Positions 1-64,000 of a DNA stretch of 64,000 nt are shown one piece after another. The first letter of the stretch is position 1, and every line of letters starts with the position of its first letter. The stretch spans positions 9,598 through 73,597 of the forward strand of contig CAYQXY010000004.1 of the NCBI GenBank assembly GCA_964421595.1, read 5' to 3'. The stretch is from an uncultured Bacteroidales bacterium (GTDB lineage Bacteria; Bacteroidota; Bacteroidia; Bacteroidales; PUMT01). Position numbers and translations under genes: made by a program. The notes under the pieces were generated by a model that made no database searches, was not told where the DNA came from, and saw only the letters and a list, made by a program, of their open reading frames with translations.

Positions 1-161
1 ATAGTAATGCTGTGCTCAACAGCATAGTCAAGTGCTTCCTGAAGAGAAACCTCAAAAGGCAAGGTATCAGATTCAGAAACTTTTTTCACTGATGATCCTG
101 CAGTATTAAAGGAATAGAGAAACAGCAGGAGACATAATGAGAATATAGTTGGACGTTGCAT
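1..161 (-). CDS. TolC-family outer membrane efflux protein, N-terminal fragment (continues beyond window start)
   Basis: Reverse-strand ATG at 161-159 gives MQRPTIFSLCLLLFLYSFNTAGSSVKKVSESDTLPFEVSLQEALDYAVEHSIT. This is a signal peptide followed by the SLxEALxxAxxH opening typical of TolC/OprM-type outer membrane factors. It is absent from the ORF track because fewer than 60 aa lie inside the window. Confidence 0.45.
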   Translation of the reverse strand, partial: MQRPTIFSLCLLLFLYSFNTAGSSVKKVSESDTLPFEVSLQEALDYAVEHSIT

Positions 162-527
162 AGGGGAAAACGGGTTAATGAGGTTTAAAGAGTGTTTAAA
201 TTATTTAACTAAGTGTCAAACAGTTTTTTTCTACAAATTGTTCAGCGTTTTATTTTTATTTAATCTCAAAATTATGTTATGTTGAATTAACATTAAAATT
301 TAAATCGGCGAATGGTAGATTAGTGCCGGTAAGCAGCTGAGACCTTTTAAATTCAGCACGGTTTTGTAATAGTTATTATTTATTTAAAACGATGATTCCG
401 GTAACATAACATAGATTATGCCATAATGTGCAAATTAATCACAACATGTTAGTTAGGTGGTGTGTGTAGCCTGCATAGAGGGCAAAAGTGTCCGGTTTTG
501 AATAGGTGTAAGTACGCAATCGGACAG

Positions 528-1688
528 TCAGGCAGGTGATGACGAAGTAATCTTTTTCCTTGCAATGTTAAAAATAATTAATATGGCTATCATGCAAACA
601 GGAACAAGAGCAAGAGACAATCTGAGGTTAAAATGACCCGCAAGCAGTCCCGCGATATAAGGCAGAGACATGCCGCCAAAAAGCGCTATTGCCAGAATTA
701 TACTGAAAGCAGTTCCCGAGTAATCGGGAAAAAGGTTTCCGACATATGCAAAAACGAGCGGGAATACAGCGGCAAACCCCAGTCCCGTAATAAGGAGGCC
801 CGGCAATGCCATCAATGGTGAGGTAGCGGTCAGCAGCATTACTGAACCTGCAACCGAAATGAGCAGCGATGCTATCATTACTTTACTCATCGAAACAGTC
901 CGCAATATCTTGCTTATGGCAAGTCTCGAGATAATAAGTCCAAGCCAGTACAGCGAAAGGAATAGTACCGATTGACTGGCCGGGATATTCAACTCTTCCA
1001 GAAAAAAAGTTGCTGACCAGCCGCTTACTGTCATCTCCATTCCGCTCTGAAAAAACAGGATCATGCCAAAAAGGATAATTGCCGGCTTCTTAGCAAGCTT
1101 TAACCCGTCTTTTAATGGAAAACCCTGTTCATGTTTTGGTGCCGGGAACTTTAAGAAAGTAAAAAACAGCAGAGGCACAATAATCAGGGCGCCTACCAAT
1201 CCTATCAGAGCTTCGAAAGAAAAACGATCAAGTGAGGTGCCAAGAAGGAATGGAACTCCCAGCGCACCTATCCCAAAGAAGACCCCGAGCAGGCTAAGTC
1301 CCGAACCGCGGTTTTCTTCACTGATATCAGATATAAGGGCATTCGTTCCGCCATTTACCGCACCACCGGCAAATCCAACAAAAAAAAGAGATAATTTAAG
1401 AATTGCTACCGAACTGGCAAATGCAATGCCTTCGATACTTGCAAATACAAGAGCTGAATTTACGATCAGCAATCCTTTATAACCATACCGGTCAACAACC
1501 GGACCGAACATTAATGATCCGATCATCATCCCCATGCTCATTACAATGAACAATGATCCGGCGTCGGCATGATTTATATTGAACTTATGAGTTACAGAAG
1601 GAAGTACAGATCCAAGTACTGTGATTACTACACCAAAAATAAGCATTCCCATGCATCCTGCGGCAAAGATTAGTTTTTTGTTATACAT
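528..1688 (-). CDS. MFS transporter (probable sugar permease)
   Basis: 386 aa with about 12 hydrophobic segments. MFS loop 2-3 motif GPVVDRYGYKG. Co-oriented and 81 nt downstream of the GH42-like gene. Confidence 0.85.
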   Translation of the reverse strand: MYNKKLIFAAGCMGMLIFGVVITVLGSVLPSVTHKFNINHADAGSLFIVMSMGMMIGSLMFGPVVDRYGYKGLLIVNSALVFASIEGIAFASSVAILKLSLFFVGFAGGAVNGGTNALISDISEENRGSGLSLLGVFFGIGALGVPFLLGTSLDRFSFEALIGLVGALIIVPLLFFTFLKFPAPKHEQGFPLKDGLKLAKKPAIILFGMILFFQSGMEMTVSGWSATFFLEELNIPASQSVLFLSLYWLGLIISRLAISKILRTVSMSKVMIASLLISVAGSVMLLTATSPLMALPGLLITGLGFAAVFPLVFAYVGNLFPDYSGTAFSIILAIALFGGMSLPYIAGLLAGHFNLRLSLALVPVCMIAILIIFNIARKKITSSSPA

Positions 1689-1769
1689 TGAGAAGTATTA
1701 GCAGGTTTGATTTGATATAATTTGAATGTTTTACTGTGAAGCCCGGTTTATGAATCTCCTCCGGCTTTA

Positions 1770-4055
1770 TTACCATATTTCCCAAACTGTAACCTGTTTG
1801 GCGTCTATGGTGGTATCAAGCTGCAGTATATTATTCCTTGATCTTATCCGGCTTACCTGATCGAGCATAAGGTCTCTGACCCTGTAATTTTTGTTGTCAC
1901 CGGTGCTCAGGTCGATCCTTACTTCTTCTATGGTGTCACTGTGATTTATTATATATAATACATATCCACGGTCATTGTTTTGCAAGCGGACCTCCACCTG
2001 TGACTCCTTGTTGCCATCATGAGAGGTAATGAACGGCCTGTCAATTTGAGCCCAGTTGAGAAGGTTGATAAAGAAGGCTTCATTGTTCAGGTCAGGATCG
2101 GGATGGTTGGCCATTCCCAGGTAGGTACCTGCCAGTATGGCCTCGCCTTTTCCATACTTTGCACTAACAATTGAAGCACTCCCGTCTTCAAGCTCTGCAA
2201 GAACTTCAACTTCCCTGTCCGCTAAAGGAACTACCGACTTGGCATACAGTGAACCTTTCAGGGTAAGCCCTGAAGACAGGTTTGATGTAGATGGGTGTGA
2301 AGTATTTGTTATTTCGATATTAACTTCATCGCGCATCCTCACCTCATGTTCCCTGACCCCGAATACTTCATGCAGTCCAAGACCCGGAATAATTTCCGAG
2401 GCATAGCCTCTGTCATCGTTCCAGCCTATTCTGGCTTCAGCCAGAACATGTCCGCCATTTTCAACATAAGCTTTAATCCCTTCAGCTGCTTCCCTGGTTA
2501 TCATTACCGGCCACGGCAGTATAACCAGTTTATATTGGGAAAGCTCCTGGTTTTCCACGTGTTCACGATGAATAAAGTCCACCGGCACATTATGATCGGC
2601 AAATGCCCTGAAATAACCTATCAGGGAGTTTGAATGGGCGCCTGGATAATCACGACGTTGCATGCCTCCAACCATCTGTGAGAGAGGATTGTATACGATG
2701 CCAATTTCAGCTTTGGCAGGGGTGGAGGAAAGAAACAGTTGCTGGTTATTATCAACCACCCTGGCTATTTCGCCGGCATGTACCGCACGTTCTGTTAAGG
2801 TACCATCGAGGTTTATCAGTCCGTAACCACCCGCCTCATACCCTGAAGACATCGGATAGTAGGCGTATACATTAACTCCCTTTGCACCCTTAGCCAGTGC
2901 TGACCATGCCCAGATACGGTGATCGTCAGGAACTACCGGGTCGCTTACAAGCAGCGCAATGGTCCCCATTCCAGCCTGCAGTTCACCAACGTACCATCCT
3001 CCTTTTTCTCTGTTTGCGCTTCTTGTAAAATCCATCACAGCACGTAAAGTTGTAACTGACCAGTGTCGGTCAGGATGATTATGTTTTGGGTACAGTGAAA
3101 CACCGTAATAATCAAGAGGGCGTGCCATCAGGAAATCATCTGTTGCACCGGCGCCGACGTGCGGTGACTGGAACAGGGATGCTCCGACTGCATGAGCTGT
3201 TATTATGCTGGCCGTGTCGGCCTTCCTGATCGCCTCATATCTCACCCGCATGTCATCTACAAGTTTTTCGTAAATAAATGTCTTCCAGTCGATGAAGTCT
3301 GTATAACTTAGAATAGTACTGAACCGGGGAGGGTCAACCTGGTTCCAGTCGCTGAAATTTCTGTACCATGACTGGTTCAGTGCTTCGAGTGACTGGTATT
3401 TATCCATCAGCCACCATCTGAACCTGGTTCTTGTGCCGGGACAAAAGCAAAACTGAACGTTGGGTACATAATCAATGTGAGCCCAGTTAATTATATGTGG
3501 TTCGCTCCACAGATCCCATCCATATAAGTTCGGGTATTGTATGGCAACTTTTGCGGTTTCTGTATAAAATGCAAGCACTGCATCGCTAACTTCCTGATTG
3601 TCTGTGCAGGCCCCGGGTGCTGACTGAGGATGTACCTTAATTCCACTCTGGGTTTCAAACAGGGCATGCGGAAACTCTTCCTCCACCCAGTCCGGTGCCG
3701 AATCGGCATACATTTGTATGAACACCCGCAGCCCTTCTTCCCGGGCAAGTCTCATCAGCAGATGAAGGTTATCGAAATTGTATTCTCCTCTGACAGGTTC
3801 ACAGGTTGCCCATTCAACCCAGGTGCGGACTGTATTGAAGCCAAGCTTTTTTATCTGTTGAAGGTCATGACGCCATTCATTTTCAGAATACTGATCAATT
3901 CCGGAAAGCATAGGGGCACGAGCCTTTCCGCCACTATACCATACAGAAAAAGGAAAAAAATCAGGTCTTGCAGTGGTATCTGCGACATCTGCCCGGGAAG
4001 GGCTGATGAATATTATCAGGAAAAGAATAGCCAGTATGCACTTTGTTCGTTTCAC
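1770..4055 (-). CDS. Secreted GH42-like glycoside hydrolase (beta-galactosidase family)
   Basis: Signal peptide MKRTKCILAILFLIIFISPSRA. GH42-type TIM-barrel opening (WRHDLQQIKKLGFNTVRTWVEWATCEPVRGEYNF). Central GH42M-like domain (YKLVILPWPVMITREAAEGIKAYVENGGHVLAE). Confidence 0.75.
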   Translation of the reverse strand: MKRTKCILAILFLIIFISPSRADVADTTARPDFFPFSVWYSGGKARAPMLSGIDQYSENEWRHDLQQIKKLGFNTVRTWVEWATCEPVRGEYNFDNLHLLMRLAREEGLRVFIQMYADSAPDWVEEEFPHALFETQSGIKVHPQSAPGACTDNQEVSDAVLAFYTETAKVAIQYPNLYGWDLWSEPHIINWAHIDYVPNVQFCFCPGTRTRFRWWLMDKYQSLEALNQSWYRNFSDWNQVDPPRFSTILSYTDFIDWKTFIYEKLVDDMRVRYEAIRKADTASIITAHAVGASLFQSPHVGAGATDDFLMARPLDYYGVSLYPKHNHPDRHWSVTTLRAVMDFTRSANREKGGWYVGELQAGMGTIALLVSDPVVPDDHRIWAWSALAKGAKGVNVYAYYPMSSGYEAGGYGLINLDGTLTERAVHAGEIARVVDNNQQLFLSSTPAKAEIGIVYNPLSQMVGGMQRRDYPGAHSNSLIGYFRAFADHNVPVDFIHREHVENQELSQYKLVILPWPVMITREAAEGIKAYVENGGHVLAEARIGWNDDRGYASEIIPGLGLHEVFGVREHEVRMRDEVNIEITNTSHPSTSNLSSGLTLKGSLYAKSVVPLADREVEVLAELEDGSASIVSAKYGKGEAILAGTYLGMANHPDPDLNNEAFFINLLNWAQIDRPFITSHDGNKESQVEVRLQNNDRGYVLYIINHSDTIEEVRIDLSTGDNKNYRVRDLMLDQVSRIRSRNNILQLDTTIDAKQVTVWEIW

Positions 4056-4209
4056 AGGAATATATTTTAGTTAAGAATACCTTCTGAAATTATAACTAAT
4101 TCTCATGTTATATCAGGTGGAAATATAGACATTTTTTGAGAAAACATTGCCGGTAGTGCGTTATATGGACGACACCTTTGAACATATATCCGGAAACTTT
4201 AGCCGTATA

Positions 4210-5493
4210 TTAAACCTGGAAAAAAATGCCTGCAATAAGAATTCCCGCAATAACGGCAGTCAGATCGGCAAAGAGTCCGCAACCCACAGCATACCTTGTA
4301 TTACGAATACCCACAGCGCCGAAATATACTGCAACAGTATAGAATGTGGTTTCTGTAGAACCCTGAAAAGTTGCGGCGAGTCTTCCCACAAAGGAATCAA
4401 CTCCGTAATGTATAAATGCTTCTGTCATCATACCCCTGGCACCACTTCCACTGAGTGGTTTCATGAATGCGGTGGGCAGGGCACCCACAAATTCCGTGTC
4501 AATCCCAAACACACCCACGAGGGCACCTATAGCCGAAACAATCATATCAAGAGCCCCCGATGCACGAAGAACGCCTATTGCAACAAGCATTGCAAGTAAG
4601 TATGGAATTATATTAACGGCTACCTGGAAGCCTTCTTTGGCTCCTTCAATAAACTGATCATATACATTTACTTTTTTTCTCCATGCCAGCAGGATGAATA
4701 GAACAATTATCAGAAACAAAAACAGATTTCCGGCAAAGGCTGAAACAACACCGATAGTAGCCGATGCCATACTGCTGAAAGTCCATAATATCAACCCGAT
4801 TAAAATTGAGAGTCCTCCAATATACCCCAGCACCACCCTGTTGAACAGATTAATACGCTGAATTGCCGATACTATAAGCAGGCCTGCAATTGTTGAGAAA
4901 AATGTCGTTAACATAATAGGAAGGAAAATATCAGCCGGATTTGCTGCATCATATGCCACACGAATTGCCATTACTGAAACCGGGATCAAAGTTAGTCCAC
5001 TGGTGTTAAGCACAATAAACATTATCTGGGCATCGGAAGCCTTGTCCTTTTCAGGATTTGCTTCCTGCAGTTCCCGCATCGCCTTAATCCCTAATGGAGT
5101 AGCTGCATTGTCCAGACCAAGCATGTTGGCGCATATATTCATCGTCATTGAACCAAATGCAGGATGGTTATCCGGAAGACCCGGGAATATCTTTTTAAAG
5201 AAAGGCTTCACAAGCCATGTCAAACCGGTTACAGCACCACCCTTCTCACCTATTCGCATTATCCCAAGCCAGAGCGTCATTACACCAATAAGGTAAATGG
5301 CAATATTAACACTTTCACTTGCCATGGTGAAAGTACTTTGTACAATGGCTGTGAATACATCCCTGTCAGCCTCACTGAATTCTATTCCAAGCAGAGGCTC
5401 GAGAAATCCACCCATAGCATATCCAATAACCCTGATCAGGGCAACGATCATTCCGGTTATGAAAAAACCGATCCAGATATAATTAAGTGTCAT
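4210..5493 (-). CDS. Nucleoside-recognition (Gate) domain membrane protein, SpmA/SpmB-like fusion
   Basis: 427 aa polytopic membrane protein. The N- and C-terminal halves resemble SpmA and SpmB spore-maturation-type proteins. This is a family-level call from sequence character only. Confidence 0.6.
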   Translation of the reverse strand: MTLNYIWIGFFITGMIVALIRVIGYAMGGFLEPLLGIEFSEADRDVFTAIVQSTFTMASESVNIAIYLIGVMTLWLGIMRIGEKGGAVTGLTWLVKPFFKKIFPGLPDNHPAFGSMTMNICANMLGLDNAATPLGIKAMRELQEANPEKDKASDAQIMFIVLNTSGLTLIPVSVMAIRVAYDAANPADIFLPIMLTTFFSTIAGLLIVSAIQRINLFNRVVLGYIGGLSILIGLILWTFSSMASATIGVVSAFAGNLFLFLIIVLFILLAWRKKVNVYDQFIEGAKEGFQVAVNIIPYLLAMLVAIGVLRASGALDMIVSAIGALVGVFGIDTEFVGALPTAFMKPLSGSGARGMMTEAFIHYGVDSFVGRLAATFQGSTETTFYTVAVYFGAVGIRNTRYAVGCGLFADLTAVIAGILIAGIFFQV

Positions 5494-5567
5494 TTAAGTA
5501 ATTTGAAGCAGTATAACTCATATGTGGTTTTTCGGCCGACTAATATAAAGGAAAAAGCTGGTTTTTA

Positions 5568-6332
5568 TTACTTTTTTTCGAAACCGTGGTCCTTTTTTGG
5601 AACGGAAAAAAACTCTGTTACGGAAGGTTGATCTGAATTAAGTGCCTCCTTTATCGTGCCCTGGAAAATTACAACTCCTTTCTCAAGATAAATAACACGG
5701 TTTGCGATACGAAGAATGCTGGATACTTCATGAGAGATCATAAATATTGACATGCCCAGCAGATTTTTCAGATTAATTATCAATTTATCAAGAGATTCCA
5801 GAGATACCGGATCGAGTCCGGCACCCGGCTCGTCGCAGAAGAGAAGTGGTGGATCCATGACAATGGCCCTGGCAAGGGCAGCTCTTTTAAGCATACCACC
5901 ACTCAGCTGGGAAGGGTACTGGTGATATGCTTCCTCAAGATTTACAAGTCCGAGTTTTTTGTAAACAATATTTTCAATAAGCTTGTCCGGCAGATTGGTA
6001 TGCTGAATCAGAGGAAGTGCAATATTTTCGGCAACAGACATTGAGTTTAGCAATGCTGCGTTCTGATAAAAAACACCCATCTTTAAATAGAGAGCTATCT
6101 GCTGCTTCTCAGTGAGGGAAGTAATATCCTGGCCGAGAAGATAAATTTCTCCCTTTTCCACAGGATAAAGGCCCAGAAGATGTCTCAGCAAGGTTGTTTT
6201 ACCAGACCCGCTTACGCCAAGCAGCACAGTAACTTCTCCCTTATTGGCTGTAAGATTAACGTCGCTGAGGATTTCATTCCCATCAAGTATTGATGAAAGA
6301 TGCCGTACCTCTATTACCTTTTCTTCATTCAC
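5568..6332 (-). CDS. mlaF: ABC transporter ATP-binding protein, MlaF-like
   Basis: Walker A GVSGSGKT, signature LSGGMLKR, Walker B LLFCDEP. Last gene of the MCE/Mla operon. Confidence 0.85.
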   Translation of the reverse strand: MNEEKVIEVRHLSSILDGNEILSDVNLTANKGEVTVLLGVSGSGKTTLLRHLLGLYPVEKGEIYLLGQDITSLTEKQQIALYLKMGVFYQNAALLNSMSVAENIALPLIQHTNLPDKLIENIVYKKLGLVNLEEAYHQYPSQLSGGMLKRAALARAIVMDPPLLFCDEPGAGLDPVSLESLDKLIINLKNLLGMSIFMISHEVSSILRIANRVIYLEKGVVIFQGTIKEALNSDQPSVTEFFSVPKKDHGFEKK

Positions 6333-6472
6333 AACCGGATATTTTTTGGGGTGTGTTTAAGTTGATCTTATAATACTGACAGTTTTAGCTTCTTGTCTGA
6401 TATTTGCCATGTACAGATCACTTTCATAATAAATTTTTTTAGATTTCCCTTTTGACAGCACGCCGTGACTTA

Positions 6473-7612
6473 TCAATAAAAAAGCAGCCCCATTAAACTG
6501 TCTGCCAGAATTACAAGCGAAATGGAAGTCACAACTGCTTCTGTAGTTACTCTGCCGACACCTTCAGCACCGCGTTCCACACTTAATCCGTAAAAGCTTC
6601 CTGTAAGTACTATTATACCGGCATATACCTGACTTTTTATTAATCCGGTCAACAGGTCCTTGTTATACATTACGCTTTCCATCCTGTTGATGAATATCTC
6701 GGGAGTAATATTCAGGTTGATATAAGCTGCCAGTGCCCCGCCGGTTATACCTGATACATTAGCCAGGATAATCAGGAAAGGCATAGTAAACATACATGCA
6801 TAAAGTTTTGGAACCACAACAAACCGCAGAGGGTTCAATCCCATAGTATGAAGAGCATCCAGTTCTGACGAAACCTTCATTGACGCAATCTCTGCAGCTA
6901 TCGCCGAACCGCTTCGGCCGGAAACCATAATGGCAGTTATCAGAGGCCCCATCTGGCTCATCATGGCAATAACAGTAAGGTCGACAATATATATATCTGC
7001 CCCGAAATGCCTGAGTTCCCTGGCTGAGTGCAATGCAAGAACAAGTCCGATTGCAAATGACATAACAATAATTATAAAAGCGGCATTTACCCCAATAAGG
7101 ACCGACTGATTTACAAACTCACCCTTTCTGCTTGTCTTTGGAGTAAACATATCATGTAAAGCCCAATAGAATATATTGGCTGCCAGTACAAAAAATTCGT
7201 AGATGTAGGATGTGAAAAATTCAAAGGCTCGCTGACCAGTACGCTCAAGCAGATTTAATCTTTCCGGTAATTTTTTTTTAACAGTTTCAGAAGGTTTGAA
7301 GAGCTCCAGTTTTTCCTGAACAGTTTGACTTCCTCCTTCGAGCTTGACTACACAGCCCTTGTCTGTTAAAGAATTAATAATATAATACAATGCTATTACA
7401 CCGGCACTGTCTATCTCATTGATATTGTCTATATCGATCAATATACTGGATAGCTTCAGATCACCTGTTTTCCTGGTAATTACCCTGACAAAATTTCCTG
7501 ATTCGGCAATCCCAAGGTTTCCGGATATCTCCATTCTGTTATCATCCAGCAGACACCGGATGTTTGGGGAATCTATCAAAGTTTTCTTTATTTGCCGTTT
7601 TGCCGGTCTCAT
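6473..7612 (-). CDS. mlaE: MlaE-family ABC permease with N-terminal STAS (MlaB-like) domain
   Basis: 379 aa. The first ~110 aa are STAS-like (IDNINEIDSAGVIALYYIINSL). The rest is a YrbE/MlaE-type 5-6 TM permease. Confidence 0.8.
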   Translation of the reverse strand: MRPAKRQIKKTLIDSPNIRCLLDDNRMEISGNLGIAESGNFVRVITRKTGDLKLSSILIDIDNINEIDSAGVIALYYIINSLTDKGCVVKLEGGSQTVQEKLELFKPSETVKKKLPERLNLLERTGQRAFEFFTSYIYEFFVLAANIFYWALHDMFTPKTSRKGEFVNQSVLIGVNAAFIIIVMSFAIGLVLALHSARELRHFGADIYIVDLTVIAMMSQMGPLITAIMVSGRSGSAIAAEIASMKVSSELDALHTMGLNPLRFVVVPKLYACMFTMPFLIILANVSGITGGALAAYINLNITPEIFINRMESVMYNKDLLTGLIKSQVYAGIIVLTGSFYGLSVERGAEGVGRVTTEAVVTSISLVILADSLMGLLFY

Positions 7613-7693
7613 AAACCATTTAATGATTTCAGCCGGTTACGGCTTTGTGAGATGAATTGATGCTTGCAGTGGATCATGTAAAAGGGCTTAAAT

Positions 7694-8293
7694 CTATTCA
7701 TATAATTTTAATATACCACCGAGAAAATGGTCAAGTTCCTCAACAAACATCACACTCACTGACCTGGCAAACAGATTAAGATTCGGGTCATCCATTTCAG
7801 TGGTGCTGCTGTTAAGATGCTCTGATACTATATTGCCCGAATCATTGTCAATAAGCCTGAACCGTACTACAAGGTGGGCATGATAATCATTACGTTCCCT
7901 GACAACTTCCAGACGATGGACCACAGTTTCAATTGAGTAGATTGCATCATGAACAGGTGAAGTATGATGAACCCTGCTGAAGACCCTGTTATCGTCGAGG
8001 TAATCAAGTAAAATTCGGGTAAAACCGGCCTCTGGTCTAATTGCCCAGTGATTAAATGAATAGTACCTTATTTCGTGGCTGTCTTCCCTGTATGCAATCT
8101 GGTTTGTAGAAAATGCCGGATAGATATCAACAGGGTTAACATAACATGAACTTTCTATTGTGCGGCCAGGAATATTTACTGATATGTCACGGGGGTATTC
8201 AAGAATGTAAAACCTGTTTATTGCTGTCCTGCTGCCCCGGCATCCCGGCATTAAAAGTATGGCCAATAAAATAATAATAAAAAAATTCTTCAT
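7694..8293 (-). CDS. ABC-transport auxiliary lipoprotein (PqiC/YmbA, DUF330-like)
   Basis: Lipobox LLMPGC. ~200 aa, lying between the MCE and MlaE genes as PqiC-type lipoproteins do. Confidence 0.6.
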   Translation of the reverse strand: MKNFFIIILLAILLMPGCRGSRTAINRFYILEYPRDISVNIPGRTIESSCYVNPVDIYPAFSTNQIAYREDSHEIRYYSFNHWAIRPEAGFTRILLDYLDDNRVFSRVHHTSPVHDAIYSIETVVHRLEVVRERNDYHAHLVVRFRLIDNDSGNIVSEHLNSSTTEMDDPNLNLFARSVSVMFVEELDHFLGGILKLYE

Positions 8294-8381
8294 CCGGCAA
8301 ATTTAAAATTAATAATCCAATCTGAGTAAATTTCAGGTGGTTTACGGACGGATCAACCTTTTCAGTTGATTCCACTCACTG

Positions 8382-9431
8382 TCAGTTTCCCTGAAGGTGT
8401 CTGTCCGGAGTACCTCTTAAATTCTGCCCCCTGACAAGCACCGAGGGGTCGGCATTGATTTTCCTTGCAGCCTGGTTCAGGTTTTCCAGGGTATACTGGA
8501 GAAGTAAAAGATTATCATTAACCTGTTCGCTGCTCGATGCAAAGTCTTCATCCAGTCTCAGTAATAGCTTCTGGGTTTGCATGGTGGCCAGGGCAACACT
8601 CTCAATAAGCTCTTTGACATCAGCTTCGCGCACTGAGAGGGAAATGTCTCTCAGGTTTCCCAGAAGCTCTCCTATATCGTCACCCTGCATCAATTCGTTA
8701 AACCTGCCGATGCCTGAATGCAGATCTTCAGAGGTCATTTCAAGGCGACCGCTAAGCTGGTTAATTGAGGCAGACGCTTCCCTTATATCCTGACGGTTTT
8801 CGGTAACTACAGCATCGAGGGTTGACATAGCCATACTTGTGTTTTCAGCAAGCAGTGATAGTTTTTCAGCGGTTTCTGCAAATTTGCCAATATTCTCAGG
8901 CATGGTGAACTCTTGCAGATTATTGAGAACTTCCTCAACCTTATATGCAATTACCTCGGCCCTTCCCGTAATTTCTGCTACCATTGAAGTTCCCGGTTTA
9001 ATGAACTCACCTGGTTCCAGGAAATCTGCTTCCTGCGAGCCACCGCTGATTTCAATTGTTTTTAGCCCGGTAATGCCCAGGGCGACAATATCGGCAATAG
9101 CATCTACCTTAACAGGTGTGTCGCGGGTAAGTGAAATTTCAACGATAATAGTGCTTACACTTTTGGGATCGATGCGTATATTGGAGATCGAACCAACATT
9201 GATCCCGAGATATTTAACCGGACTCCCGGTTTCAAGTCCGCTAACTGAGATACCCTGATAGGCTACATAATAATAATCCTTCTGTTCAAATAACCTGCGT
9301 GCTGTAAAAAAGCCTATGATTACCAGCAGTAATACCGAACTGAACAAAATAAATATCCCCAATCTGACACGTTGTGCTTTTCCCTTCATTTTAGTATTTA
9401 TTATGGTTGTTGTAAATTTAGGAAAAACCAT
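8382..9431 (-). CDS. mlaD: MlaD/MCE-domain protein
   Basis: N-terminal TM anchor (LGIFILFSSVLLLVIIGFF). MCE domain (YYVAYQGISVSGLETGSPVKYLGINVGSISNIRIDP). Long helical C-terminus. An alternative start at MKGKAQRV (9389) is possible. Confidence 0.8.
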   Translation of the reverse strand: MVFPKFTTTIINTKMKGKAQRVRLGIFILFSSVLLLVIIGFFTARRLFEQKDYYYVAYQGISVSGLETGSPVKYLGINVGSISNIRIDPKSVSTIIVEISLTRDTPVKVDAIADIVALGITGLKTIEISGGSQEADFLEPGEFIKPGTSMVAEITGRAEVIAYKVEEVLNNLQEFTMPENIGKFAETAEKLSLLAENTSMAMSTLDAVVTENRQDIREASASINQLSGRLEMTSEDLHSGIGRFNELMQGDDIGELLGNLRDISLSVREADVKELIESVALATMQTQKLLLRLDEDFASSSEQVNDNLLLLQYTLENLNQAARKINADPSVLVRGQNLRGTPDRHLQGN

Positions 9432-9583
9432 AGTAAATATTCAATCAAACTGAAAAAATTCAATTAGAGGCAGAATGTTATACATTTTACCGGTAATAAA
9501 TGGCAACCATTTGTTTTTTTACTATTTTTAGCTTTTTATATATTTTGTTTTTAAAAACAGCCAGTTTACTAAAATTTATTAAA

Positions 9584-9982
9584 ATGAGAAAAAGTTTTAT
9601 TATCACAACAGTATTGATTTCACTAATTGCAGGAAGTTGTGTTTCAAACACTGAACAAGTTATGGAAACCAAGGAAGATCATTCTAAGATTATCGCTGCA
9701 TGGATTTCAATCCAGCCCGAACATATTGATGAATTTATTGTTCTGTTCAGCGAACTTACAGAGTTAACACTTCAGGAACCAGGATGTACCGAGTATAAAT
9801 TAATGCAGGACCCATCTGATCCGGGTAGTTTTCTCGTATTTGAGACTTATGTAAACCAGGCTGCAGTGGATGCGCATTTTGCAGCTCCCTATTTTACCGA
9901 ATACGGTGAAAAAATAGGTGCTCTTACATCTAAACCTGCCGAAATAGTGGTTTATGATGTTGCTGGTGAAACCAGACCATAA
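9584..9982 (+). CDS. ABM (antibiotic biosynthesis monooxygenase/YgiN-like) domain lipoprotein
   Basis: I chose the internal ATG at 9584, which gives MRKSFIITTVLISLIAGSC (lipobox). ABM-like core FLVFETYVNQAAVDAHFAAPYF. Confidence 0.7.
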   Translation: MRKSFIITTVLISLIAGSCVSNTEQVMETKEDHSKIIAAWISIQPEHIDEFIVLFSELTELTLQEPGCTEYKLMQDPSDPGSFLVFETYVNQAAVDAHFAAPYFTEYGEKIGALTSKPAEIVVYDVAGETRP

Positions 9983-10130
9983 AGTTATCTTTATGTAGTT
10001 TCTGCTTCTGCTGTACGATCTTCCGGAGCCTTATTAAGATTTGAGTTTATGAGTTGCCCATGTCCTGCAAATATTGGTGATTTATAGGCATCCGAACATA
10101 ATTAGCTGATAATTAATTGAATTTTCCCGG

Positions 10131-10205
10131 ATCGGAATTTGAATACTGTAAAAGAATTGCCGGCTTGAAATAATTAACTTATTATTTATTTTACAGCTCT
10201 TTTGG
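10131..10205 (+). repeat. Partial diverged copy of the 3' half of the 10.2-kb intergenic element
   Basis: ATCGGAATTTGAATACTG...TAATTAACTTATTATTTATTTTACAGCTCTTTTGG aligns by eye (roughly two-thirds identity) with 10263-10342. Confidence 0.4.
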
Positions 10206-10342
10206 ATGAATCTCCCATGAGCCAGGGCACACAAAAATAAATGTATAAAGCATGGGTGATCCATCGGAATTGAATCACTGAATATGAATTACCAGCTAAA
10301 CATAATTACATGATTATCAATTTGATTAACCTGCTTTTTTAG
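10204..10342 (+). repeat. Intergenic structured element, copy A (hairpin module plus locus-specific 3' half), ending at the ATG of the dehydrogenase gene
   Basis: GGATGAATCTCCCATG (10204-10219), then loop AGCCAGGGCACACAAAAATAAATGTATAAAG, then CATGGGTGATCCATC (10251-10265). This module is near-identical to those at 31830-31895 and 17862-17927 (minus strand). Confidence 0.8.
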
Positions 10343-11386
10343 ATGAAAACCATGATGTTGACAGGTATCAGGAAGATGGCTGTTCAGGAAACACCTGACC
10401 CTGAAATTACCGATGGATCCGGAGTCTTGATAAAGATGATGGTTACCGGTGTTTGCGGTTCAGACATCCATTACTACCAGAATGGCAGGATTGGCAGTCA
10501 GATAATTGACTATCCTTTTCCTGTTGGTCATGAGGGAGCAGGAATAGTAGTAGCCGTTGGCAAGGATGTTATATCAGTCAAGCCGGGCGACAGGATAGCA
10601 ATAGAGCCTGCAATGCCCTGCCATGAATGTGACCAGTGTCTTTCAGGTCGCGAACATACTTGCCGGAAGCTTAAATTTCTTGGATGCCCGGGTCAGGCCG
10701 ACGGATGCCTGTCGGAATACATTGTCATGCCTGAGTCAAGTTGTTTCCGCGTTCCTGATGCGATGTCATTTGAAGAGGCTGCGATTTCAGAGCCTCTGGC
10801 TATAGGTGTTTATGCGGTAAGGAAGGCCGGTCTGATAAAAAATGCCAGGATTGGTATACTCGGCTTTGGTCCGATTGGTATGAGTGTTATGCTTTCTGCT
10901 CTTGCAGAAGGTGCAGAAAAAATTTATGTAACCGATAAAATTGACGAACGGGTTGCTAAAGCTTTACAAACCGGCGCAACATGGGCGGGTAACCCCGATA
11001 AGGAAGATATTGCATCAATGATTGATGAAAGGGAACATGGCGGACTTGATGTAGTTTTTGAGTGCTGCGGAAAACAGGAGGCGATAGATCAGGCAGGCTT
11101 AATTCTGAAACCAGGCGGTAAGATAATGATTATTGGAATTCCTGAGTTTGATAACTGGTCCTTCAATGCAGATATTATGCGGCGGAAGGAACTTTCTTTG
11201 ATAAATGTACGAAGGCAGAACAATGCCCTGGATGAAACACTGGGACTCTTGTCATCAGGCAAAGTCGATGTTACTACCATGGTAACCCATCGTTTCTCTT
11301 TTGAACAAACAAAAGAAGCTTTCGATCTGGTTGCTGATTACAAAGATGGAGTCATGAAAGCGATGGTACACTTCGACACTGTATAA
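10343..11386 (+). CDS. Zn-dependent medium-chain dehydrogenase (sorbitol/threonine dehydrogenase-like)
   Basis: Catalytic Zn ligands GVCGSDIHYY and GHEGAG. Structural Zn motif CHECDQCLSGREHTC. Rossmann motif GILGFGPIG. Confidence 0.85.
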   Translation: MKTMMLTGIRKMAVQETPDPEITDGSGVLIKMMVTGVCGSDIHYYQNGRIGSQIIDYPFPVGHEGAGIVVAVGKDVISVKPGDRIAIEPAMPCHECDQCLSGREHTCRKLKFLGCPGQADGCLSEYIVMPESSCFRVPDAMSFEEAAISEPLAIGVYAVRKAGLIKNARIGILGFGPIGMSVMLSALAEGAEKIYVTDKIDERVAKALQTGATWAGNPDKEDIASMIDEREHGGLDVVFECCGKQEAIDQAGLILKPGGKIMIIGIPEFDNWSFNADIMRRKELSLINVRRQNNALDETLGLLSSGKVDVTTMVTHRFSFEQTKEAFDLVADYKDGVMKAMVHFDTV

Positions 11387-11440
11387 CCGGTATTTCGTAT
11401 CATTTTTTCCCTGTAAGTTATTTTGAATACTTGTTGTACT

Positions 11441-13570
11441 ATGTACTTAAATGTTTATTCATTACCGGTATATCTTGTAGCCATTATGATGGCCATGCTT
11501 TCTTTACTGACAAGAAGTCATAGGTCAACGCCCGGAACAGGATACTTCTCGCTCCTGATGCTTTCAGGTGCAGTTTATTCCATTTTTTACGCCCTTGAGA
11601 TATCTTCCGACTCAATTCACCTGGTTGAAATTTTCTATACTCTCCAATATTTAGCTATCCCTTTTATTCCTGCTTCTTTTCTGCTTTTTGCCATCAGCTA
11701 TACGAAAAAAACGGAAATAATCCATCCGGGCGTGCTTTTCATGGTTTTATTTATTCCCTTTCTTACTTTAGGATTTGCCCTATCAAATAGTTTGCATGAT
11801 CTTTTCATCAGCGGGGGATTTTTAGATTCAGAAGGCCCCTTTCCTGTATACACCTTCAACAGGGGGGCATTTTACTGGGTTCATCAGGTTTACAGCTTGA
11901 TTGTCATTATGGTGGCCATACTTATGTTGTTCAGGATGTGGCTGACTTCGGCTCGTGCCTTCAGGAGCCAGGTTGCAGTAGTCCTTATAGGGTCAACTGT
12001 TCCTTTTGTGATGTACATTTTTTATATACTCGGCATGGTTCCATGGGGTCTTGATGTCAACCCCTTTTCCTTTGCTGTTACCGGCATATTTATATTTATA
12101 GGCATATCAAAGTTTAAACTGTTCAGCCTTGCTCCCCTTGCCCGAAACATGCTTTTCGACAGTATTCCCGACGGGGTGGTAGTAATTGACAGGCATTTCA
12201 GGCTCGTTGACTTTAATCTTACTGCTTCGAAGATACTGAGCATCTATTCAAGGGATATTGGAAAGGCTTCAGGTGAGGTTTTTAGTAAATGGCCCGAGAT
12301 ACTGACCTTTATGACAATTAGGGAGAATAAGAGAATGTTTGAAATATCAAGGATAACTGAAGGCGGGAGTCTCTTCTTAAAATGTTATTTTACACCTTTG
12401 AGTGATCTGAAGATTGCAGACAGGGGACAAATGCTGATTATTCATGATGTAACCGGGCAGAGGAAGGCTGAGCTGGATAAAGATGAAAGTGAAGAAAAAT
12501 TCAGGCTTATATTTGAAAATGCTCCACTGGGACTGATGTATTTTGACAGGAACGGTATAATTGAACTTTGTAACGATGATTTTATAAAAATCCTTGGTTC
12601 TACTGAAGAAAAACTTATTGGGCTGAACCTGAATCAACTCAAAGATGAAAGAATTAAAGATGCACTTATTACCACATTTAAAGGAGAAAGTGCTGTTTTT
12701 GAAGGGGAGTATATTTCATATACCGGAACTACCAAGGTTTTTGTGAGAGCAATTTCCAGACCTGTGTTCTCGAAAAGTAATGTGGTGGAGGGTGCACTCT
12801 GCATTATGGAGGATGTAACTATGAGGATGGCCGTAGATGAGAATATAAGAAGGACAAATGCTGAACTTAAAAGGATTAATGCCGAAAAAGACAAGTTTTT
12901 CTCTATACTTGCCCATGACCTTAGAAGCCCTTTCAGTGCTTTTCTTGGTTTTACCGATATACTTGCCGAAGGCATTGATACATTGCCGGTTGAAATGATC
13001 CAGTCAATTGGTGTAAGCATGAAGGAGTCGGCCAATAATTTATACAGCCTTCTCGAGAACCTTCTGCAATGGTCGAAAATGCAGCAGGCATCTGTAAATT
13101 TTAATCCCGAGACATTCATACTGAAAAATAAAATACTTGATTCCATCGAACCATTATTGATTAACTCCAATAATAAGGTGATTGATGTCAGGTATGATAT
13201 AGAAAGCGATTTAACTGTTTTCGCCGATATGAATATGTTTGAGACTATTATCCGTAATCTTTTTACCAATGCTGTGAAATTCACTCCAAAGGAGGGCAGT
13301 ATTATTATTTCTGCAACAGATGATGACAGTCATTATACCGAAATATGTTTCAGAGATACCGGGATAGGGATGAGCAGGGAAATGGTTGATAATCTTTTTC
13401 GCCTCGATGTAAAAAGCAGCAGGCCGGGTACCGAAGGAGAGCTTAGTTCAGGACTTGGACTGATACTGTGTAAGGAATATGCTGAAATGAACGGTGGCAG
13501 TATAAGGGTTGAGAGTGAGCAGGGGAAAGGGAGCAGTTTTTATATCAGGTTAAAGAAAACTGGCCATTAA
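11441..13570 (+). CDS. Sensor histidine kinase with multi-TM N-terminal domain and PAS domains
   Basis: ~7 hydrophobic segments, then PAS-like regions. H-box FFSILAHDLRSPF, G1 box DTGIGM, G2 box GLGLILC. The track ORF opens at TTG 11423, and I prefer ATG 11441. No response regulator gene is adjacent. Confidence 0.85.
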   Translation: MYLNVYSLPVYLVAIMMAMLSLLTRSHRSTPGTGYFSLLMLSGAVYSIFYALEISSDSIHLVEIFYTLQYLAIPFIPASFLLFAISYTKKTEIIHPGVLFMVLFIPFLTLGFALSNSLHDLFISGGFLDSEGPFPVYTFNRGAFYWVHQVYSLIVIMVAILMLFRMWLTSARAFRSQVAVVLIGSTVPFVMYIFYILGMVPWGLDVNPFSFAVTGIFIFIGISKFKLFSLAPLARNMLFDSIPDGVVVIDRHFRLVDFNLTASKILSIYSRDIGKASGEVFSKWPEILTFMTIRENKRMFEISRITEGGSLFLKCYFTPLSDLKIADRGQMLIIHDVTGQRKAELDKDESEEKFRLIFENAPLGLMYFDRNGIIELCNDDFIKILGSTEEKLIGLNLNQLKDERIKDALITTFKGESAVFEGEYISYTGTTKVFVRAISRPVFSKSNVVEGALCIMEDVTMRMAVDENIRRTNAELKRINAEKDKFFSILAHDLRSPFSAFLGFTDILAEGIDTLPVEMIQSIGVSMKESANNLYSLLENLLQWSKMQQASVNFNPETFILKNKILDSIEPLLINSNNKVIDVRYDIESDLTVFADMNMFETIIRNLFTNAVKFTPKEGSIIISATDDDSHYTEICFRDTGIGMSREMVDNLFRLDVKSSRPGTEGELSSGLGLILCKEYAEMNGGSIRVESEQGKGSSFYIRLKKTGH

Positions 13571-13689
13571 AACGCTTACTTAGGAATTTGCTTGTTATCT
13601 TTGTGGGTTTAAATTCATTGTACTGACCATCCATTCCTCAGGAATGAGATTTCAGTGTCTCTTTTATTAATAATAACACTAAAGTTATA

Positions 13690-14769
13690 ATGTCAGAGCA
13701 AAACGGAGTAACAGATAAGAGAATCAAATATTACCGGCAACTGCCCAAACCTGCCGATTTTGTAGCCGGGTTGCCGCTGGCAGCTGGCGGACGGGCACTT
13801 GTAAAGAGATCAAGGGAAGAGGTATCAGCCATTATTAAAGGCGAAGACAACCGCAAATTATTAATTACCGGTCCATGCTCCATTCATGATGCTGATCAGG
13901 CAAAAGAGCTTGCCTGTAAAATAGCCGGTATGGCAAATGAAGTAAAGGATCAGTTCCTGGTTATAGGCAGGTTCTACTTTGAGAAACCAAGGACAATTGA
14001 TGGGTGGAAGGGAATGGTTTATGATCCGCATATCAATAATTCAGGTGATATTGAGAAAGGTCTGATGTTATCAAGGGAGATACTGATTCATGCAGTAAAC
14101 CATTGCAGACTTCCTACGGCAACAGAATTCCTGAACCCTTTTACACCACAGTATTATTCGGACCTGATATCGTGGACCGCAGTGGGGGCGCGCACCAGTG
14201 AAACGCAGCTTTACAGGGAAATGATGTCTGGACTTTCGATGGCTGTGGGGTATAAGAACAGTACTAAAGGAGATATTGATGCAGCCGTTAATTCACTTAT
14301 TGCCCTCAAGAACGAAACAAGCTTTATAGGGATTGACCAGTACGGTAATGCCAGTGTGGTTGCAACTACCGGCAATGATACAGGGCACCTGATCTTAAGG
14401 GGAGGCACCTCGCCGAATTATGACAAGGAGAGTATCGGATATGCACAAAAAGCAATGGCCGGGAAAGGACTTCTCAACGGGTTGCTGATAGACTGCAGTC
14501 ACGGAAATTCAGGAGGAGACTACAAAAGGCAGTCCGGCGTCTTTGAAAATGTGATCCGGCAGATTTGTGACGGGAATAATGCAATCGTGGGATTGATGAC
14601 TGAAACAAATTTCAGGGAAGGAAAACAGGCCCTGAAGAAAGATCTGTCCGGGTTTGATAAATCCCTTCTTGAATGGGGTGTTTCCATTACTGATGCATGT
14701 ATGGGATTTGATGCTACCAGGGAGATGGTACTCAGATCGGCTGAATTACTGAGAAAAAGACCGGCATAA
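13690..14769 (+). CDS. aroG: 3-deoxy-7-phosphoheptulonate (DAHP) synthase, class I AroF/G/H type
   Basis: GPCSIHD, FEKPRTIDGWKG and IDCSHGNS motifs, 359 aa. The isozyme (F/G/H) cannot be assigned. Confidence 0.9.
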   Translation: MSEQNGVTDKRIKYYRQLPKPADFVAGLPLAAGGRALVKRSREEVSAIIKGEDNRKLLITGPCSIHDADQAKELACKIAGMANEVKDQFLVIGRFYFEKPRTIDGWKGMVYDPHINNSGDIEKGLMLSREILIHAVNHCRLPTATEFLNPFTPQYYSDLISWTAVGARTSETQLYREMMSGLSMAVGYKNSTKGDIDAAVNSLIALKNETSFIGIDQYGNASVVATTGNDTGHLILRGGTSPNYDKESIGYAQKAMAGKGLLNGLLIDCSHGNSGGDYKRQSGVFENVIRQICDGNNAIVGLMTETNFREGKQALKKDLSGFDKSLLEWGVSITDACMGFDATREMVLRSAELLRKRPA

Positions 14770-14882
14770 CTTCGTCACCTCTGTTGCTGATAAGATATAT
14801 TGAATCCTTCATATATATTTATATTTAGTAAATTTATTATTATTTTTATCCTTCAGAAGTCAAAATTCTAAAAGATAAAAAT

Positions 14883-16775
14883 ATGCCCGACAAGAAACTG
14901 ACCGGTGAAGTGTTTTATCCTTCAGAAAACACAAAAAGCAAGGCATTCGTAAAAGACAGAAAGGATCTTGATTCCAAGGCAAAGAAAGATTATTCCGGGT
15001 TCTGGGCCGATTTTGCCAGTGAACTGCACTGGTTTAAGAAATGGGACAAGGTCATGGATGATTCTGCCAAACCTTTCTATAAATGGTTTACAGGAGGTGA
15101 AACAAACATTTCCTATAATTGCCTTGACCGGCATCTGAAGACTTTCAGAAGAAATAAACTTGCCCTGATATGGGAAGGGGAGCCCGGAGAAGTCAAAACC
15201 ATGTCATATTTCCGGCTGCACCAGGAGACGTGCAGGTTTGCCAATGTGCTTAAAAGCATGGGGGTTAAAAAGGGAGACAGGGTAACAATTTACATGGGCC
15301 GTGTTCCAGAAATAATTACCGCGATGCTTGCCTGTGCGCGTATTGGTGCCGTCCACTCAGTAGTTTACGGTGGCTTTTCTGTCGAGTCTCTTACCGAAAG
15401 AATTGAAGACAGCAAGTCAAGGGTACTTATTGTTGCAGATGGATCTTATCAGCGGGGCAAGATAGTTAATCTAAAGGATATTGCCGATGAAGCTCTTCAA
15501 AGGGCGGGGACTGTAGAACATGTTGTTGTTGTGAAACGTACCGGACAGGAAGTCTTTATGGAGCCGGGCCGTGATATGTGGTATCATGAACTGGTAAACC
15601 TGCCGATTGCTGCCCATAATTGCCAGCTAGAGATCATGTCGTCAGAGGATCCGTTGTTTATATTGTATACGTCGGGTACTACGGGAAAGCCCAAGGCGAT
15701 ACTTCATACACATGGAGGCTACATGGTTGGCACCTATGTCACCACCAAATATTATCTCGATATTCATGAAGAGGACAGGTTCTGGTGCACTGCCGATCCC
15801 GGCTGGGTTACCGGGCACAGCTATATTGTCTATGGCCCGCTGCTGAATGGCAGTACAATTTTTATGTATGAGGGGGCTCCCTATTACCCGTACCCCAACC
15901 GCTGGTGGCAGATGATCGAAAAATACGGGATAAATATCCTTTATACAGCACCGACTGCTATTCGTGGATTTATGCGTTTCGGCGATGCCTGGGCGAAAAG
16001 ACACGACCTCTCTTCGCTGAGGATACTTGGATCGGTTGGAGAGCCAATTAATCCTGAAGCATGGAAATGGTATTACAATGTTATTGGAAATGGTAATTGC
16101 CCTATAATCGATACATGGTGGCAAACGGAAACAGGGATGCATATGATATCGCCTTTCCCGACCGATCCTTTAAAACCTGGTTCAGGCGGACTTCCCTTTC
16201 CCGGTATTGAAATGGATGTTCTTGATGAGGACGGCAATTCTGCCGGAGTGAATACCGAAGGCTTTCTTGTAATAAAAACTCCATGGCCTGCTATGGTTCG
16301 CACCCTATTTAATGATCCTGATAAATTCAGGGAACAATACTGGAAGAAATATCCCGGATATTATATGACAGGTGACAGTGCCCGTATTGATGAGGATGGG
16401 TATATATGGGTAATTGGACGTGTAGACGATGTTATAAAGGTTTCAGGCTACAGGCTTGGCTCGGCCGATATAGAGAGCGCGCTGGGCAGCCATCCTGCTG
16501 TTGCCGAATCGGGAGCGATAGGTGTGCCACATGAATTAAAAGGCAACGTGATTCATGCATTTGTGATCCTTAAGGATACCTATAAGCCCGGCGACGAACT
16601 GGCCGAAGAGCTGCGCCGTCATATTGGTCATGAGGTCGGACCAATTGCCAAGCCTGAGAAAATAGAGTTTGTCGGTAAACTTCCCAAAACGCGCAGCGGA
16701 AAAATTATGAGAAGGGTGCTGAAGGCGCAGGCAATGGGAGAGGACCCGGGTAATATCTCTACCATCGAAGAGTAG
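14883..16775 (+). CDS. acs: Acetyl-CoA synthetase (acetate--CoA ligase)
   Basis: 630 aa. AMP-binding motif YTSGTTGKPKA, WWQTETG, C-terminal PKTRSGKIMRR. Confidence 0.92.
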   Translation: MPDKKLTGEVFYPSENTKSKAFVKDRKDLDSKAKKDYSGFWADFASELHWFKKWDKVMDDSAKPFYKWFTGGETNISYNCLDRHLKTFRRNKLALIWEGEPGEVKTMSYFRLHQETCRFANVLKSMGVKKGDRVTIYMGRVPEIITAMLACARIGAVHSVVYGGFSVESLTERIEDSKSRVLIVADGSYQRGKIVNLKDIADEALQRAGTVEHVVVVKRTGQEVFMEPGRDMWYHELVNLPIAAHNCQLEIMSSEDPLFILYTSGTTGKPKAILHTHGGYMVGTYVTTKYYLDIHEEDRFWCTADPGWVTGHSYIVYGPLLNGSTIFMYEGAPYYPYPNRWWQMIEKYGINILYTAPTAIRGFMRFGDAWAKRHDLSSLRILGSVGEPINPEAWKWYYNVIGNGNCPIIDTWWQTETGMHMISPFPTDPLKPGSGGLPFPGIEMDVLDEDGNSAGVNTEGFLVIKTPWPAMVRTLFNDPDKFREQYWKKYPGYYMTGDSARIDEDGYIWVIGRVDDVIKVSGYRLGSADIESALGSHPAVAESGAIGVPHELKGNVIHAFVILKDTYKPGDELAEELRRHIGHEVGPIAKPEKIEFVGKLPKTRSGKIMRRVLKAQAMGEDPGNISTIEE

Positions 16776-16955
16776 ACCAACCTCTCATTTATTGCACCAT
16801 AGGAACATTTCTCTGAGCCTGGCCGGGCTGAACCCGCTCAGGCCGCAATATCCTGCCCTGCTGCCGGGCATTGTACTTAGTGATCCTGTTGGCTGTCTTG
16901 TTTCCCCGGATGATTAAAATTAAATGCAGAAACAGAAATTATCTTTAGCCCTGCA

Positions 16956-17795
16956 TCATCCGTTCTCTTTTTTCCAGGCTTCAACTGCAAGCCTGACTGA
17001 CCCGTATTTTAATAACAGATCTCTGGATTGATCGGCATCAAGAGGCAGTTCTTCCATAATCATCCTTGTGCCACGTCTCACCAGCTTGCTGTTGGTGAGC
17101 TGCATATTTACCATCCGGTTCCCCTTTACTTTCCCCATACTGATCATAAGTGATGTGGAGATGATATTAAGTATCATTTTTTGTGCTGTTCCGGCTTTCA
17201 TCCTGGTACTTCCGGTCAGGAACTCAGGCCCAACAACTGCCTCAATTGCTATTTCTGCTGCCCGGGCGACCGGCGAACCAGGGTTGCAGGTAATACAGCC
17301 CGTGAGCAAACCTTCTTTTCTGGCTTTTTCCAGGACCCCAACCACATAGGGTGTTGTGCCTGAAGCAGCTATTCCGATTACAGTATCCTTTATGCAAATA
17401 TTAAATGGCTGCAACTCTTCCCATCCCTTTTCAGGATCATCCTCCGCTTTTTCCACTGCCTTCCTTAGGGCTCTGTCACCTCCGGCGATCAGCCCTATTA
17501 CCATGTTGTCAGGCACACCAAATGTAGGCGGTAACTCTGAAGCATCCAGTACGCCAAGCCGGCCACTGGTTCCAGCACCCAGGTAAAATACCCTTCCTCC
17601 GTCCTTCATCCTGACCACAGTCTCCTCAATCAGCTTCTCAATTTGTGGTAAAACCTTTTTAACAGCCTTATGGACAAAGGAGTCTTCCTTGTTAATTCCT
17701 TTTATTAACTCTCCGACCGACATGTTATCAAGGTTTTGATAATTCGAGGGTTGTTCTGTGATGATCTTTTTCAGATCCAGATCGTCTGTGTTCAT
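16956..17795 (-). CDS. murQ: N-acetylmuramic acid 6-phosphate etherase
   Basis: SIS-domain protein, 279 aa. GAGTSGRLG, EL(P)PTFG and GSTRMKAGTAQK motifs typical of MurQ. Confidence 0.9.
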   Translation of the reverse strand: MNTDDLDLKKIITEQPSNYQNLDNMSVGELIKGINKEDSFVHKAVKKVLPQIEKLIEETVVRMKDGGRVFYLGAGTSGRLGVLDASELPPTFGVPDNMVIGLIAGGDRALRKAVEKAEDDPEKGWEELQPFNICIKDTVIGIAASGTTPYVVGVLEKARKEGLLTGCITCNPGSPVARAAEIAIEAVVGPEFLTGSTRMKAGTAQKMILNIISTSLMISMGKVKGNRMVNMQLTNSKLVRRGTRMIMEELPLDADQSRDLLLKYGSVRLAVEAWKKENG

Positions 17796-17927
17796 ACGAA
17801 AAATTTATAAGTTCTAATCTAAATATAAGTAAGTTGCAATTGCTTATCTCGTTGTGGCAACGGATGAATCACCCATGCTTAAACATTTCTTTTTGTGTGC
17901 CCTGGTTCATGGGAGATTGATTCATTG
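17796..17927 (-). repeat. Intergenic structured element, copy D (full unit), ending at the murQ ATG
   Basis: The reverse complement reads ATGAATCAATCTCCCATGAACCAGGGCACACAAAAAGAAATGTTTAAGCATGGGTGATTCATCCGTTGCCACAACGAGATAAGCAATTGCAACTTACTTATATTTAGATTAGAACTTATAAATTTTTCGT followed by ATG. The last 53 nt match copy B at 47/53 positions (manual count). Confidence 0.85.
17820..17827 (-). promoter_or_regulatory. Possible Bacteroidota -7 promoter box (TATATTTA, near TAnnTTTG) inside copy D
   Basis: Lies 24 nt upstream of the murQ ATG. The same box sits at the same offset in copy B. Confidence 0.35.
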
Positions 17928-17951
17928 TATAGTTATGGTTGAATAGATTAC

Positions 17952-18788
17952 TTACTGGTTTTTATGATAGACAAGTAAACCCTCCATCGGGTCCTGAGTT
18001 ATTTTCCCGGTAATGAAACCGTTATCGGATGCTGCTTCATTAAGTATATCTTTGAAATGCCACCCTATACTACCGGTTACATTTACCGGCAGTGTCGCTG
18101 CTTCAGGAAACTGACGGATATTCCGGGTGAAAAACTCTGTAAAGCTTTGTTTTACCAGATTTGTTATTGACGGGTGTGTAATATTTTCGGCAATAAAGTG
18201 TGTAAACTGAGCCATAAACCTGTTTGGGAACGGCTGCCTGTAAACTTTGTCAAGGATCTCCGCTGAGGTAAGTTTGTATTTATCAAAGAATTTTGTGCAG
18301 ATATCTGCAGGCAATTGATTTTTAAGGATGTCAGAAATCAATTTCCGCCCAAGAACTGTTCCGCTTCCTTCGTCGCCCAGTATGTAACCCAGAGGTGAAA
18401 CATGCTTTTTAATTTCAATTCCGTTGTAATAGCATGAGTTGGAACCTGTTCCCAGAATTGCTGCAATACCAGGGTTCCTGCCACACAGCGACCGTGCCGC
18501 AGCCATCAGGTCGGATTCGACAAATATCCCGGCTTCGCCAAAGAAGGAATGGAGAGGCCTTCTGACCTTATCGGACTTTTCAGGATTTGCACAGCCTGCA
18601 CCGTAAAAATAAATTTCCTCAAACGGACATTTGTTTAATGAGAATTCGTTTTTTATGGTCAAAGCTATGTCCTCTTCCGATTGCAGGAATGGATTTATAC
18701 CGGCCGTAACGCATTTTTCAATATCGGAGTTGCCATTGATTATGCACCAGGTTGTTTTGGTCGAGCCACTATCAGCTATCAGTTTCAT
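17952..18788 (-). CDS. BadF/BadG/BcrA/BcrD-type sugar kinase (MurNAc/GlcNAc kinase, MurK-like)
   Basis: Starting at MKLIADSGSTKTTW (internal ATG of the track ORF). GDEGSG motif. Lies immediately upstream of murQ, as the kinase does in the Tannerella murTKQ locus. Confidence 0.75.
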   Translation of the reverse strand: MKLIADSGSTKTTWCIINGNSDIEKCVTAGINPFLQSEEDIALTIKNEFSLNKCPFEEIYFYGAGCANPEKSDKVRRPLHSFFGEAGIFVESDLMAAARSLCGRNPGIAAILGTGSNSCYYNGIEIKKHVSPLGYILGDEGSGTVLGRKLISDILKNQLPADICTKFFDKYKLTSAEILDKVYRQPFPNRFMAQFTHFIAENITHPSITNLVKQSFTEFFTRNIRQFPEAATLPVNVTGSIGWHFKDILNEAASDNGFITGKITQDPMEGLLVYHKNQ

Positions 18789-18953
18789 TGTTTTATTGAG
18801 TTGCAGGTTTGCTGCAAAGGTATAAAAAATGATCAATCACTGAACCTTGCCAACTTCCTGGCGATCTTAATAAGGATGGGTGGCGTTTTGCCTTTTTTAC
18901 TCTTTAAAATTTGGTTATTTTAGCAGACGCAGAGGTCATCATAATTTATTCAA

Positions 18954-21900
18954 ATGGATAAGGGTATTATCAGTGTATTCTTCGTATTTGCTTTTCTTTT
19001 CTGTGGATTAACACAGGTGTCGAAGGGACAGACGCATACAGGGAGAGAAACGGGACTTGAGGAAAGGGCCTTACGGAGACTAGGCAATGTGCATGAAATA
19101 TTTGAAGGCTGGCATCATGTCGGTGAATTCCGGATTGACAGCTTAAGAGTCGATTCGGGAGAACAGAATATTTCGATTTGGTTTAACCCTCACCTGACCA
19201 ACATTCCTCTCCGCTTTCCATGGATAGAAAGTCTCAGGTATCAGCTTGCAAGCCGACTGGGGTACAGATTCAGGGATTATCAACTTGATCTGTATTCACG
19301 GGGAAAGTTGCTCGAATATTTTATACCAAATTATTACAGGGAAAATTATCTCGGTCAAGATCCTGCAAGATCAGCTGGTCCATTAGACAGCCGCCGGATT
19401 GTTGCCAGGGAAGACGGGAGTGAATATGGCGGCGGACTTACAGGATCGCATATCGCAGTGTGGCCAAGCCATGGATACCATTATGATGCCGTAAATGACA
19501 GATGGGAATGGCAAAGGGCAAGGCTGCACGGAACCATTGAGGATATGTACACATATTCCTATACTCATCAGTTCCTGGTTCCAATGCTCGAAAATGCCGG
19601 GGCTTATGTGCTGATGCCCAGGGAACGGGATATCCAGCCACTGGAAGTGATTGTAGATAATGATGGTTCGTCCGAAGGGTCTGAACTGATAATCAGGCAT
19701 GGAGTTCAGGATATGTGGGAGACATTTCCCGGTGGGTTTGCCATGAAAGATACTCTTTTTGAAGGAGAGAACCCCTTCAAAAGCGGCAGCCATATGCGTA
19801 TCAGAACCAGCGGGTTTTCCGAGTCATCGCTCACCTATATACCAGATATTCCTGAAGATGGAAATTATGCAGTTTATATTTCTTGGGCGTTTGCGCCTGA
19901 TAACCTTTCACAGGTGAAATGCAGTATCATCCACAGCGGCGGGAGAACAGATTTCAGTGTTGACCAGACTATGGGTGCAGGTACCTGGATTTATCTTGGC
20001 ACATTTCACTTTTTGAAGGGTAAGGACATGGAAGCAGGTAGCCTGGTACTATCAGGCAACAGCAATGAAAAGGGTTATATTACAGCCGATGCTGTACGCT
20101 TTGGTGGTGGCATGGGAAATGTTGCACGGAAATCAGGCGAAGAATATTTTCCGGCACAATGGTCACTATATGATAGCCAGCCAGATGATATTACTGAAAG
20201 GAGGTCACTTGAGTTCATCCGGGAACCTTCATGGAAGCTCAGCGGCCGGCCCCGGTATATGGAAGGAGCCAGGTATTATCTCCAGTATGCCGGGATGCCC
20301 GATTCTACGGTCTACAGTATCAACAGAGGAAAAAATGACTATAATGACGATTTCATGTCGAGGGGAGAGTGGGTGAACTTTCTCATGGGTGCCCCGATGG
20401 AAGTAACCGGAGAGCCGGCACAAGACAGTCCACTAATACCAATCGACCTTGTCCTTGCTTTCCATACTGATGCAGGTGTTACCCCGAACGACTCTGTCAT
20501 CGGCACACTGGCCATATACAGCAGTGAGAGAAATGAAGGAGTTTTTTATAATGGACAGTCGCGGATGGCCGGCCGTGATCTGGCCGATATTGTCCAGTCG
20601 CAGATAATAACTGATATCAGAATGCAGGTTAATGAAAACTGGACGCGTCGCGGTTTGTGGGACCGTCAGTACTCAGAGGCCTGGAGACCTCAGGTGCCGG
20701 CTATGCTTCTTGAACTTCTTTCCCATCAGAACCTCGCCGATCTTAGTTACGGGCTGGATCCAAGGTTCAGGTTCCTTGTCAGTCGCTCGATATATAAGGG
20801 CATACTGCGTTACCTGGCCTCTGGTCAGGGCAGGGAAGCAATTATTCAACCACTGCCTCCTGTTTTGATGGCTCTGGAATTTGCCGGTCAGCGACGTGTG
20901 AGGCTTAGCTGGGATGAAAATCATGATCCTCTTGAACCTACGGCCGGAGCGGATTATTACAAGGTATATATGAGTGTCGGACAATCAGGTTTTGATAATG
21001 GAAGAATTGTTAATAATAAATATACTGAGATAGAACTGCCTGAAGGGGGAGAGATATATAACTTCAGGGTAACCGCCATTAATGATGGAGGAGAGAGCAT
21101 GCCGGGTGAGACTCTTTCAACTTCTTCAGGTTATGATGATAAAAAACCGGTTTTGATTGTGAATGCTTTTACGCGATTGTCACCTCCCGCAATATTTGAT
21201 ACAGGTGAACAGGCCGGATTAGCCCGGTGGGAGGATAATGGTGTTGCCGACCGGTACGATATCAGCCATACTGGTGAGCCGTATGATTACCGGCGATCGA
21301 GCTTGTGGCTGGATGACGATAGTCCGGGATGGGGAGCAAGCTACGCCGATATGGAAGGAAAAATTATAAGGGGAAACAGTTTTGATTTACCTTTGCTTTA
21401 TGGGCGTTCACTGCAGGAGGGAGGCTACCCCTTTGTTTCGACAAGTAAGAAAGCCTTTGAATTTGGTATTCATAATCCCGAAGATTTTTCGGCGGTAATA
21501 ATGATATTCGGTAAAGAGCGCGGACAGCAGCGATGGGATGAGCCGGGGGTAACAGAATACAGGGTTTTTACACCGGCAATAATGGATGAACTGCGGAGCT
21601 TTGCAGAAAAGGGGGGGAATATATTTGTTTCAGGTGCTTACACAGGTACAGATATGGTTGAGAACAATGACACCATGGCGATAACTTTTGCAAGGGATGT
21701 TCTGGGTTTTACATGGAGGTCAGATTTTGCGACAAACAGGGGCGGTGTTTATGCCACAGATCAGTGTCCTCCTTCGTTTCCGCAACAGTTGACTTTTAAT
21801 TCAGGTTATAACCCTGAAATTTACACGGTTGAAGCGCCGGATGCCATAGAACCTGCCGGAGAAGATTCATGGAGAATTTACAGGTACTCTTCCGGCAGAA

Positions 21901-22040
21901 CAAGTGCCGGAGTATTAAAGAATGGCCATCACAGGACAGTAGTGCTGGGTTTTCCTTTTGAGACCATTATCTCTGAACAAAAGAGGCATGAACTTATGAG
22001 AGAGGTAATGAGATTTTTTGAAATTAACCAATCAGAATAA
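18954..22040 (+). CDS. Secreted multidomain N-acetylmuramoyl-L-alanine amidase-like protein (amidase_3 split by a golvesin-C-like domain, Fn3, unknown C-terminal domain)
   Basis: Signal peptide. Amidase-type motifs LAFHTDAG and PAMLLELLSHQN. Inserted domain DGNYAVYISW...VDQTMGAGTWIYLGTFHF...ITADAVRFGG. Fn3-like VRLSWDEN...YNFRVTAINDGGES. Confidence 0.7.
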   Translation: MDKGIISVFFVFAFLFCGLTQVSKGQTHTGRETGLEERALRRLGNVHEIFEGWHHVGEFRIDSLRVDSGEQNISIWFNPHLTNIPLRFPWIESLRYQLASRLGYRFRDYQLDLYSRGKLLEYFIPNYYRENYLGQDPARSAGPLDSRRIVAREDGSEYGGGLTGSHIAVWPSHGYHYDAVNDRWEWQRARLHGTIEDMYTYSYTHQFLVPMLENAGAYVLMPRERDIQPLEVIVDNDGSSEGSELIIRHGVQDMWETFPGGFAMKDTLFEGENPFKSGSHMRIRTSGFSESSLTYIPDIPEDGNYAVYISWAFAPDNLSQVKCSIIHSGGRTDFSVDQTMGAGTWIYLGTFHFLKGKDMEAGSLVLSGNSNEKGYITADAVRFGGGMGNVARKSGEEYFPAQWSLYDSQPDDITERRSLEFIREPSWKLSGRPRYMEGARYYLQYAGMPDSTVYSINRGKNDYNDDFMSRGEWVNFLMGAPMEVTGEPAQDSPLIPIDLVLAFHTDAGVTPNDSVIGTLAIYSSERNEGVFYNGQSRMAGRDLADIVQSQIITDIRMQVNENWTRRGLWDRQYSEAWRPQVPAMLLELLSHQNLADLSYGLDPRFRFLVSRSIYKGILRYLASGQGREAIIQPLPPVLMALEFAGQRRVRLSWDENHDPLEPTAGADYYKVYMSVGQSGFDNGRIVNNKYTEIELPEGGEIYNFRVTAINDGGESMPGETLSTSSGYDDKKPVLIVNAFTRLSPPAIFDTGEQAGLARWEDNGVADRYDISHTGEPYDYRRSSLWLDDDSPGWGASYADMEGKIIRGNSFDLPLLYGRSLQEGGYPFVSTSKKAFEFGIHNPEDFSAVIMIFGKERGQQRWDEPGVTEYRVFTPAIMDELRSFAEKGGNIFVSGAYTGTDMVENNDTMAITFARDVLGFTWRSDFATNRGGVYATDQCPPSFPQQLTFNSGYNPEIYTVEAPDAIEPAGEDSWRIYRYSSGRTSAGVLKNGHHRTVVLGFPFETIISEQKRHELMREVMRFFEINQSE

Positions 22041-22052
22041 AATATTTTAATA

Positions 22053-23543
22053 ATGAAATTTATGGAAAAGCGAATTACCGTTTTTATGCCGGCAGGTGAT
22101 CACCGAGATCTTCAGATGAATTTAGGACAGTTTGAAGAAGAAGGCACCATCTCTAAGGTTTTCCTTTCCGGTGAATCGGAGAATTTAAAAATACAGCTTA
22201 CCGGCAAGGCTAATATGGCTGATATACCGTCTCTTACCTCTACTTCAGCTGTTAAGAAGATGGCTTCGGTAGCTGAAACTGAGTATGTGCTTATCTGCAC
22301 CAGGCCCTTTCCCCTCCGGCTCGGGGAAAACTGCCTTCAAAGAATGCTTCAGGTTGCAGATGATACAGGAGCAGGGATGGTATATTCAGATTATTATGAA
22401 ATAAAAGAGGGGAAAATGATTCCCCATCCGGTTATTGATTATCAGCAGGGCAGTCTGCGTGATGATTTCAATTTCGGTTCCCTTATGTTCTTCCGGACAT
22501 CGGGGTTAAGGAATGCGGCAAAAAACATGAATGAGGAGTACCAGTTTGCTGCACTCTATGATCTGAGACTGAAAGTATCGCAAAAGGATTCAATTTTCCG
22601 GATACCGGAATTTTTATACGCTGAAATGGAAGCCGATTCCAGGCTTTCCGGGCAAAAGATGTTCGATTATGTAGACCCCAGGAACAGGCATGTGCAGATA
22701 GAAATGGAAAAAGCATGCACAGCTCACCTCAAAGAAACCGGTGCATGGCTTAAACCTGTGTTCAGGCCTGCCGGACTTACTGGTGGTGAATTCCCTGTTG
22801 AAGTTTCTGTGATAATACCTGTCAGAAACAGGGTTAAGACTATTCAGGATGCCGTCGATTCAGTTCTGAGTCAAAAAACCTCATTTAACTTTAATCTGAT
22901 AATAGTAGATAACCACTCCTCAGATGGCACAACCGAACTGCTGAATAAACTTTCCGGCACCGACAAGAGAATTATACATATTATACCTTCCCGTGATGAC
23001 CTCGGTATTGGCGGATGCTGGAATCTTGGAGTTTTTCATCCACAATGCGGACGGTTTGCTATCCAGCTTGACAGCGATGATATCTACATTGATAACAATG
23101 TGCTGCAGAAAATAACAGATGAGTTTTACAGGCAGGATTGCGTAATGATTGTCGGAAGCTATAAAATGGTTAATTTTAATCTCGAAGAGATACCTCCCGG
23201 ACTCATTGACCATCGTGAATGGACACCTGAAAACGGGCGCAACAATGCCTTGCGTATAAACGGTCTTGGTGCACCCAGGGCTTTTTACACCCCGGTTATC
23301 AGGGAAACAGGACTTCCCAATGTAAGTTATGGCGAGGATTATGCTCTTGGACTGGCTGTTTCACGAAACTATCAGATTGGAAGAATATATGAGCCGCTGT
23401 ATCTGTGCAGGAGATGGGATGAAAATACTGATTCTGCACTTGATATAAGTAAACTGAATACACACAATACTTATAAGGACAGGGTAAGGACTATTGAATT
23501 TCTGGCCAGAATATCGATGAACAATAAGTTTGATGGCAATTAA
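22053..23543 (+). CDS. Glycosyltransferase family 2 protein with an extra N-terminal GT-A-like half
   Basis: C-terminal GT2 signature VSVIIPVRNRVKTIQDAVDSVLSQ...IIVDNHSSDGT...QLDSDD. No signal peptide. Confidence 0.8.
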   Translation: MKFMEKRITVFMPAGDHRDLQMNLGQFEEEGTISKVFLSGESENLKIQLTGKANMADIPSLTSTSAVKKMASVAETEYVLICTRPFPLRLGENCLQRMLQVADDTGAGMVYSDYYEIKEGKMIPHPVIDYQQGSLRDDFNFGSLMFFRTSGLRNAAKNMNEEYQFAALYDLRLKVSQKDSIFRIPEFLYAEMEADSRLSGQKMFDYVDPRNRHVQIEMEKACTAHLKETGAWLKPVFRPAGLTGGEFPVEVSVIIPVRNRVKTIQDAVDSVLSQKTSFNFNLIIVDNHSSDGTTELLNKLSGTDKRIIHIIPSRDDLGIGGCWNLGVFHPQCGRFAIQLDSDDIYIDNNVLQKITDEFYRQDCVMIVGSYKMVNFNLEEIPPGLIDHREWTPENGRNNALRINGLGAPRAFYTPVIRETGLPNVSYGEDYALGLAVSRNYQIGRIYEPLYLCRRWDENTDSALDISKLNTHNTYKDRVRTIEFLARISMNNKFDGN

Positions 23544-24510
23544 GACAAATACAATTGAGGGAGCTGATGCGCAACGGGTCGAGAATCTGTTTGTGTCGCA
23601 GTTAAGGGACTGGAAACTGGCAGGTGACAATTACAGGGACCTGGAAAAGGTGATGACACGTACTTTGTTGCTGGAGGCCGGCCGCCATATAAGAATCCAG
23701 TATAACCCCGCCAGGATGATATCGTCAGCTGCCAGCGTCGACAAAAAGTCTGTCAGTGAACGACCCTGCTTTCTTTGTTCTTCAAATCTTCCTGTTGAAC
23801 AAAAGGGCCTCGATTTTAACGGACGTTATAAAATCCTGGTTAATCCATTTCCAATTTTCCCAAGGCATTTAACTATTCCCCTTAATGAGCATGTCGACCA
23901 GCTGATTGCCGGCCGGTTCAGTGACATGCTTGAGCTGGCGGAAGTACTTGAGGGTTTTACAGTCTTTTATAATGGTCCCCGATGCGGTGCAAGTGCCCCC
24001 GATCACTTCCACTTCCAGGCAGGAAATAAAGGGTTCATGCCTGTTGAGCAGGAAACAGGCCTTCATCAACTTAAAGTCATTGACGAAGTCAGGGGGTGCC
24101 GGATAATGAGCATGGAGCGAACCTGCCGGAATTCTGTCGTCCTTTCCGGAATGAATATTGAAGTTTTGACCGCCGTTTTCAATGAAATTTACAATATATT
24201 GCACAGTCTGATGCCTGAACGGGAAGAAGAACCTATGATCAATATACTGGCTTATAAGGAAGGTGATGGGTTCATAGTATGTATCTTTCCCCGAAAGGCT
24301 CACAGGCCGGCGCAATTCTTTGAAAAAGATGAGGGCCGGATACTGATTAGTCCCGCTTCGGTCGATTTTGGCGGTGTCATGATCACTCCCCGGTTTGAAG
24401 ATTATGAAAAGCTGGATACCGCTATTGTAAAGGATATTTTCAGGCAGGTAACAATGGGTATTCAGGAATGGGACAGGCTGATATCGATTCTGGAAAAGAC
24501 TGACTTCTAA
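23530..24510 (+). CDS. DUF4922-like HIT-superfamily nucleotidyltransferase/phosphorylase (GDP-hexose phosphorylase/GalT branch)
   Basis: The motif APDHFHFQAG is the HxHxQ HIT variant. Its start overlaps the GT2 stop by 14 nt. Confidence 0.65.
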   Translation: MMAIKTNTIEGADAQRVENLFVSQLRDWKLAGDNYRDLEKVMTRTLLLEAGRHIRIQYNPARMISSAASVDKKSVSERPCFLCSSNLPVEQKGLDFNGRYKILVNPFPIFPRHLTIPLNEHVDQLIAGRFSDMLELAEVLEGFTVFYNGPRCGASAPDHFHFQAGNKGFMPVEQETGLHQLKVIDEVRGCRIMSMERTCRNSVVLSGMNIEVLTAVFNEIYNILHSLMPEREEEPMINILAYKEGDGFIVCIFPRKAHRPAQFFEKDEGRILISPASVDFGGVMITPRFEDYEKLDTAIVKDIFRQVTMGIQEWDRLISILEKTDF

Positions 24511-24527
24511 ATTTAAATTATATTAAA

Positions 24528-25862
24528 ATGCAACCACAAATTAGTGTAGGTATACTTTTTTCCAAACAGGTTACCTTTATTTTGAACGGACGATATCGTC
24601 ATATTGAAAGTGGTATTGAATTTGAAGGTCCGGGAAAAGCAGTGATCGACAATGGAAAACTGCTGTTTGCAATAGGCAACAGTATAGTGAATGCCCGGTT
24701 TCCCATTGTGATGGAACCCATTTCATATGAAGGCTCAAGTTTTGACCTTAAGGAAGTTACAATTGGCATCAACTTTCACTGGGAAAGAAAAGAGGATCAG
24801 AGATTCAGGGGTTCACTGAGCATTATTGAAGAGAACGGACATCTTACGGCCATTAATATACTACCTCTTGAAGATTATCTTATAAGCGTCATTTCATCTG
24901 AAATGAGCGCCACATCATCTTCCGAACTGCTCAGAGCTCATGCAGTGGTTTCCCGCAGCTGGCTCCTCGCCCAGAAAGAGAAGGAGGAAAAATTAAAAGG
25001 TTCGGGCGAATATATTACCACACTTGAAAAGCCCGGCGAGGTTATAAGATGGTATGACCGGGAGGATCACCGTAATTTCGATGTTTGTGCTGACGATCAT
25101 TGTCAGAGATATCAGGGAATAACCAGGGCAGGTAACAGCAATGTTGAAGAGGCTGTAAATTCAACTTCCGGCAGCGTAATTGTATATGACGGAAATATTT
25201 GCGATGCCCGCTACTCCAAATGCTGTGGTGGCATAAGTGAGAGGTTCGAAAACGTTTGGGAACCGGTGGTGCATCCATATCTTACGAAAGTAATTGATAA
25301 TCCAGATGACCCTGAAGGTTTTGCTACCGATCTTGTAAATGAAGAAAATGCGAAGGCATGGATAAACGGTTACCCCGAAGCATTTTGTAATACAAAAAGC
25401 AGGTATATCCTGAGCCAGGTGTTGAACGACTATGATCAGGAGACTTTTGATTTTTTTCGTTGGACAGTAAATTATACCCAGCAGGATGTAAAAGAACTTT
25501 TAAAAAAGAAGGTTGGGCTTGACCTTGGGGATATTCTTGATATGGTGCCCGTTGAGAGAGGGGTGTCGGGGCGCCTGGTAAGACTTGAAATCAAAGGGAC
25601 AAATGGCTCAATGATACTGGGTAAGGAGCTGGAAATCAGGAAAGCCCTTTCAGCTTCTCATCTTTACAGTTCTGCATTTATAATCGAGAAGATAGATGGC
25701 GAAAACGGGATCCCTTCAGCATTTACGCTGAAAGGTGCAGGCTGGGGCCATGGAGTGGGGTTGTGCCAGATAGGTGCTGCGGTTATGGGTTCGGGAGGTT
25801 TCTCATATAAGGATATACTAACACACTATTTCCCCGGTGCTGAACTGGTCAAACGCTATTGA
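24528..25862 (+). CDS. SpoIID/LytB domain protein (lytic transglycosylase/amidase-enhancer family)
   Basis: SEMSATSSSELLRAHAVVSRSW, DDHCQRYQG, YSKCCGG and GHGVGLCQIGA motifs. The N-terminus MQPQISVGILFSKQ does not look like a signal peptide. Confidence 0.8.
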   Translation: MQPQISVGILFSKQVTFILNGRYRHIESGIEFEGPGKAVIDNGKLLFAIGNSIVNARFPIVMEPISYEGSSFDLKEVTIGINFHWERKEDQRFRGSLSIIEENGHLTAINILPLEDYLISVISSEMSATSSSELLRAHAVVSRSWLLAQKEKEEKLKGSGEYITTLEKPGEVIRWYDREDHRNFDVCADDHCQRYQGITRAGNSNVEEAVNSTSGSVIVYDGNICDARYSKCCGGISERFENVWEPVVHPYLTKVIDNPDDPEGFATDLVNEENAKAWINGYPEAFCNTKSRYILSQVLNDYDQETFDFFRWTVNYTQQDVKELLKKKVGLDLGDILDMVPVERGVSGRLVRLEIKGTNGSMILGKELEIRKALSASHLYSSAFIIEKIDGENGIPSAFTLKGAGWGHGVGLCQIGAAVMGSGGFSYKDILTHYFPGAELVKRY

Positions 25863-25897
25863 ATTCAATCTAATTCTCATACACTATTTTAATATCA

Positions 25898-27739
25898 ATG
25901 AAGAAAGTCAGTCACCGTTCTCCATGGGCCTGGATCCCAAGTCTTTATTTTGCCCAGGGCATTCCCTATGTCGTTGTAATGACCGTTTCGGTAATTATGT
26001 ATAAAAGGCTTGGCATATCGAATACCGATATAGCCTTATACACAAGCTGGCTTTATCTCCCATGGGTCATCAAACCTTTCTGGAGTCCTGTAGTTGATCT
26101 TTTCAGAACAAAAAGATGGTGGATCGTCATAATGCAGCTCTTTGTCGGTGCCGGACTTGCCGGGGTGGCATTTACAATACCCGGGCCTGCTTTTTTCCAG
26201 TATACACTGGCTTTTTTCTGGCTTCTTGCCTTTAGCTCAGCTACTCACGATATTGCCGCAGACGGGTTTTATATGCTTGGTCTTAAGGAACATGAGCAGG
26301 CATACTTTGTAGGTATAAGAAGTACTTTTTACAGATTTGCCATGATAACCGGACAGGGATTGCTGATAATTCTTGCCGGATCTATTGAGACCCGCACCGG
26401 ACTGGAGCCAGTAAGATTCACGGTCAGTGCCAGCCCGGAAATTCAGGAGGTTGTCTATGGATCGACAGGAGGTGATACAGGCAATGCTGAAAGAAATTTT
26501 GTTATTACTGCCACCGAACTTGCTTTGCCTGTCGGTAACCTGCCGGCTCAGCAAGCTGACAGTATCAGACAGTGGGCAGATATGCAAAATCTTGTAAACG
26601 GATTTGTGCTGCCCGACCGTGAAGTTGAGCAGAGGGTATCATGGTTTACCCGTACTGTCTCGCAGCCTTTCGGTGAATGGCTGAAGAGAAGTTTAGGGAC
26701 CCGGGAACAGGATATCAATTATGCAACAGCAACAAGGGGGCAAATCGGCCTGACAGGTGTTTCACTATCATCAGCGCCCCAGCCTGGTGATGAGGTAGTG
26801 CTCAACACAGTTTTTCAGAGGGGTGACGGCAGTATCAGACTGGTCAGTGGAGAAAGGCTGGTTTTTAATTCGTCAAACTGGAACCAGACAGGATGGATAG
26901 TAGTCCAGCTTGATCCGGCACTTGACCGGGAAGCCGAAGCCTTCTTCGAAGGATTGTCAGGAAATATTCCTCTGGCATGGTCTGTCACGTTTTTCTTCCT
27001 TACAGGAATGTTCTTGCTCTTTATGATTTACCACAGATTTTTTCTGCCTTATCCGGCTTCCGATACTGCCGCAGTTTCCGATGATAATCAGAATATCATT
27101 AAAGAATTTGCAGGAACATTCACTTCATTCTTTAAAAAAGCAAATATCGGACCTGCACTTGCCTTTCTTCTGCTGTACAGGTTGGGTGAAGCACAGCTGG
27201 TCAAGATGGCTTCGCCGTTTATGCTTGATCCGAGGGAGGCCGGGGGACTGGGACTGACAACGGGTGAAGTGGGCCTGATATATGGTACCATCGGTATTGT
27301 GGCGCTAACTCTGGGAGGTATACTCGGTGGTGTAATGGCATCAAAAAAAGGCCTTAAATACTGGATATTTCCAATGGCTCTTGCAATTAACATTCCCAAT
27401 ATCGTGTATGTTTTGCTTTCAAGATTTTCACCTGATGCCTTCTGGATAATATCAAGCGGCGTTGCTTTGGAACAGTTTGGTTATGGGTTCGGATTTACAG
27501 CCTATATGCTGTTTATGATACATTTTTCAGAAGGCAGTCATAAGACAGCTCATTTTGCTTTTTGTACCGGATTTATGGCGCTGGGAATGATGCTGCCGGG
27601 AATGATCTCCGGCTGGATACAGGAAATAGTAGGATACTACAATTTCTTTATCTGGGTTCTGATATGCACTATACCGGGCTTTATTACAATAATGTACCTT
27701 AAAATAGACCCTGGTTTCGGGGTTAAGAAAAAGGACTGA
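25898..27739 (+). CDS. ampG: AmpG-family MFS muropeptide permease with a ~190-aa insertion
   Basis: AmpG-like N-terminus (WIPSLYFAQGIPYVVV...LPWVIKPFWSPVVD). 613 aa. A non-hydrophobic insert covers about residues 164-356. Confidence 0.75.
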   Translation: MKKVSHRSPWAWIPSLYFAQGIPYVVVMTVSVIMYKRLGISNTDIALYTSWLYLPWVIKPFWSPVVDLFRTKRWWIVIMQLFVGAGLAGVAFTIPGPAFFQYTLAFFWLLAFSSATHDIAADGFYMLGLKEHEQAYFVGIRSTFYRFAMITGQGLLIILAGSIETRTGLEPVRFTVSASPEIQEVVYGSTGGDTGNAERNFVITATELALPVGNLPAQQADSIRQWADMQNLVNGFVLPDREVEQRVSWFTRTVSQPFGEWLKRSLGTREQDINYATATRGQIGLTGVSLSSAPQPGDEVVLNTVFQRGDGSIRLVSGERLVFNSSNWNQTGWIVVQLDPALDREAEAFFEGLSGNIPLAWSVTFFFLTGMFLLFMIYHRFFLPYPASDTAAVSDDNQNIIKEFAGTFTSFFKKANIGPALAFLLLYRLGEAQLVKMASPFMLDPREAGGLGLTTGEVGLIYGTIGIVALTLGGILGGVMASKKGLKYWIFPMALAINIPNIVYVLLSRFSPDAFWIISSGVALEQFGYGFGFTAYMLFMIHFSEGSHKTAHFAFCTGFMALGMMLPGMISGWIQEIVGYYNFFIWVLICTIPGFITIMYLKIDPGFGVKKKD

Positions 27740-27784
27740 CAAGTGAAATAAAAATTGTAAAAGTCTGATATTTAAGGAACCTTA

Positions 27785-28999
27785 TTAATAGATAAAGTAT
27801 TCACTTGCTTTCTGAACAAACAATTCAGTATCGCGGTTCCATAAATCAATAATATCCTCAACCATGAACCGCTGGCTGAACCTGAGCCTTATCTGGTCGC
27901 TTCCGGTTACCTTGTCAAACATATCGTGCCTTGCCGGGGCAAGATCAAAATGATTCCTGTCGGGGTACAAAACATACAACTCCTGCATTATGTAAAACTG
28001 TACAAGTGACAAATGGGCACTGGAAATATCTTTTAAGTGTATCTGGACCCCATGTACCATTATATCCTTTAACACACTGTAATAAGGCCTGTAGTGAACC
28101 GGCCTGAAAATAACTCCAGGCAGCTCCAGATCATTTAGTCTGCCGGCAAGTTTACCGGCATCGATCCAGTCAGCCGCCACCATCTGGAATGGCAGGGTAT
28201 AGCCAACCCCGATATTATAGATATAAAGCTCACCGAGAATTCCCGAAACCGGGTAGTAATATGAAGAATGTGCATGAGGAATATGTGGGGAAGCCGGCAC
28301 CCATGGAAGTCCTGTGTCTTCGAACATCATATCCCTATGCCACCCCTCCATTTCTATAACGGTAAGGTTGACCCTGTGTGAAAGCAGACCTTCACAATTA
28401 AGAAAAACTGCCAGCTCTCCAACTGTGAAACCATGGACATAAGGAATCGGAAACTGGCTGACAAATGAGGTGAATTCCTTTTCAACAAGCGGCCCTTCAA
28501 ATTTATTTCCCCCAAGTGGATTTGGCCTGTCAAGTACCATAAACTCAATATTGTTTTCGGCTGCTGCCTCCATGGCCAGGCCCAGAGTACTTATATATGT
28601 GTATGAACGGGATCCTATATCCTGGATGTCAAATATAAGAATTTCTATACCTTCAAGCATTTCCGGCGTTGGCTTGCGCGTAGCTCCGTAAAGGCTGTAT
28701 ACCGGCAGTCCGGTGTGCGGGTCAAAGATATTATCTACCTTTGCCCCGGCAGAAAAATCTCCCCTGATCCCGTGCTCAGGCCCGAATAGTGCAACCAGTT
28801 CAACCTGAGTGGCTTTGTGCAGTATGTCTGCCGTGGAAACAAGCTGGCTGTTAACACCGGTGGGATTGGTAATTAATCCGGCCCTCTTTCCTTTCAACGG
28901 TTCATAATCTTGTTCTGCCAGCATTTCTATGCCGGTTTTTACCTGTGCAGAGAGGGGCATAAAAGTAAATATCAGAAAAAAATAAATTAGCAATCTCAT
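27785..28999 (-). CDS. namZ: DUF1343 / exo-beta-N-acetylmuramidase NamZ-like protein
   Basis: From the internal ATG, giving MRLLIYFFLIFTFMPLSAQ (signal peptide). YbbC/NamZ-type GLITNPTGVNSQL...LFGPEHGIRGD. Confidence 0.8.
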   Translation of the reverse strand: MRLLIYFFLIFTFMPLSAQVKTGIEMLAEQDYEPLKGKRAGLITNPTGVNSQLVSTADILHKATQVELVALFGPEHGIRGDFSAGAKVDNIFDPHTGLPVYSLYGATRKPTPEMLEGIEILIFDIQDIGSRSYTYISTLGLAMEAAAENNIEFMVLDRPNPLGGNKFEGPLVEKEFTSFVSQFPIPYVHGFTVGELAVFLNCEGLLSHRVNLTVIEMEGWHRDMMFEDTGLPWVPASPHIPHAHSSYYYPVSGILGELYIYNIGVGYTLPFQMVAADWIDAGKLAGRLNDLELPGVIFRPVHYRPYYSVLKDIMVHGVQIHLKDISSAHLSLVQFYIMQELYVLYPDRNHFDLAPARHDMFDKVTGSDQIRLRFSQRFMVEDIIDLWNRDTELFVQKASEYFIY

Positions 29000-29151
29000 T
29001 ATGTTCGATTTATACTTAATACTTGTGACTTTGCAAAATCCTGCTTGCTGAAGCATGTTGTTTGACCTGGTATGAAGGTATTTTTTTTATATTGCATCTT
29101 TTTGTAAAAGTAAAAAAATCCAGTATATATATCCGATAACCTCAGGAAGCA

Positions 29152-30585
29152 ATGAGATTTTTTATACATATTTTTACCATCTTCATTATTTTATCCTGTA
29201 ACCGAAATGCCGCAAATAAAGCAATGATGGAAGAAGCCAGACACCTTATGGAGTCAAACCGGTTTGCCGGATTAATTGAATATGCTGAAAAAATTGATGC
29301 ATTGGCTGAAAGCCATTATGCTGATGAGCTTGATAGCATGGTTGACTATGCAGGCAGATATCTACTGGAATTTCCTTATACCGAAAATGATATTCTTGAA
29401 TTGTTGAATAGAGATTCAGTGAATGCAGATGAGAATTCTTTAAGAACCTGGGAAGAAGCCGGTGAGCTTGAGTATATGTGGATTGATGGTGAGCGAAGAT
29501 ATTTTAAATACGCTCACAGAAATTTATACAGAATTAATGATTCCTTAAGGCGTGAAAAAAGAATTGACGAAGAACGAAACAGGTCCCTTTATGAATTCTG
29601 TGCAGATGAAATTGCCCGGGTGATCGCATCTGCTTCCAGCTACGGGTACGGCACCCCGGTATGTCAGCAAGATATAAAGCTGAATTACAAAATTACAATA
29701 CAGGCAGATGCTGTTCCGGACGGAGAAATTATAAGGTGCTGGATGCCTTATCCTGTTGAAGGGCATATACGGCAGGGCATGGTTCATCTTGTGTCTTCCG
29801 ATCCGGGCAAATACATAATTGCTCCGGACAGTACAAAACAGCGAAGTATTTATTTCGAAAAAACTGCTGTTGAAGGTAAGGCAACGGAATTCAGTATAGA
29901 GCTGGAATTCAGAGCATGGAGTCAGTACTATAACCTTCCGGCACTTAAGGGGAATGTGAGTTCAAAAGGACCAGCTTTAAACGGCTGCTATACCAGTGAA
30001 AGACCTCCCCATATTACATTCAGTAATGAAATACAAGAGCTTGCAGGTAAAATTGTCACCAAAAATATGGATGCCCGTGAAAAAGTTGCTGCATTCTACC
30101 GCTGGTTAAATGACAATATTATCTGGACCTCTGCAATTGAATACGGACTCATGCCTGATATTCCCGGTTATGTTCTGAAAAACAGAAGAGGGGACTGTGG
30201 TATGCAGACATTGTTATTCCTGTCGCTGTGCAGATACGAGGGTATTCCTGCCAGATGGCAGAGCGGGTGGATGCTTCACCCCGGGCATGTAAATCTGCAT
30301 GACTGGAGCGAAGTATATATCGAACCTGCAGGGTGGGTCCCTGTTGATGTGTCTTTCAAGCTCCAGCCATCGGAAAATCAGAAGGTATCAGAATTTTATA
30401 TTTCGGGTATAGACAGCTACAGGCTGATTGTAAACAAGGATTATGGTACTCCTCTTTACCCCCCGAAAAAATTCCCCAGAAGTGAACCTCTCGATTTTCA
30501 GAGGGGCGAGGTTGAATGGAAGGGTGGAAATATTTACTTTAATAAATGGAAATATGATATGGATGTAAGTTACATTACTCCATGA
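29152..30585 (+). CDS. Transglutaminase-like cysteine peptidase-fold lipoprotein
   Basis: Lipobox ILSC. Cys-His-Asp core RRGDCGMQT...HDWSEVY...GWVPVD. Confidence 0.75.
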   Translation: MRFFIHIFTIFIILSCNRNAANKAMMEEARHLMESNRFAGLIEYAEKIDALAESHYADELDSMVDYAGRYLLEFPYTENDILELLNRDSVNADENSLRTWEEAGELEYMWIDGERRYFKYAHRNLYRINDSLRREKRIDEERNRSLYEFCADEIARVIASASSYGYGTPVCQQDIKLNYKITIQADAVPDGEIIRCWMPYPVEGHIRQGMVHLVSSDPGKYIIAPDSTKQRSIYFEKTAVEGKATEFSIELEFRAWSQYYNLPALKGNVSSKGPALNGCYTSERPPHITFSNEIQELAGKIVTKNMDAREKVAAFYRWLNDNIIWTSAIEYGLMPDIPGYVLKNRRGDCGMQTLLFLSLCRYEGIPARWQSGWMLHPGHVNLHDWSEVYIEPAGWVPVDVSFKLQPSENQKVSEFYISGIDSYRLIVNKDYGTPLYPPKKFPRSEPLDFQRGEVEWKGGNIYFNKWKYDMDVSYITP

Positions 30586-31655
30586 CACTAACTATGAAAA
30601 GTAAGTCCAGCACCATAGGCATCAGGTATCAGCCGTTCAGTTTAGAAATGCGCCATGTATTTACCATCTCAGGTGCAAGCAGGAAAACCAGTCCCTCAGT
30701 CCTCGTTGCCCTTGATTTTGCAGGTATGACAGGTTATGGAGAGGCTTCCATCCCTCCATATCTTGGCGAGACGACTGAAAGTGTAATACGGTTCCTTAAA
30801 AAGCTTGATTTTGTTCAGTTCAACTCACCTTTTCAGTTTACTGAAATCACCGACTATGTAATGAATACAGTTCCGGGGAATTTTGCGGCGAAAGCTTCTG
30901 TAGATATAGCACTCAATGACCTTGCAGGAAAAATAAGGGGTGAGCCATGGTTCAGCACCATGAAGATCAATCCCATGAATACTCCTTATACATCATTTAC
31001 GCTTGGAATTGATTCTGTTTCAGTAATCAGTAAAAAAATAAATGAAGCAGCTCCCTATCGTTATATAAAAGTAAAACTTGGTTCTGATTCAGATAAGGAA
31101 ACCATATCCTGTATAAACAGTATTACAGCCAAGCCCCTGGTTGTCGATGTAAACCAGGGGTGGGAAGATAAGTATAAAGCCCTGGATATGATTTGCTGGC
31201 TTGCCGAAAGAGGAGTGATAATGGTAGAACAGCCTTTGCCGGCAGCCAGGATGGACGATATTGCCTGGCTGACCAGGCACAGTCCTCTTCCGGTCTTTGC
31301 TGATGAGGCAGTCCAGACTATAAAAGATTTAGACAATATTACCGGGGTTTATGACGGGATAAACATTAAACTTATGAAATGTGGTGGTATGAGTGCCGGT
31401 CTGGAAATGATCAGAGAAGCACGGAAAAGGGGGCTGTCTGTAATGATTGGCTGTATGACCGAAACTTCCTGTGCAATTTCCGCAGCCGCTCATCTATCGC
31501 CGCTGTGTGATATGGCAGACCTGGACGGGAACCTGCTGATAACAAATGACCCGTTTTCGGGAGTTTTAATTGAAGATGGTAAAATCGTTCTCAATAACCG
31601 GCCAGGCATCGGTGTTGCCCTGCGTCCTGGTAATTTTCCCGTTTTTAAAAAATAA
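30582..31655 (+). CDS. Dipeptide epimerase (L-Ala-D/L-Glu epimerase, enolase superfamily)
   Basis: KVKLG, VDVNQGW, VEQP, ADE and KLMKCGG motifs. The ATGA start overlaps the previous stop. Confidence 0.85.
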   Translation: MTLTMKSKSSTIGIRYQPFSLEMRHVFTISGASRKTSPSVLVALDFAGMTGYGEASIPPYLGETTESVIRFLKKLDFVQFNSPFQFTEITDYVMNTVPGNFAAKASVDIALNDLAGKIRGEPWFSTMKINPMNTPYTSFTLGIDSVSVISKKINEAAPYRYIKVKLGSDSDKETISCINSITAKPLVVDVNQGWEDKYKALDMICWLAERGVIMVEQPLPAARMDDIAWLTRHSPLPVFADEAVQTIKDLDNITGVYDGINIKLMKCGGMSAGLEMIREARKRGLSVMIGCMTETSCAISAAAHLSPLCDMADLDGNLLITNDPFSGVLIEDGKIVLNNRPGIGVALRPGNFPVFKK

Positions 31656-31705
31656 ATTCCTAAACATTACAACCTTGAAACCTATTACTCGTCTTATTTG
31701 TATAA

Positions 31706-31829
31706 TGATGAATCTCCCATGTATGATGGCACAAAAAGAAATGAATAAAGCCTGGGTTATCCATCTGTGGCAACTACTTGACTGGCAAGTGTAACTTGCT
31801 TGTATTTAGATTGGTACTTATTATTTTTC
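31706..31829 (+). repeat. Intergenic structured element, copy C (more degenerate, upstream tandem unit)
   Basis: ATGAATCTCCCATGTATGATGGCACAAAAAGAAATGAATAAAGCCTGGGTTATCCATCTGTGGCAACTACTTGACTGGCAAGTGTAACTTGCTTGTATTTAGATTGGTACTTATTATTTTTCG. It runs directly into copy B. Confidence 0.8.
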
Positions 31830-31959
31830 GGATGAATCTCCCATGAGCCAAGGCACACAAAAAAGAAACGAATAATCAATGGGTGATCCATCCGTGGCAA
31901 CCACGTGATTAGCAATGGTAACTTACTTATATTTAGATTAGTACTTATAGATTTTTCGG
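31830..31959 (+). repeat. Intergenic structured element, copy B (full unit), ending at ATG 31960
   Basis: GGATGAATCTCCCATG, loop AGCCAAGGCACACAAAAAAGAAACGAATAATCA, ATGGGTGATCCATCC, hairpin CGTGG-CAA-CCACG (31893-31905), then GATTAGCAATGGTAACTTACTTATATTTAGATTAGTACTTATAGATTTTTCGG. Confidence 0.85.
31928..31935 (+). promoter_or_regulatory. Possible -7 promoter box TATATTTA (near TAnnTTTG) inside copy B
   Basis: 24 nt upstream of ATG 31960. Conserved as GTATTTA in copy C and TATATTTA in copy D. Confidence 0.35.
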
Positions 31960-32802
31960 ATGAATAGTGTAAAAAAAAGATACATAATGAAAAGTAAGTT
32001 TTATAAAGGGATTGCAATACCCTTTATGATTTTTTTTATCCTTATTGGTGGCTGCGAAAAGGAGGATTTTGCTCTCCCGGTTGGTTTTAGTTTGCATTTC
32101 ACAATTAAAAACGAGGCTATATTAAACGGCTCAATAACGATTGATGAGATTGGTTTGGGACTAAGTATGATTGATATTCGCGGTTACAGAGAACAAGGTG
32201 ATGATGTGTTCCTGACAAGGGAATTTGAGAATGGCGAAAACTTCATAATAAAACCTGCAACTGGAAACCCTGTTGAAAATCTGGATATTCCTCAAGGAAA
32301 TTACAACCCTATCGTATTTTCATTAATCTTCAAACCCGATGAAGACGAAAGTGACTTAACCGATGATATACTTGATTGGCTGGAAGATCTGGATGAGGAT
32401 GATGATATACAAGGACTTCAGGAAAGCTTAGGCGACATAATTGAGGATTATCTTGAGAATTTAACCCCCTGCATCATATTGAGAGGAAAATTCACTTACA
32501 ATAGCAGCACGAAACATATTGTTATTGTGGTAAATGACCCTCTAACCTTTCAAATCCATGGAAAGAACAGAAATGGAGGCTCTGAAGTAATACTTGATAA
32601 AAACTATGGTAATAATGGAAATCTGCAAATCAATCCATCCTACTGGTTTTCAGTTATCACACCTTCAATGTTGAATGATGCATTCATTGGATTGATTGAC
32701 GATGAAGAGTATATTTTTTTAAGCAAACATATAAACAGCCAGATTTACGGGGCTGTTTTCAATAGAATGGAGGAGTCAACTATTTTAACAATAAATGAAT
32801 AG
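31960..32802 (+). CDS. Hypothetical lipoprotein with a strongly acidic segment
   Basis: Lipobox FILIGGC. D/E-rich stretch KPDEDESDLTDDILDWLEDLDEDDDIQGL. The true start may be ATG 31987 (MKSKFYKG), because ATGAAT at 31960 also looks like the first bases of another repeat unit. Confidence 0.6.
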   Translation: MNSVKKRYIMKSKFYKGIAIPFMIFFILIGGCEKEDFALPVGFSLHFTIKNEAILNGSITIDEIGLGLSMIDIRGYREQGDDVFLTREFENGENFIIKPATGNPVENLDIPQGNYNPIVFSLIFKPDEDESDLTDDILDWLEDLDEDDDIQGLQESLGDIIEDYLENLTPCIILRGKFTYNSSTKHIVIVVNDPLTFQIHGKNRNGGSEVILDKNYGNNGNLQINPSYWFSVITPSMLNDAFIGLIDDEEYIFLSKHINSQIYGAVFNRMEESTILTINE

Positions 32803-32813
32803 GCATTTGCTCT

Positions 32814-33371
32814 ATGGTTGGAAATTCACATTATGAAGATTTAGAATTGTTAAGAGGTTGCCTTGAAAATGACAGAAGGTTACAGAAGCAGCTATACAAA
32901 AAATACTTTAAAGTTATGTATCAGATTTGCCTTTCATACAGCGGCGACAGGGTTGAGGCCAAAGATATTCTGCAGGAAGCATTCATAAAAGTATTTACAA
33001 ATCTCGAAAATTTTAACTCAAAAAACTCTTTGGAGGGCTGGATCAGGCGTATCGTTACCAACACATCCATTGATTACTTCAGAAAGAGAAAGAGGCTCGT
33101 TTTTCAGGATGAGTTTCCTGATGAACCTGATGAAGAAGAACGGGGAAGTTTTACATTCCAGGAATTTACAGATGATATTATTCTTCATTATATCAAGCGG
33201 TTACCCGATGGGGCAAGGGTTGTTTTCAATCTGTTTGCTATTGAAGGGTTACCCCATAAAGATATCGCTGAAAAGCTTAATATTAAGGAGGGGACTTCAA
33301 AGTCACAATATAAAAGGGCAAGGAATCTGTTAAAAGGATGGCTTTATGAACATGAACTAAGCAGTCAATGA
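32814..33371 (+). CDS. ECF-type RNA polymerase sigma-70 family factor
   Basis: Region 2 (DILQEAFIKVF...WIRRIVTNTSIDYFRKRKR) and region 4 (LPDGARVVFNLFAIEGLPHKDIAEKLNIKEGTSKSQYKRAR). Confidence 0.9.
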   Translation: MVGNSHYEDLELLRGCLENDRRLQKQLYKKYFKVMYQICLSYSGDRVEAKDILQEAFIKVFTNLENFNSKNSLEGWIRRIVTNTSIDYFRKRKRLVFQDEFPDEPDEEERGSFTFQEFTDDIILHYIKRLPDGARVVFNLFAIEGLPHKDIAEKLNIKEGTSKSQYKRARNLLKGWLYEHELSSQ

Positions 33372-34627
33372 CAAAAAGCAGGTTTGACATAGAGTATAAG
33401 AAATGGCTTCAGCAGATGGATGTTGATGATGATGATTCTGTATGGAACGAAATACAGGATGAATTGGATTTTAAAGAGACCTGGGATAATATTTCCGGTA
33501 GGCTCGATGAGATTCGGCCCAAAAGAGGGAGGTTGGTGCCAATGAATTACCTTAAAGCATTTGCTGCGGCAGCGGCTATTATCCTGATTATGTTATTGCC
33601 ATTCAGGTACTTTGCCGAGCAGGTAAATACCCCGCCCATCATTTCAGAGCTGGGCAACAATGCGGATGATAAGGAACAAATAAAATCAGTTGAGACAACT
33701 CCATTGAAAGCAGCAGAGGATGAGAAGGAATTAGTTCCTGAAATAGCCACTGAAGCCCCACTTGCAAATAACTCGTATAGAAATTCATTGGTGTCGTTTT
33801 CCAGCAACGAGTTAATACCAGATACAGAAAGCATAGATTCAGAAAATACAGCTTATGGTAACAATGAGCCAGACTTCCTTGGAAACGAGGAGCCAGACTT
33901 AAACAGAATGCAAAGTTTGCCATTTGATGCTAAAACTCTTTTAGCCATCAATGATGACATTCCACTTATTGCTATGGAAACAGCTTCCAAAATTGTTTCT
34001 GAGCCTGATAAATCTTCGGGCATTTCTTTTAGAGTTGCCGAGGTTGGATTGCTGTACGGGTATAAGAACACCTGGCTGCTGAACCACGAAACCCGTAATG
34101 GATTAAACCCCGGTAAATTAGGAAATGCACTGCCTACCTTCAACCAGGATATAGGGGTATCATCTATAGTTGAAGTAAATAACCGGCATCAGTTTGGGTT
34201 GGAATTTCTATGGAAATCGGAAGCCGGTCAGGATTATCAGCAGTATATAAACGCAAGCTATGTTGATAGAAATATTAATCTTGATTACCTGAAGTTTCAG
34301 GCATTTTATCTGTGGGAAAACCGCAGGGTTCCGGGTCAGGCAATTGTTGGTGGTTATTTTGCAAGTTTAACTATGGCCGAGGAGCAGCAAGCCAAAGTCC
34401 GCTTCAGCGTTGATAACAGCTATAGCAACCTTGATTATGGTTTACTTGCCGGATATCAGTTTAACATTGAGTTGAAAAACAGAATAGTATTCAAACCAGG
34501 TGTCAGGGTGAACTATAATCTGGTCAATATATTTGAGGGTGACGATATAACTCCCGGCCACTTTAAAAGGACCAAGAACTTTGCTGCCAGCTTCAATATG
34601 ACTCTTTCCTATAAATTTTTTAATTAA
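33368..34627 (+). CDS. Putative anti-sigma factor with a single TM, low-complexity linker and C-terminal outer-membrane beta-barrel-like domain
   Basis: ATGA overlap with the sigma gene. Short N-terminal cytoplasmic segment, TM at FAAAAAIILIMLLPF, an acidic/Ser/Pro-rich linker, and a C-terminal ~200 aa with alternating-residue beta-strand character ending SFNMTLSYKFFN. Confidence 0.6.
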   Translation: MTKSRFDIEYKKWLQQMDVDDDDSVWNEIQDELDFKETWDNISGRLDEIRPKRGRLVPMNYLKAFAAAAAIILIMLLPFRYFAEQVNTPPIISELGNNADDKEQIKSVETTPLKAAEDEKELVPEIATEAPLANNSYRNSLVSFSSNELIPDTESIDSENTAYGNNEPDFLGNEEPDLNRMQSLPFDAKTLLAINDDIPLIAMETASKIVSEPDKSSGISFRVAEVGLLYGYKNTWLLNHETRNGLNPGKLGNALPTFNQDIGVSSIVEVNNRHQFGLEFLWKSEAGQDYQQYINASYVDRNINLDYLKFQAFYLWENRRVPGQAIVGGYFASLTMAEEQQAKVRFSVDNSYSNLDYGLLAGYQFNIELKNRIVFKPGVRVNYNLVNIFEGDDITPGHFKRTKNFAASFNMTLSYKFFN

Positions 34628-34702
34628 GCTTTTATACTGGCAACCAGTTTTTTTTAAATCTGTGGTGAGAAAGCTAAAGTTGGTAAGTTTTAAGAAGAAG
34701 TA

Positions 34703-34729
34703 CAGGTTCGGGTTTAATACCCGAACCTG
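34703..34729. terminator. Strong hairpin between convergent genes (probable bidirectional terminator)
   Basis: CAGGTTCGGGT-TTAAT-ACCCGAACCTG, a perfect 11-bp stem. There is no clear U-tract on either side. Confidence 0.5.
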
Positions 34730-34743
34730 CAATCTAATTTGAT

Positions 34744-35508
34744 CTAATTCAGTTCTTTAATTTTCACGTTCCTGAACCACACTTGTGATCCATGGTCCTG
34801 AAGGGCTATATGTCCTTTTGGATACCTGCCGTACCCGGGAAATTCCTTCCATTTACCTGAATTTACCAGTTCTTCCCATTCTTCCGACCATAATTCATAT
34901 TCAACAACTTTTTCACCATTCAGCCAGTGTTCAACATTTCCGTTGTCAACAATTATCCTGGTACTGTTCCATTCGCCGGCAGGCTTAACCGGTGCGTTAA
35001 CCGGTGCATGCATGCCATAATTTGCAGCAGTATACTGATCAGGGTCAAGCGGATCAGGATATCCTTCATCGTCAAGTATCTGGTATTCCGGACCTGTTGC
35101 ATATACGGCCGGATATTCTTCTTCTGCAACCAGATAAAGAATTCCGGAATTTCCCCCTTCGCTGATTCTCCATTCAGCTTCGAAAATGAAATTCTCAAAT
35201 TGCCTGCGGGTAACTATATCACCACCTATATCTCTACCTATCCCGCTGGCGACAAGGGTTCCCTGATGGGCATACCACCCTTCGTCAATTGTGAGGTCGT
35301 CTTTCCTGAATCCTCTCCAGCCTGTTGTGGTCCTTCCATCGAACAGAAGCTCCCATCCATCGGCTATTTCTTGTTCAGTCAGTACATTATGCTGTACAGT
35401 TTCTGCTTCTTCTTCTGCTTGTCTCTCAGTCCTTTGTCCGCATCCGGCAAGGGATGAAAAGCTAACTATCAGGACAACAAGGAGAAGGGATAAATTGTGT
35501 TTTTGCAT
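34744..35508 (-). CDS. DUF1080 (3-keto-disaccharide hydrolase-like) lipoprotein
   Basis: From the internal ATG, giving MQKHNLSLLLVVLIVSFSSLAGC. DUF1080-type WRGF...GNSGILY...GEWN...LQDHGSQVWFRNVKIKEL. Confidence 0.8.
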   Translation of the reverse strand: MQKHNLSLLLVVLIVSFSSLAGCGQRTERQAEEEAETVQHNVLTEQEIADGWELLFDGRTTTGWRGFRKDDLTIDEGWYAHQGTLVASGIGRDIGGDIVTRRQFENFIFEAEWRISEGGNSGILYLVAEEEYPAVYATGPEYQILDDEGYPDPLDPDQYTAANYGMHAPVNAPVKPAGEWNSTRIIVDNGNVEHWLNGEKVVEYELWSEEWEELVNSGKWKEFPGYGRYPKGHIALQDHGSQVWFRNVKIKELN

Positions 35509-35787
35509 TTTTACAACATTTTTAAAATTTATAATTGGTGTGCTATGTAGAAGTTTTGGAGGGAAACAGTTTACAGGTTCCCTTTCAGACAAAGATAGAT
35601 TATTTTTGGATTAATCAGGATCGCTTCTGACCAATAAAGCAACCAAATCAATCCATGCCTGTTAAAAGGGTGTGTTGGGAGATTGATGAAAAAAATGTAA
35701 ATTAGCAGCCTTTAAATGTATCATTTTCATGCCAGGTACACGATGTAACATGAAAACTCCCGGTTAAAAACAAAATAATTTCTTTAA

Positions 35788-37317
35788 ATGCAGGAAAAAA
35801 TACTGATTCTAGATTTTGGATCACAATATACCCAGTTAATTGCCAGAAAAGTACGTGAATTGCATGTCTATTGTGAAATTTTTCCTTTTAATAAATTTCC
35901 TTTACCTGATTCTACTGTAAAAGGTGTTATTCTCTCAGGCAGTCCCTCATCTGTCAGAGACCAGGGAGCGCCTTCACCTGATCTCAGTGCCTTTACCGGG
36001 AAGGTGCCCATACTCGGCATATGCTATGGTGCACAATATATGGCATTTAAAAACGGTGGCAAGGTAGCTGCCTCAACCACAAGGGAATATGGAAGGGCAA
36101 GGCTTGACTCAATTGATGTAAGCTGTGAATTATTTACAGGGGTAAGCGAAGGTACACAGGTGTGGATGTCTCATGGTGATACAATTCTGGGTTTACCTGA
36201 TAACTACCGGATCATTGGCAGTACGGCTGATGTTGCCATTGCTGCATATCAGGTTGAAAGGGAAAATATTTTTGGAATTCAGTTTCATCCTGAAGTTTAT
36301 CATACGACCGAGGGCAAACTTATCCTGAAGAACTTTGTAGACGATATATGTGGATGCAGCCAGGACTGGACGCCAGCCTCCTTTGTTGAGTCAACAATCA
36401 GTGTCCTCCGTACAGAGCTGAAGGAAGACAAGGTAATACTCGGACTTTCAGGGGGTGTTGATTCATCGGTTACTGCAGTATTGCTGCACCAGGCAATAGG
36501 AGCTAACCTGAATTGCATTTTTGTCGATAACGGCTTGCTTAGAAAGGATGAGTTTTCCAAAGTGCTTAACTCATACAAGGATATGGGTCTCAATGTCAGG
36601 GGTGTGGATGCCAGAGACAGGTTTCTGGATGCTTTAAAGGGCGTTTCCGATCCTGAATTAAAAAGAAAGATTATTGGCCGTTGTTTTATCGAAGTTTTTG
36701 ATCAGGAATCAGGTATACTTGAAGATGTCAGATGGCTCGCCCAGGGTACCATTTACCCTGATGTAATTGAATCTGTTTCCGTAAACGGCCCTTCCGCCAC
36801 TATTAAATCACACCATAATGTTGGCGGGCTTCCTGAAAAGATGAACCTTAAGGTCGTTGAACCGTTGAAATTGCTTTTTAAGGATGAAGTCAGGCGGGTA
36901 GGCACAACTCTCGGGATTGACAAAATATTGCTGAGCCGTCATCCATTTCCCGGTCCGGGATTGGGTATCAGGGTCATCGGAGAGGTAACCCGCGATCGGG
37001 TGGCTATTCTTCAGGAGGTGGATGATATATTTATCAATGGTTTAATGGAATATGATTTATATGACCAGGTTTGGCAGGCAGCTGCTATCTTGCTGCCGGT
37101 TCAGTCAGTCGGGGTTATGGGGGATGAGCGGACATACGAAAATGTTGTTGCGCTGAGGGCTGTAGCTTCTACTGATGGAATGACGGCAGATTGGGTTCAT
37201 TTGCCATATGAGTTTCTCAGCAGGATATCCAGTGAGATAATTAACAAGGTAAGGGGTGTAAACAGGGTGGTATATGACATAAGCTCAAAACCTCCTGCTA
37301 CAATTGAGTGGGAATAA
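35788..37317 (+). CDS. guaA: GMP synthase (glutamine-hydrolysing)
   Basis: [26 protein letters not shown]-loop [11 protein letters not shown]-terminal IEWE. Confidence 0.95.
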
Positions 37318-37431
37318 TCAGCTGATATAATAACTTATGTTAAAAGATTTAATATTTTCAACAAAAGAGCCATTCATATCGTTTAATAATCCATATGCCT
37401 ATATCTCTGTTGTTACTAAAATAAAAATGAT

Positions 37432-39054
37432 ATGTTGCGAAATAGATACTTAATCCTGGTCTTTGGACTATTCTTGTCCTTCCAGACTATATCTGCACAG
37501 GTATTCAATGAACAGGTTTATAAATTCAGTACTGCCCTGGGCTCAGTTTCAACATTTTACGTCGATTCTGTCGATCAGGATAAGTTGGTGGAAGATGCTA
37601 TTGTTGAGATGCTTAAAAAGCTGGATCCTCATTCAGTATATATCAACAAGGATGATGTCAAGGCCATGAATGAGCCTCTTCAGGGAAATTTTGAAGGAAT
37701 TGGAGTTCAGTTTAATCTTCTCGACGATACAATTTTCATAGTTTCCCCTATTTCAGGGGGGCCATCGGAAAAAGTCGGTATTCAGGCAGGAGACCGTATA
37801 GTGAAGATTGATTCTGAAGAAGTTGCCGGCAAGGGAATTACACAGGTTCAGGTTCGGGAAAAACTTATGGGAGAGAAGGGTACTAGAGTGACAGTTACAG
37901 TTAAACGCCGTAACGAGAACTCACTTCTTGACTTTACAATAACCAGAGATAAAATTCCAATCTATAGTCTGGAGGCATCATATATGGTTGATGATGAAAC
38001 AGGCTATATTCGTCTAAACCGCTTCTCTTTTACCACGGTCAGGGAGTTTGAGCAGGCACTTAATGACTTAAAGAAGAAGAAGATGAGGAATCTTATTCTT
38101 GACCTCAGGGACAACGGAGGTGGATATCTTCAGGAATCCATTACCCTTTCCGACCATTTTCTCGACAAGGATAAGATGATAGTATATACGGAAGGTCTGA
38201 ATATTTCAAAGATGGATTACACGTCTACAACCGGAGGTGGATTTAAGGATGGACGTCTGGTGGTCCTTCTGAATGAGAATTCTGCATCGGCCAGTGAGAT
38301 TGTTGCAGGGGCAATTCAGGATTGGGACCGCGGACTGATAATTGGGAGGCGTTCCTTCGGGAAAGGTCTGGTACAGCGACCTGTCAACCTGCCTGATGGT
38401 TCAATGATAAGGCTTACTGTTGCCAGGTATTATACTCCTACCGGCAGACTGATTCAGAGGCCTTACAATAATGGTGCAGACGAATATTCCATGGATGCTG
38501 TGAGGAGATATACCAATGGTGAATATTTTTCCCGGGACAGTATACATCTTGACGATTCCATTAAATATTATACCAAGATGAACAACAGGGTTGTTTACGG
38601 CGGGGGAGGAATTATGCCCGATATATTTGTACCTTATGACACTGTTGCTATTACAGGATATTATCGTGAACTGGTCCGTAACGGAATCTTTAACCGGTAT
38701 GTACTGAATTATGTTGACCGGAACCGTGCCGGTTTAAAGCAACAGTTTCCTGAATTCCAGGAGTTTAACAGTGATTTCATGGTTGACCAGTCAATGATCA
38801 GAGAGTTTGCCGAATATGGTGAAAAGGAAGGTGTGAAGATTAATGAGAAGGAGATGGATATATCAGCAAATACAATTTCTATTCAGCTAAAAGCATTGAT
38901 AGCAAGGGATCTGTTTGATGTAAGTGAATATTTTGAAATTATAAACTCCCGTGACAATGCTTTTCTTAAAGCGATGGAAATAATCAGCGACAGACGTACA
39001 TATCAGTCCTATATCCGTCAAAACTCGCCTCCTGTTAACGCGGAATTGCAATAA
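37432..39054 (+). CDS. S41 family C-terminal processing peptidase with PDZ domain
   Basis: Signal peptide. PDZ domain (GGPSEKVGIQAGDRIVKID). LDLRDNGGGYL, SASASEI and RRSFGKGLVQ motifs. Confidence 0.88.
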   Translation: MLRNRYLILVFGLFLSFQTISAQVFNEQVYKFSTALGSVSTFYVDSVDQDKLVEDAIVEMLKKLDPHSVYINKDDVKAMNEPLQGNFEGIGVQFNLLDDTIFIVSPISGGPSEKVGIQAGDRIVKIDSEEVAGKGITQVQVREKLMGEKGTRVTVTVKRRNENSLLDFTITRDKIPIYSLEASYMVDDETGYIRLNRFSFTTVREFEQALNDLKKKKMRNLILDLRDNGGGYLQESITLSDHFLDKDKMIVYTEGLNISKMDYTSTTGGGFKDGRLVVLLNENSASASEIVAGAIQDWDRGLIIGRRSFGKGLVQRPVNLPDGSMIRLTVARYYTPTGRLIQRPYNNGADEYSMDAVRRYTNGEYFSRDSIHLDDSIKYYTKMNNRVVYGGGGIMPDIFVPYDTVAITGYYRELVRNGIFNRYVLNYVDRNRAGLKQQFPEFQEFNSDFMVDQSMIREFAEYGEKEGVKINEKEMDISANTISIQLKALIARDLFDVSEYFEIINSRDNAFLKAMEIISDRRTYQSYIRQNSPPVNAELQ

Positions 39055-39105
39055 CAGCAAGCTAAAAAAGCAGTAACAACTCTAAGGTTATGTGTTATCT
39101 TTCCA

Positions 39106-39675
39106 ATGGATATTAAAAAAGTAGTCATTACCGGACCTGAATCTACCGGTAAGACCATACTTGCGGCAGAACTTGCATCCTTTTTCAAAACCACATGGAT
39201 ACCTGAATATGCCCGAGGTTATATAATGGGGCTCAACAGGAAATATACATTCGATGACGTAGAGCATATAGCCCTTGAGCAGATCAGAAGGGAGAAACAA
39301 TTCCTCAAATCTGCCAGGGGTTTCCTGTTTTATGATACACACCTTATCGTGACCAAAATCTGGTTCAAGCAGGTTTTCGGCCATTATCCGGAGTGGTTGG
39401 ACGGTGAGATAGAGAACATGGCGATCGGACTTTTTTTGGTATGTAACACCGATATACCGTGGGTTCAGGATCCGGTAAGAGAAAACGGGGGTGAAATGCG
39501 GGAAGTATTGCTGGATATGTATATCAGGGAAATTGAATCGATTGAGATCCCATGGGCGCTTGTTTCAGGGAAATCAACACACAGAACCAGGTCTGCTATT
39601 GAGCTGGTCAGATCTCATTTTAATATTGACCCGGGAAAGTTCAATGAAAGGGGAAGCCAATGGATTGGAAATTAA
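39106..39675 (+). CDS. NadR-C-terminal-like AAA ATPase / ribosylnicotinamide kinase-like protein
   Basis: P-loop ITGPESTGKT followed by IPEYARGY, ~190 aa. Confidence 0.65.
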   Translation: MDIKKVVITGPESTGKTILAAELASFFKTTWIPEYARGYIMGLNRKYTFDDVEHIALEQIRREKQFLKSARGFLFYDTHLIVTKIWFKQVFGHYPEWLDGEIENMAIGLFLVCNTDIPWVQDPVRENGGEMREVLLDMYIREIESIEIPWALVSGKSTHRTRSAIELVRSHFNIDPGKFNERGSQWIGN

Positions 39676-39734
39676 ACCCTGCAGGTAAGTGCTTTCTCAT
39701 TGCCCACCCATAAAAACAATTCTAAACCACAGGG

Positions 39735-40907
39735 ATGGAACAAAAAAATAAAAACAGAGAAAGGTTTGAAATGGTTGCGAAGACTTTTCGGGGACTGGAG
39801 TCTTTGCTTGCAGGTGAACTGGAGGCTATCGGCGGTGGAAATATAAGAACCGGGTTCCGGGTGGTTTATTTTGATGGGGACATTGAAGTGATGTACAGGG
39901 CAAATTTTCAGGTTCGTACTGCATTACGCATATTAAAGCCTTTTTATGAGTTTCGTGCGAAAAACGATGAGGAACTTTACAACGGAGCATATAGTTTTGA
40001 CTGGTCCGGACTGTTAACTGAAAACTCAACGTTTGCGGTTAATGGCGTCGTTAGTTCGCCGTATTTTAATCATTCCAAATTTATTGCACTTCGTGTTAAA
40101 GATGCTATTGCCGATCAGTTCAGAGCTAAAACCGGCAAAAGACCGGATGTTGATACAGAAAATCCGGATGTCAGGATAAATCTTCATGTTTCATCAGACC
40201 GTTGTACTTTACTTCTGGATTCTTCGGGTGACTCACTTCACAAAAGAGGCTACCGTACTACAACAGTTGAGGCACCAATAAATGAGGTTCTTGCTGCCGG
40301 TATGATAATGCTCTCAGGATGGGACCGGGAATCAGCCTTCATTGATCCAATGTGTGGTTCGGGAACCATACCAATTGAGGCTGCCATGATGGCCTATAAT
40401 ATTCCGCCGGGAATATACAGAAAACAATTTGCCTTTGAAAAATGGCCCGACTTTGACAAGGATCTCTTTAACAATATTTATAATGAAGAGTACCCTGAAC
40501 CCAAAGTGATTCCTGAAATTGTAGGATCTGATATGTCTCCACAGGCTGTTGCGATGGCAAAAACCAATGCAAAAAATGCATTTATGGGAAAAAAGATTGA
40601 TTTCAAGGTTTCTGCGTTTGAAGAGATGCTCCCGCCTGCCAATGGTGGTATGCTTATTACCAACCCACCCTATGGTGAAAGATTAAAACAAGAGAATATA
40701 AAAGCTTTTCATATGATCATGGGTGATTATCTTAAAAAAAACTTTACCGGCTATACTGCATGGATACTGAGCAGCAATATCGAAGCACTCAAATTTACAG
40801 GCCTCCGTCCGGAGCAGAAGATAGTTCTTTATAACGGTCCCCTCGAATGCAGGTTTGTTAAATTTTCGATATATAAAGGCACCAAAAAAACTCATAAACT
40901 GACCTAG
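39735..40907 (+). CDS. THUMP-domain class I SAM-dependent RNA methyltransferase (RlmL/UPF0020-like)
   Basis: THUMP N-terminal region, SAM motif DPMCGSGTIPIE, catalytic NPPYGERL. Confidence 0.85.
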   Translation: MEQKNKNRERFEMVAKTFRGLESLLAGELEAIGGGNIRTGFRVVYFDGDIEVMYRANFQVRTALRILKPFYEFRAKNDEELYNGAYSFDWSGLLTENSTFAVNGVVSSPYFNHSKFIALRVKDAIADQFRAKTGKRPDVDTENPDVRINLHVSSDRCTLLLDSSGDSLHKRGYRTTTVEAPINEVLAAGMIMLSGWDRESAFIDPMCGSGTIPIEAAMMAYNIPPGIYRKQFAFEKWPDFDKDLFNNIYNEEYPEPKVIPEIVGSDMSPQAVAMAKTNAKNAFMGKKIDFKVSAFEEMLPPANGGMLITNPPYGERLKQENIKAFHMIMGDYLKKNFTGYTAWILSSNIEALKFTGLRPEQKIVLYNGPLECRFVKFSIYKGTKKTHKLT

Positions 40908-41056
40908 GCAGCTGAAGTGTTGATATTGTGAATTCTGGAACTTTCGGTATGTGCTAGTAATGAAGACTTTACCAATTTAATCATATTATATTGCTAATTA
41001 CGAATATTTGTATATTTTTAAAGTTTATATTTTTGTGATTAAAATAGTAGTTTTAC

Positions 41057-41064
41057 TATATTTG
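41057..41064 (+). promoter_or_regulatory. Perfect Bacteroidota -7 box TATATTTG (TAnnTTTG)
   Basis: 45 nt upstream of the ATG of the SiaB-like gene, in an AT-rich 200-nt intergenic region. Confidence 0.35.
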
Positions 41065-41109
41065 TTCGGCATTTATTGAATTCAGGGATATCTCAACGCA
41101 TAGGCCTTT

Positions 41110-41670
41110 ATGAGCTTTAATTTACAGGAGTGTTTTAAAATAATGAATGAAGGCGATGTGCTTCTTGCATATAAGGGGAGCATTACCACCGAACTGATTA
41201 CAAATGTACTTGAGGTAGTAGAGTCAAAGCTTGAAGATATAAATGCAGCCTCGGTAATAAAGAAGAAGGTTTATAATGTCCTTGTAGAAAGTCTCCAGAA
41301 CCTTTTTCATCATATTGATGATATTCCTGAAAATATTGAAGGCGAATATGACGGAAGATTCGGTGTACTTGTCGTCGCAAAAGACGGGAAGAATTACAGG
41401 ATCTCCACCGGTAATTTCGTGCGGGCCGGAAGAGCAAAACAACTGAAGGATAAGATAGATAAAATAAATTCACTTTCAAGGGAAGAGCTGAAGGACATGT
41501 ATAAATATGTTCTTAATCATCAGAAAATTTCCCCCAAGGGAGGTGGAGGTCTTGGATTGATCGATATAGCAAAGAAAACAGGAAATAAAATGGAATATAT
41601 TTTCCATAATTACAATCATGAGTACTATTTTTTCAACCTGAATGTATTTATTTCTGAAATCAGGAGTTGA
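41110..41670 (+). CDS. SiaB-family (DUF6272, GHKL-fold) protein kinase-like protein
   Basis: 186 aa. VLLAYKGSITTELITNVLEVVESKL...VLVESLQNLFHH and G-box GGGGLGLIDIAKKTG. Paired with a DUF1987 gene 19 nt downstream. Confidence 0.65.
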   Translation: MSFNLQECFKIMNEGDVLLAYKGSITTELITNVLEVVESKLEDINAASVIKKKVYNVLVESLQNLFHHIDDIPENIEGEYDGRFGVLVVAKDGKNYRISTGNFVRAGRAKQLKDKIDKINSLSREELKDMYKYVLNHQKISPKGGGGLGLIDIAKKTGNKMEYIFHNYNHEYYFFNLNVFISEIRS

Positions 41671-41689
41671 AATTTTTAATCATTAACTA

Positions 41690-42070
41690 ATGAAACCGAT
41701 AATAATAGAAGGAACACCAAAAACACCCACTGTCAAATTTGATGCAAGCACCGGACTGATTGAGATAAAAGGAAGGTCTATACCTGAAAATTCAATAGAG
41801 TTCTACAAACCGATGGTTGACTGGCTTGAGCAGTACTCGGCTAATCCGGCCTCCAGGACCATCGTCAATATACACCTTGAATATTTTAATACGAGCTCCT
41901 CAAAATCCATTCTGGATGTGTTCAAGAAACTTGAATCGATACATAAGGCCAAGCACGATGTTATTGTAAATTGGTATTACGAAGAAGATGATGAAGATAT
42001 GCTGGAGGCGGGTGAAGATTATGAATCCATTATCCGGATACCCTTTAAAATGGTGGAGATAGAAGACTGA
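41690..42070 (+). CDS. DUF1987 / SiaC-family regulatory phosphoprotein
   Basis: 126 aa. GTPKTPTVKFDASTGLIEIKGRSIPENSIEFYKPMVDWL...LEYFNTSSSKSI is typical of DUF1987. Confidence 0.75.
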   Translation: MKPIIIEGTPKTPTVKFDASTGLIEIKGRSIPENSIEFYKPMVDWLEQYSANPASRTIVNIHLEYFNTSSSKSILDVFKKLESIHKAKHDVIVNWYYEEDDEDMLEAGEDYESIIRIPFKMVEIED

Positions 42071-42097
42071 AATAAAAAAGTAACTCTGATTTTTAAT

Positions 42098-42127
42098 TCC
42101 GGCCACTCCCTGTAGCCGGATTTTTTT
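42098..42127 (+). terminator. Rho-independent terminator after the SiaC-like gene
   Basis: TCCGGC-(11-nt loop)-GCCGGA followed by T7. Confidence 0.6.
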
Positions 42128-42189
42128 ATCTCATATAAACTACTTTCGATATACCCTTTCCGACCATCAGTCCGGTGGTATATAATCGA

Positions 42190-45100
42190 TTAATTATCGG
42201 AAATATTTTCAGGATTGACCCTGGCTCTGAGCCCGGATATGATTTCTCCAATATAGTCAATAACCTTCCTGAGTACCCGGAAATATAGTAACACATACAG
42301 AAATAATGTCATTACCCAGATTATAAAAAGGTTAACCCACATTGTATGCAAGGTGATTCCAAAAATACTTTTAGAGGGGGAATAGAACTGAGCCTTTATG
42401 AATTTGTTTTGAGGATCACGATAAACCGGGTCAGCTTTTTGGTAAAGCCTGTTATTGTATTCAACAATCCGGTTTGTAGTTTTTGAATTTCTGACCAGAT
42501 CACTCAAAGCCTCATTATGGTATCGGTTTTTTAATTCGATAAAATATTCAGTGCTTTCGCCGGTGCGGTTATACCAGGAAATAATACTGTCTTTCTGGTG
42601 ACTGGCTTTATTGTATGAACTCTGATAGTAAAGTTTAAGATCTTCAAGATAGTCAGCTGCCTTTTCAATGTAATCAGTTGTTGCTTCTTCAGAGTTTAAA
42701 TGGAGGGAGAATCCTGATTGATCATTCAGTTCGTTTTCTACAAGATTTAATTTCCCGGCCACACTCTCAGAGAGGAGCTTATTGTCCAGGTTCCTCCCGG
42801 AATATGCCAGTTTGTTTTGAACATCAGGAATCCAGTAATTATTCATGTATTCAGCCCTGCTCATCTGTTTATTCAAATGATAGAATTTTTTCTCAAAACG
42901 GTTGCGTGTAAATTGCCAAACTGCAAGGGCCTCATAGGCCCATCTGGCGGTTATTATCTCGCCATAGAGGGGGATTCTGTCAGGATGGGAAACAGATGGA
43001 TTCATATTCTCGAATTTCACTATCACACCGCTCAGTATTAACTGCGGGATAACCAGAAAAGGAATAAGGATATATACAGTTATGACGGTTCGGAAACTGT
43101 CTGATACAATAAGCCCGAGAACAACTGAGAAACACCACGCACTGAATAGTACAATCCAGTAATGAAAATACATTCCCTGTACTTCCATTATATAATTACC
43201 AACCACTACAAAAGACATTGCCTGGATTGCAGATATTATAAACAATACAAATATTTTTGACATAAGATATCCTGACCAGCTAAGGTTAAGGAATGATTCC
43301 CGTTTCAGAATTTTTCTGTCTTTTATAATTTCTTCGGCACTGATGGTAAGTCCCGTGAAAATTGCAACAATGACAGATATGAACAGGTATACCGGAAGAT
43401 TAACATTTCCGGCAAATGTATAGCCATCAGGGTTTGCTGAATTGACATCATGATATTTTATAATGAAGGCAAGCAGAAATGCCAGAACCGGAGCCTCGAG
43501 AAAATTTATAAGAAGGTATTGCCTGTCAGATAGTTTAGAGAGGATATCCCGTTTTGCAAAAACAATAAATTGCCTGTATCTGCCTGGAATCTTAAATGAT
43601 TTGGCCGGCAGGGGGCCATGTTTCAGGTTCTGTTTTCTATCTTGTGGGTTGCTCCTGCTTTGCAGACGGGCCCACTCAAATGGTGAAACTTTACGTATTT
43701 TAGTCTGTTTGCCAAATTCGTCGGGTAAATTTGCCTCTATTATATTGAATATCTGTTCGGAGTTCACATTCCCGCAATTGTGGCATTCACTCTCGTTCCA
43801 GTTTGCATGGCCTGAACAGGACTTAAAATATGAGATGGCTTCAACCGGATCACCTGCATATATCAAATATCCGCCCGTATCAAGAATCAGGAGTTTGTCA
43901 AACATCTTATAAATATCTGAAGATGGCTGATGGATTACAACGAATACCAGTTTTCCTTTAAGAGAAAGCTCTTTAAGGAGATCAAGAATATTTTCCGAAT
44001 CCCTCGATGACAACCCTGATGTAGGTTCGTCCAGGAATAATATGGCAGGTTCCCTGATAAGTTCAAGTGCAATATTAAGTCTTTTTCTTTGTCCTCCGCT
44101 TATTTTATTGTTAAGCTGATCGCCAACCTGGATATCCTTAATTTCAAACAGCCCGAGTTGTTTCAGCATTCGGCCGACAGTATCTGCTACCTGTTCACTT
44201 GTATAGTTAGCGAAGCATAGCTTTGCATTGTAGTATAGATTCTGGTAAACAGTAAGTTCTTCGATAAGCAGGTCGTCCTGTGAAACATGACCAATTAGTC
44301 CCTCGACCTTATCCTTATTGCTGTATATGTCAATTCCGTTTATCAGTACCTGACCTTTCCCCGGCTTTCGGCTTCCGTTCAGTACATTCAAAAGTGTTGA
44401 TTTACCTGAACCGCTTGAACCCATTATACCTATAAGTCTGCCTGATTCTTCAGCAAATGTTATATTCCGGAGTCCGGGTTTACCATCCCTGAAACGATAT
44501 CCAATATTGTTCGCACTGAATATTATACCCGACTCAATCAGATGGGGGCTGAAGGAGCTTACAATGTCGCTGAAATATACAGGCTTGATAGCCGGATTTC
44601 TCAGGGAGGTTCCGTTATCAAAAACATATACCTTATCCTGCTGCATAAGCTGGGAATTCAGATATACCTCACTTAAGCCAATATACCTTGCCAGGTACAT
44701 ATTGACAAATGTTACTTTAAATACCCTCACCTGTCCCTCAATTAGTTCCCTGTATATATGTCTCGTGCCGGAAATGGTTATATCCGAATTGTTACCTATA
44801 ATCAGTGTTTTTCGGTTATCCGGCAATGTATCAAATGCGGTCAGGACAAAATCACTTATTTGCCTGAACTCTGTACCGGAAATATTGAAAGTCTCAGCAA
44901 CCGTTGAGATAAATTCAAATTCCTGTGATGAGATTATATCATTATCACTTTTAACAAATTCAAGAAGATTAACAAGAACTATGACTTTCTGTCTGCGGTT
45001 CAGCTCTTCATTGATCCTGGTACAAATAACCAGAACGCGCACAGAGAGTGAGGAGGTCCTTTTTTCTCCCTTATCCTTTTCTCTTAATTTTTGCTGGTAT

Positions 45101-45267
45101 TTATTGTAATTCTCGTCGAAAACTTTCAGGTACTCAGCGACAAGCTGCCTGTTTAAATGCCTGTTAAGGTAGGACGCAACTACAGCCCTCCGGTCAGGCG
45201 TATTGCTTTCCGGTCGTGCGATAATTGCAAAAAGCTGCATCAGAGCTCTAAGGATCTGTTGACTCAT
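42190..45267 (-). CDS. Fused ABC transporter (ABCG/White-like ATPase plus ABC-2 permease) with TerB-like N-terminal domain and C-terminal extension
   Basis: 1025 aa. Walker A GSSGSGKS (res 282-289), signature ISGGQRKR, Walker B ILFLDEP, ABCG-type IHQPS. ~6 TM after res ~590, then a ~220-aa extension with a final TM. Confidence 0.8.
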   Translation of the reverse strand: MSQQILRALMQLFAIIARPESNTPDRRAVVASYLNRHLNRQLVAEYLKVFDENYNKYQQKLREKDKGEKRTSSLSVRVLVICTRINEELNRRQKVIVLVNLLEFVKSDNDIISSQEFEFISTVAETFNISGTEFRQISDFVLTAFDTLPDNRKTLIIGNNSDITISGTRHIYRELIEGQVRVFKVTFVNMYLARYIGLSEVYLNSQLMQQDKVYVFDNGTSLRNPAIKPVYFSDIVSSFSPHLIESGIIFSANNIGYRFRDGKPGLRNITFAEESGRLIGIMGSSGSGKSTLLNVLNGSRKPGKGQVLINGIDIYSNKDKVEGLIGHVSQDDLLIEELTVYQNLYYNAKLCFANYTSEQVADTVGRMLKQLGLFEIKDIQVGDQLNNKISGGQRKRLNIALELIREPAILFLDEPTSGLSSRDSENILDLLKELSLKGKLVFVVIHQPSSDIYKMFDKLLILDTGGYLIYAGDPVEAISYFKSCSGHANWNESECHNCGNVNSEQIFNIIEANLPDEFGKQTKIRKVSPFEWARLQSRSNPQDRKQNLKHGPLPAKSFKIPGRYRQFIVFAKRDILSKLSDRQYLLINFLEAPVLAFLLAFIIKYHDVNSANPDGYTFAGNVNLPVYLFISVIVAIFTGLTISAEEIIKDRKILKRESFLNLSWSGYLMSKIFVLFIISAIQAMSFVVVGNYIMEVQGMYFHYWIVLFSAWCFSVVLGLIVSDSFRTVITVYILIPFLVIPQLILSGVIVKFENMNPSVSHPDRIPLYGEIITARWAYEALAVWQFTRNRFEKKFYHLNKQMSRAEYMNNYWIPDVQNKLAYSGRNLDNKLLSESVAGKLNLVENELNDQSGFSLHLNSEEATTDYIEKAADYLEDLKLYYQSSYNKASHQKDSIISWYNRTGESTEYFIELKNRYHNEALSDLVRNSKTTNRIVEYNNRLYQKADPVYRDPQNKFIKAQFYSPSKSIFGITLHTMWVNLFIIWVMTLFLYVLLYFRVLRKVIDYIGEIISGLRARVNPENISDN

Positions 45268-45578
45268 TCTTTGATGGAAATATTATTATATGGATATGTT
45301 AATGAAAAAAATTAAAAATAGATAAATTAATTCATAATATTCACCGGCAGGGTTATCTCCTGAAACATATTACACAGGGCAATACTTTTTCCATGTTTGT
45401 AGTTTATCCCTGATTCCTTATATTGCGGGGAGTATTTATACATTAAAAAAGTGCATTTTGATTTATAAGGCAATTTACATAAGCGTAGCATTTTTTTGTA
45501 TACTTTTTATGCTGTAGAAACAATGTTAAAAGTAAAACGCAGCGAGTTCACGGTTTTTAGAAAAAATTAAACCCGTCA

Positions 45579-46916
45579 TTGACAACTGGTATATCAGCAA
45601 AGCGAATCTGGATGATAGCATACCCCATCATCCTCGGAAGCGTAGCGCAGAATTTCATTAATGTTACCGATACTGCCTTTCTCGGCCGACTTGGTGAGGT
45701 CGAACTTGGTGCAGGTGCCATTGGGGGGGTCTTTTACCTGACCATAATTATGTTTGGTTACGGATTGAGTGTCGGTACCCAGATAATAGTTGCCAGGCGT
45801 GAGGGAGAAGGCAAGCACAGACATGTAGGCAGGGTAATGGAACACTCATTTGTAGCCCTTGTTGTTATTGGTGCTTTGATGTTCATCCTCATGAAATTCC
45901 TGTCTCCCCTGTTTTTTTCACTTATAATCAGTTCAAAGCAGATTTTGTTTGCAAGCAATGAATTTATTCAGATGCGGGCGTGGGGCGTGGTGTTTGCCTT
46001 TATCAATATGGGCTTCAATGCCTTTTATATAGGTACATCAAATACCCGGGTAATTACCTGGTCAACAGTTTCAATGGCTTTTGTTAATATTGTACTTGAC
46101 TACATACTTATTTTCGGAAAGTTCGGGTTCCCGGAACTCGGACTGAAGGGTGCTGCCATCGCCTCTTTTTGTGCAGAAATTTCGGTAAGTGTTTTTTTTA
46201 TATGGTATACCCTTTCTCATACCGACCTGAAAAGATACAGGCTATTTTATTTCAGGGGATTTAATCTGAGTATCCTGACAAGGATTGGCAGAATTTCTGT
46301 TCCTGTAATGTTTCAGAACTTTCTTTCCCTGGCAGTGTGGTTTGTTTTTTTTGTATTCGTTGAACAGCTTGGAGAAACCCAGCTTGCAGTCTCCAATATC
46401 ATCAGAAGTGTTTATGTAATACTTATGATACCGATCTGGGGCTTTGCTGCTGCATCGAGTACACTTGTAAGTTTCCTGATAGGCCAGGGAAGAGAACAAC
46501 ATGTTCTGCCTGTAATTTATAAAACGGCCGGCCTTTGTTTCTTAATGGTCTCAGGATTTGTACTCCTTATAATTTTTATGCCGGTTGGCATTGTAAGTCT
46601 TTATACCAATGATGAAGCACTTATAAGTGCCTCTCTGCCAGTTTTGAATGTAGTATCCGGCACTGTAATATGTTTCGGATTTGCAATGGTGTTTTTCAAC
46701 GGACTTTCGGGTACAGGAAAAACAAACGTGACGTTAATAATAGAATTAATAGTAGTTGCAGTTTATCTTATTGCTGCATATCTGCTCACCAGTGTATTCA
46801 AACTTTCAATTGCCAGGGTATGGACAGTAGAGTATCTTTACGCTATTGCTCTTTTTTTACTGTCCTTCATCTATCTGAAATCAGGAAAATGGAAAGGCCA
46901 GACATCATGGCTTTGA
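45579..46916 (+). CDS. MATE family efflux transporter
   Basis: 12-TM profile. N-terminal KRIWMIAYPIILGSVAQNFINVTDTAFLGRLG is typical of MATE. The start is an apparent TTG, so the 5' boundary is uncertain. Confidence 0.85.
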   Translation: MTTGISAKRIWMIAYPIILGSVAQNFINVTDTAFLGRLGEVELGAGAIGGVFYLTIIMFGYGLSVGTQIIVARREGEGKHRHVGRVMEHSFVALVVIGALMFILMKFLSPLFFSLIISSKQILFASNEFIQMRAWGVVFAFINMGFNAFYIGTSNTRVITWSTVSMAFVNIVLDYILIFGKFGFPELGLKGAAIASFCAEISVSVFFIWYTLSHTDLKRYRLFYFRGFNLSILTRIGRISVPVMFQNFLSLAVWFVFFVFVEQLGETQLAVSNIIRSVYVILMIPIWGFAAASSTLVSFLIGQGREQHVLPVIYKTAGLCFLMVSGFVLLIIFMPVGIVSLYTNDEALISASLPVLNVVSGTVICFGFAMVFFNGLSGTGKTNVTLIIELIVVAVYLIAAYLLTSVFKLSIARVWTVEYLYAIALFLLSFIYLKSGKWKGQTSWL

Positions 46917-47096
46917 TTATAAATTATTTCCGGCCATTTTGTCGTATATTTATGTAGTTAAATGTGTCATTATTGCATAAAGGGCATATAAAAGTATACT
47001 GGCAAAAAATTTGATCAGGGTTCTTAACGAAATACAGATGACCACCCCTTAATTGAGGGCTTGGTTTAATGAGATATGACAATTAACTGAGATGAT

Positions 47097-49691
47097 ATGA
47101 ACCTTAATAATTTTACGATAAAATCGCAGGATACCATTCAGCAGGCATTTTCCATTGCCTCCGGTTATCAGCATCAGGCTGTTGAAACCGGACATATAAT
47201 GAAGGCATTGCTTGGTGCCGATGAGCAGATAGTGGGATTTATACTGAAGAAACTTAATGTAAACCAGGGCAATTTTACAAGAGTCCTCGACAGCATTATT
47301 GAATCCTATCCTAAAGTATCAGGTGGCAACCAGTATATTTCATCCTCAGCATCCACAGCACTTCAGAAGGCTGTAGACCATTCAAAAAAAGCAGGTGATG
47401 ATTTTGTGTCCATTGAGCATTTGTTCTATGGGCTGTTTTCAGCCGGTGACATGGTGTCTGAGATGATGAAAGACATCGGAATAACTGCCGGCGATCTGGA
47501 AGCTGCTATCACAGAACTCAGGAAAGGATCAAAAGCCACCAGTCAGAGTGCCGAGGACAGCTTCAATGCCCTGAACCGTTTTGCAATAAACCTTAATGAA
47601 ATGGCACGGGCCGGGAAACTTGATCCGGTAATTGGAAGAGATGAGGAGATCAGGAGGTTACTTCAGATATTATCAAGAAGAACTAAAAACAACCCGATTC
47701 TGATTGGTGAACCCGGTGTCGGCAAAACAGCTATCGCCGAAGGGCTGGCCCAGAGGATAGTGAATGGCGATGTTCCGGAGAACCTTAAATCCAAACAGGT
47801 TTTCTCGCTTGACATGGGTGCACTGATTGCAGGGGCCAAATATAAGGGCGAATTTGAAGAACGGCTGAAGGCTGTTGTCAAGGAAGTAATTTCGGCCGAT
47901 GGTGAAATAGTTATGTTTATTGATGAAATACATACTCTGGTCGGAGCAGGTAAGAGTGAGGGTGCAATGGATGCTGCAAATATTCTAAAGCCCGCGCTGG
48001 CAAGAGGCGAACTCAGGGCAATTGGAGCAACCACCCTTAATGAGTACCAGAAATATTTTGAAAAAGATAAGGCCCTTGAACGGAGGTTTCAGGTTGTCAT
48101 GGTAGATGAGCCTGATGTCCTGAGCGCGATTTCCATATTAAGGGGACTGAAGGAGAGATATGAGACCCATCATAAAGTCCGCATTATGGACGATGCAATT
48201 ATTGCCGCGGTTGAATTATCCCACAGGTATATAACTGACAGGTTTCTGCCTGACAAGGCAATTGACCTGATAGACGAAGCGGCTTCCAGACTGCGTCTGG
48301 AAATGAATTCGGTTCCGGAAAATATTGATGAAATAGAAAGAAGGATAAAGCAACTGGAAATTGAAAGGGAGGCTATTAAAAGAGAAGGAAACAGGAAGAA
48401 GGAAAGTGAACTTTCTTCTGTGCTTGCAAATTTGACCGAAGAGAAAAATATACTGAGGGCCAGGTGGGAAAATGAACGGGGAGTAATAAGCAATATTCAA
48501 AAACATAAGGAGTCGATAGAAGAAATGAGACTGGAAGCTGCCCAGGCGGAGAGGCAGGGTGATTATGGCAGGGTTGCTGAAATCAGGTACGGCCGTATTA
48601 AGGAAACTGAAAGTGCAATTGAAAAATTAAAGGCCGGGCTTGTCGAGCTGCAGGGTGACAGTGCCATGATCAGGGAAGAGATAGATTCGGAGGATATTGC
48701 CGGGATTGTATCGAGGTGGACCGGCATCCCGATAAGCCGTATGCTTCAGAGTGAACGGGAAAAACTGCTGTCACTTGAGACTGAGCTGCACAGGAGAGTA
48801 GTGGGGCAGGATGAGGCTATCAGGGCCGTATCTGACGCAGTAAGAAGAAGCAGGGCTGGACTTCAGGATATGAAACGGCCTATAGGTTCATTTATTTTCC
48901 TGGGTACTACCGGGGTTGGTAAAACAGAGCTGGCAAGAGCACTGGCAGAATTTCTTTTTGATGATGAAAACCTCATGACAAGGCTGGATATGTCTGAATA
49001 CCAGGAGAGACATTCTGTATCGAGGCTTATAGGAGCACCTCCGGGTTATGTTGGATATGAAGAAGGAGGGCAACTCACTGAGGCAGTCCGCCGCAAACCA
49101 TATTCCGTCATTTTACTTGACGAGATCGAGAAGGCTCATTCTGATGTATTTAATATACTTCTTCAGGTTCTTGATGATGGCCGCCTGACCGATAACAAGG
49201 GAAGGGTGGTAAATTTCCGGAACACAATAATCATTCTGACCTCGAATATTGGCTCTCATATCATTCAGGAAAATTTCGGGAACCTGGATGGCTCAAATGG
49301 TGATATGATTTTTGAAAAGTCACGGATGCAGGTCTTTGAACTTTTAAAACAAACCATCAGGCCTGAATTTCTCAACCGTATTGATGACATTATAATGTTT
49401 AAACCTTTGACCTCAGATGAGGTCAGGCAAATTGTGAAACTTCAGTTTGAACAGGTAAGTAAAATGCTTAAATCAAATCAGGTCAATATTGAGATCAATG
49501 ACCGGGCAATTGATCTGCTTTCCCGGCTGGGTTTTGATCCACAGTATGGGGCCAGGCCGGTAAAAAGAATCATTCAGAAATATATTCTTAATGAACTGTC
49601 AGTAAGGATACTGTCTGAGCAGGTTGACAAGAATAAATTACTGAACATAGATGCCGACGGTGATAACCTGATTTTCACGAGTAACTCTTAA
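47097..49691 (+). CDS. clpB: ATP-dependent chaperone ClpB
   Basis: 864 aa. Clp_N repeats, two AAA modules ([16 protein letters not shown]) and the coiled-coil middle domain. Confidence 0.97.
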
Positions 49692-50013
49692 GACACTCTT
49701 CCCTGTTTTCATATATTTCGAAAATAGTGTGAAGCTGAAGCAGTCTGAACAGTGCCATTACATCGGGCGATAGGTTGCAGATTCTGAATTTGCCTTCATT
49801 TTTTCGGGCCTTCTTAAGGATCGAAAGAAGGGCTCCAAAACCTGAACTGTCAATAAAACCTATATTTTCAAGGTCAAGGATTAACCTTGTACCGGCAGTA
49901 TCGAAAAACCTTCCTACCCCGGCTTTTACTGATTCGGAATTAACTGCATTAAGTTTACTTTTCTGATCAAATGAGCAGATGATAATTTCTCCTGAAGTTT
50001 CTGTCTTGAGCAT
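49675..50013 (-). CDS. STAS-domain anti-sigma-factor antagonist-like protein
   Basis: MLKTETSGEIIICSF...LENIGFIDSSGFGALL contains the conserved phosphorylatable DSSG. The track ORF extends to 50040, overlapping the Hpt gene. The 3' end overlaps the clpB 3' end by 17 nt (convergent). Confidence 0.8.
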   Translation of the reverse strand: MLKTETSGEIIICSFDQKSKLNAVNSESVKAGVGRFFDTAGTRLILDLENIGFIDSSGFGALLSILKKARKNEGKFRICNLSPDVMALFRLLQLHTIFEIYENREECLKSYS

Positions 50014-50023
50014 GACAATTGAT

Positions 50024-50374
50024 TTAGAGTGTTTTGGCAAGTAATTTTAATTCTTCCATACCGGCATAAAACTTTCTTTCAATACTGATAATACTGGAAG
50101 TGTATATTTCGGAATCTTTCTTAACTAAAGTGAGTTTTTCGAGCTGTTTGAGCTCAGTTGCCAGCTCCGACATTCCCATTATCGATGCAGATGCTTTAGC
50201 TTTGTGTGCCAGTTTTCCGAGTTCTTCCCATCTTCCCTGGCCGGCCAGTTCATGCATTCGCTCTATATATCCTGGTACCTCAGTGTTGAAAATAGCTATC
50301 ATCTCCATTATAAGGACATGGTCGCCTGCTGCAATTTCATTCAAATAGTCAAGATTGATAATTTTAAGTTCCAT
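50024..50374 (-). CDS. Hpt (histidine phosphotransfer) domain protein
   Basis: 116 aa, four-helix character. Phospho-His motif LAHKAKASASIMG. Confidence 0.8.
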   Translation of the reverse strand: MELKIINLDYLNEIAAGDHVLIMEMIAIFNTEVPGYIERMHELAGQGRWEELGKLAHKAKASASIMGMSELATELKQLEKLTLVKKDSEIYTSSIISIERKFYAGMEELKLLAKTL

Positions 50375-50557
50375 AGTTATAAGCCTTTTTGAAAAGGTGA
50401 CATATTAATCTGAAGTTAGTATTGATAAAAGTAATGTATTTTTAACTATTTATTGTTGGTTTTGATTTGCTATTTATGATTATGGAGTTGCATAAGTATC
50501 GGAGTAAAACATTACTTTTGCTTACCTGAAATTGCGAATTTAAAAACCGGTTAAATA

Positions 50558-51661
50558 ATGAAGAATACAGCTTTTACCTTTTTACATGCCCGGCTCGGTG
50601 CAAAAATGCATCCGTTTGCCGGTTATAATATGCCCGTGGAATACAGTGGTATAAATGATGAACATATTACCGTCAGGGAAAAAGCAGGAGTATTTGATGT
50701 GTCACACATGGGTGAGTTCTGGGTAAAGGGACCTGATGCTGCCGGTTATCTTCAGTATTTAACGAGTAATGATATAGACAGGCTTGAAGACGGAATGATA
50801 CAGTACACCTGTTTTCCTAATGGAAAGGGAGGTATAGTCGATGATCTGCTGGTATATCGGATCGATCGTGAGACTTATTTGCTTGTTGTCAATGCTGCAA
50901 ATATTGAAAAGGACTGGGACTGGTGTGCTCATCATGCACGGGAGAGGGGACTTGAACCAGGCAGGGAACTTTATAATGCCTCTGATGAGATTGCACAGCT
51001 TGCAGTTCAGGGCCCGATGGCTTTAAAAATAATGCAAAAGATCACTGATGAGCCTGTAGAGGATATGAAATTCTATACTTTTAAAAAGCTTAACATTGCA
51101 GGGATAGAAAACGCAATTTTTTCAACTACCGGATATACAGGAGCGGGTGGGTGTGAAATATACGTTGCCAATGAAGACGGGCCTGCGCTATGGGATGCAG
51201 TTTTCGAGGCAGGCAGGGAATTCGGGATTAAGCCTGTCGGACTTGGTGCGCGTGATACCTTGCGACTGGAGATGGGCTATTGCCTGTATGGTAATGATAT
51301 AGACGATACAACCTCGCCAATAGAAGCGGGCCTTGGCTGGATCACAAAGTTCACCGATAACAATAATTTCATTGACAAGGATTTTTTACTCAATCAGAAG
51401 TCCGCCGGTCCTGAAAGAAAACTCGTCGGATTTGTCCTCAATGAAAAGGGAATACCCCGCAAAGATTACGAAATTGCTGCCGGAGATGGTGAAATAATTG
51501 GCCGTGTAACTTCAGGTACCATGTCGCCGATGATGAAAACCGGTATCGGCATGGGTTATGTTAAATCTGCATATGCAAAGGAAGGAACCGGAATCAATAT
51601 CCTGATAAGGAATAAAAGCATTAGCGCAAGGGTTGTTAAGCTTCCCATATATAAAAAATAG
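50558..51661 (+). CDS. gcvT: Glycine cleavage system aminomethyltransferase (T protein)
   Basis: [49 protein letters not shown]. Confidence 0.95.
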
Positions 51662-51721
51662 TCACTGATATTTCTGCCGGTAACCTGGTTAATCATATTT
51701 GTTTAAGTTCTTTTGTGCATT

Positions 51722-52456
51722 ATGGAGAAATCAATAAATAAAATTGAAGTATGTTATTCGCCTGCACTCTATCCCTATTATAAAAATAACAATGCCATTG
51801 TTGTTGTAGCAGACATTCTCAGAGCAACTACTGCTATTTGTGCTGCATTTGAGAATGGTGTGAAAAACCTGATTCCGGTTGCAGACCTGGATGAAGCAAG
51901 AGCATTGAAGAAGCAGGGTTACCTGGTAGCTGCTGAAAGAGACGGACTGGTTCTTGATTTTGCAGATTTCGGAAACTCCCCTTTTAACTTTGATCCGGCC
52001 AGAGTCAAAGGTGAAACAATAGTATACAGCACCACCAATGGCACCCAGGCAATCAGAATGGCCTCCGGGGCAAGACATGTTGCCGTAGGCGCCTTTACCA
52101 ACCTGTCTGCCCTGGCAGGGTGGCTTATTGACCAGGAAGCTGATGTACTGGTTCTTTGTGCAGGCTGGAAAAACAAGTTTAATCTGGAAGACAGTGTTTA
52201 TGCCGGTGCACTTGCCACGCTTCTTACCGGATCAGGCCGGTTTTCTTCCGATTGCGACTCTACTGTGGCGGCAAGTGAACTATGGGAACTTGCCCATACC
52301 GACCTTGTGGGGTTTATGGAAAAAGCCTCACACAGGCACAGACTGCAAAGATTAGGCCTGGATGATGTCATGAAGTATTGCCATACTCCTGACAGTACAA
52401 AGGTAATACCACTTCTGAGAGGCGATATGCTTGTTGAGCTTAAGGATTATTGTTGA
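51722..52456 (+). CDS. 2-phosphosulfolactate phosphatase (ComB) family protein
   Basis: VVVADILRATTAI, NGTQAI and AGWKNKFNLEDSVYAGAL fit the ComB family. I prefer the ATG at 51722 over the track TTG at 51713. Confidence 0.7.
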   Translation: MEKSINKIEVCYSPALYPYYKNNNAIVVVADILRATTAICAAFENGVKNLIPVADLDEARALKKQGYLVAAERDGLVLDFADFGNSPFNFDPARVKGETIVYSTTNGTQAIRMASGARHVAVGAFTNLSALAGWLIDQEADVLVLCAGWKNKFNLEDSVYAGALATLLTGSGRFSSDCDSTVAASELWELAHTDLVGFMEKASHRHRLQRLGLDDVMKYCHTPDSTKVIPLLRGDMLVELKDYC

Positions 52457-52575
52457 TAAGTTATTGGTAAATACCAGGAAGATCACCTATAAAACTTACA
52501 TTAAAACAGCCTTTTTTAAAGAAATTATTTGCAATTTGCAGAAAAATCCAATCTAATTATTAAAATACCCGTTAC

Positions 52576-53649
52576 ATGAAGAAACATAATTTTAGCGCAG
52601 GTCCTTCAATTCTGCCCCGGACAGTAATTGATAACACAGCAAAAGCCGTTCTTGACCTTAATGGCATTGGTTTATCAGTCATGGAACTTTCTCACAGGGG
52701 CAAGGATTTTCAGGCAGTTATGGATGAGGCTGTTGCCCTGTTCAAAGAAGTTCTTAATATTCCCGAAGGATATGAGGTGATATTCCTTGGAGGTGGAGCC
52801 AGCATGCAGTTTTGTATGGTGCCTTACAATTTGATGAAAAGTAAGGCAGCATATCTTGAGACCGGCACCTGGGCTAAAAAAGCTATCAAAGAGGGAAAGT
52901 TTTTCGGACAGGTTGATGTAGTGGCTTCATCGGCAGATAAGAATTTCAGCTATTATCCGAAATCCTATGATATCCCTGCTGATGCTGATTATTTTCATAT
53001 TACCACCAATAATACAATTTTTGGAACTCAGATACATGAAGATATTGAAAGTCCTGTCCCTCTTGTTGCTGACATGTCTTCCGATATATTCAGCCGTCCG
53101 GTTGATGTTTCAAAATACGGACTGATTTACGGAGGAGCCCAGAAAAACCTTGGGCCTGCAGGCGTTGCTTTTGTAGTTGTAAAGCAGGACCTGTTAGGGA
53201 AAGTTGAACGTCCTATCCCTTCCATGCTTGATTACCGGTTACATATAGAGAATGGTTCAATGTATAATACACCTCCTGCCCTGCCAATATTTACCGTCAG
53301 GGAGACTTTGCGCTGGCTCAGGGATCTCGGAGGAGTTAAAAAGATGCAGGAAATTAATGAGTATAAGGCGGGAATGTTGTATGATGTAATTGACAGCAGT
53401 GCAATATTCTCAGGCACTGCCGAAAAAGAATCCCGGTCATTAATGAATGTTTGTTTTGTAATGAAAGATGAATATAAGGAGCTTGAAACCGAATTCCTCG
53501 AGTTTGCACAGTCCAGGGGAATGGTTGGTATAAAGGGACACCGTTCTGTTGGTGGATTCAGGGCTTCCATATATAATGCATTGCCGGTTGAGAGCGTAGA
53601 GGCACTTATTCAGGTAATGAAAGAGTTTGAAAATAAAAAAAGGAGTTAA
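52576..53649 (+). CDS. serC: 3-phosphoserine aminotransferase
   Basis: [31 protein letters not shown] (PLP lysine), [15 protein letters not shown]. Confidence 0.95.
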
Positions 53650-53666
53650 TTAAAATATATCACATC

Positions 53667-54590
53667 ATGAGAAAAGTATTGGTAGCAACAGACAAGCCAT
53701 TCGCGAAACCTGCTGTAGAGGGTATTGCCCGGGTCTTTGAGGAATCAGGGTATGAGCTTGTCATGCTGGAGAACTATAAGGATAAGCAGGACCTGCTTGA
53801 TGCAGTTAAGGACGTTGATGCTGTAATTGTCAGGAGTGATCTTATAACCAGGGAAGTCATTGAAGCAGCAGGCAATCTAAAGATAGTAGTGAGAGCAGGA
53901 GCCGGTTATGACAATATTGACCTTGAGGCTGCATCCGGTAAAGGCGTCGTTGTAATGAACACACCTGGCCAGAATTCAAATGCGGTAGCAGAACTCGCGC
54001 TCGGAATGATGGTTTATATGGCCCGGAACCAGTATAACGGTACTTCAGGAAGGGAGTTAAGGGGTAAGAAACTCGGAGTATTCGCATGCGGCAATGTGGG
54101 CAAGGATGTCGCCAGGATTGCTCTGGGATTTGGCATGGATGTTTACGGGTATGATCCTTTTGTTGAAAGGAAAGTTATGGAGTATTCTGGAATGAAATGC
54201 GTGGCCTCAGCGGCAGAATTTTATGAATCTTGTGAATACATTTCTATAAATGCCCCGGCAAATTCCCAGACTATAAGATCAGTTAATTTCGAACTTCTTG
54301 AGAAGATGCCTAAACCGGCAACCCTCATAAATACAGCCCGCAAGGAAATAATTGATGAAGAGTCGCTGTTGAAAATGTTTGCCACCAGACCGGATTTTGT
54401 ATATATTTCAGATGTAGCTCCCGATTGCAGCTCTGAAATAGCAGAAAAATACCCGGGCCGGTACTTTTTTACTCCCAAAAAGATGGGAGCCCAGACTGCT
54501 GAGGCAAATATTAATGCCGGAATAGCTGCGGCAAAGCAGATAGTTGGTTTCCTGGAAAATAATGATAAGACCTTCCAGGTTAATCTTTAA
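53667..54590 (+). CDS. serA: D-3-phosphoglycerate dehydrogenase (short form, D-2-hydroxyacid dehydrogenase family)
   Basis: RAGAGYDNIDLEAA, NTPGQNSNAVAEL, GVFACGNVG. Lies 17 nt downstream of serC. Confidence 0.85.
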   Translation: MRKVLVATDKPFAKPAVEGIARVFEESGYELVMLENYKDKQDLLDAVKDVDAVIVRSDLITREVIEAAGNLKIVVRAGAGYDNIDLEAASGKGVVVMNTPGQNSNAVAELALGMMVYMARNQYNGTSGRELRGKKLGVFACGNVGKDVARIALGFGMDVYGYDPFVERKVMEYSGMKCVASAAEFYESCEYISINAPANSQTIRSVNFELLEKMPKPATLINTARKEIIDEESLLKMFATRPDFVYISDVAPDCSSEIAEKYPGRYFFTPKKMGAQTAEANINAGIAAAKQIVGFLENNDKTFQVNL

Positions 54591-54602
54591 CAAATAATCA
54601 TT

Positions 54603-54640
54603 AACAGACAAGACATCTGAAAATCCTGTCTGTTTTTTTT
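54603..54640 (+). terminator. Rho-independent terminator after serA
   Basis: AACAGACA-(16-nt loop)-TGTCTGTT running into a T8 tract. Confidence 0.6.
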
Positions 54641-54671
54641 AGTTCTGATTTTTCAAATAATCGATTATAAT

Positions 54672-55919
54672 ATGGCAATACTTAAACCATTTAAAGGTTT
54701 ACGCCCCCCCGTTGAAATTGCAAAAGAGCTTGCATCCAGACCCTATGATGTTCTCAATTCTGATGAAGCACGAGAAGAAGCAAAGAATAATCCTTATTCC
54801 CTGTTGCACATAATTAAACCTGAAATAGACTGTCCTCCCGGAACCGATGAGCATGACAGGCTGGTCTATGAGACAGCAAAATCAAATTTCGATAAATTCA
54901 GTTCAGAAGGCTGGCTTGTTCAGGATGAAGATGAATCTCTGTATATATATGCTCAGACGATGGATGGGAAGAGGCAGTACGGACTTGTTGGGTGTGCCGG
55001 GGTAGAGGATTATATGAATGATATAATTAAAAAACACGAATTAACCAGGAAAGATAAGGAAGCAGACAGAAAGGAACATGTAAGGGTAACAAATGCAAAC
55101 ATGGAACCTGTATTTTTCACTTACAGGGCCGTGCCGGAAATAGATGCAATAATTGCGGCATTTACAGAAACAAATAATCCTGTATATGATTTTACTGCTA
55201 CTGACGGCGTAGGCCATCATTTCTGGGTTATAAGAGACAGGAAACTGATAGATGAGATCGTAAATCTTTTTGAGAAGGTGCCTTTTACATATGTGGCTGA
55301 CGGACATCACCGTACTGCTGCCGCTGCCATTGTAGGGAATGAGAAGAAAGCCGCTAATCCTGATCATACCGGGAATGAAGAGTACAATTTTTTCCTTGCG
55401 GTTCACTTCCCTGATGATCAGCTCAATATTATTGACTACAACCGGGTGGTCAAAGATCTTAACGGACTTGATGAAGCAGGTCTGCTCAGGAGACTTGGAG
55501 ATACCTTTATTATAGAGGAAAAAGGGAAACAGATTTACAAGCCTTCTGCTATTCATAACTTCTCCCTGTATCTGGGCGGTAACTGGTATTCTCTCACAGC
55601 ACGGCCGGGAACTTATAACGATAATGATCCTATCGGATGTCTGGATGTTACTATACTTTCAGAACTGGTGCTTGATAAAATTCTCGGGATAAAAGACCTG
55701 AGGACTGACAAGAGGGTGGATTTTGTAGGTGGAATAAGGGGACTTGGTGAACTTGTAAGAAGAGTTGATTCCGGAGAGATGAAAGCAGCCTTCTCGCTTT
55801 ATCCGGTCAGCATGAAACAGCTTATGGATATTGCCGATACCGGAAACATAATGCCCCCCAAAACCACATGGTTCGAACCCAAGCTAAGAAGCGGCCTTGT
55901 AGTTCATAAGCTTGATTAG
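54672..55919 (+). CDS. DUF1015 domain-containing protein
   Basis: MAILKPFKGLRP...ASRPYDVL...ADGHHR are hallmarks of the DUF1015 family. 415 aa. Confidence 0.8.
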   Translation: MAILKPFKGLRPPVEIAKELASRPYDVLNSDEAREEAKNNPYSLLHIIKPEIDCPPGTDEHDRLVYETAKSNFDKFSSEGWLVQDEDESLYIYAQTMDGKRQYGLVGCAGVEDYMNDIIKKHELTRKDKEADRKEHVRVTNANMEPVFFTYRAVPEIDAIIAAFTETNNPVYDFTATDGVGHHFWVIRDRKLIDEIVNLFEKVPFTYVADGHHRTAAAAIVGNEKKAANPDHTGNEEYNFFLAVHFPDDQLNIIDYNRVVKDLNGLDEAGLLRRLGDTFIIEEKGKQIYKPSAIHNFSLYLGGNWYSLTARPGTYNDNDPIGCLDVTILSELVLDKILGIKDLRTDKRVDFVGGIRGLGELVRRVDSGEMKAAFSLYPVSMKQLMDIADTGNIMPPKTTWFEPKLRSGLVVHKLD

Positions 55920-55990
55920 GGAAATTGTATTACAGATGCAATCGAAGGGATATGATCAGGTAGTTGCCTGAAGCAATAGTGGAGTGATAA

Positions 55991-56662
55991 ATGGATATTA
56001 AACGAAATATAGAGGAAATTATAAATAGCATTCCTGCTAATGTCAAACTTGTTGTAATCTCAAAAACAAGAAGTGCCAGTGAAATAATGGAGGTGTATAA
56101 CACGGGTCACCGGCTGATGGGTGAGAATAAGGTTCAGGAACTAGCCGGTAAATACGGGCAGCTGCCCGATGATATTCAATGGCACATGGTGGGACATCTT
56201 CAGACCAACAAGGTTAAATACATAGCCCCTTTTGTTTCAATGATCCATTCGGTAGATTCCGTTAAACTTCTTAAAACCATAAATAAGGAAGCTCAGAAAA
56301 ACAACAGGATTATTGATTGCCTGCTTCAGGTACATATAGCCATGGAAGAGAGCAAGTTCGGGTTTTCCGAAAACGAGATTGCCGGTTTGACCGGGGTAGT
56401 CGATCAGGAAGATTTCAAGGGTGTGCGCATACGCGGACTTATGGGGATGGCAACATATACAAATGACCTGAATCAGGTCAGAACTGAATTTCGCACACTT
56501 GCCGGTCTGTTTGAAAAGGCAAAGGAAACGGTATTCAATAATTCTGAAAGTTTTAATGAGCTCTCAATGGGAATGTCGGGCGATTACATGATCGCGGTGG
56601 AGGAGGGTAGTACTATAGTGAGAATTGGCAGCCTGATATTTGGTGAAAGGTCTAATGATTAA
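55991..56662 (+). CDS. yggS: YggS-family pyridoxal-phosphate homeostasis protein
   Basis: VVISKTRSASEIMEVYNTGHRLMGENKVQE, WHMVGHLQTNK, LSMGMSGDY. Confidence 0.9.
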   Translation: MDIKRNIEEIINSIPANVKLVVISKTRSASEIMEVYNTGHRLMGENKVQELAGKYGQLPDDIQWHMVGHLQTNKVKYIAPFVSMIHSVDSVKLLKTINKEAQKNNRIIDCLLQVHIAMEESKFGFSENEIAGLTGVVDQEDFKGVRIRGLMGMATYTNDLNQVRTEFRTLAGLFEKAKETVFNNSESFNELSMGMSGDYMIAVEEGSTIVRIGSLIFGERSND

Positions 56663-56726
56663 AGAGAATATAGTGGTGACATTTATTAGATGCAACAAAA
56701 ATTTATATTAAATAAAATAGAATGCC

Positions 56727-57704
56727 ATGCCTGATATTGCAGTGAATTATCTCGGAATGAAATTGAAAAGCCCGGTCATTGTCAGCAGTTGCGGCCTTAC
56801 CAGTACGTCTGAAAAGGTAAGGTTACTTGAGGATGCTGGTGCCGGTGCTGTTGTGCTGAAATCTCTTTTCGAAGAGCAGATAAATTACGAAGCGGGGAGT
56901 CTTATCATGAATCATGACTATCCTGAGGCGGAAGATTACATTAAAAACTATACAAAGGGCCACTCAGTTGAAAATTACCTGAATCTTATCTCAGAAAGCA
57001 AGAAGGCAGTTTCAATTCCTGTCATCGCAAGTATCAACTGTGTTTCGGTTAGTGACTGGACCGGGTTCTCCAAAAGGATAGAGGAAGCTGGTGCCGATGC
57101 CCTGGAGCTTAATGTGTATTTTCTTCCTACAGATAAGTTTGCCTCTCCAGCCAGATTCGAAGATATATACTATGATCTTGCCAGGAAAATAACCGGGCTT
57201 GTAAATATACCTGTCTCAGTTAAGCTCGGAAATCATTTTACAAACGTGGCTGGTGTGGTTGACCGGCTTTATTCACTGGGAATAAAGGGTGTGGTTTTAT
57301 TTAACCGCTTTTATGAGCCTGATATCGATATAGAGCGAATGAAACTAACCACTGCCGATGTTTTTAGCACAGCCTCTGATCTGCGCCATTCCCTCAGGTG
57401 GGTAGCAATGGTTTCAGATAAAGTATCGCAGATTGATATTTCTGCATCAACGGGTATTCACTCTTACGAGGCTGTCGTAAAGCAGTTGCTGGCTGGGGCA
57501 AAATCCACCCAGGTATGCTCATTGCTGTACAGGAACGGTATAAATGAGATTGCCAGTCTCACAAATGGCCTGAGGGACTGGATGAAGAGAAAGGGCTACA
57601 GGACTATTGATGAATTCAGGGGGAAAATGAGCTATAAAAATATTCCTGATCCTTCAGTTTATGAGCGTTCACAATTTATGAAGTATTTTTCAAACATTCA
57701 TTAG
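56727..57704 (+). CDS. Dihydroorotate dehydrogenase-like (class 1 DHOD fold) protein
   Basis: LGMKLKSPVIVSSCG...GAGAVVLKSLFEEQ...ELNVY..., 325 aa. No adjacent electron-transfer subunit. Confidence 0.75.
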   Translation: MPDIAVNYLGMKLKSPVIVSSCGLTSTSEKVRLLEDAGAGAVVLKSLFEEQINYEAGSLIMNHDYPEAEDYIKNYTKGHSVENYLNLISESKKAVSIPVIASINCVSVSDWTGFSKRIEEAGADALELNVYFLPTDKFASPARFEDIYYDLARKITGLVNIPVSVKLGNHFTNVAGVVDRLYSLGIKGVVLFNRFYEPDIDIERMKLTTADVFSTASDLRHSLRWVAMVSDKVSQIDISASTGIHSYEAVVKQLLAGAKSTQVCSLLYRNGINEIASLTNGLRDWMKRKGYRTIDEFRGKMSYKNIPDPSVYERSQFMKYFSNIH

Positions 57705-57770
57705 GGAACAGGACATATCGGTTTAGGTGCCTGATCTTTTTTTGTGCAGGACCAGCCAGAATCAAAATAA

Positions 57771-57795
57771 AATGCCGGCTTCTAAGGCCGGCATT
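57771..57795. terminator. Bidirectional terminator-like hairpin
   Basis: AATGCCGGC-TTCTAAG-GCCGGCATT, flanked by AAAATAAAA upstream and TTT downstream. The stronger U-tract is on the minus strand (hflC side). Confidence 0.5.
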
Positions 57796-57890
57796 TAAAA
57801 TTGAATTGAAACTATTATTTACCGAAATTACAGACAAAATTCTGAATATTTGCTTTTCAGAGGAGAAATATTAATTATAGTCCGCCTATA

Positions 57891-57939
57891 AAGTAATTGT
57901 CTGGATCAGAATGTAAAGTAAGTGTCTGGATCAGAATGT
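57891..57939. repeat. Tandem direct repeat, 2 x 24 nt
   Basis: AAGTAATTGTCTGGATCAGAATGT (57891-57914) and AAGTAAGTGTCTGGATCAGAATGT (57916-57939), 23/24 identical. Confidence 0.85.
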
Positions 57940-58042
57940 TCGGATGCAAGGCTTGCGAAGTCAAAAAAAGCGGAGTTTACATGGGGTAAATGAGCATTTT
58001 TTTGACGAGTGTAACGCAGCAGACGGACATTATGGACAGACA

Positions 58043-58984
58043 CTAATTATCCATCTGCTTAAGAAACCTGAACAGTTCACTGTCTGTCGACAGAATAAGA
58101 CTTGTCTGGCCGTCAAATGATTTTTCCAGGGTTTCCATAGATCGAAGGAAAGTGTACAGATTCCTCGATGCAATGTTCCTGTTATAGGCATTGGCATATA
58201 TCGCAGTAGCTTCGGCATCGGCCCGGCCTCTTATTGATTCTGCCTCCCTGAAGGCCTCTGACTGGATCTGGGCTAAATCTCTTTCCTTATTTCCCTCAAT
58301 CCTTCTGGCCTCACCTTCACCTTCCGATCTGAACTGGTCGGCGATACGGTTTCTTTCACTGATCATCCTGTCGTATACCCTTTCCCTGACTTCATCAACA
58401 TAGTTCATGCGCTTGAAACGAAAATCAAGTATTTTTATGCCAAGGTCTGCAGTTCTTTCGTTTGCCTTTGCAAGAACCATCGCTTCAATTTTTTCCCTTC
58501 CGACACTGATATCGTCAAGAGATTCAATATCTTCAAGATATTCATCATAAACTTCAGGCTCACGGTTTGTTGATCTTACCAGGTCAAGCAACTCATGACT
58601 TGCTACTGCATTCCTGGTTTCACCGTCGAGAATATCATCCAGCCTTGACTGACCGGATCTCTCATCCCTGAGGCGGATGAAAAACTGCAGGGGGTCGGAT
58701 ATATGCCACCTGGCGTAGGTATCGACAAAAATAAACTTTTTATCGAGTGTAGGCACCTGGTTTGGATCGCCGTCCCATTTAAGATATCTTTTATCAAAAT
58801 ACTGTACCTTATGAATGAACGGGGTTTTGAAGTTAATTCCCGGCTCGGTGCGGGCCCCCCCCACCGGGCGTCCGAACTGTGTGACTATTGCCTGCTGGGT
58901 TTCGTCGAGTATGAAAATGCTCTGGAAAGCAGCAATGAATATGGCAGCTACAACTATTATTAAAAATATTGACTTGGTCTTCAT
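58043..58984 (-). CDS. hflC: Protease modulator HflC (SPFH/band 7)
   Basis: N-terminal TM, then ILDETQQAIVTQFGRPVG...PGINFKTPFIHKVQYFDKR. Immediately follows hflK. Confidence 0.88.
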   Translation of the reverse strand: MKTKSIFLIIVVAAIFIAAFQSIFILDETQQAIVTQFGRPVGGARTEPGINFKTPFIHKVQYFDKRYLKWDGDPNQVPTLDKKFIFVDTYARWHISDPLQFFIRLRDERSGQSRLDDILDGETRNAVASHELLDLVRSTNREPEVYDEYLEDIESLDDISVGREKIEAMVLAKANERTADLGIKILDFRFKRMNYVDEVRERVYDRMISERNRIADQFRSEGEGEARRIEGNKERDLAQIQSEAFREAESIRGRADAEATAIYANAYNRNIASRNLYTFLRSMETLEKSFDGQTSLILSTDSELFRFLKQMDN

Positions 58985-58985
58985 A

Positions 58986-59957
58986 TTATTGTCCTGTTTG
59001 TTGTTGAAGGTTTAAAAGCGGAAGCACATTGGCACCGTTTTCATCCATAATGATCTTGGTACCCGTGGTTTCCATTATTCTTTCCATTGTTTCAAGGTAG
59101 ATACGTTTTTTGGTTACTTCGGGAGCCTTAATATACTCCTCATATAACGATATAAAACGATTGGCTTCCCCTGTTCCCCTGTTTACCCTGTTGAGAGCAT
59201 ATGCTTCAGACCGCTGGATAGTCTCCTCAGCCTCGCCTCGTGCCCTGGGTATAACCCGGTTATATTCTGATTCTGCCCTGTTAATAAGGGTTTCTCTTTC
59301 CTGTTGAGCCTCGTTCACTGCATTGAAAGAAGGTTTTACCGATTCGGGGGGATTTACATCCTGAAGCACAACCTGGTCAATGCGAATTCCATTTTCATAT
59401 TCATCGCACATCCTTTGAAGCAGAACTTCCACAGTGGTGGCTACTTCCTGCCGTCCTACTGTAAGCACTTCATTAACAGTGCGATCGCCGACAATCTTTC
59501 GCATTGCCGCCTCTGCCATATCATGCAGGGCATCTTCAGCATCTCTGACACGGAACAGATAGTTTCGGGAGTTCACGATACGGTATTGTATCACCCACTC
59601 AACATCTGCCAGGTTCAGGTCGCCGGTTAGCATCAAAGATTCATCACCATAACCGGCCTTTGTATATTGTGACCTTGTGCCGGCCTCGAGAGTGCGGAAC
59701 CCGAATTCCTGCTTTAACTGCCTTTGAACCGGGATCTTGTACATTTGTTCTATACCTGCCGGAAGTATAAAATTAAGTCCGGGTTCGAGTGTGCGGCTAT
59801 ATTTGCCCACTGTAAGGACTACTCCTTCTTCTTCCGGACCTACTGTTTTTATTGAGGTTACTGCTATAATAAATAAAACAATTATAAGCAAAACCTTCCT
59901 TAAATTTTTTCTGAGAAGGAGCAGGAGATGCTCCATTTGCTGATCTTGAGTTCTCAT
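58986..59957 (-). CDS. hflK: Protease modulator HflK (SPFH/band 7)
   Basis: TM, then VGPEEEGVVLTVGKYSRTLEPGLNFILP. 1-nt spacing to hflC. Confidence 0.88.
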   Translation of the reverse strand: MRTQDQQMEHLLLLLRKNLRKVLLIIVLFIIAVTSIKTVGPEEEGVVLTVGKYSRTLEPGLNFILPAGIEQMYKIPVQRQLKQEFGFRTLEAGTRSQYTKAGYGDESLMLTGDLNLADVEWVIQYRIVNSRNYLFRVRDAEDALHDMAEAAMRKIVGDRTVNEVLTVGRQEVATTVEVLLQRMCDEYENGIRIDQVVLQDVNPPESVKPSFNAVNEAQQERETLINRAESEYNRVIPRARGEAEETIQRSEAYALNRVNRGTGEANRFISLYEEYIKAPEVTKKRIYLETMERIMETTGTKIIMDENGANVLPLLNLQQQTGQ

Positions 59958-60262
59958 AAATTATATTGGTTTAATAACTGTGAATATTAACGGAACAAAA
60001 TAAGCATTATTTTATCACATTCCCTAATCAGTAAAATATGGAAGCTTATCCAACATCCTGACTCAGACATTTATTGGATGGTAACTACTGCTCGTAGCTG
60101 ACTGCGACAGGTTGTTCCGTTGTTTATACGCTGTATGAATGACCGGAATGTTATATCACCCCGCCGGCCTGATGACCGCTGGCTGGCCAATAAGCTGCCG
60201 GCAGTAGCATACTGTTGATCAGTACTGAGTTGACTCCTGACGTGGTTAACATCTGAGTACAT

Positions 60263-63085
60263 TTACCTGGTTTTTATCTCCAGCTTGTTTTTCAGATGGC
60301 GGCCGGTATGAGATTCATGGCAGTTTACCAGATCTTCAGGAGTTCCTTCAAATACAAGGCGCCCTCCCTCTTCACCGCCTCCGGGACCAAGATCAATAAT
60401 CCAATCGGCTGTTTTCACAACATCAGGGTTATGCTCAACAACAATCAGGCTGTTGCCCCTGTCAGTAAGTGCCTGAAAGGCTTTAAGCAGTTTTTTTATA
60501 TCGTGAAAGTGCAACCCGGTTGTTGGTTCATCAAAAATAAAAAGAACAGGCTTATGGTCTTTTTCCTTCCCCAGGAAGGAAGCGAGCTTTACCCTTTGGC
60601 TTTCCCCACCGCTCAGCGTGCTGGATGACTGTCCGAGTCTTACATAATCCAGTCCAACCTCTTCGAGTGTACGGAGTTTTTCAATAATCTTTTTTTCGGT
60701 AGTCTTGTTTGTCTGACTAAAAAAATCTATTGCTTCACTTACTGTTAGTTCCAGAACTTCATGAATGTTTTTCCCTGAATACCTCACTTCAAGAACTTCC
60801 TCCCTGAAACGCTTGCCATGGCAGTTTTCGCATACAAGGTGGACATCGGCCATGAATTGCATTTCTACCTTTATAATTCCTTCACCCTGGCATTCTTCGC
60901 ATCTGCCGCCATCTACATTGAATGAGAAATGACCGGGCATGAAGCCGTTTAATTTTGATGAAGTAAGTGAAGCAAACAGTTTGCGAATCTCATCATAGGC
61001 TTTTATATAGGTAACAGGGTTGGACCGGGACGACCGGCCAATAGGGTTCTGGTCAATCAATTCGACACCCTCTATAAGGTGGAGGTCTCCTTTTATCAGA
61101 CCAAATTTCCCGGGTTTAACAGATGTTCCGTTAAAAATTCTGCTCAGAGCCGGGTAAAGTATTCCTTTAACCAGTGATGATTTTCCTGATCCGCTGACTC
61201 CGGTTACGACAGTCAACACATTCAGGGGGAATTTGATATTGAATCCTTTAAGATTGTTTTCAGTTACACCTGTTAATTCAATATAGTTGTTCCATTTTTG
61301 CCGGCCGGACGGTACAGCAATTTTTTCCTTACCTGTAAGATATTTTGCTGTCATACTCTGTTCCTGGTTCAGCAGGCTGGTATGTTCGCCCTGAAAAACT
61401 ATTTCTCCTCCGAGCCGGCCGGCAAGGGGGCCGATGTCTATAATCTGGTCAGATGCCCTCATTATATCTTCATCATGCTCAACTACAATAACCGTATTGC
61501 CTGCATCCTTCAACTGTCCGAGTACTTTTATCAGGAGCATGGTATCTCTCGGATGAAGTCCGATGCTGGGTTCATCAAGTATATAAAGAGAGCCTACAAG
61601 GTTACTCCCCAGGGTTGTCGCGAGTCTTATGCGCTGAGATTCTCCTCCCGACAGGGTTGAAGAAAGGCGATTAAGGGTAAGGTATCCAAGTCCCACATCA
61701 ACCAGGAAGCCGGTTCTGCTTTGTATCTCTTTTATTATGCGGCCTGAAATCTCCTCATCATGTTTATCAAGTTTTATTGACCTGAAAAACTCAGCCAGAT
61801 CTGTAACAGGCATCTTAACAAGGTCCTGTATTGATCTGCCTCCCACAAGCACCCGGGAAGATTCCTTTTTAAGTCTTGTTCCGTTACATTCATAACAGAT
61901 GGTTCTTCCACGATATCTGGACAACATGACCCTGTACTGTATCTTGTAACTTTTCTTTTCAATATACTGGAAAAATTTATGTAATCCTTTGAACCATGAG
62001 TTACCTTTCCACAGCAGCTCACGTGATTCTTCACCAAGTTCATAGAAGGGCTTGTGCACAGGAAAGTCAAATTTTTCTGCATTAAAAATGAGTTTCTCTT
62101 TCCATTTCTTCATTTTTTCACCCCTCCAGCAGGCAATGGCATCATTATATACTGAAAGGCTCTTATCGGGTATTACAAGGTCTTCATCAATACCGATAAT
62201 CTTCCCGTAACCTTCACAAAGGGGACATGCACCAAGCGGGTTGTTAAAGCTGAACATATGCACTGAAGGTTCTTCAAACTCTATCCCGTCGGCCTCGAAT
62301 CTTGTAGAGAATACCAGCTCCGATTCTTTCCCGTCTTCCTGGATTTTAAGAAGACATTCACCATTACCTTCATAAAATGCAGTTTCTACCGAATCGGCTA
62401 TCCTTGACCTGGTGGCTCCATCCCATGCAACCCTTAAACGATCGATAACTATTGAAAGATCGTCCTGGCTGTCAAGGTATTCGGGATTGTCAATCAGTTC
62501 CTCGATCTTCAATGTCCGGTTATTTGCATGTACCCGGGTAATGCCTTGTTGCAGCCTTATTTTAAGACTTCTGACAAGTAATTCCCGGGGAGGATTAGGA
62601 ACCGGGGCAAGAATCAGAACTGTAGCGTTTTCAGACAATGTCAAAATATGGTTTACAACATCACTTACACTGTGCCGGGTTACCTCTTTCCCTGATACCG
62701 GCGAAATAGTCCTTCCGGTTCGTGCAAACAATAACTTTAAATAGTCATAGATCTCTGTTGAGGTTCCCACGGTAGAACGCGGATTATGGCTGTTAACCTT
62801 TTGTTCTATCGCAATTGCGGGCGGAATTCCTTTAATAAAGTCCACTTCCGGTTTGTCAATTTTTCCAAGAAATTGTCTTGCATATGATGACAGGCTTTCC
62901 ACATATCTTCTTTGCCCCTCAGCATAAAGGGTGTCAAAAGCAAGTGAAGATTTGCCGGAACCAGATAAGCCTGTTATAACTATAAACTGATCGCGCGGGA
63001 TAGTCAGATCAATATTCTTGAGATTATGCACCCTTGCACCTTTTATGACAATTTGCTTTTTATCCCCGACTTTACTTTCTGGCAT
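60263..63085 (-). CDS. uvrA: Excinuclease ABC subunit UvrA
   Basis: 940 aa. Two ABC modules (GLSGSGKSS, GVSGSGKSS), Zn modules (CPLCEGYG, CEECQGEG) and two LSGGE signatures. Confidence 0.97.
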   Translation of the reverse strand: MPESKVGDKKQIVIKGARVHNLKNIDLTIPRDQFIVITGLSGSGKSSLAFDTLYAEGQRRYVESLSSYARQFLGKIDKPEVDFIKGIPPAIAIEQKVNSHNPRSTVGTSTEIYDYLKLLFARTGRTISPVSGKEVTRHSVSDVVNHILTLSENATVLILAPVPNPPRELLVRSLKIRLQQGITRVHANNRTLKIEELIDNPEYLDSQDDLSIVIDRLRVAWDGATRSRIADSVETAFYEGNGECLLKIQEDGKESELVFSTRFEADGIEFEEPSVHMFSFNNPLGACPLCEGYGKIIGIDEDLVIPDKSLSVYNDAIACWRGEKMKKWKEKLIFNAEKFDFPVHKPFYELGEESRELLWKGNSWFKGLHKFFQYIEKKSYKIQYRVMLSRYRGRTICYECNGTRLKKESSRVLVGGRSIQDLVKMPVTDLAEFFRSIKLDKHDEEISGRIIKEIQSRTGFLVDVGLGYLTLNRLSSTLSGGESQRIRLATTLGSNLVGSLYILDEPSIGLHPRDTMLLIKVLGQLKDAGNTVIVVEHDEDIMRASDQIIDIGPLAGRLGGEIVFQGEHTSLLNQEQSMTAKYLTGKEKIAVPSGRQKWNNYIELTGVTENNLKGFNIKFPLNVLTVVTGVSGSGKSSLVKGILYPALSRIFNGTSVKPGKFGLIKGDLHLIEGVELIDQNPIGRSSRSNPVTYIKAYDEIRKLFASLTSSKLNGFMPGHFSFNVDGGRCEECQGEGIIKVEMQFMADVHLVCENCHGKRFREEVLEVRYSGKNIHEVLELTVSEAIDFFSQTNKTTEKKIIEKLRTLEEVGLDYVRLGQSSSTLSGGESQRVKLASFLGKEKDHKPVLFIFDEPTTGLHFHDIKKLLKAFQALTDRGNSLIVVEHNPDVVKTADWIIDLGPGGGEEGGRLVFEGTPEDLVNCHESHTGRHLKNKLEIKTR

Positions 63086-63330
63086 AATTATTGTTTTATA
63101 TATATTGTTGCAATAAATACAGGATTGGCTATGTTGCGATATTTCAGATTGTTAGGTGATAATAACGGGGTTGCAAGTTAGCAGTTTTCTTTTGTATTTA
63201 AAAATGCTTTGTAAACGGAATTTTTTTTCTTTCTTTGTAACATTGCAAAATGAAATAAATTGTATAACTTAAAATAACTGCTATCGAGAAAACTTATACC
63301 CGTTGAAATAATTTAAAATAGGAGGTAGAT

Positions 63331-63921
63331 GTGGAAGCAAATAAAATGAGTGATCAGGAACTCATACAACAGTTTCTCTCGGGCGATAAGGCAGGAATTG
63401 AAATGCTGATTAACCGGCATAAATCAAAGGTTTACACTTATATACTACTGGTTGTGAAAAATCAGCAGCTTGCAGAGGATATATTTCAGGATACATTTAT
63501 TAAAGTAATCCGTTCTCTTATAGACGGAAAATACAAGGATAACGGACGATTCGTTTCCTGGGTTATAAGAATTGCCCATAACCTTATAATCGACCATTTC
63601 CGTAAGGAAAAGCAGATTAATACTCTGTCGAACGATGATTACGAATCGGATATCTTTAATTCCAGGAAACTTTCAGATCAGAATATCGAAGATGTTCTTA
63701 TTAAAGAACAGATTACAAGTGATGTAAGGCAGCTGATTGATGAATTGCCGGAAGAACAGAAGCAGGTAATATTGCTCAGGCATTATGGTGGTATGAGTTT
63801 CAAGGAGATTGCCGATCAGACTGATGTGAGCATAAACACTGCACTGGGCAGGATGAGGTACGCGCTGATTAACTTGCGTAAACTCATTGTACGTAAAAAT
63901 ATTAGCCTTACAATGAGTTGA
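63331..63921 (+). CDS. ECF-type RNA polymerase sigma-70 family factor
   Basis: Region 2 (EDIFQDTFIKV...WVIRIAHNLIIDHFRKEK) and region 4 (LPEEQKQVILLRHYGGMSFKEIADQTDVSINTALGRMRYA). GTG start at 63331, with an alternative ATG at 63346. Confidence 0.88.
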   Translation: MEANKMSDQELIQQFLSGDKAGIEMLINRHKSKVYTYILLVVKNQQLAEDIFQDTFIKVIRSLIDGKYKDNGRFVSWVIRIAHNLIIDHFRKEKQINTLSNDDYESDIFNSRKLSDQNIEDVLIKEQITSDVRQLIDELPEEQKQVILLRHYGGMSFKEIADQTDVSINTALGRMRYALINLRKLIVRKNISLTMS

Positions 63922-64000
63922 TTTTCACTGCCCTGTCAGGAATAGTGCGATTTAACTGAAAAGTTGGGAGATAGTAGGATAATAAATACTTCCAACTTTC

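Follow-up and report, generated by a model that had tools for sequence, protein, structure and literature searches.

BOX elements of Streptococcus pneumoniae (boxA-boxB(n)-boxC) are short, non-coding, modular intergenic repeats that are restricted to a group of species and are often co-transcribed; they are predicted to form stem-loops and have been judged parasitic, able to affect the expression of neighboring genes (PMC3049150). Correia elements of Neisseria (CREE/NEMIS) are approximately 100-150 nt long, lie 5′ of genes, and differ in presence or absence among close strains. They can create promoters, are transcribed into hairpins, and their insertions may detach genes from ancestral regulatory networks (PMC2649163). 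REP/BIME sequences are imperfect extragenic palindromes, single or arrayed, with conserved arms and tolerant loops and stems; the palindrome of a REP measures 20-40 bp and is tagged terminally by GTAG or CGTC (PMC3733652).

The window analyzed here, a 64,000-nt stretch of an uncultured Bacteroidales genome, carries units that, judging from sequence comparisons, are probably something new of the same kind: a lineage-restricted, non-coding mosaic intergenic repeat, inserted, duplicated, swapped, and partly deleted. Its host range appears to be one narrow group of uncultured Bacteroidales. Like BOX, the units were short, non-coding, modular, variable in module make-up, lineage-restricted, and intergenic, and, like CREE, an insertion between an ECF promoter and its operon paralleled detachment from ancestral regulation; both are likenesses of description. 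BOX has terminal inverted repeats and target-site duplications, whereas the palindrome here was confined to the 5′ module, the unit ends formed a direct ATGAA repeat, and the 3′ modules abutted start codons. In CREE, 26-bp terminal inverted repeats flank a core, and these elements also carry an IHF site and are processed by RNase III; here, the inverted repeat did not enclose the unit. With REP/BIME, the palindrome shared conserved arms and an occurrence singly or in arrays. Unlike REPs, which have short loops and are RAYT-associated, the arms lacked a GTAG or CGTC tag and most loops were approximately 31 nt long; no RAYT gene was found in the source-genome sequence examined (one contig region). 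Integron attC sites are imperfect palindromes with conserved unpaired positions, a very variable loop, and a unit boundary inside one arm. The units resembled attC in logic only (variable loop, boundary within the arm): the arms had no RYYYAAC/GTTRRRY core, cassette ORFs were absent, and no integrase was encoded nearby.

Table 1. Repeat copies, candidate promoter, and genes of the sigma operon in the window
Feature	Position	Strand	Remarks
Hairpin module plus type-2 module before Zn-dehydrogenase	10204..10342	+	Ends at ATG 10343
Partial, diverged type-2 module(s)	10092..10192	+	Upstream of the 10204 hairpin
Full unit, murK-murQ	17796..17925	-	5′ module 17862-17925; type-1 3′ module 17796-17863
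ECF-type promoter (ACAACCTT...CGTCTTATTT), candidate	31667..31699	+	Upstream of the units, no part of them
Unit C	31706..31829	+	5′ hairpin module 31706-31766; type-1 3′ module 31767-31829
Unit B	31830..31959	+	5′ hairpin module 31830-31893; type-1 3′ module ending TTTTTCGG
Small hairpin CGTGGCAACCACG of unit B	31893-31905	+	
TATATTTA box in type-1 module of unit B	31928-31935	+	
ATGAAT plus conserved leader	31960..31986	+	Start of partial third unit/junction repeat; runs to ATG 31987
Lipoprotein	31987-32802	+	Without Pfam match
ECF sigma	32814-33371	+	Pfam
419-aa protein, putative "anti-sigma"	33368-34627	+	Sub-threshold C-terminal beta-barrel match (Pfam)
Decayed hairpin copy (CATCAATCTCCCA...CATGGATTGATTTGG)	35643..35688	-	Upstream of TATCTTTG box, 3-keto-disaccharide-hydrolase-family gene

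The sequence-only reading had claimed two head-to-tail units upstream of the lipoprotein/ECF-sigma operon, and this was borne out by TRF and by reading of the sequence (31706-31959). With a score of 340, TRF placed a tandem repeat with a period of 127 at 31733-31965 (1.8 copies, 83% matches), and the unit boundaries in Table 1 were read from the sequence. Both units start with (G)GATGAATCTCCCATG and end with TTTTTCGG, and a third GGATGAAT came next, at 31958-31965. The two were 79% identical. Unit C (70.8 bits with CM R1; nhmmer t1, 1.9e-16) was the more diverged tandem copy, and orthologues of unit B were present in three relatives (L006, L011, and L008). Each 16-mer arm had 8 matches at ≤3 mismatches, compared with 0.6-0.7 expected, and 0 of 100 shuffles reached 8; a 22-mer from the 3′ segment had 3 matches, compared with 0 expected. 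The nhmmer E-values were 1e-17 to 1e-22. The reported identity of 47/53 between the 3′ segments of two loci was reproduced (unit B and the murQ copy differed at 6 of 53 positions), as was the change in the small hairpin, which reads CGTGG/CCACG in unit B and CGTTG/CAACG at murQ. The imperfect 16-nt inverted repeat that had been described was present, but its arms in unit B paired at only 13 of 16 positions. Most copies carried a T.T mismatch in the arms (ATCTCCC vs. GGGTGAT).

The units were 124-140 nt long and consisted of two parts, a 5′ palindrome module and a 3′ module. The 5′ module is an imperfect palindrome with arms of approximately GGAT(G/C)AATCTCCCATG and CATGGGTGATYCATCC. The 3′ module, next to the gene, was of at least two kinds unrelated to each other, type-1 with TATATTTA and type-2 with TCAATTTG...CTGCTTTTTTAG. 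The ATGAA at the start of a unit is part of the left arm, and each unit was followed by another ATGAA, belonging either to the next unit or to the first codons of the gene. The arms were conserved at loop lengths of 7 nt (L020), 11 nt (L023), 31-33 nt, and approximately 45 nt (L025). Loop sequence was variable across copies and often conserved inside a subfamily, including the main subfamily.

No ORF was conserved in the units: the loop ATG was gone in L011, L022, and L025, and 1-nt indels shifted the frame. A leader peptide or micro-ORF (MNLP*, MSQGTQK...) was rejected, the ATG of the arm being replaced by CCCACG in L011 and L022 and by CCCGCG in L025, and 1-nt differences in the A-run altering the frame. 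Three other candidates were also rejected: a sigma-54 promoter in the loop (GGCAC occurs there, TTGC is missing at the needed spacing), an intrinsic terminator (neither hairpin has a U-run after it), and an ECF-type promoter within the type-1 module (TG(T/C)AAC without a CGTC-type -10, its spacing broken by an indel in L008).

The full minus-strand copy claimed before murQ was confirmed and ends at the murQ ATG. At 10204, where a 5′ module alone had been described, the hairpin module stood (10204-10266) and the description was corrected: it is followed by the second repeated 3′ module, type-2 (10265-10342; whole copy, CM 87.4 bits; nhmmer t2, 2.3e-22). The matches upstream of it (nhmmer t2, 4.7e-06 for 10133-10192 and 0.088 for 10092-10127) are what is left of a tandem array that was once longer. 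The statement that all copies are oriented as the downstream gene held within the window, but a diverged copy in the flank (L025 17735-17809, 8 kb outside the window start) was antisense to both neighbors. As a counterpoint to a repeat, copies in the window are all gene-oriented and two loci should be transcribed, and a functional RNA predicts likewise. The approximately 83 kb of source-genome sequence contained five full 5′ modules and one remnant, and the target genes were unrelated (Zn-dehydrogenase with histidine kinase, murQ, the ECF operon, and the 3-keto-disaccharide-hydrolase-family gene). The sequence examined comprised these 83 kb and approximately 140 kb of relatives, of which three close and two distant were compared; the covariance model gave no copies beyond the known ones in 222 kb, with the window also searched with filters off.

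The segment 31667-31699 has a -35-like ACAACC (AAC at 31671-31673) and a -10-like CGTC (31690-31693), and we take it to be a promoter from the general ECF consensus. Its AAC-N16-CGTC (31671-31693) did not vary among six orthologues whose proteins were 73-100% identical, and it was the sole intergenic AAC-N14-16-CGTC match in the window. The motif was absent within the units, including the murQ and dehydrogenase copies. Among the six orthologues were two non-syntenic, distant ones (L027 and L029), both without the repeat, where the promoter block adjoins a short leader. Because this conserved promoter stands upstream of the units, they would be located in the 5′ leader. The three-gene order of the operon (31987-34627) was kept in every orthologous locus compared. 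The last unit had been said to abut the ATG at 31960; ATGAAT does follow unit B, but this ATG is probably not the lipoprotein start, because A7 in place of A8 shifts the frame in L006 and L008. The likely start is ATG 31987 (MKSKF...LIGGC). The leader between the two was identical to L011 at 27 of 27 positions and to L006 at 26 of 26. The apparent control region of the ECF sigma operon would be a recent insertion, with a deeply conserved ECF-type promoter just upstream, and regulatory annotation here would otherwise mislead.

The murQ site was filled in the window and in its nearest relative, L022 (murK-murQ spacers of 156 and 163 nt, respectively), and empty in two other lineages, L020/L021 and L023 (36 nt). 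Its junctions were clean (...TATACA/ATGAATC...TTCGG/ATGAAC vs. empty ...TATATA/ATGGAA), and the inserted unit spans ATGAATCTCCC... to ...AAATT(A/T)TTCG(G/T). Module type also differed between orthologous positions: unit 1 at the lipoprotein locus was type-1 in the window and type-2 in the two nearest lineages (L006 and L011), and the module upstream of the dehydrogenase was type-2 in the window, L020, and L023 and type-1 in L022, with the junction of the switch exactly at ATGAAAACC. The number of units varied from 1 to 2 across relatives at the lipoprotein locus, and the dehydrogenase locus had three hairpin-plus-type-2 units in L020 and two in L023. At the hydrolase locus, L008 had two fuller tandem copies that belong to a diverged subfamily and score 59 and 49 bits, L006 had a degenerate copy, and one remnant was found outside L008. 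Degenerate copies occurred in L020, L023, L006, and the window (35643-35688). The left arm was missing in L008 (identical sequence in L009 and L010), and the loop of unit 1 was deleted in L011. The TATATTTA box was lost in L011, and a 4-nt deletion in L008 changes the distance from the AAC-like motif to the box.

Orthologous 5′ modules were more alike than four-fold-degenerate sites when the window was compared with L006 and L020 (0.85-0.89 vs. 0.63-0.76), which points to a degree of selection or to recurrent conversion by a conserved source and weighs against the repeat reading; compared with the nearest lineage they were near neutral (0.83-0.90 vs. approximately 0.83 at four-fold sites). Among the roles proposed had been a miniature repeat that carries a promoter and spreads through duplication. 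Its repeat nature and its spread are the best supported, because insertions are polymorphic, modules are swapped, units form tandem arrays, and copies decay, and its promoter role is putative. As in a MITE, the units were small, non-coding, multi-copy, and insertion-polymorphic among relatives. Their ends had no terminal inverted repeats, the inverted repeat covering the first ~63 nt only, and no unambiguous target-site duplication was found: ATGAA flanks every unit, yet it belongs to the left arm, and at the empty sites the sequence is ATGGAA or ATGGAT instead of ATGAA. The 5′ regions of murQ, the dehydrogenase, and the sigma operon would have been rebuilt fast in this uncultured Bacteroidales lineage, with repeat pieces swapped among genomes only ~8-15% apart in protein sequence.

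The sequence-only reading had matched the element to no known family, and the Rfam check agreed, with 0 matches in the window at gathering thresholds. At relaxed thresholds, the best E-values for 31600-32050 were 0.83-2.8, far under the cut-offs, and none was credible. BLAST gave no match in plasmids and phages. Collections that do not include the close relatives found via proteins were scanned with three different exact patterns. Among 185,579 species genomes there was no true match, the 4 matches being from unrelated phyla and approximately at chance expectation. A first scan of metagenome contigs (JGI) gave 0 matches with a pattern that did recover the known loci, a second (JGI) gave 7 matches that were judged to be chance, and viral contigs gave 0 matches to the exact pattern. 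One metagenome match with similar flanks was rejected; it falls within a phosphofructokinase-like ORF, at the C-terminal end. No transposase or recombinase was encoded in the window.

It is unlikely, although not negligibly so, that the units are instead a functional cis-acting RNA whose long and small hairpins control stability, processing, or translation of the mRNA, tandem copies being additive. The units should be transcribed at two loci because they lie downstream of the ECF-type promoter or inside the murK-murQ operon, and to that extent the proposed role as a leader or small RNA found weak support; the L008 copies are probably outside the mRNA because they are upstream of the canonical TATCTTTG box. 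The orientation of the window copies, the excess of 5′ module conservation over four-fold sites in two comparisons, and the conserved loop sequence of the main subfamily are also consistent with an RNA. So are a few compensatory changes: CCCATG/CATGGG to CCCGCG/TGCGGG in L025, one G-C pair to C-G in the L008 subfamily, and, in the small hairpin, a series from G-C through a G.A mismatch (L022) to T-A. Such changes exist, few as they are, and they count as a further counterpoint to a repeat. The folding statistics lean against an RNA. Fold z-scores were mostly near zero (-0.76 to +0.18 for whole units as RNA; +0.7 to -2.05 for most 5′ modules as DNA), and the only strongly stable hairpin was the short one of L020 (z = -6.6). 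The RNAalifold covariation term was unfavorable (+0.7), with a double change in only 1 of 16 pairs. Among 13 copies, 79.6% of stem cells were paired, double changes occurred in 6 of 191 cells and 4 of 15 pairs, and 33-45 of 500 shuffles attained the covariation score that was observed. Moreover, the stem retains the T.T mismatch, one copy runs antisense to the genes beside it, close relatives dispense with the element at murQ, and some orthologues have lost an arm or the loop.

That a dedicated enzyme, with Y1/HUH or tyrosine-recombinase types as candidates, recognizes the palindrome and inserts leader or promoter cassettes at ATGAA was given a small chance. Insertion at ATGAA would imply a preference for the start codons of genes beginning with Met-Lys or Met-Asn, and a candidate enzyme gene would be expected either to have ends matching GGATGAATCTCCCATG or to co-occur with the repeat. 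Every unit junction was indeed at ATGAA, including the murQ insertion and the dehydrogenase type-1/type-2 swap, the crossover point lay within the palindrome arm, and the arms were conserved and the loops variable, as for a hairpin recognized as such; however, the ATGAA junctions are not independent observations, because ATGAA belongs to the repeat, and template switching might need no more than 5-base microhomology and the palindrome. Copies in L008 and L025 were away from start codons, and no enzyme of the candidate types was encoded in the 83 kb examined. If true, the units would amount to a mobile element capable of rewiring 5′ regions with reading frames left intact. Still less credit, to the point of being highly improbable, goes to a shared operator and promoter of a small regulon, recognized by a regulator or by the downstream ECF sigma. 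The same sequence does stand ahead of three transcription units in the window, and the type-1 module has TG(T/C)AAC-like and TATATTTA motifs approximately 25-45 nt before the ATG. The claim of an operator/promoter cassette for an ECF sigma regulon was nevertheless not supported, given the separate, upstream position of the conserved promoter and units without AAC-N16-CGTC. The ECF-type promoter block exists without units in L027 and L029, arm spacing from 7 to ~45 nt does not fit a dimeric operator with a fixed half-site distance, and the murQ element is missing in two lineages. The 3′ module before one gene differs among close relatives, and both the spacing change in L008 and the box loss in L011 run against a regulon.

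In the favored account, a mosaic intergenic repeat, the family would multiply in place, forming tandem arrays, and copies would move or be exchanged among loci by copy-paste at ATGAA junctions. Microhomology-mediated template switching, palindrome-aided illegitimate recombination, and a trans-acting enzyme are candidate mechanisms, and copies would decay after spreading. At the sigma operon, two units would have come to lie between the ECF-type promoter and the lipoprotein start, extending the leader from ~50-60 to ~290 nt. Transcripts would gain hairpins, in the 5′ leader here and in the murK-murQ intercistronic region, and possibly a weak housekeeping-type promoter ~25 nt upstream of the ATG. 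The box TATATTTA deviates at the G from the Bacteroidetes -7 consensus TAnnTTTG and is absent in one orthologue. Effects on expression would then be incidental to a repeat that is for the most part selfish or neutral, with no designed regulon; if the 3′ modules carry promoters, they would be a natural source of expression differences between close relatives. The clean ATGAA junctions are useful for studying the movement of such repeats.

The tandem repeat that the sequence-only reading had described upstream of the sigma operon was recovered by TRF (31733-31965, period 127 nt, 83% matches, score 340), and the full copy at murQ and the 5′ module before the Zn-dehydrogenase gene were likewise found. 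The latter copy, which is without a type-1 3′ module, was followed by a type-2 module (the second repeated kind) and preceded by a partial one. Arm and 3′-segment patterns far exceeded shuffle expectation, nhmmer E-values for the copies were 1e-17 to 1e-22, and ATGAA was found at the two ends of each unit. The tandem units are real, and they make up a new family within an already known kind of element. Over 222 kb, a covariance model derived from 13 copies detected none beyond those described. The claim that the element matches no known RNA family held in an Rfam search; matches remaining in exact-pattern scans of genome, metagenome and viral collections were judged to be chance, and BLAST against plasmids and phages gave no match. 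Together, these results point to a family confined to a narrow lineage.

Coordinates of the repeat units and neighboring features (window positions unless a relative's locus is named)
Feature	Position	Sequence or content	Remark
ECF-type promoter block	31664-31705	ATTACAACCTT-N13-CGTCTTATTT..TAATGG (also written ACAACCTT-N13-CGTCTTATTT..TAATGG)	upstream of lipoprotein/sigma/anti-sigma operon
Unit C	31706-31829	start (G)GATGAATCTCCCATG, end TTTTTCGG	direct reading
Unit B	31830-31959	start (G)GATGAATCTCCCATG, end TTTTTCGG; third GGATGAAT next	direct reading
Full copy at murQ	17796-17925 (-)		terminates at murQ ATG
5′ module, dehydrogenase locus	10204-10266		
Decayed copy, hydrolase locus	35643-35688		
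12-bp perfect hairpin	L020 18656-18682	GGATCACCCATG-7 nt-CATGGGTGAT	arms as in 5′ module
27-nt leader	31960-31986	ATGAATAGTGTAAAAAAAAGATACATA	
Recycling cluster	16956-31655	murQ, murK-like BadF-type kinase, 1028-aa Golvesin_C/amidase protein, GT2, DUF4922, SpoIID, MFS transporter, NamZ, transglutaminase-like protein, Ala-Glu epimerase	MurNAc/peptidoglycan recycling
Canonical -7 box	35590-35597 (-)	TATCTTTG	overlaps called TTG start of ORF 34744-35592 (-)
25-nt direct repeat	57889-57939	TAAAGTAAGTGTCTGGATCAGAATG	two copies, 96% identical; between ORFs 56727-57704 (+) and 58043-58984 (-)
Second ECF-type sigma gene	63346-63921 (+)	Sigma70_r2/r4_2	close to window end
Split ORFs	L008 14851-20812	GMP synthase, S41 peptidase, RlmL and others	contig Ga0645779_00264; many short ORFs, intact in window

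Syntenic loci, found via protein homologues, came from three close lineages: ENA ZHEN22 (loci L011, L012 and L022; four-fold-site identity to the window ~0.83), JGI Ga0645780/81 (L006, L007 and L023; ~0.63-0.76) and JGI Ga0645779 (L008-L010, L020 and L021; ~0.69-0.78). Two distant orthologues (L027 and L029) shared 73-76% protein identity. Named relatives of the window proteins were Bacteroidales (Mariniphaga, Tenuifilaceae, Geofilum and Lentimicrobium). The split ORFs of L008 probably reflect an assembly rich in frameshifts, not true pseudogenes; repeat loci taken from that contig were also confirmed in the independent contigs L009, L010 and L021.

The murQ unit was present in the window and in L022. 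In L020/L021 and L023, murK and murQ were separated by 36 nt, in which no remnant of the unit was seen. Filled junctions read ...TATACA|ATGAATC...TTCGG|ATGAAC, and empty ones ...TATATA|ATGGAA or ...AAATA|ATGGAT; the murQ unit is an insertion into the operon spacer. The lipoprotein locus carried [hairpin + type-2][hairpin + type-1] in L006 and L011, [hairpin + type-1] twice in the window, and a single unit with its left arm missing in L008. The dehydrogenase locus had type-2 in the window, three hairpin-plus-type-2 units in L020, a short degenerate hairpin flanked by two type-2 modules in L023, and a type-1 module in L022, with the junction exactly at ATGAAAACC. The perfect hairpin in one of the three L020 units points to a long loop that is either unnecessary or a later acquisition. 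At the hydrolase locus, L008 had a tandem pair whose loop differs from that of the other copies, upstream of the canonical TATCTTTG box, and decayed copies were found in the window, L011 and L006. Another copy, with CCCGCG/TGCGGG arms, is antisense between two genes outside the window, 8 kb beyond its start.

These observations fit a lineage-specific mosaic repeat shaped by tandem multiplication, copying to new sites at ATGAA junctions, module exchange and decay. Because ATGAA stands at both unit ends, its 5 nt of microhomology, together with the palindrome, could drive spread by template switching. Mobilization by a dedicated enzyme encoded elsewhere would be the more novel alternative; it is very improbable, and no transposase or recombinase gene was present within the window. 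Among the closest analogues in kind of this mosaic repeat are the pneumococcal BOX elements, which are built of modules, restricted to one lineage, co-transcribed and regarded as parasitic (PMC3049150), and the neisserial Correia elements, whose insertion 5′ of genes changes promoters and regulatory connections (PMC2649163). An extragenic palindrome is shared with REP elements (PMC3733652). Terminal inverted repeats were lacking at the unit ends, and the units bore neither a GTAG nor a CGTC tag. Judged on these features, the units are not members of BOX, Correia or REP.

The proposal that the units define an ECF-sigma regulon fails, as the ECF-type promoter is a separate block upstream of them, and an operator role is contradicted by variable half-site spacing and insertion polymorphism. 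The block was invariant across six orthologues, including the non-syntenic L027 and L029, which have other upstream genes and no repeat. Its AAC-N16-CGTC layout is the ECF-sigma promoter arrangement, and the block is probably the autoregulated promoter of the lipoprotein/sigma/anti-sigma operon. Lying downstream of it, the units were thus inserted into the leader, which is ~50-60 nt in L027 and L029 vs. ~290 nt in the window. The TATATTTA box, a putative promoter element of the units, is lost in L011. It differs at the final G from TAnnTTTG, the canonical -7 motif of Bacteroidetes, which occurs upstream of several window genes.

A functional RNA role is unlikely. In its favor, transcription of the units is probable at two loci, and the 5′ module shows some conservation. 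Whole units folded as RNA no better than shuffles (z -0.76 to +0.18). As DNA, 5′ modules gave z of +0.7 to -2.05, the exception being the short L020 hairpin (z = -6.6). Across 13 copies, 79.6% of stem cells were paired, with a T.T mismatch in the majority of copies; double changes affected 4/15 pairs (6 cells), and shuffles matched the covariation score in 33/500 runs. RNAalifold on six type-1 units predicted both hairpins with an unfavorable covariation term (+0.7). There is a weak indication that pairing matters somewhat. Orthologous identity was 0.83-0.90 for 5′ modules, 0.72-0.95 for type-1, 0.80 for type-2 and 0.92-0.94 for the promoter block, with four-fold-site identity at 0.63-0.92 by pair. 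On these identities, constraint is modest against the two farther lineages and change near-neutral against the nearest.

The lipoprotein probably starts at ATG 31987 (MKSKF...LIGGC), not ATG 31960, which is out of frame in L006 and L008, where the A-run is 1 base shorter. The 27-nt leader showed identity of 1.00 to L011 and L006 except for A8/A7 run length, far above four-fold sites, and may be a translation-initiation region.

Elsewhere in the window, the second ECF-type sigma gene had no adjoining repeat unit detected, the peptidoglycan-recycling cluster appeared complete, and a 25-nt direct repeat was noted (table). The mechanically called TTG start of the 3-keto-disaccharide-hydrolase-family ORF overlaps a canonical -7 box; the gene must actually begin at a more downstream codon, as it does in relatives, where 254 aa are called.
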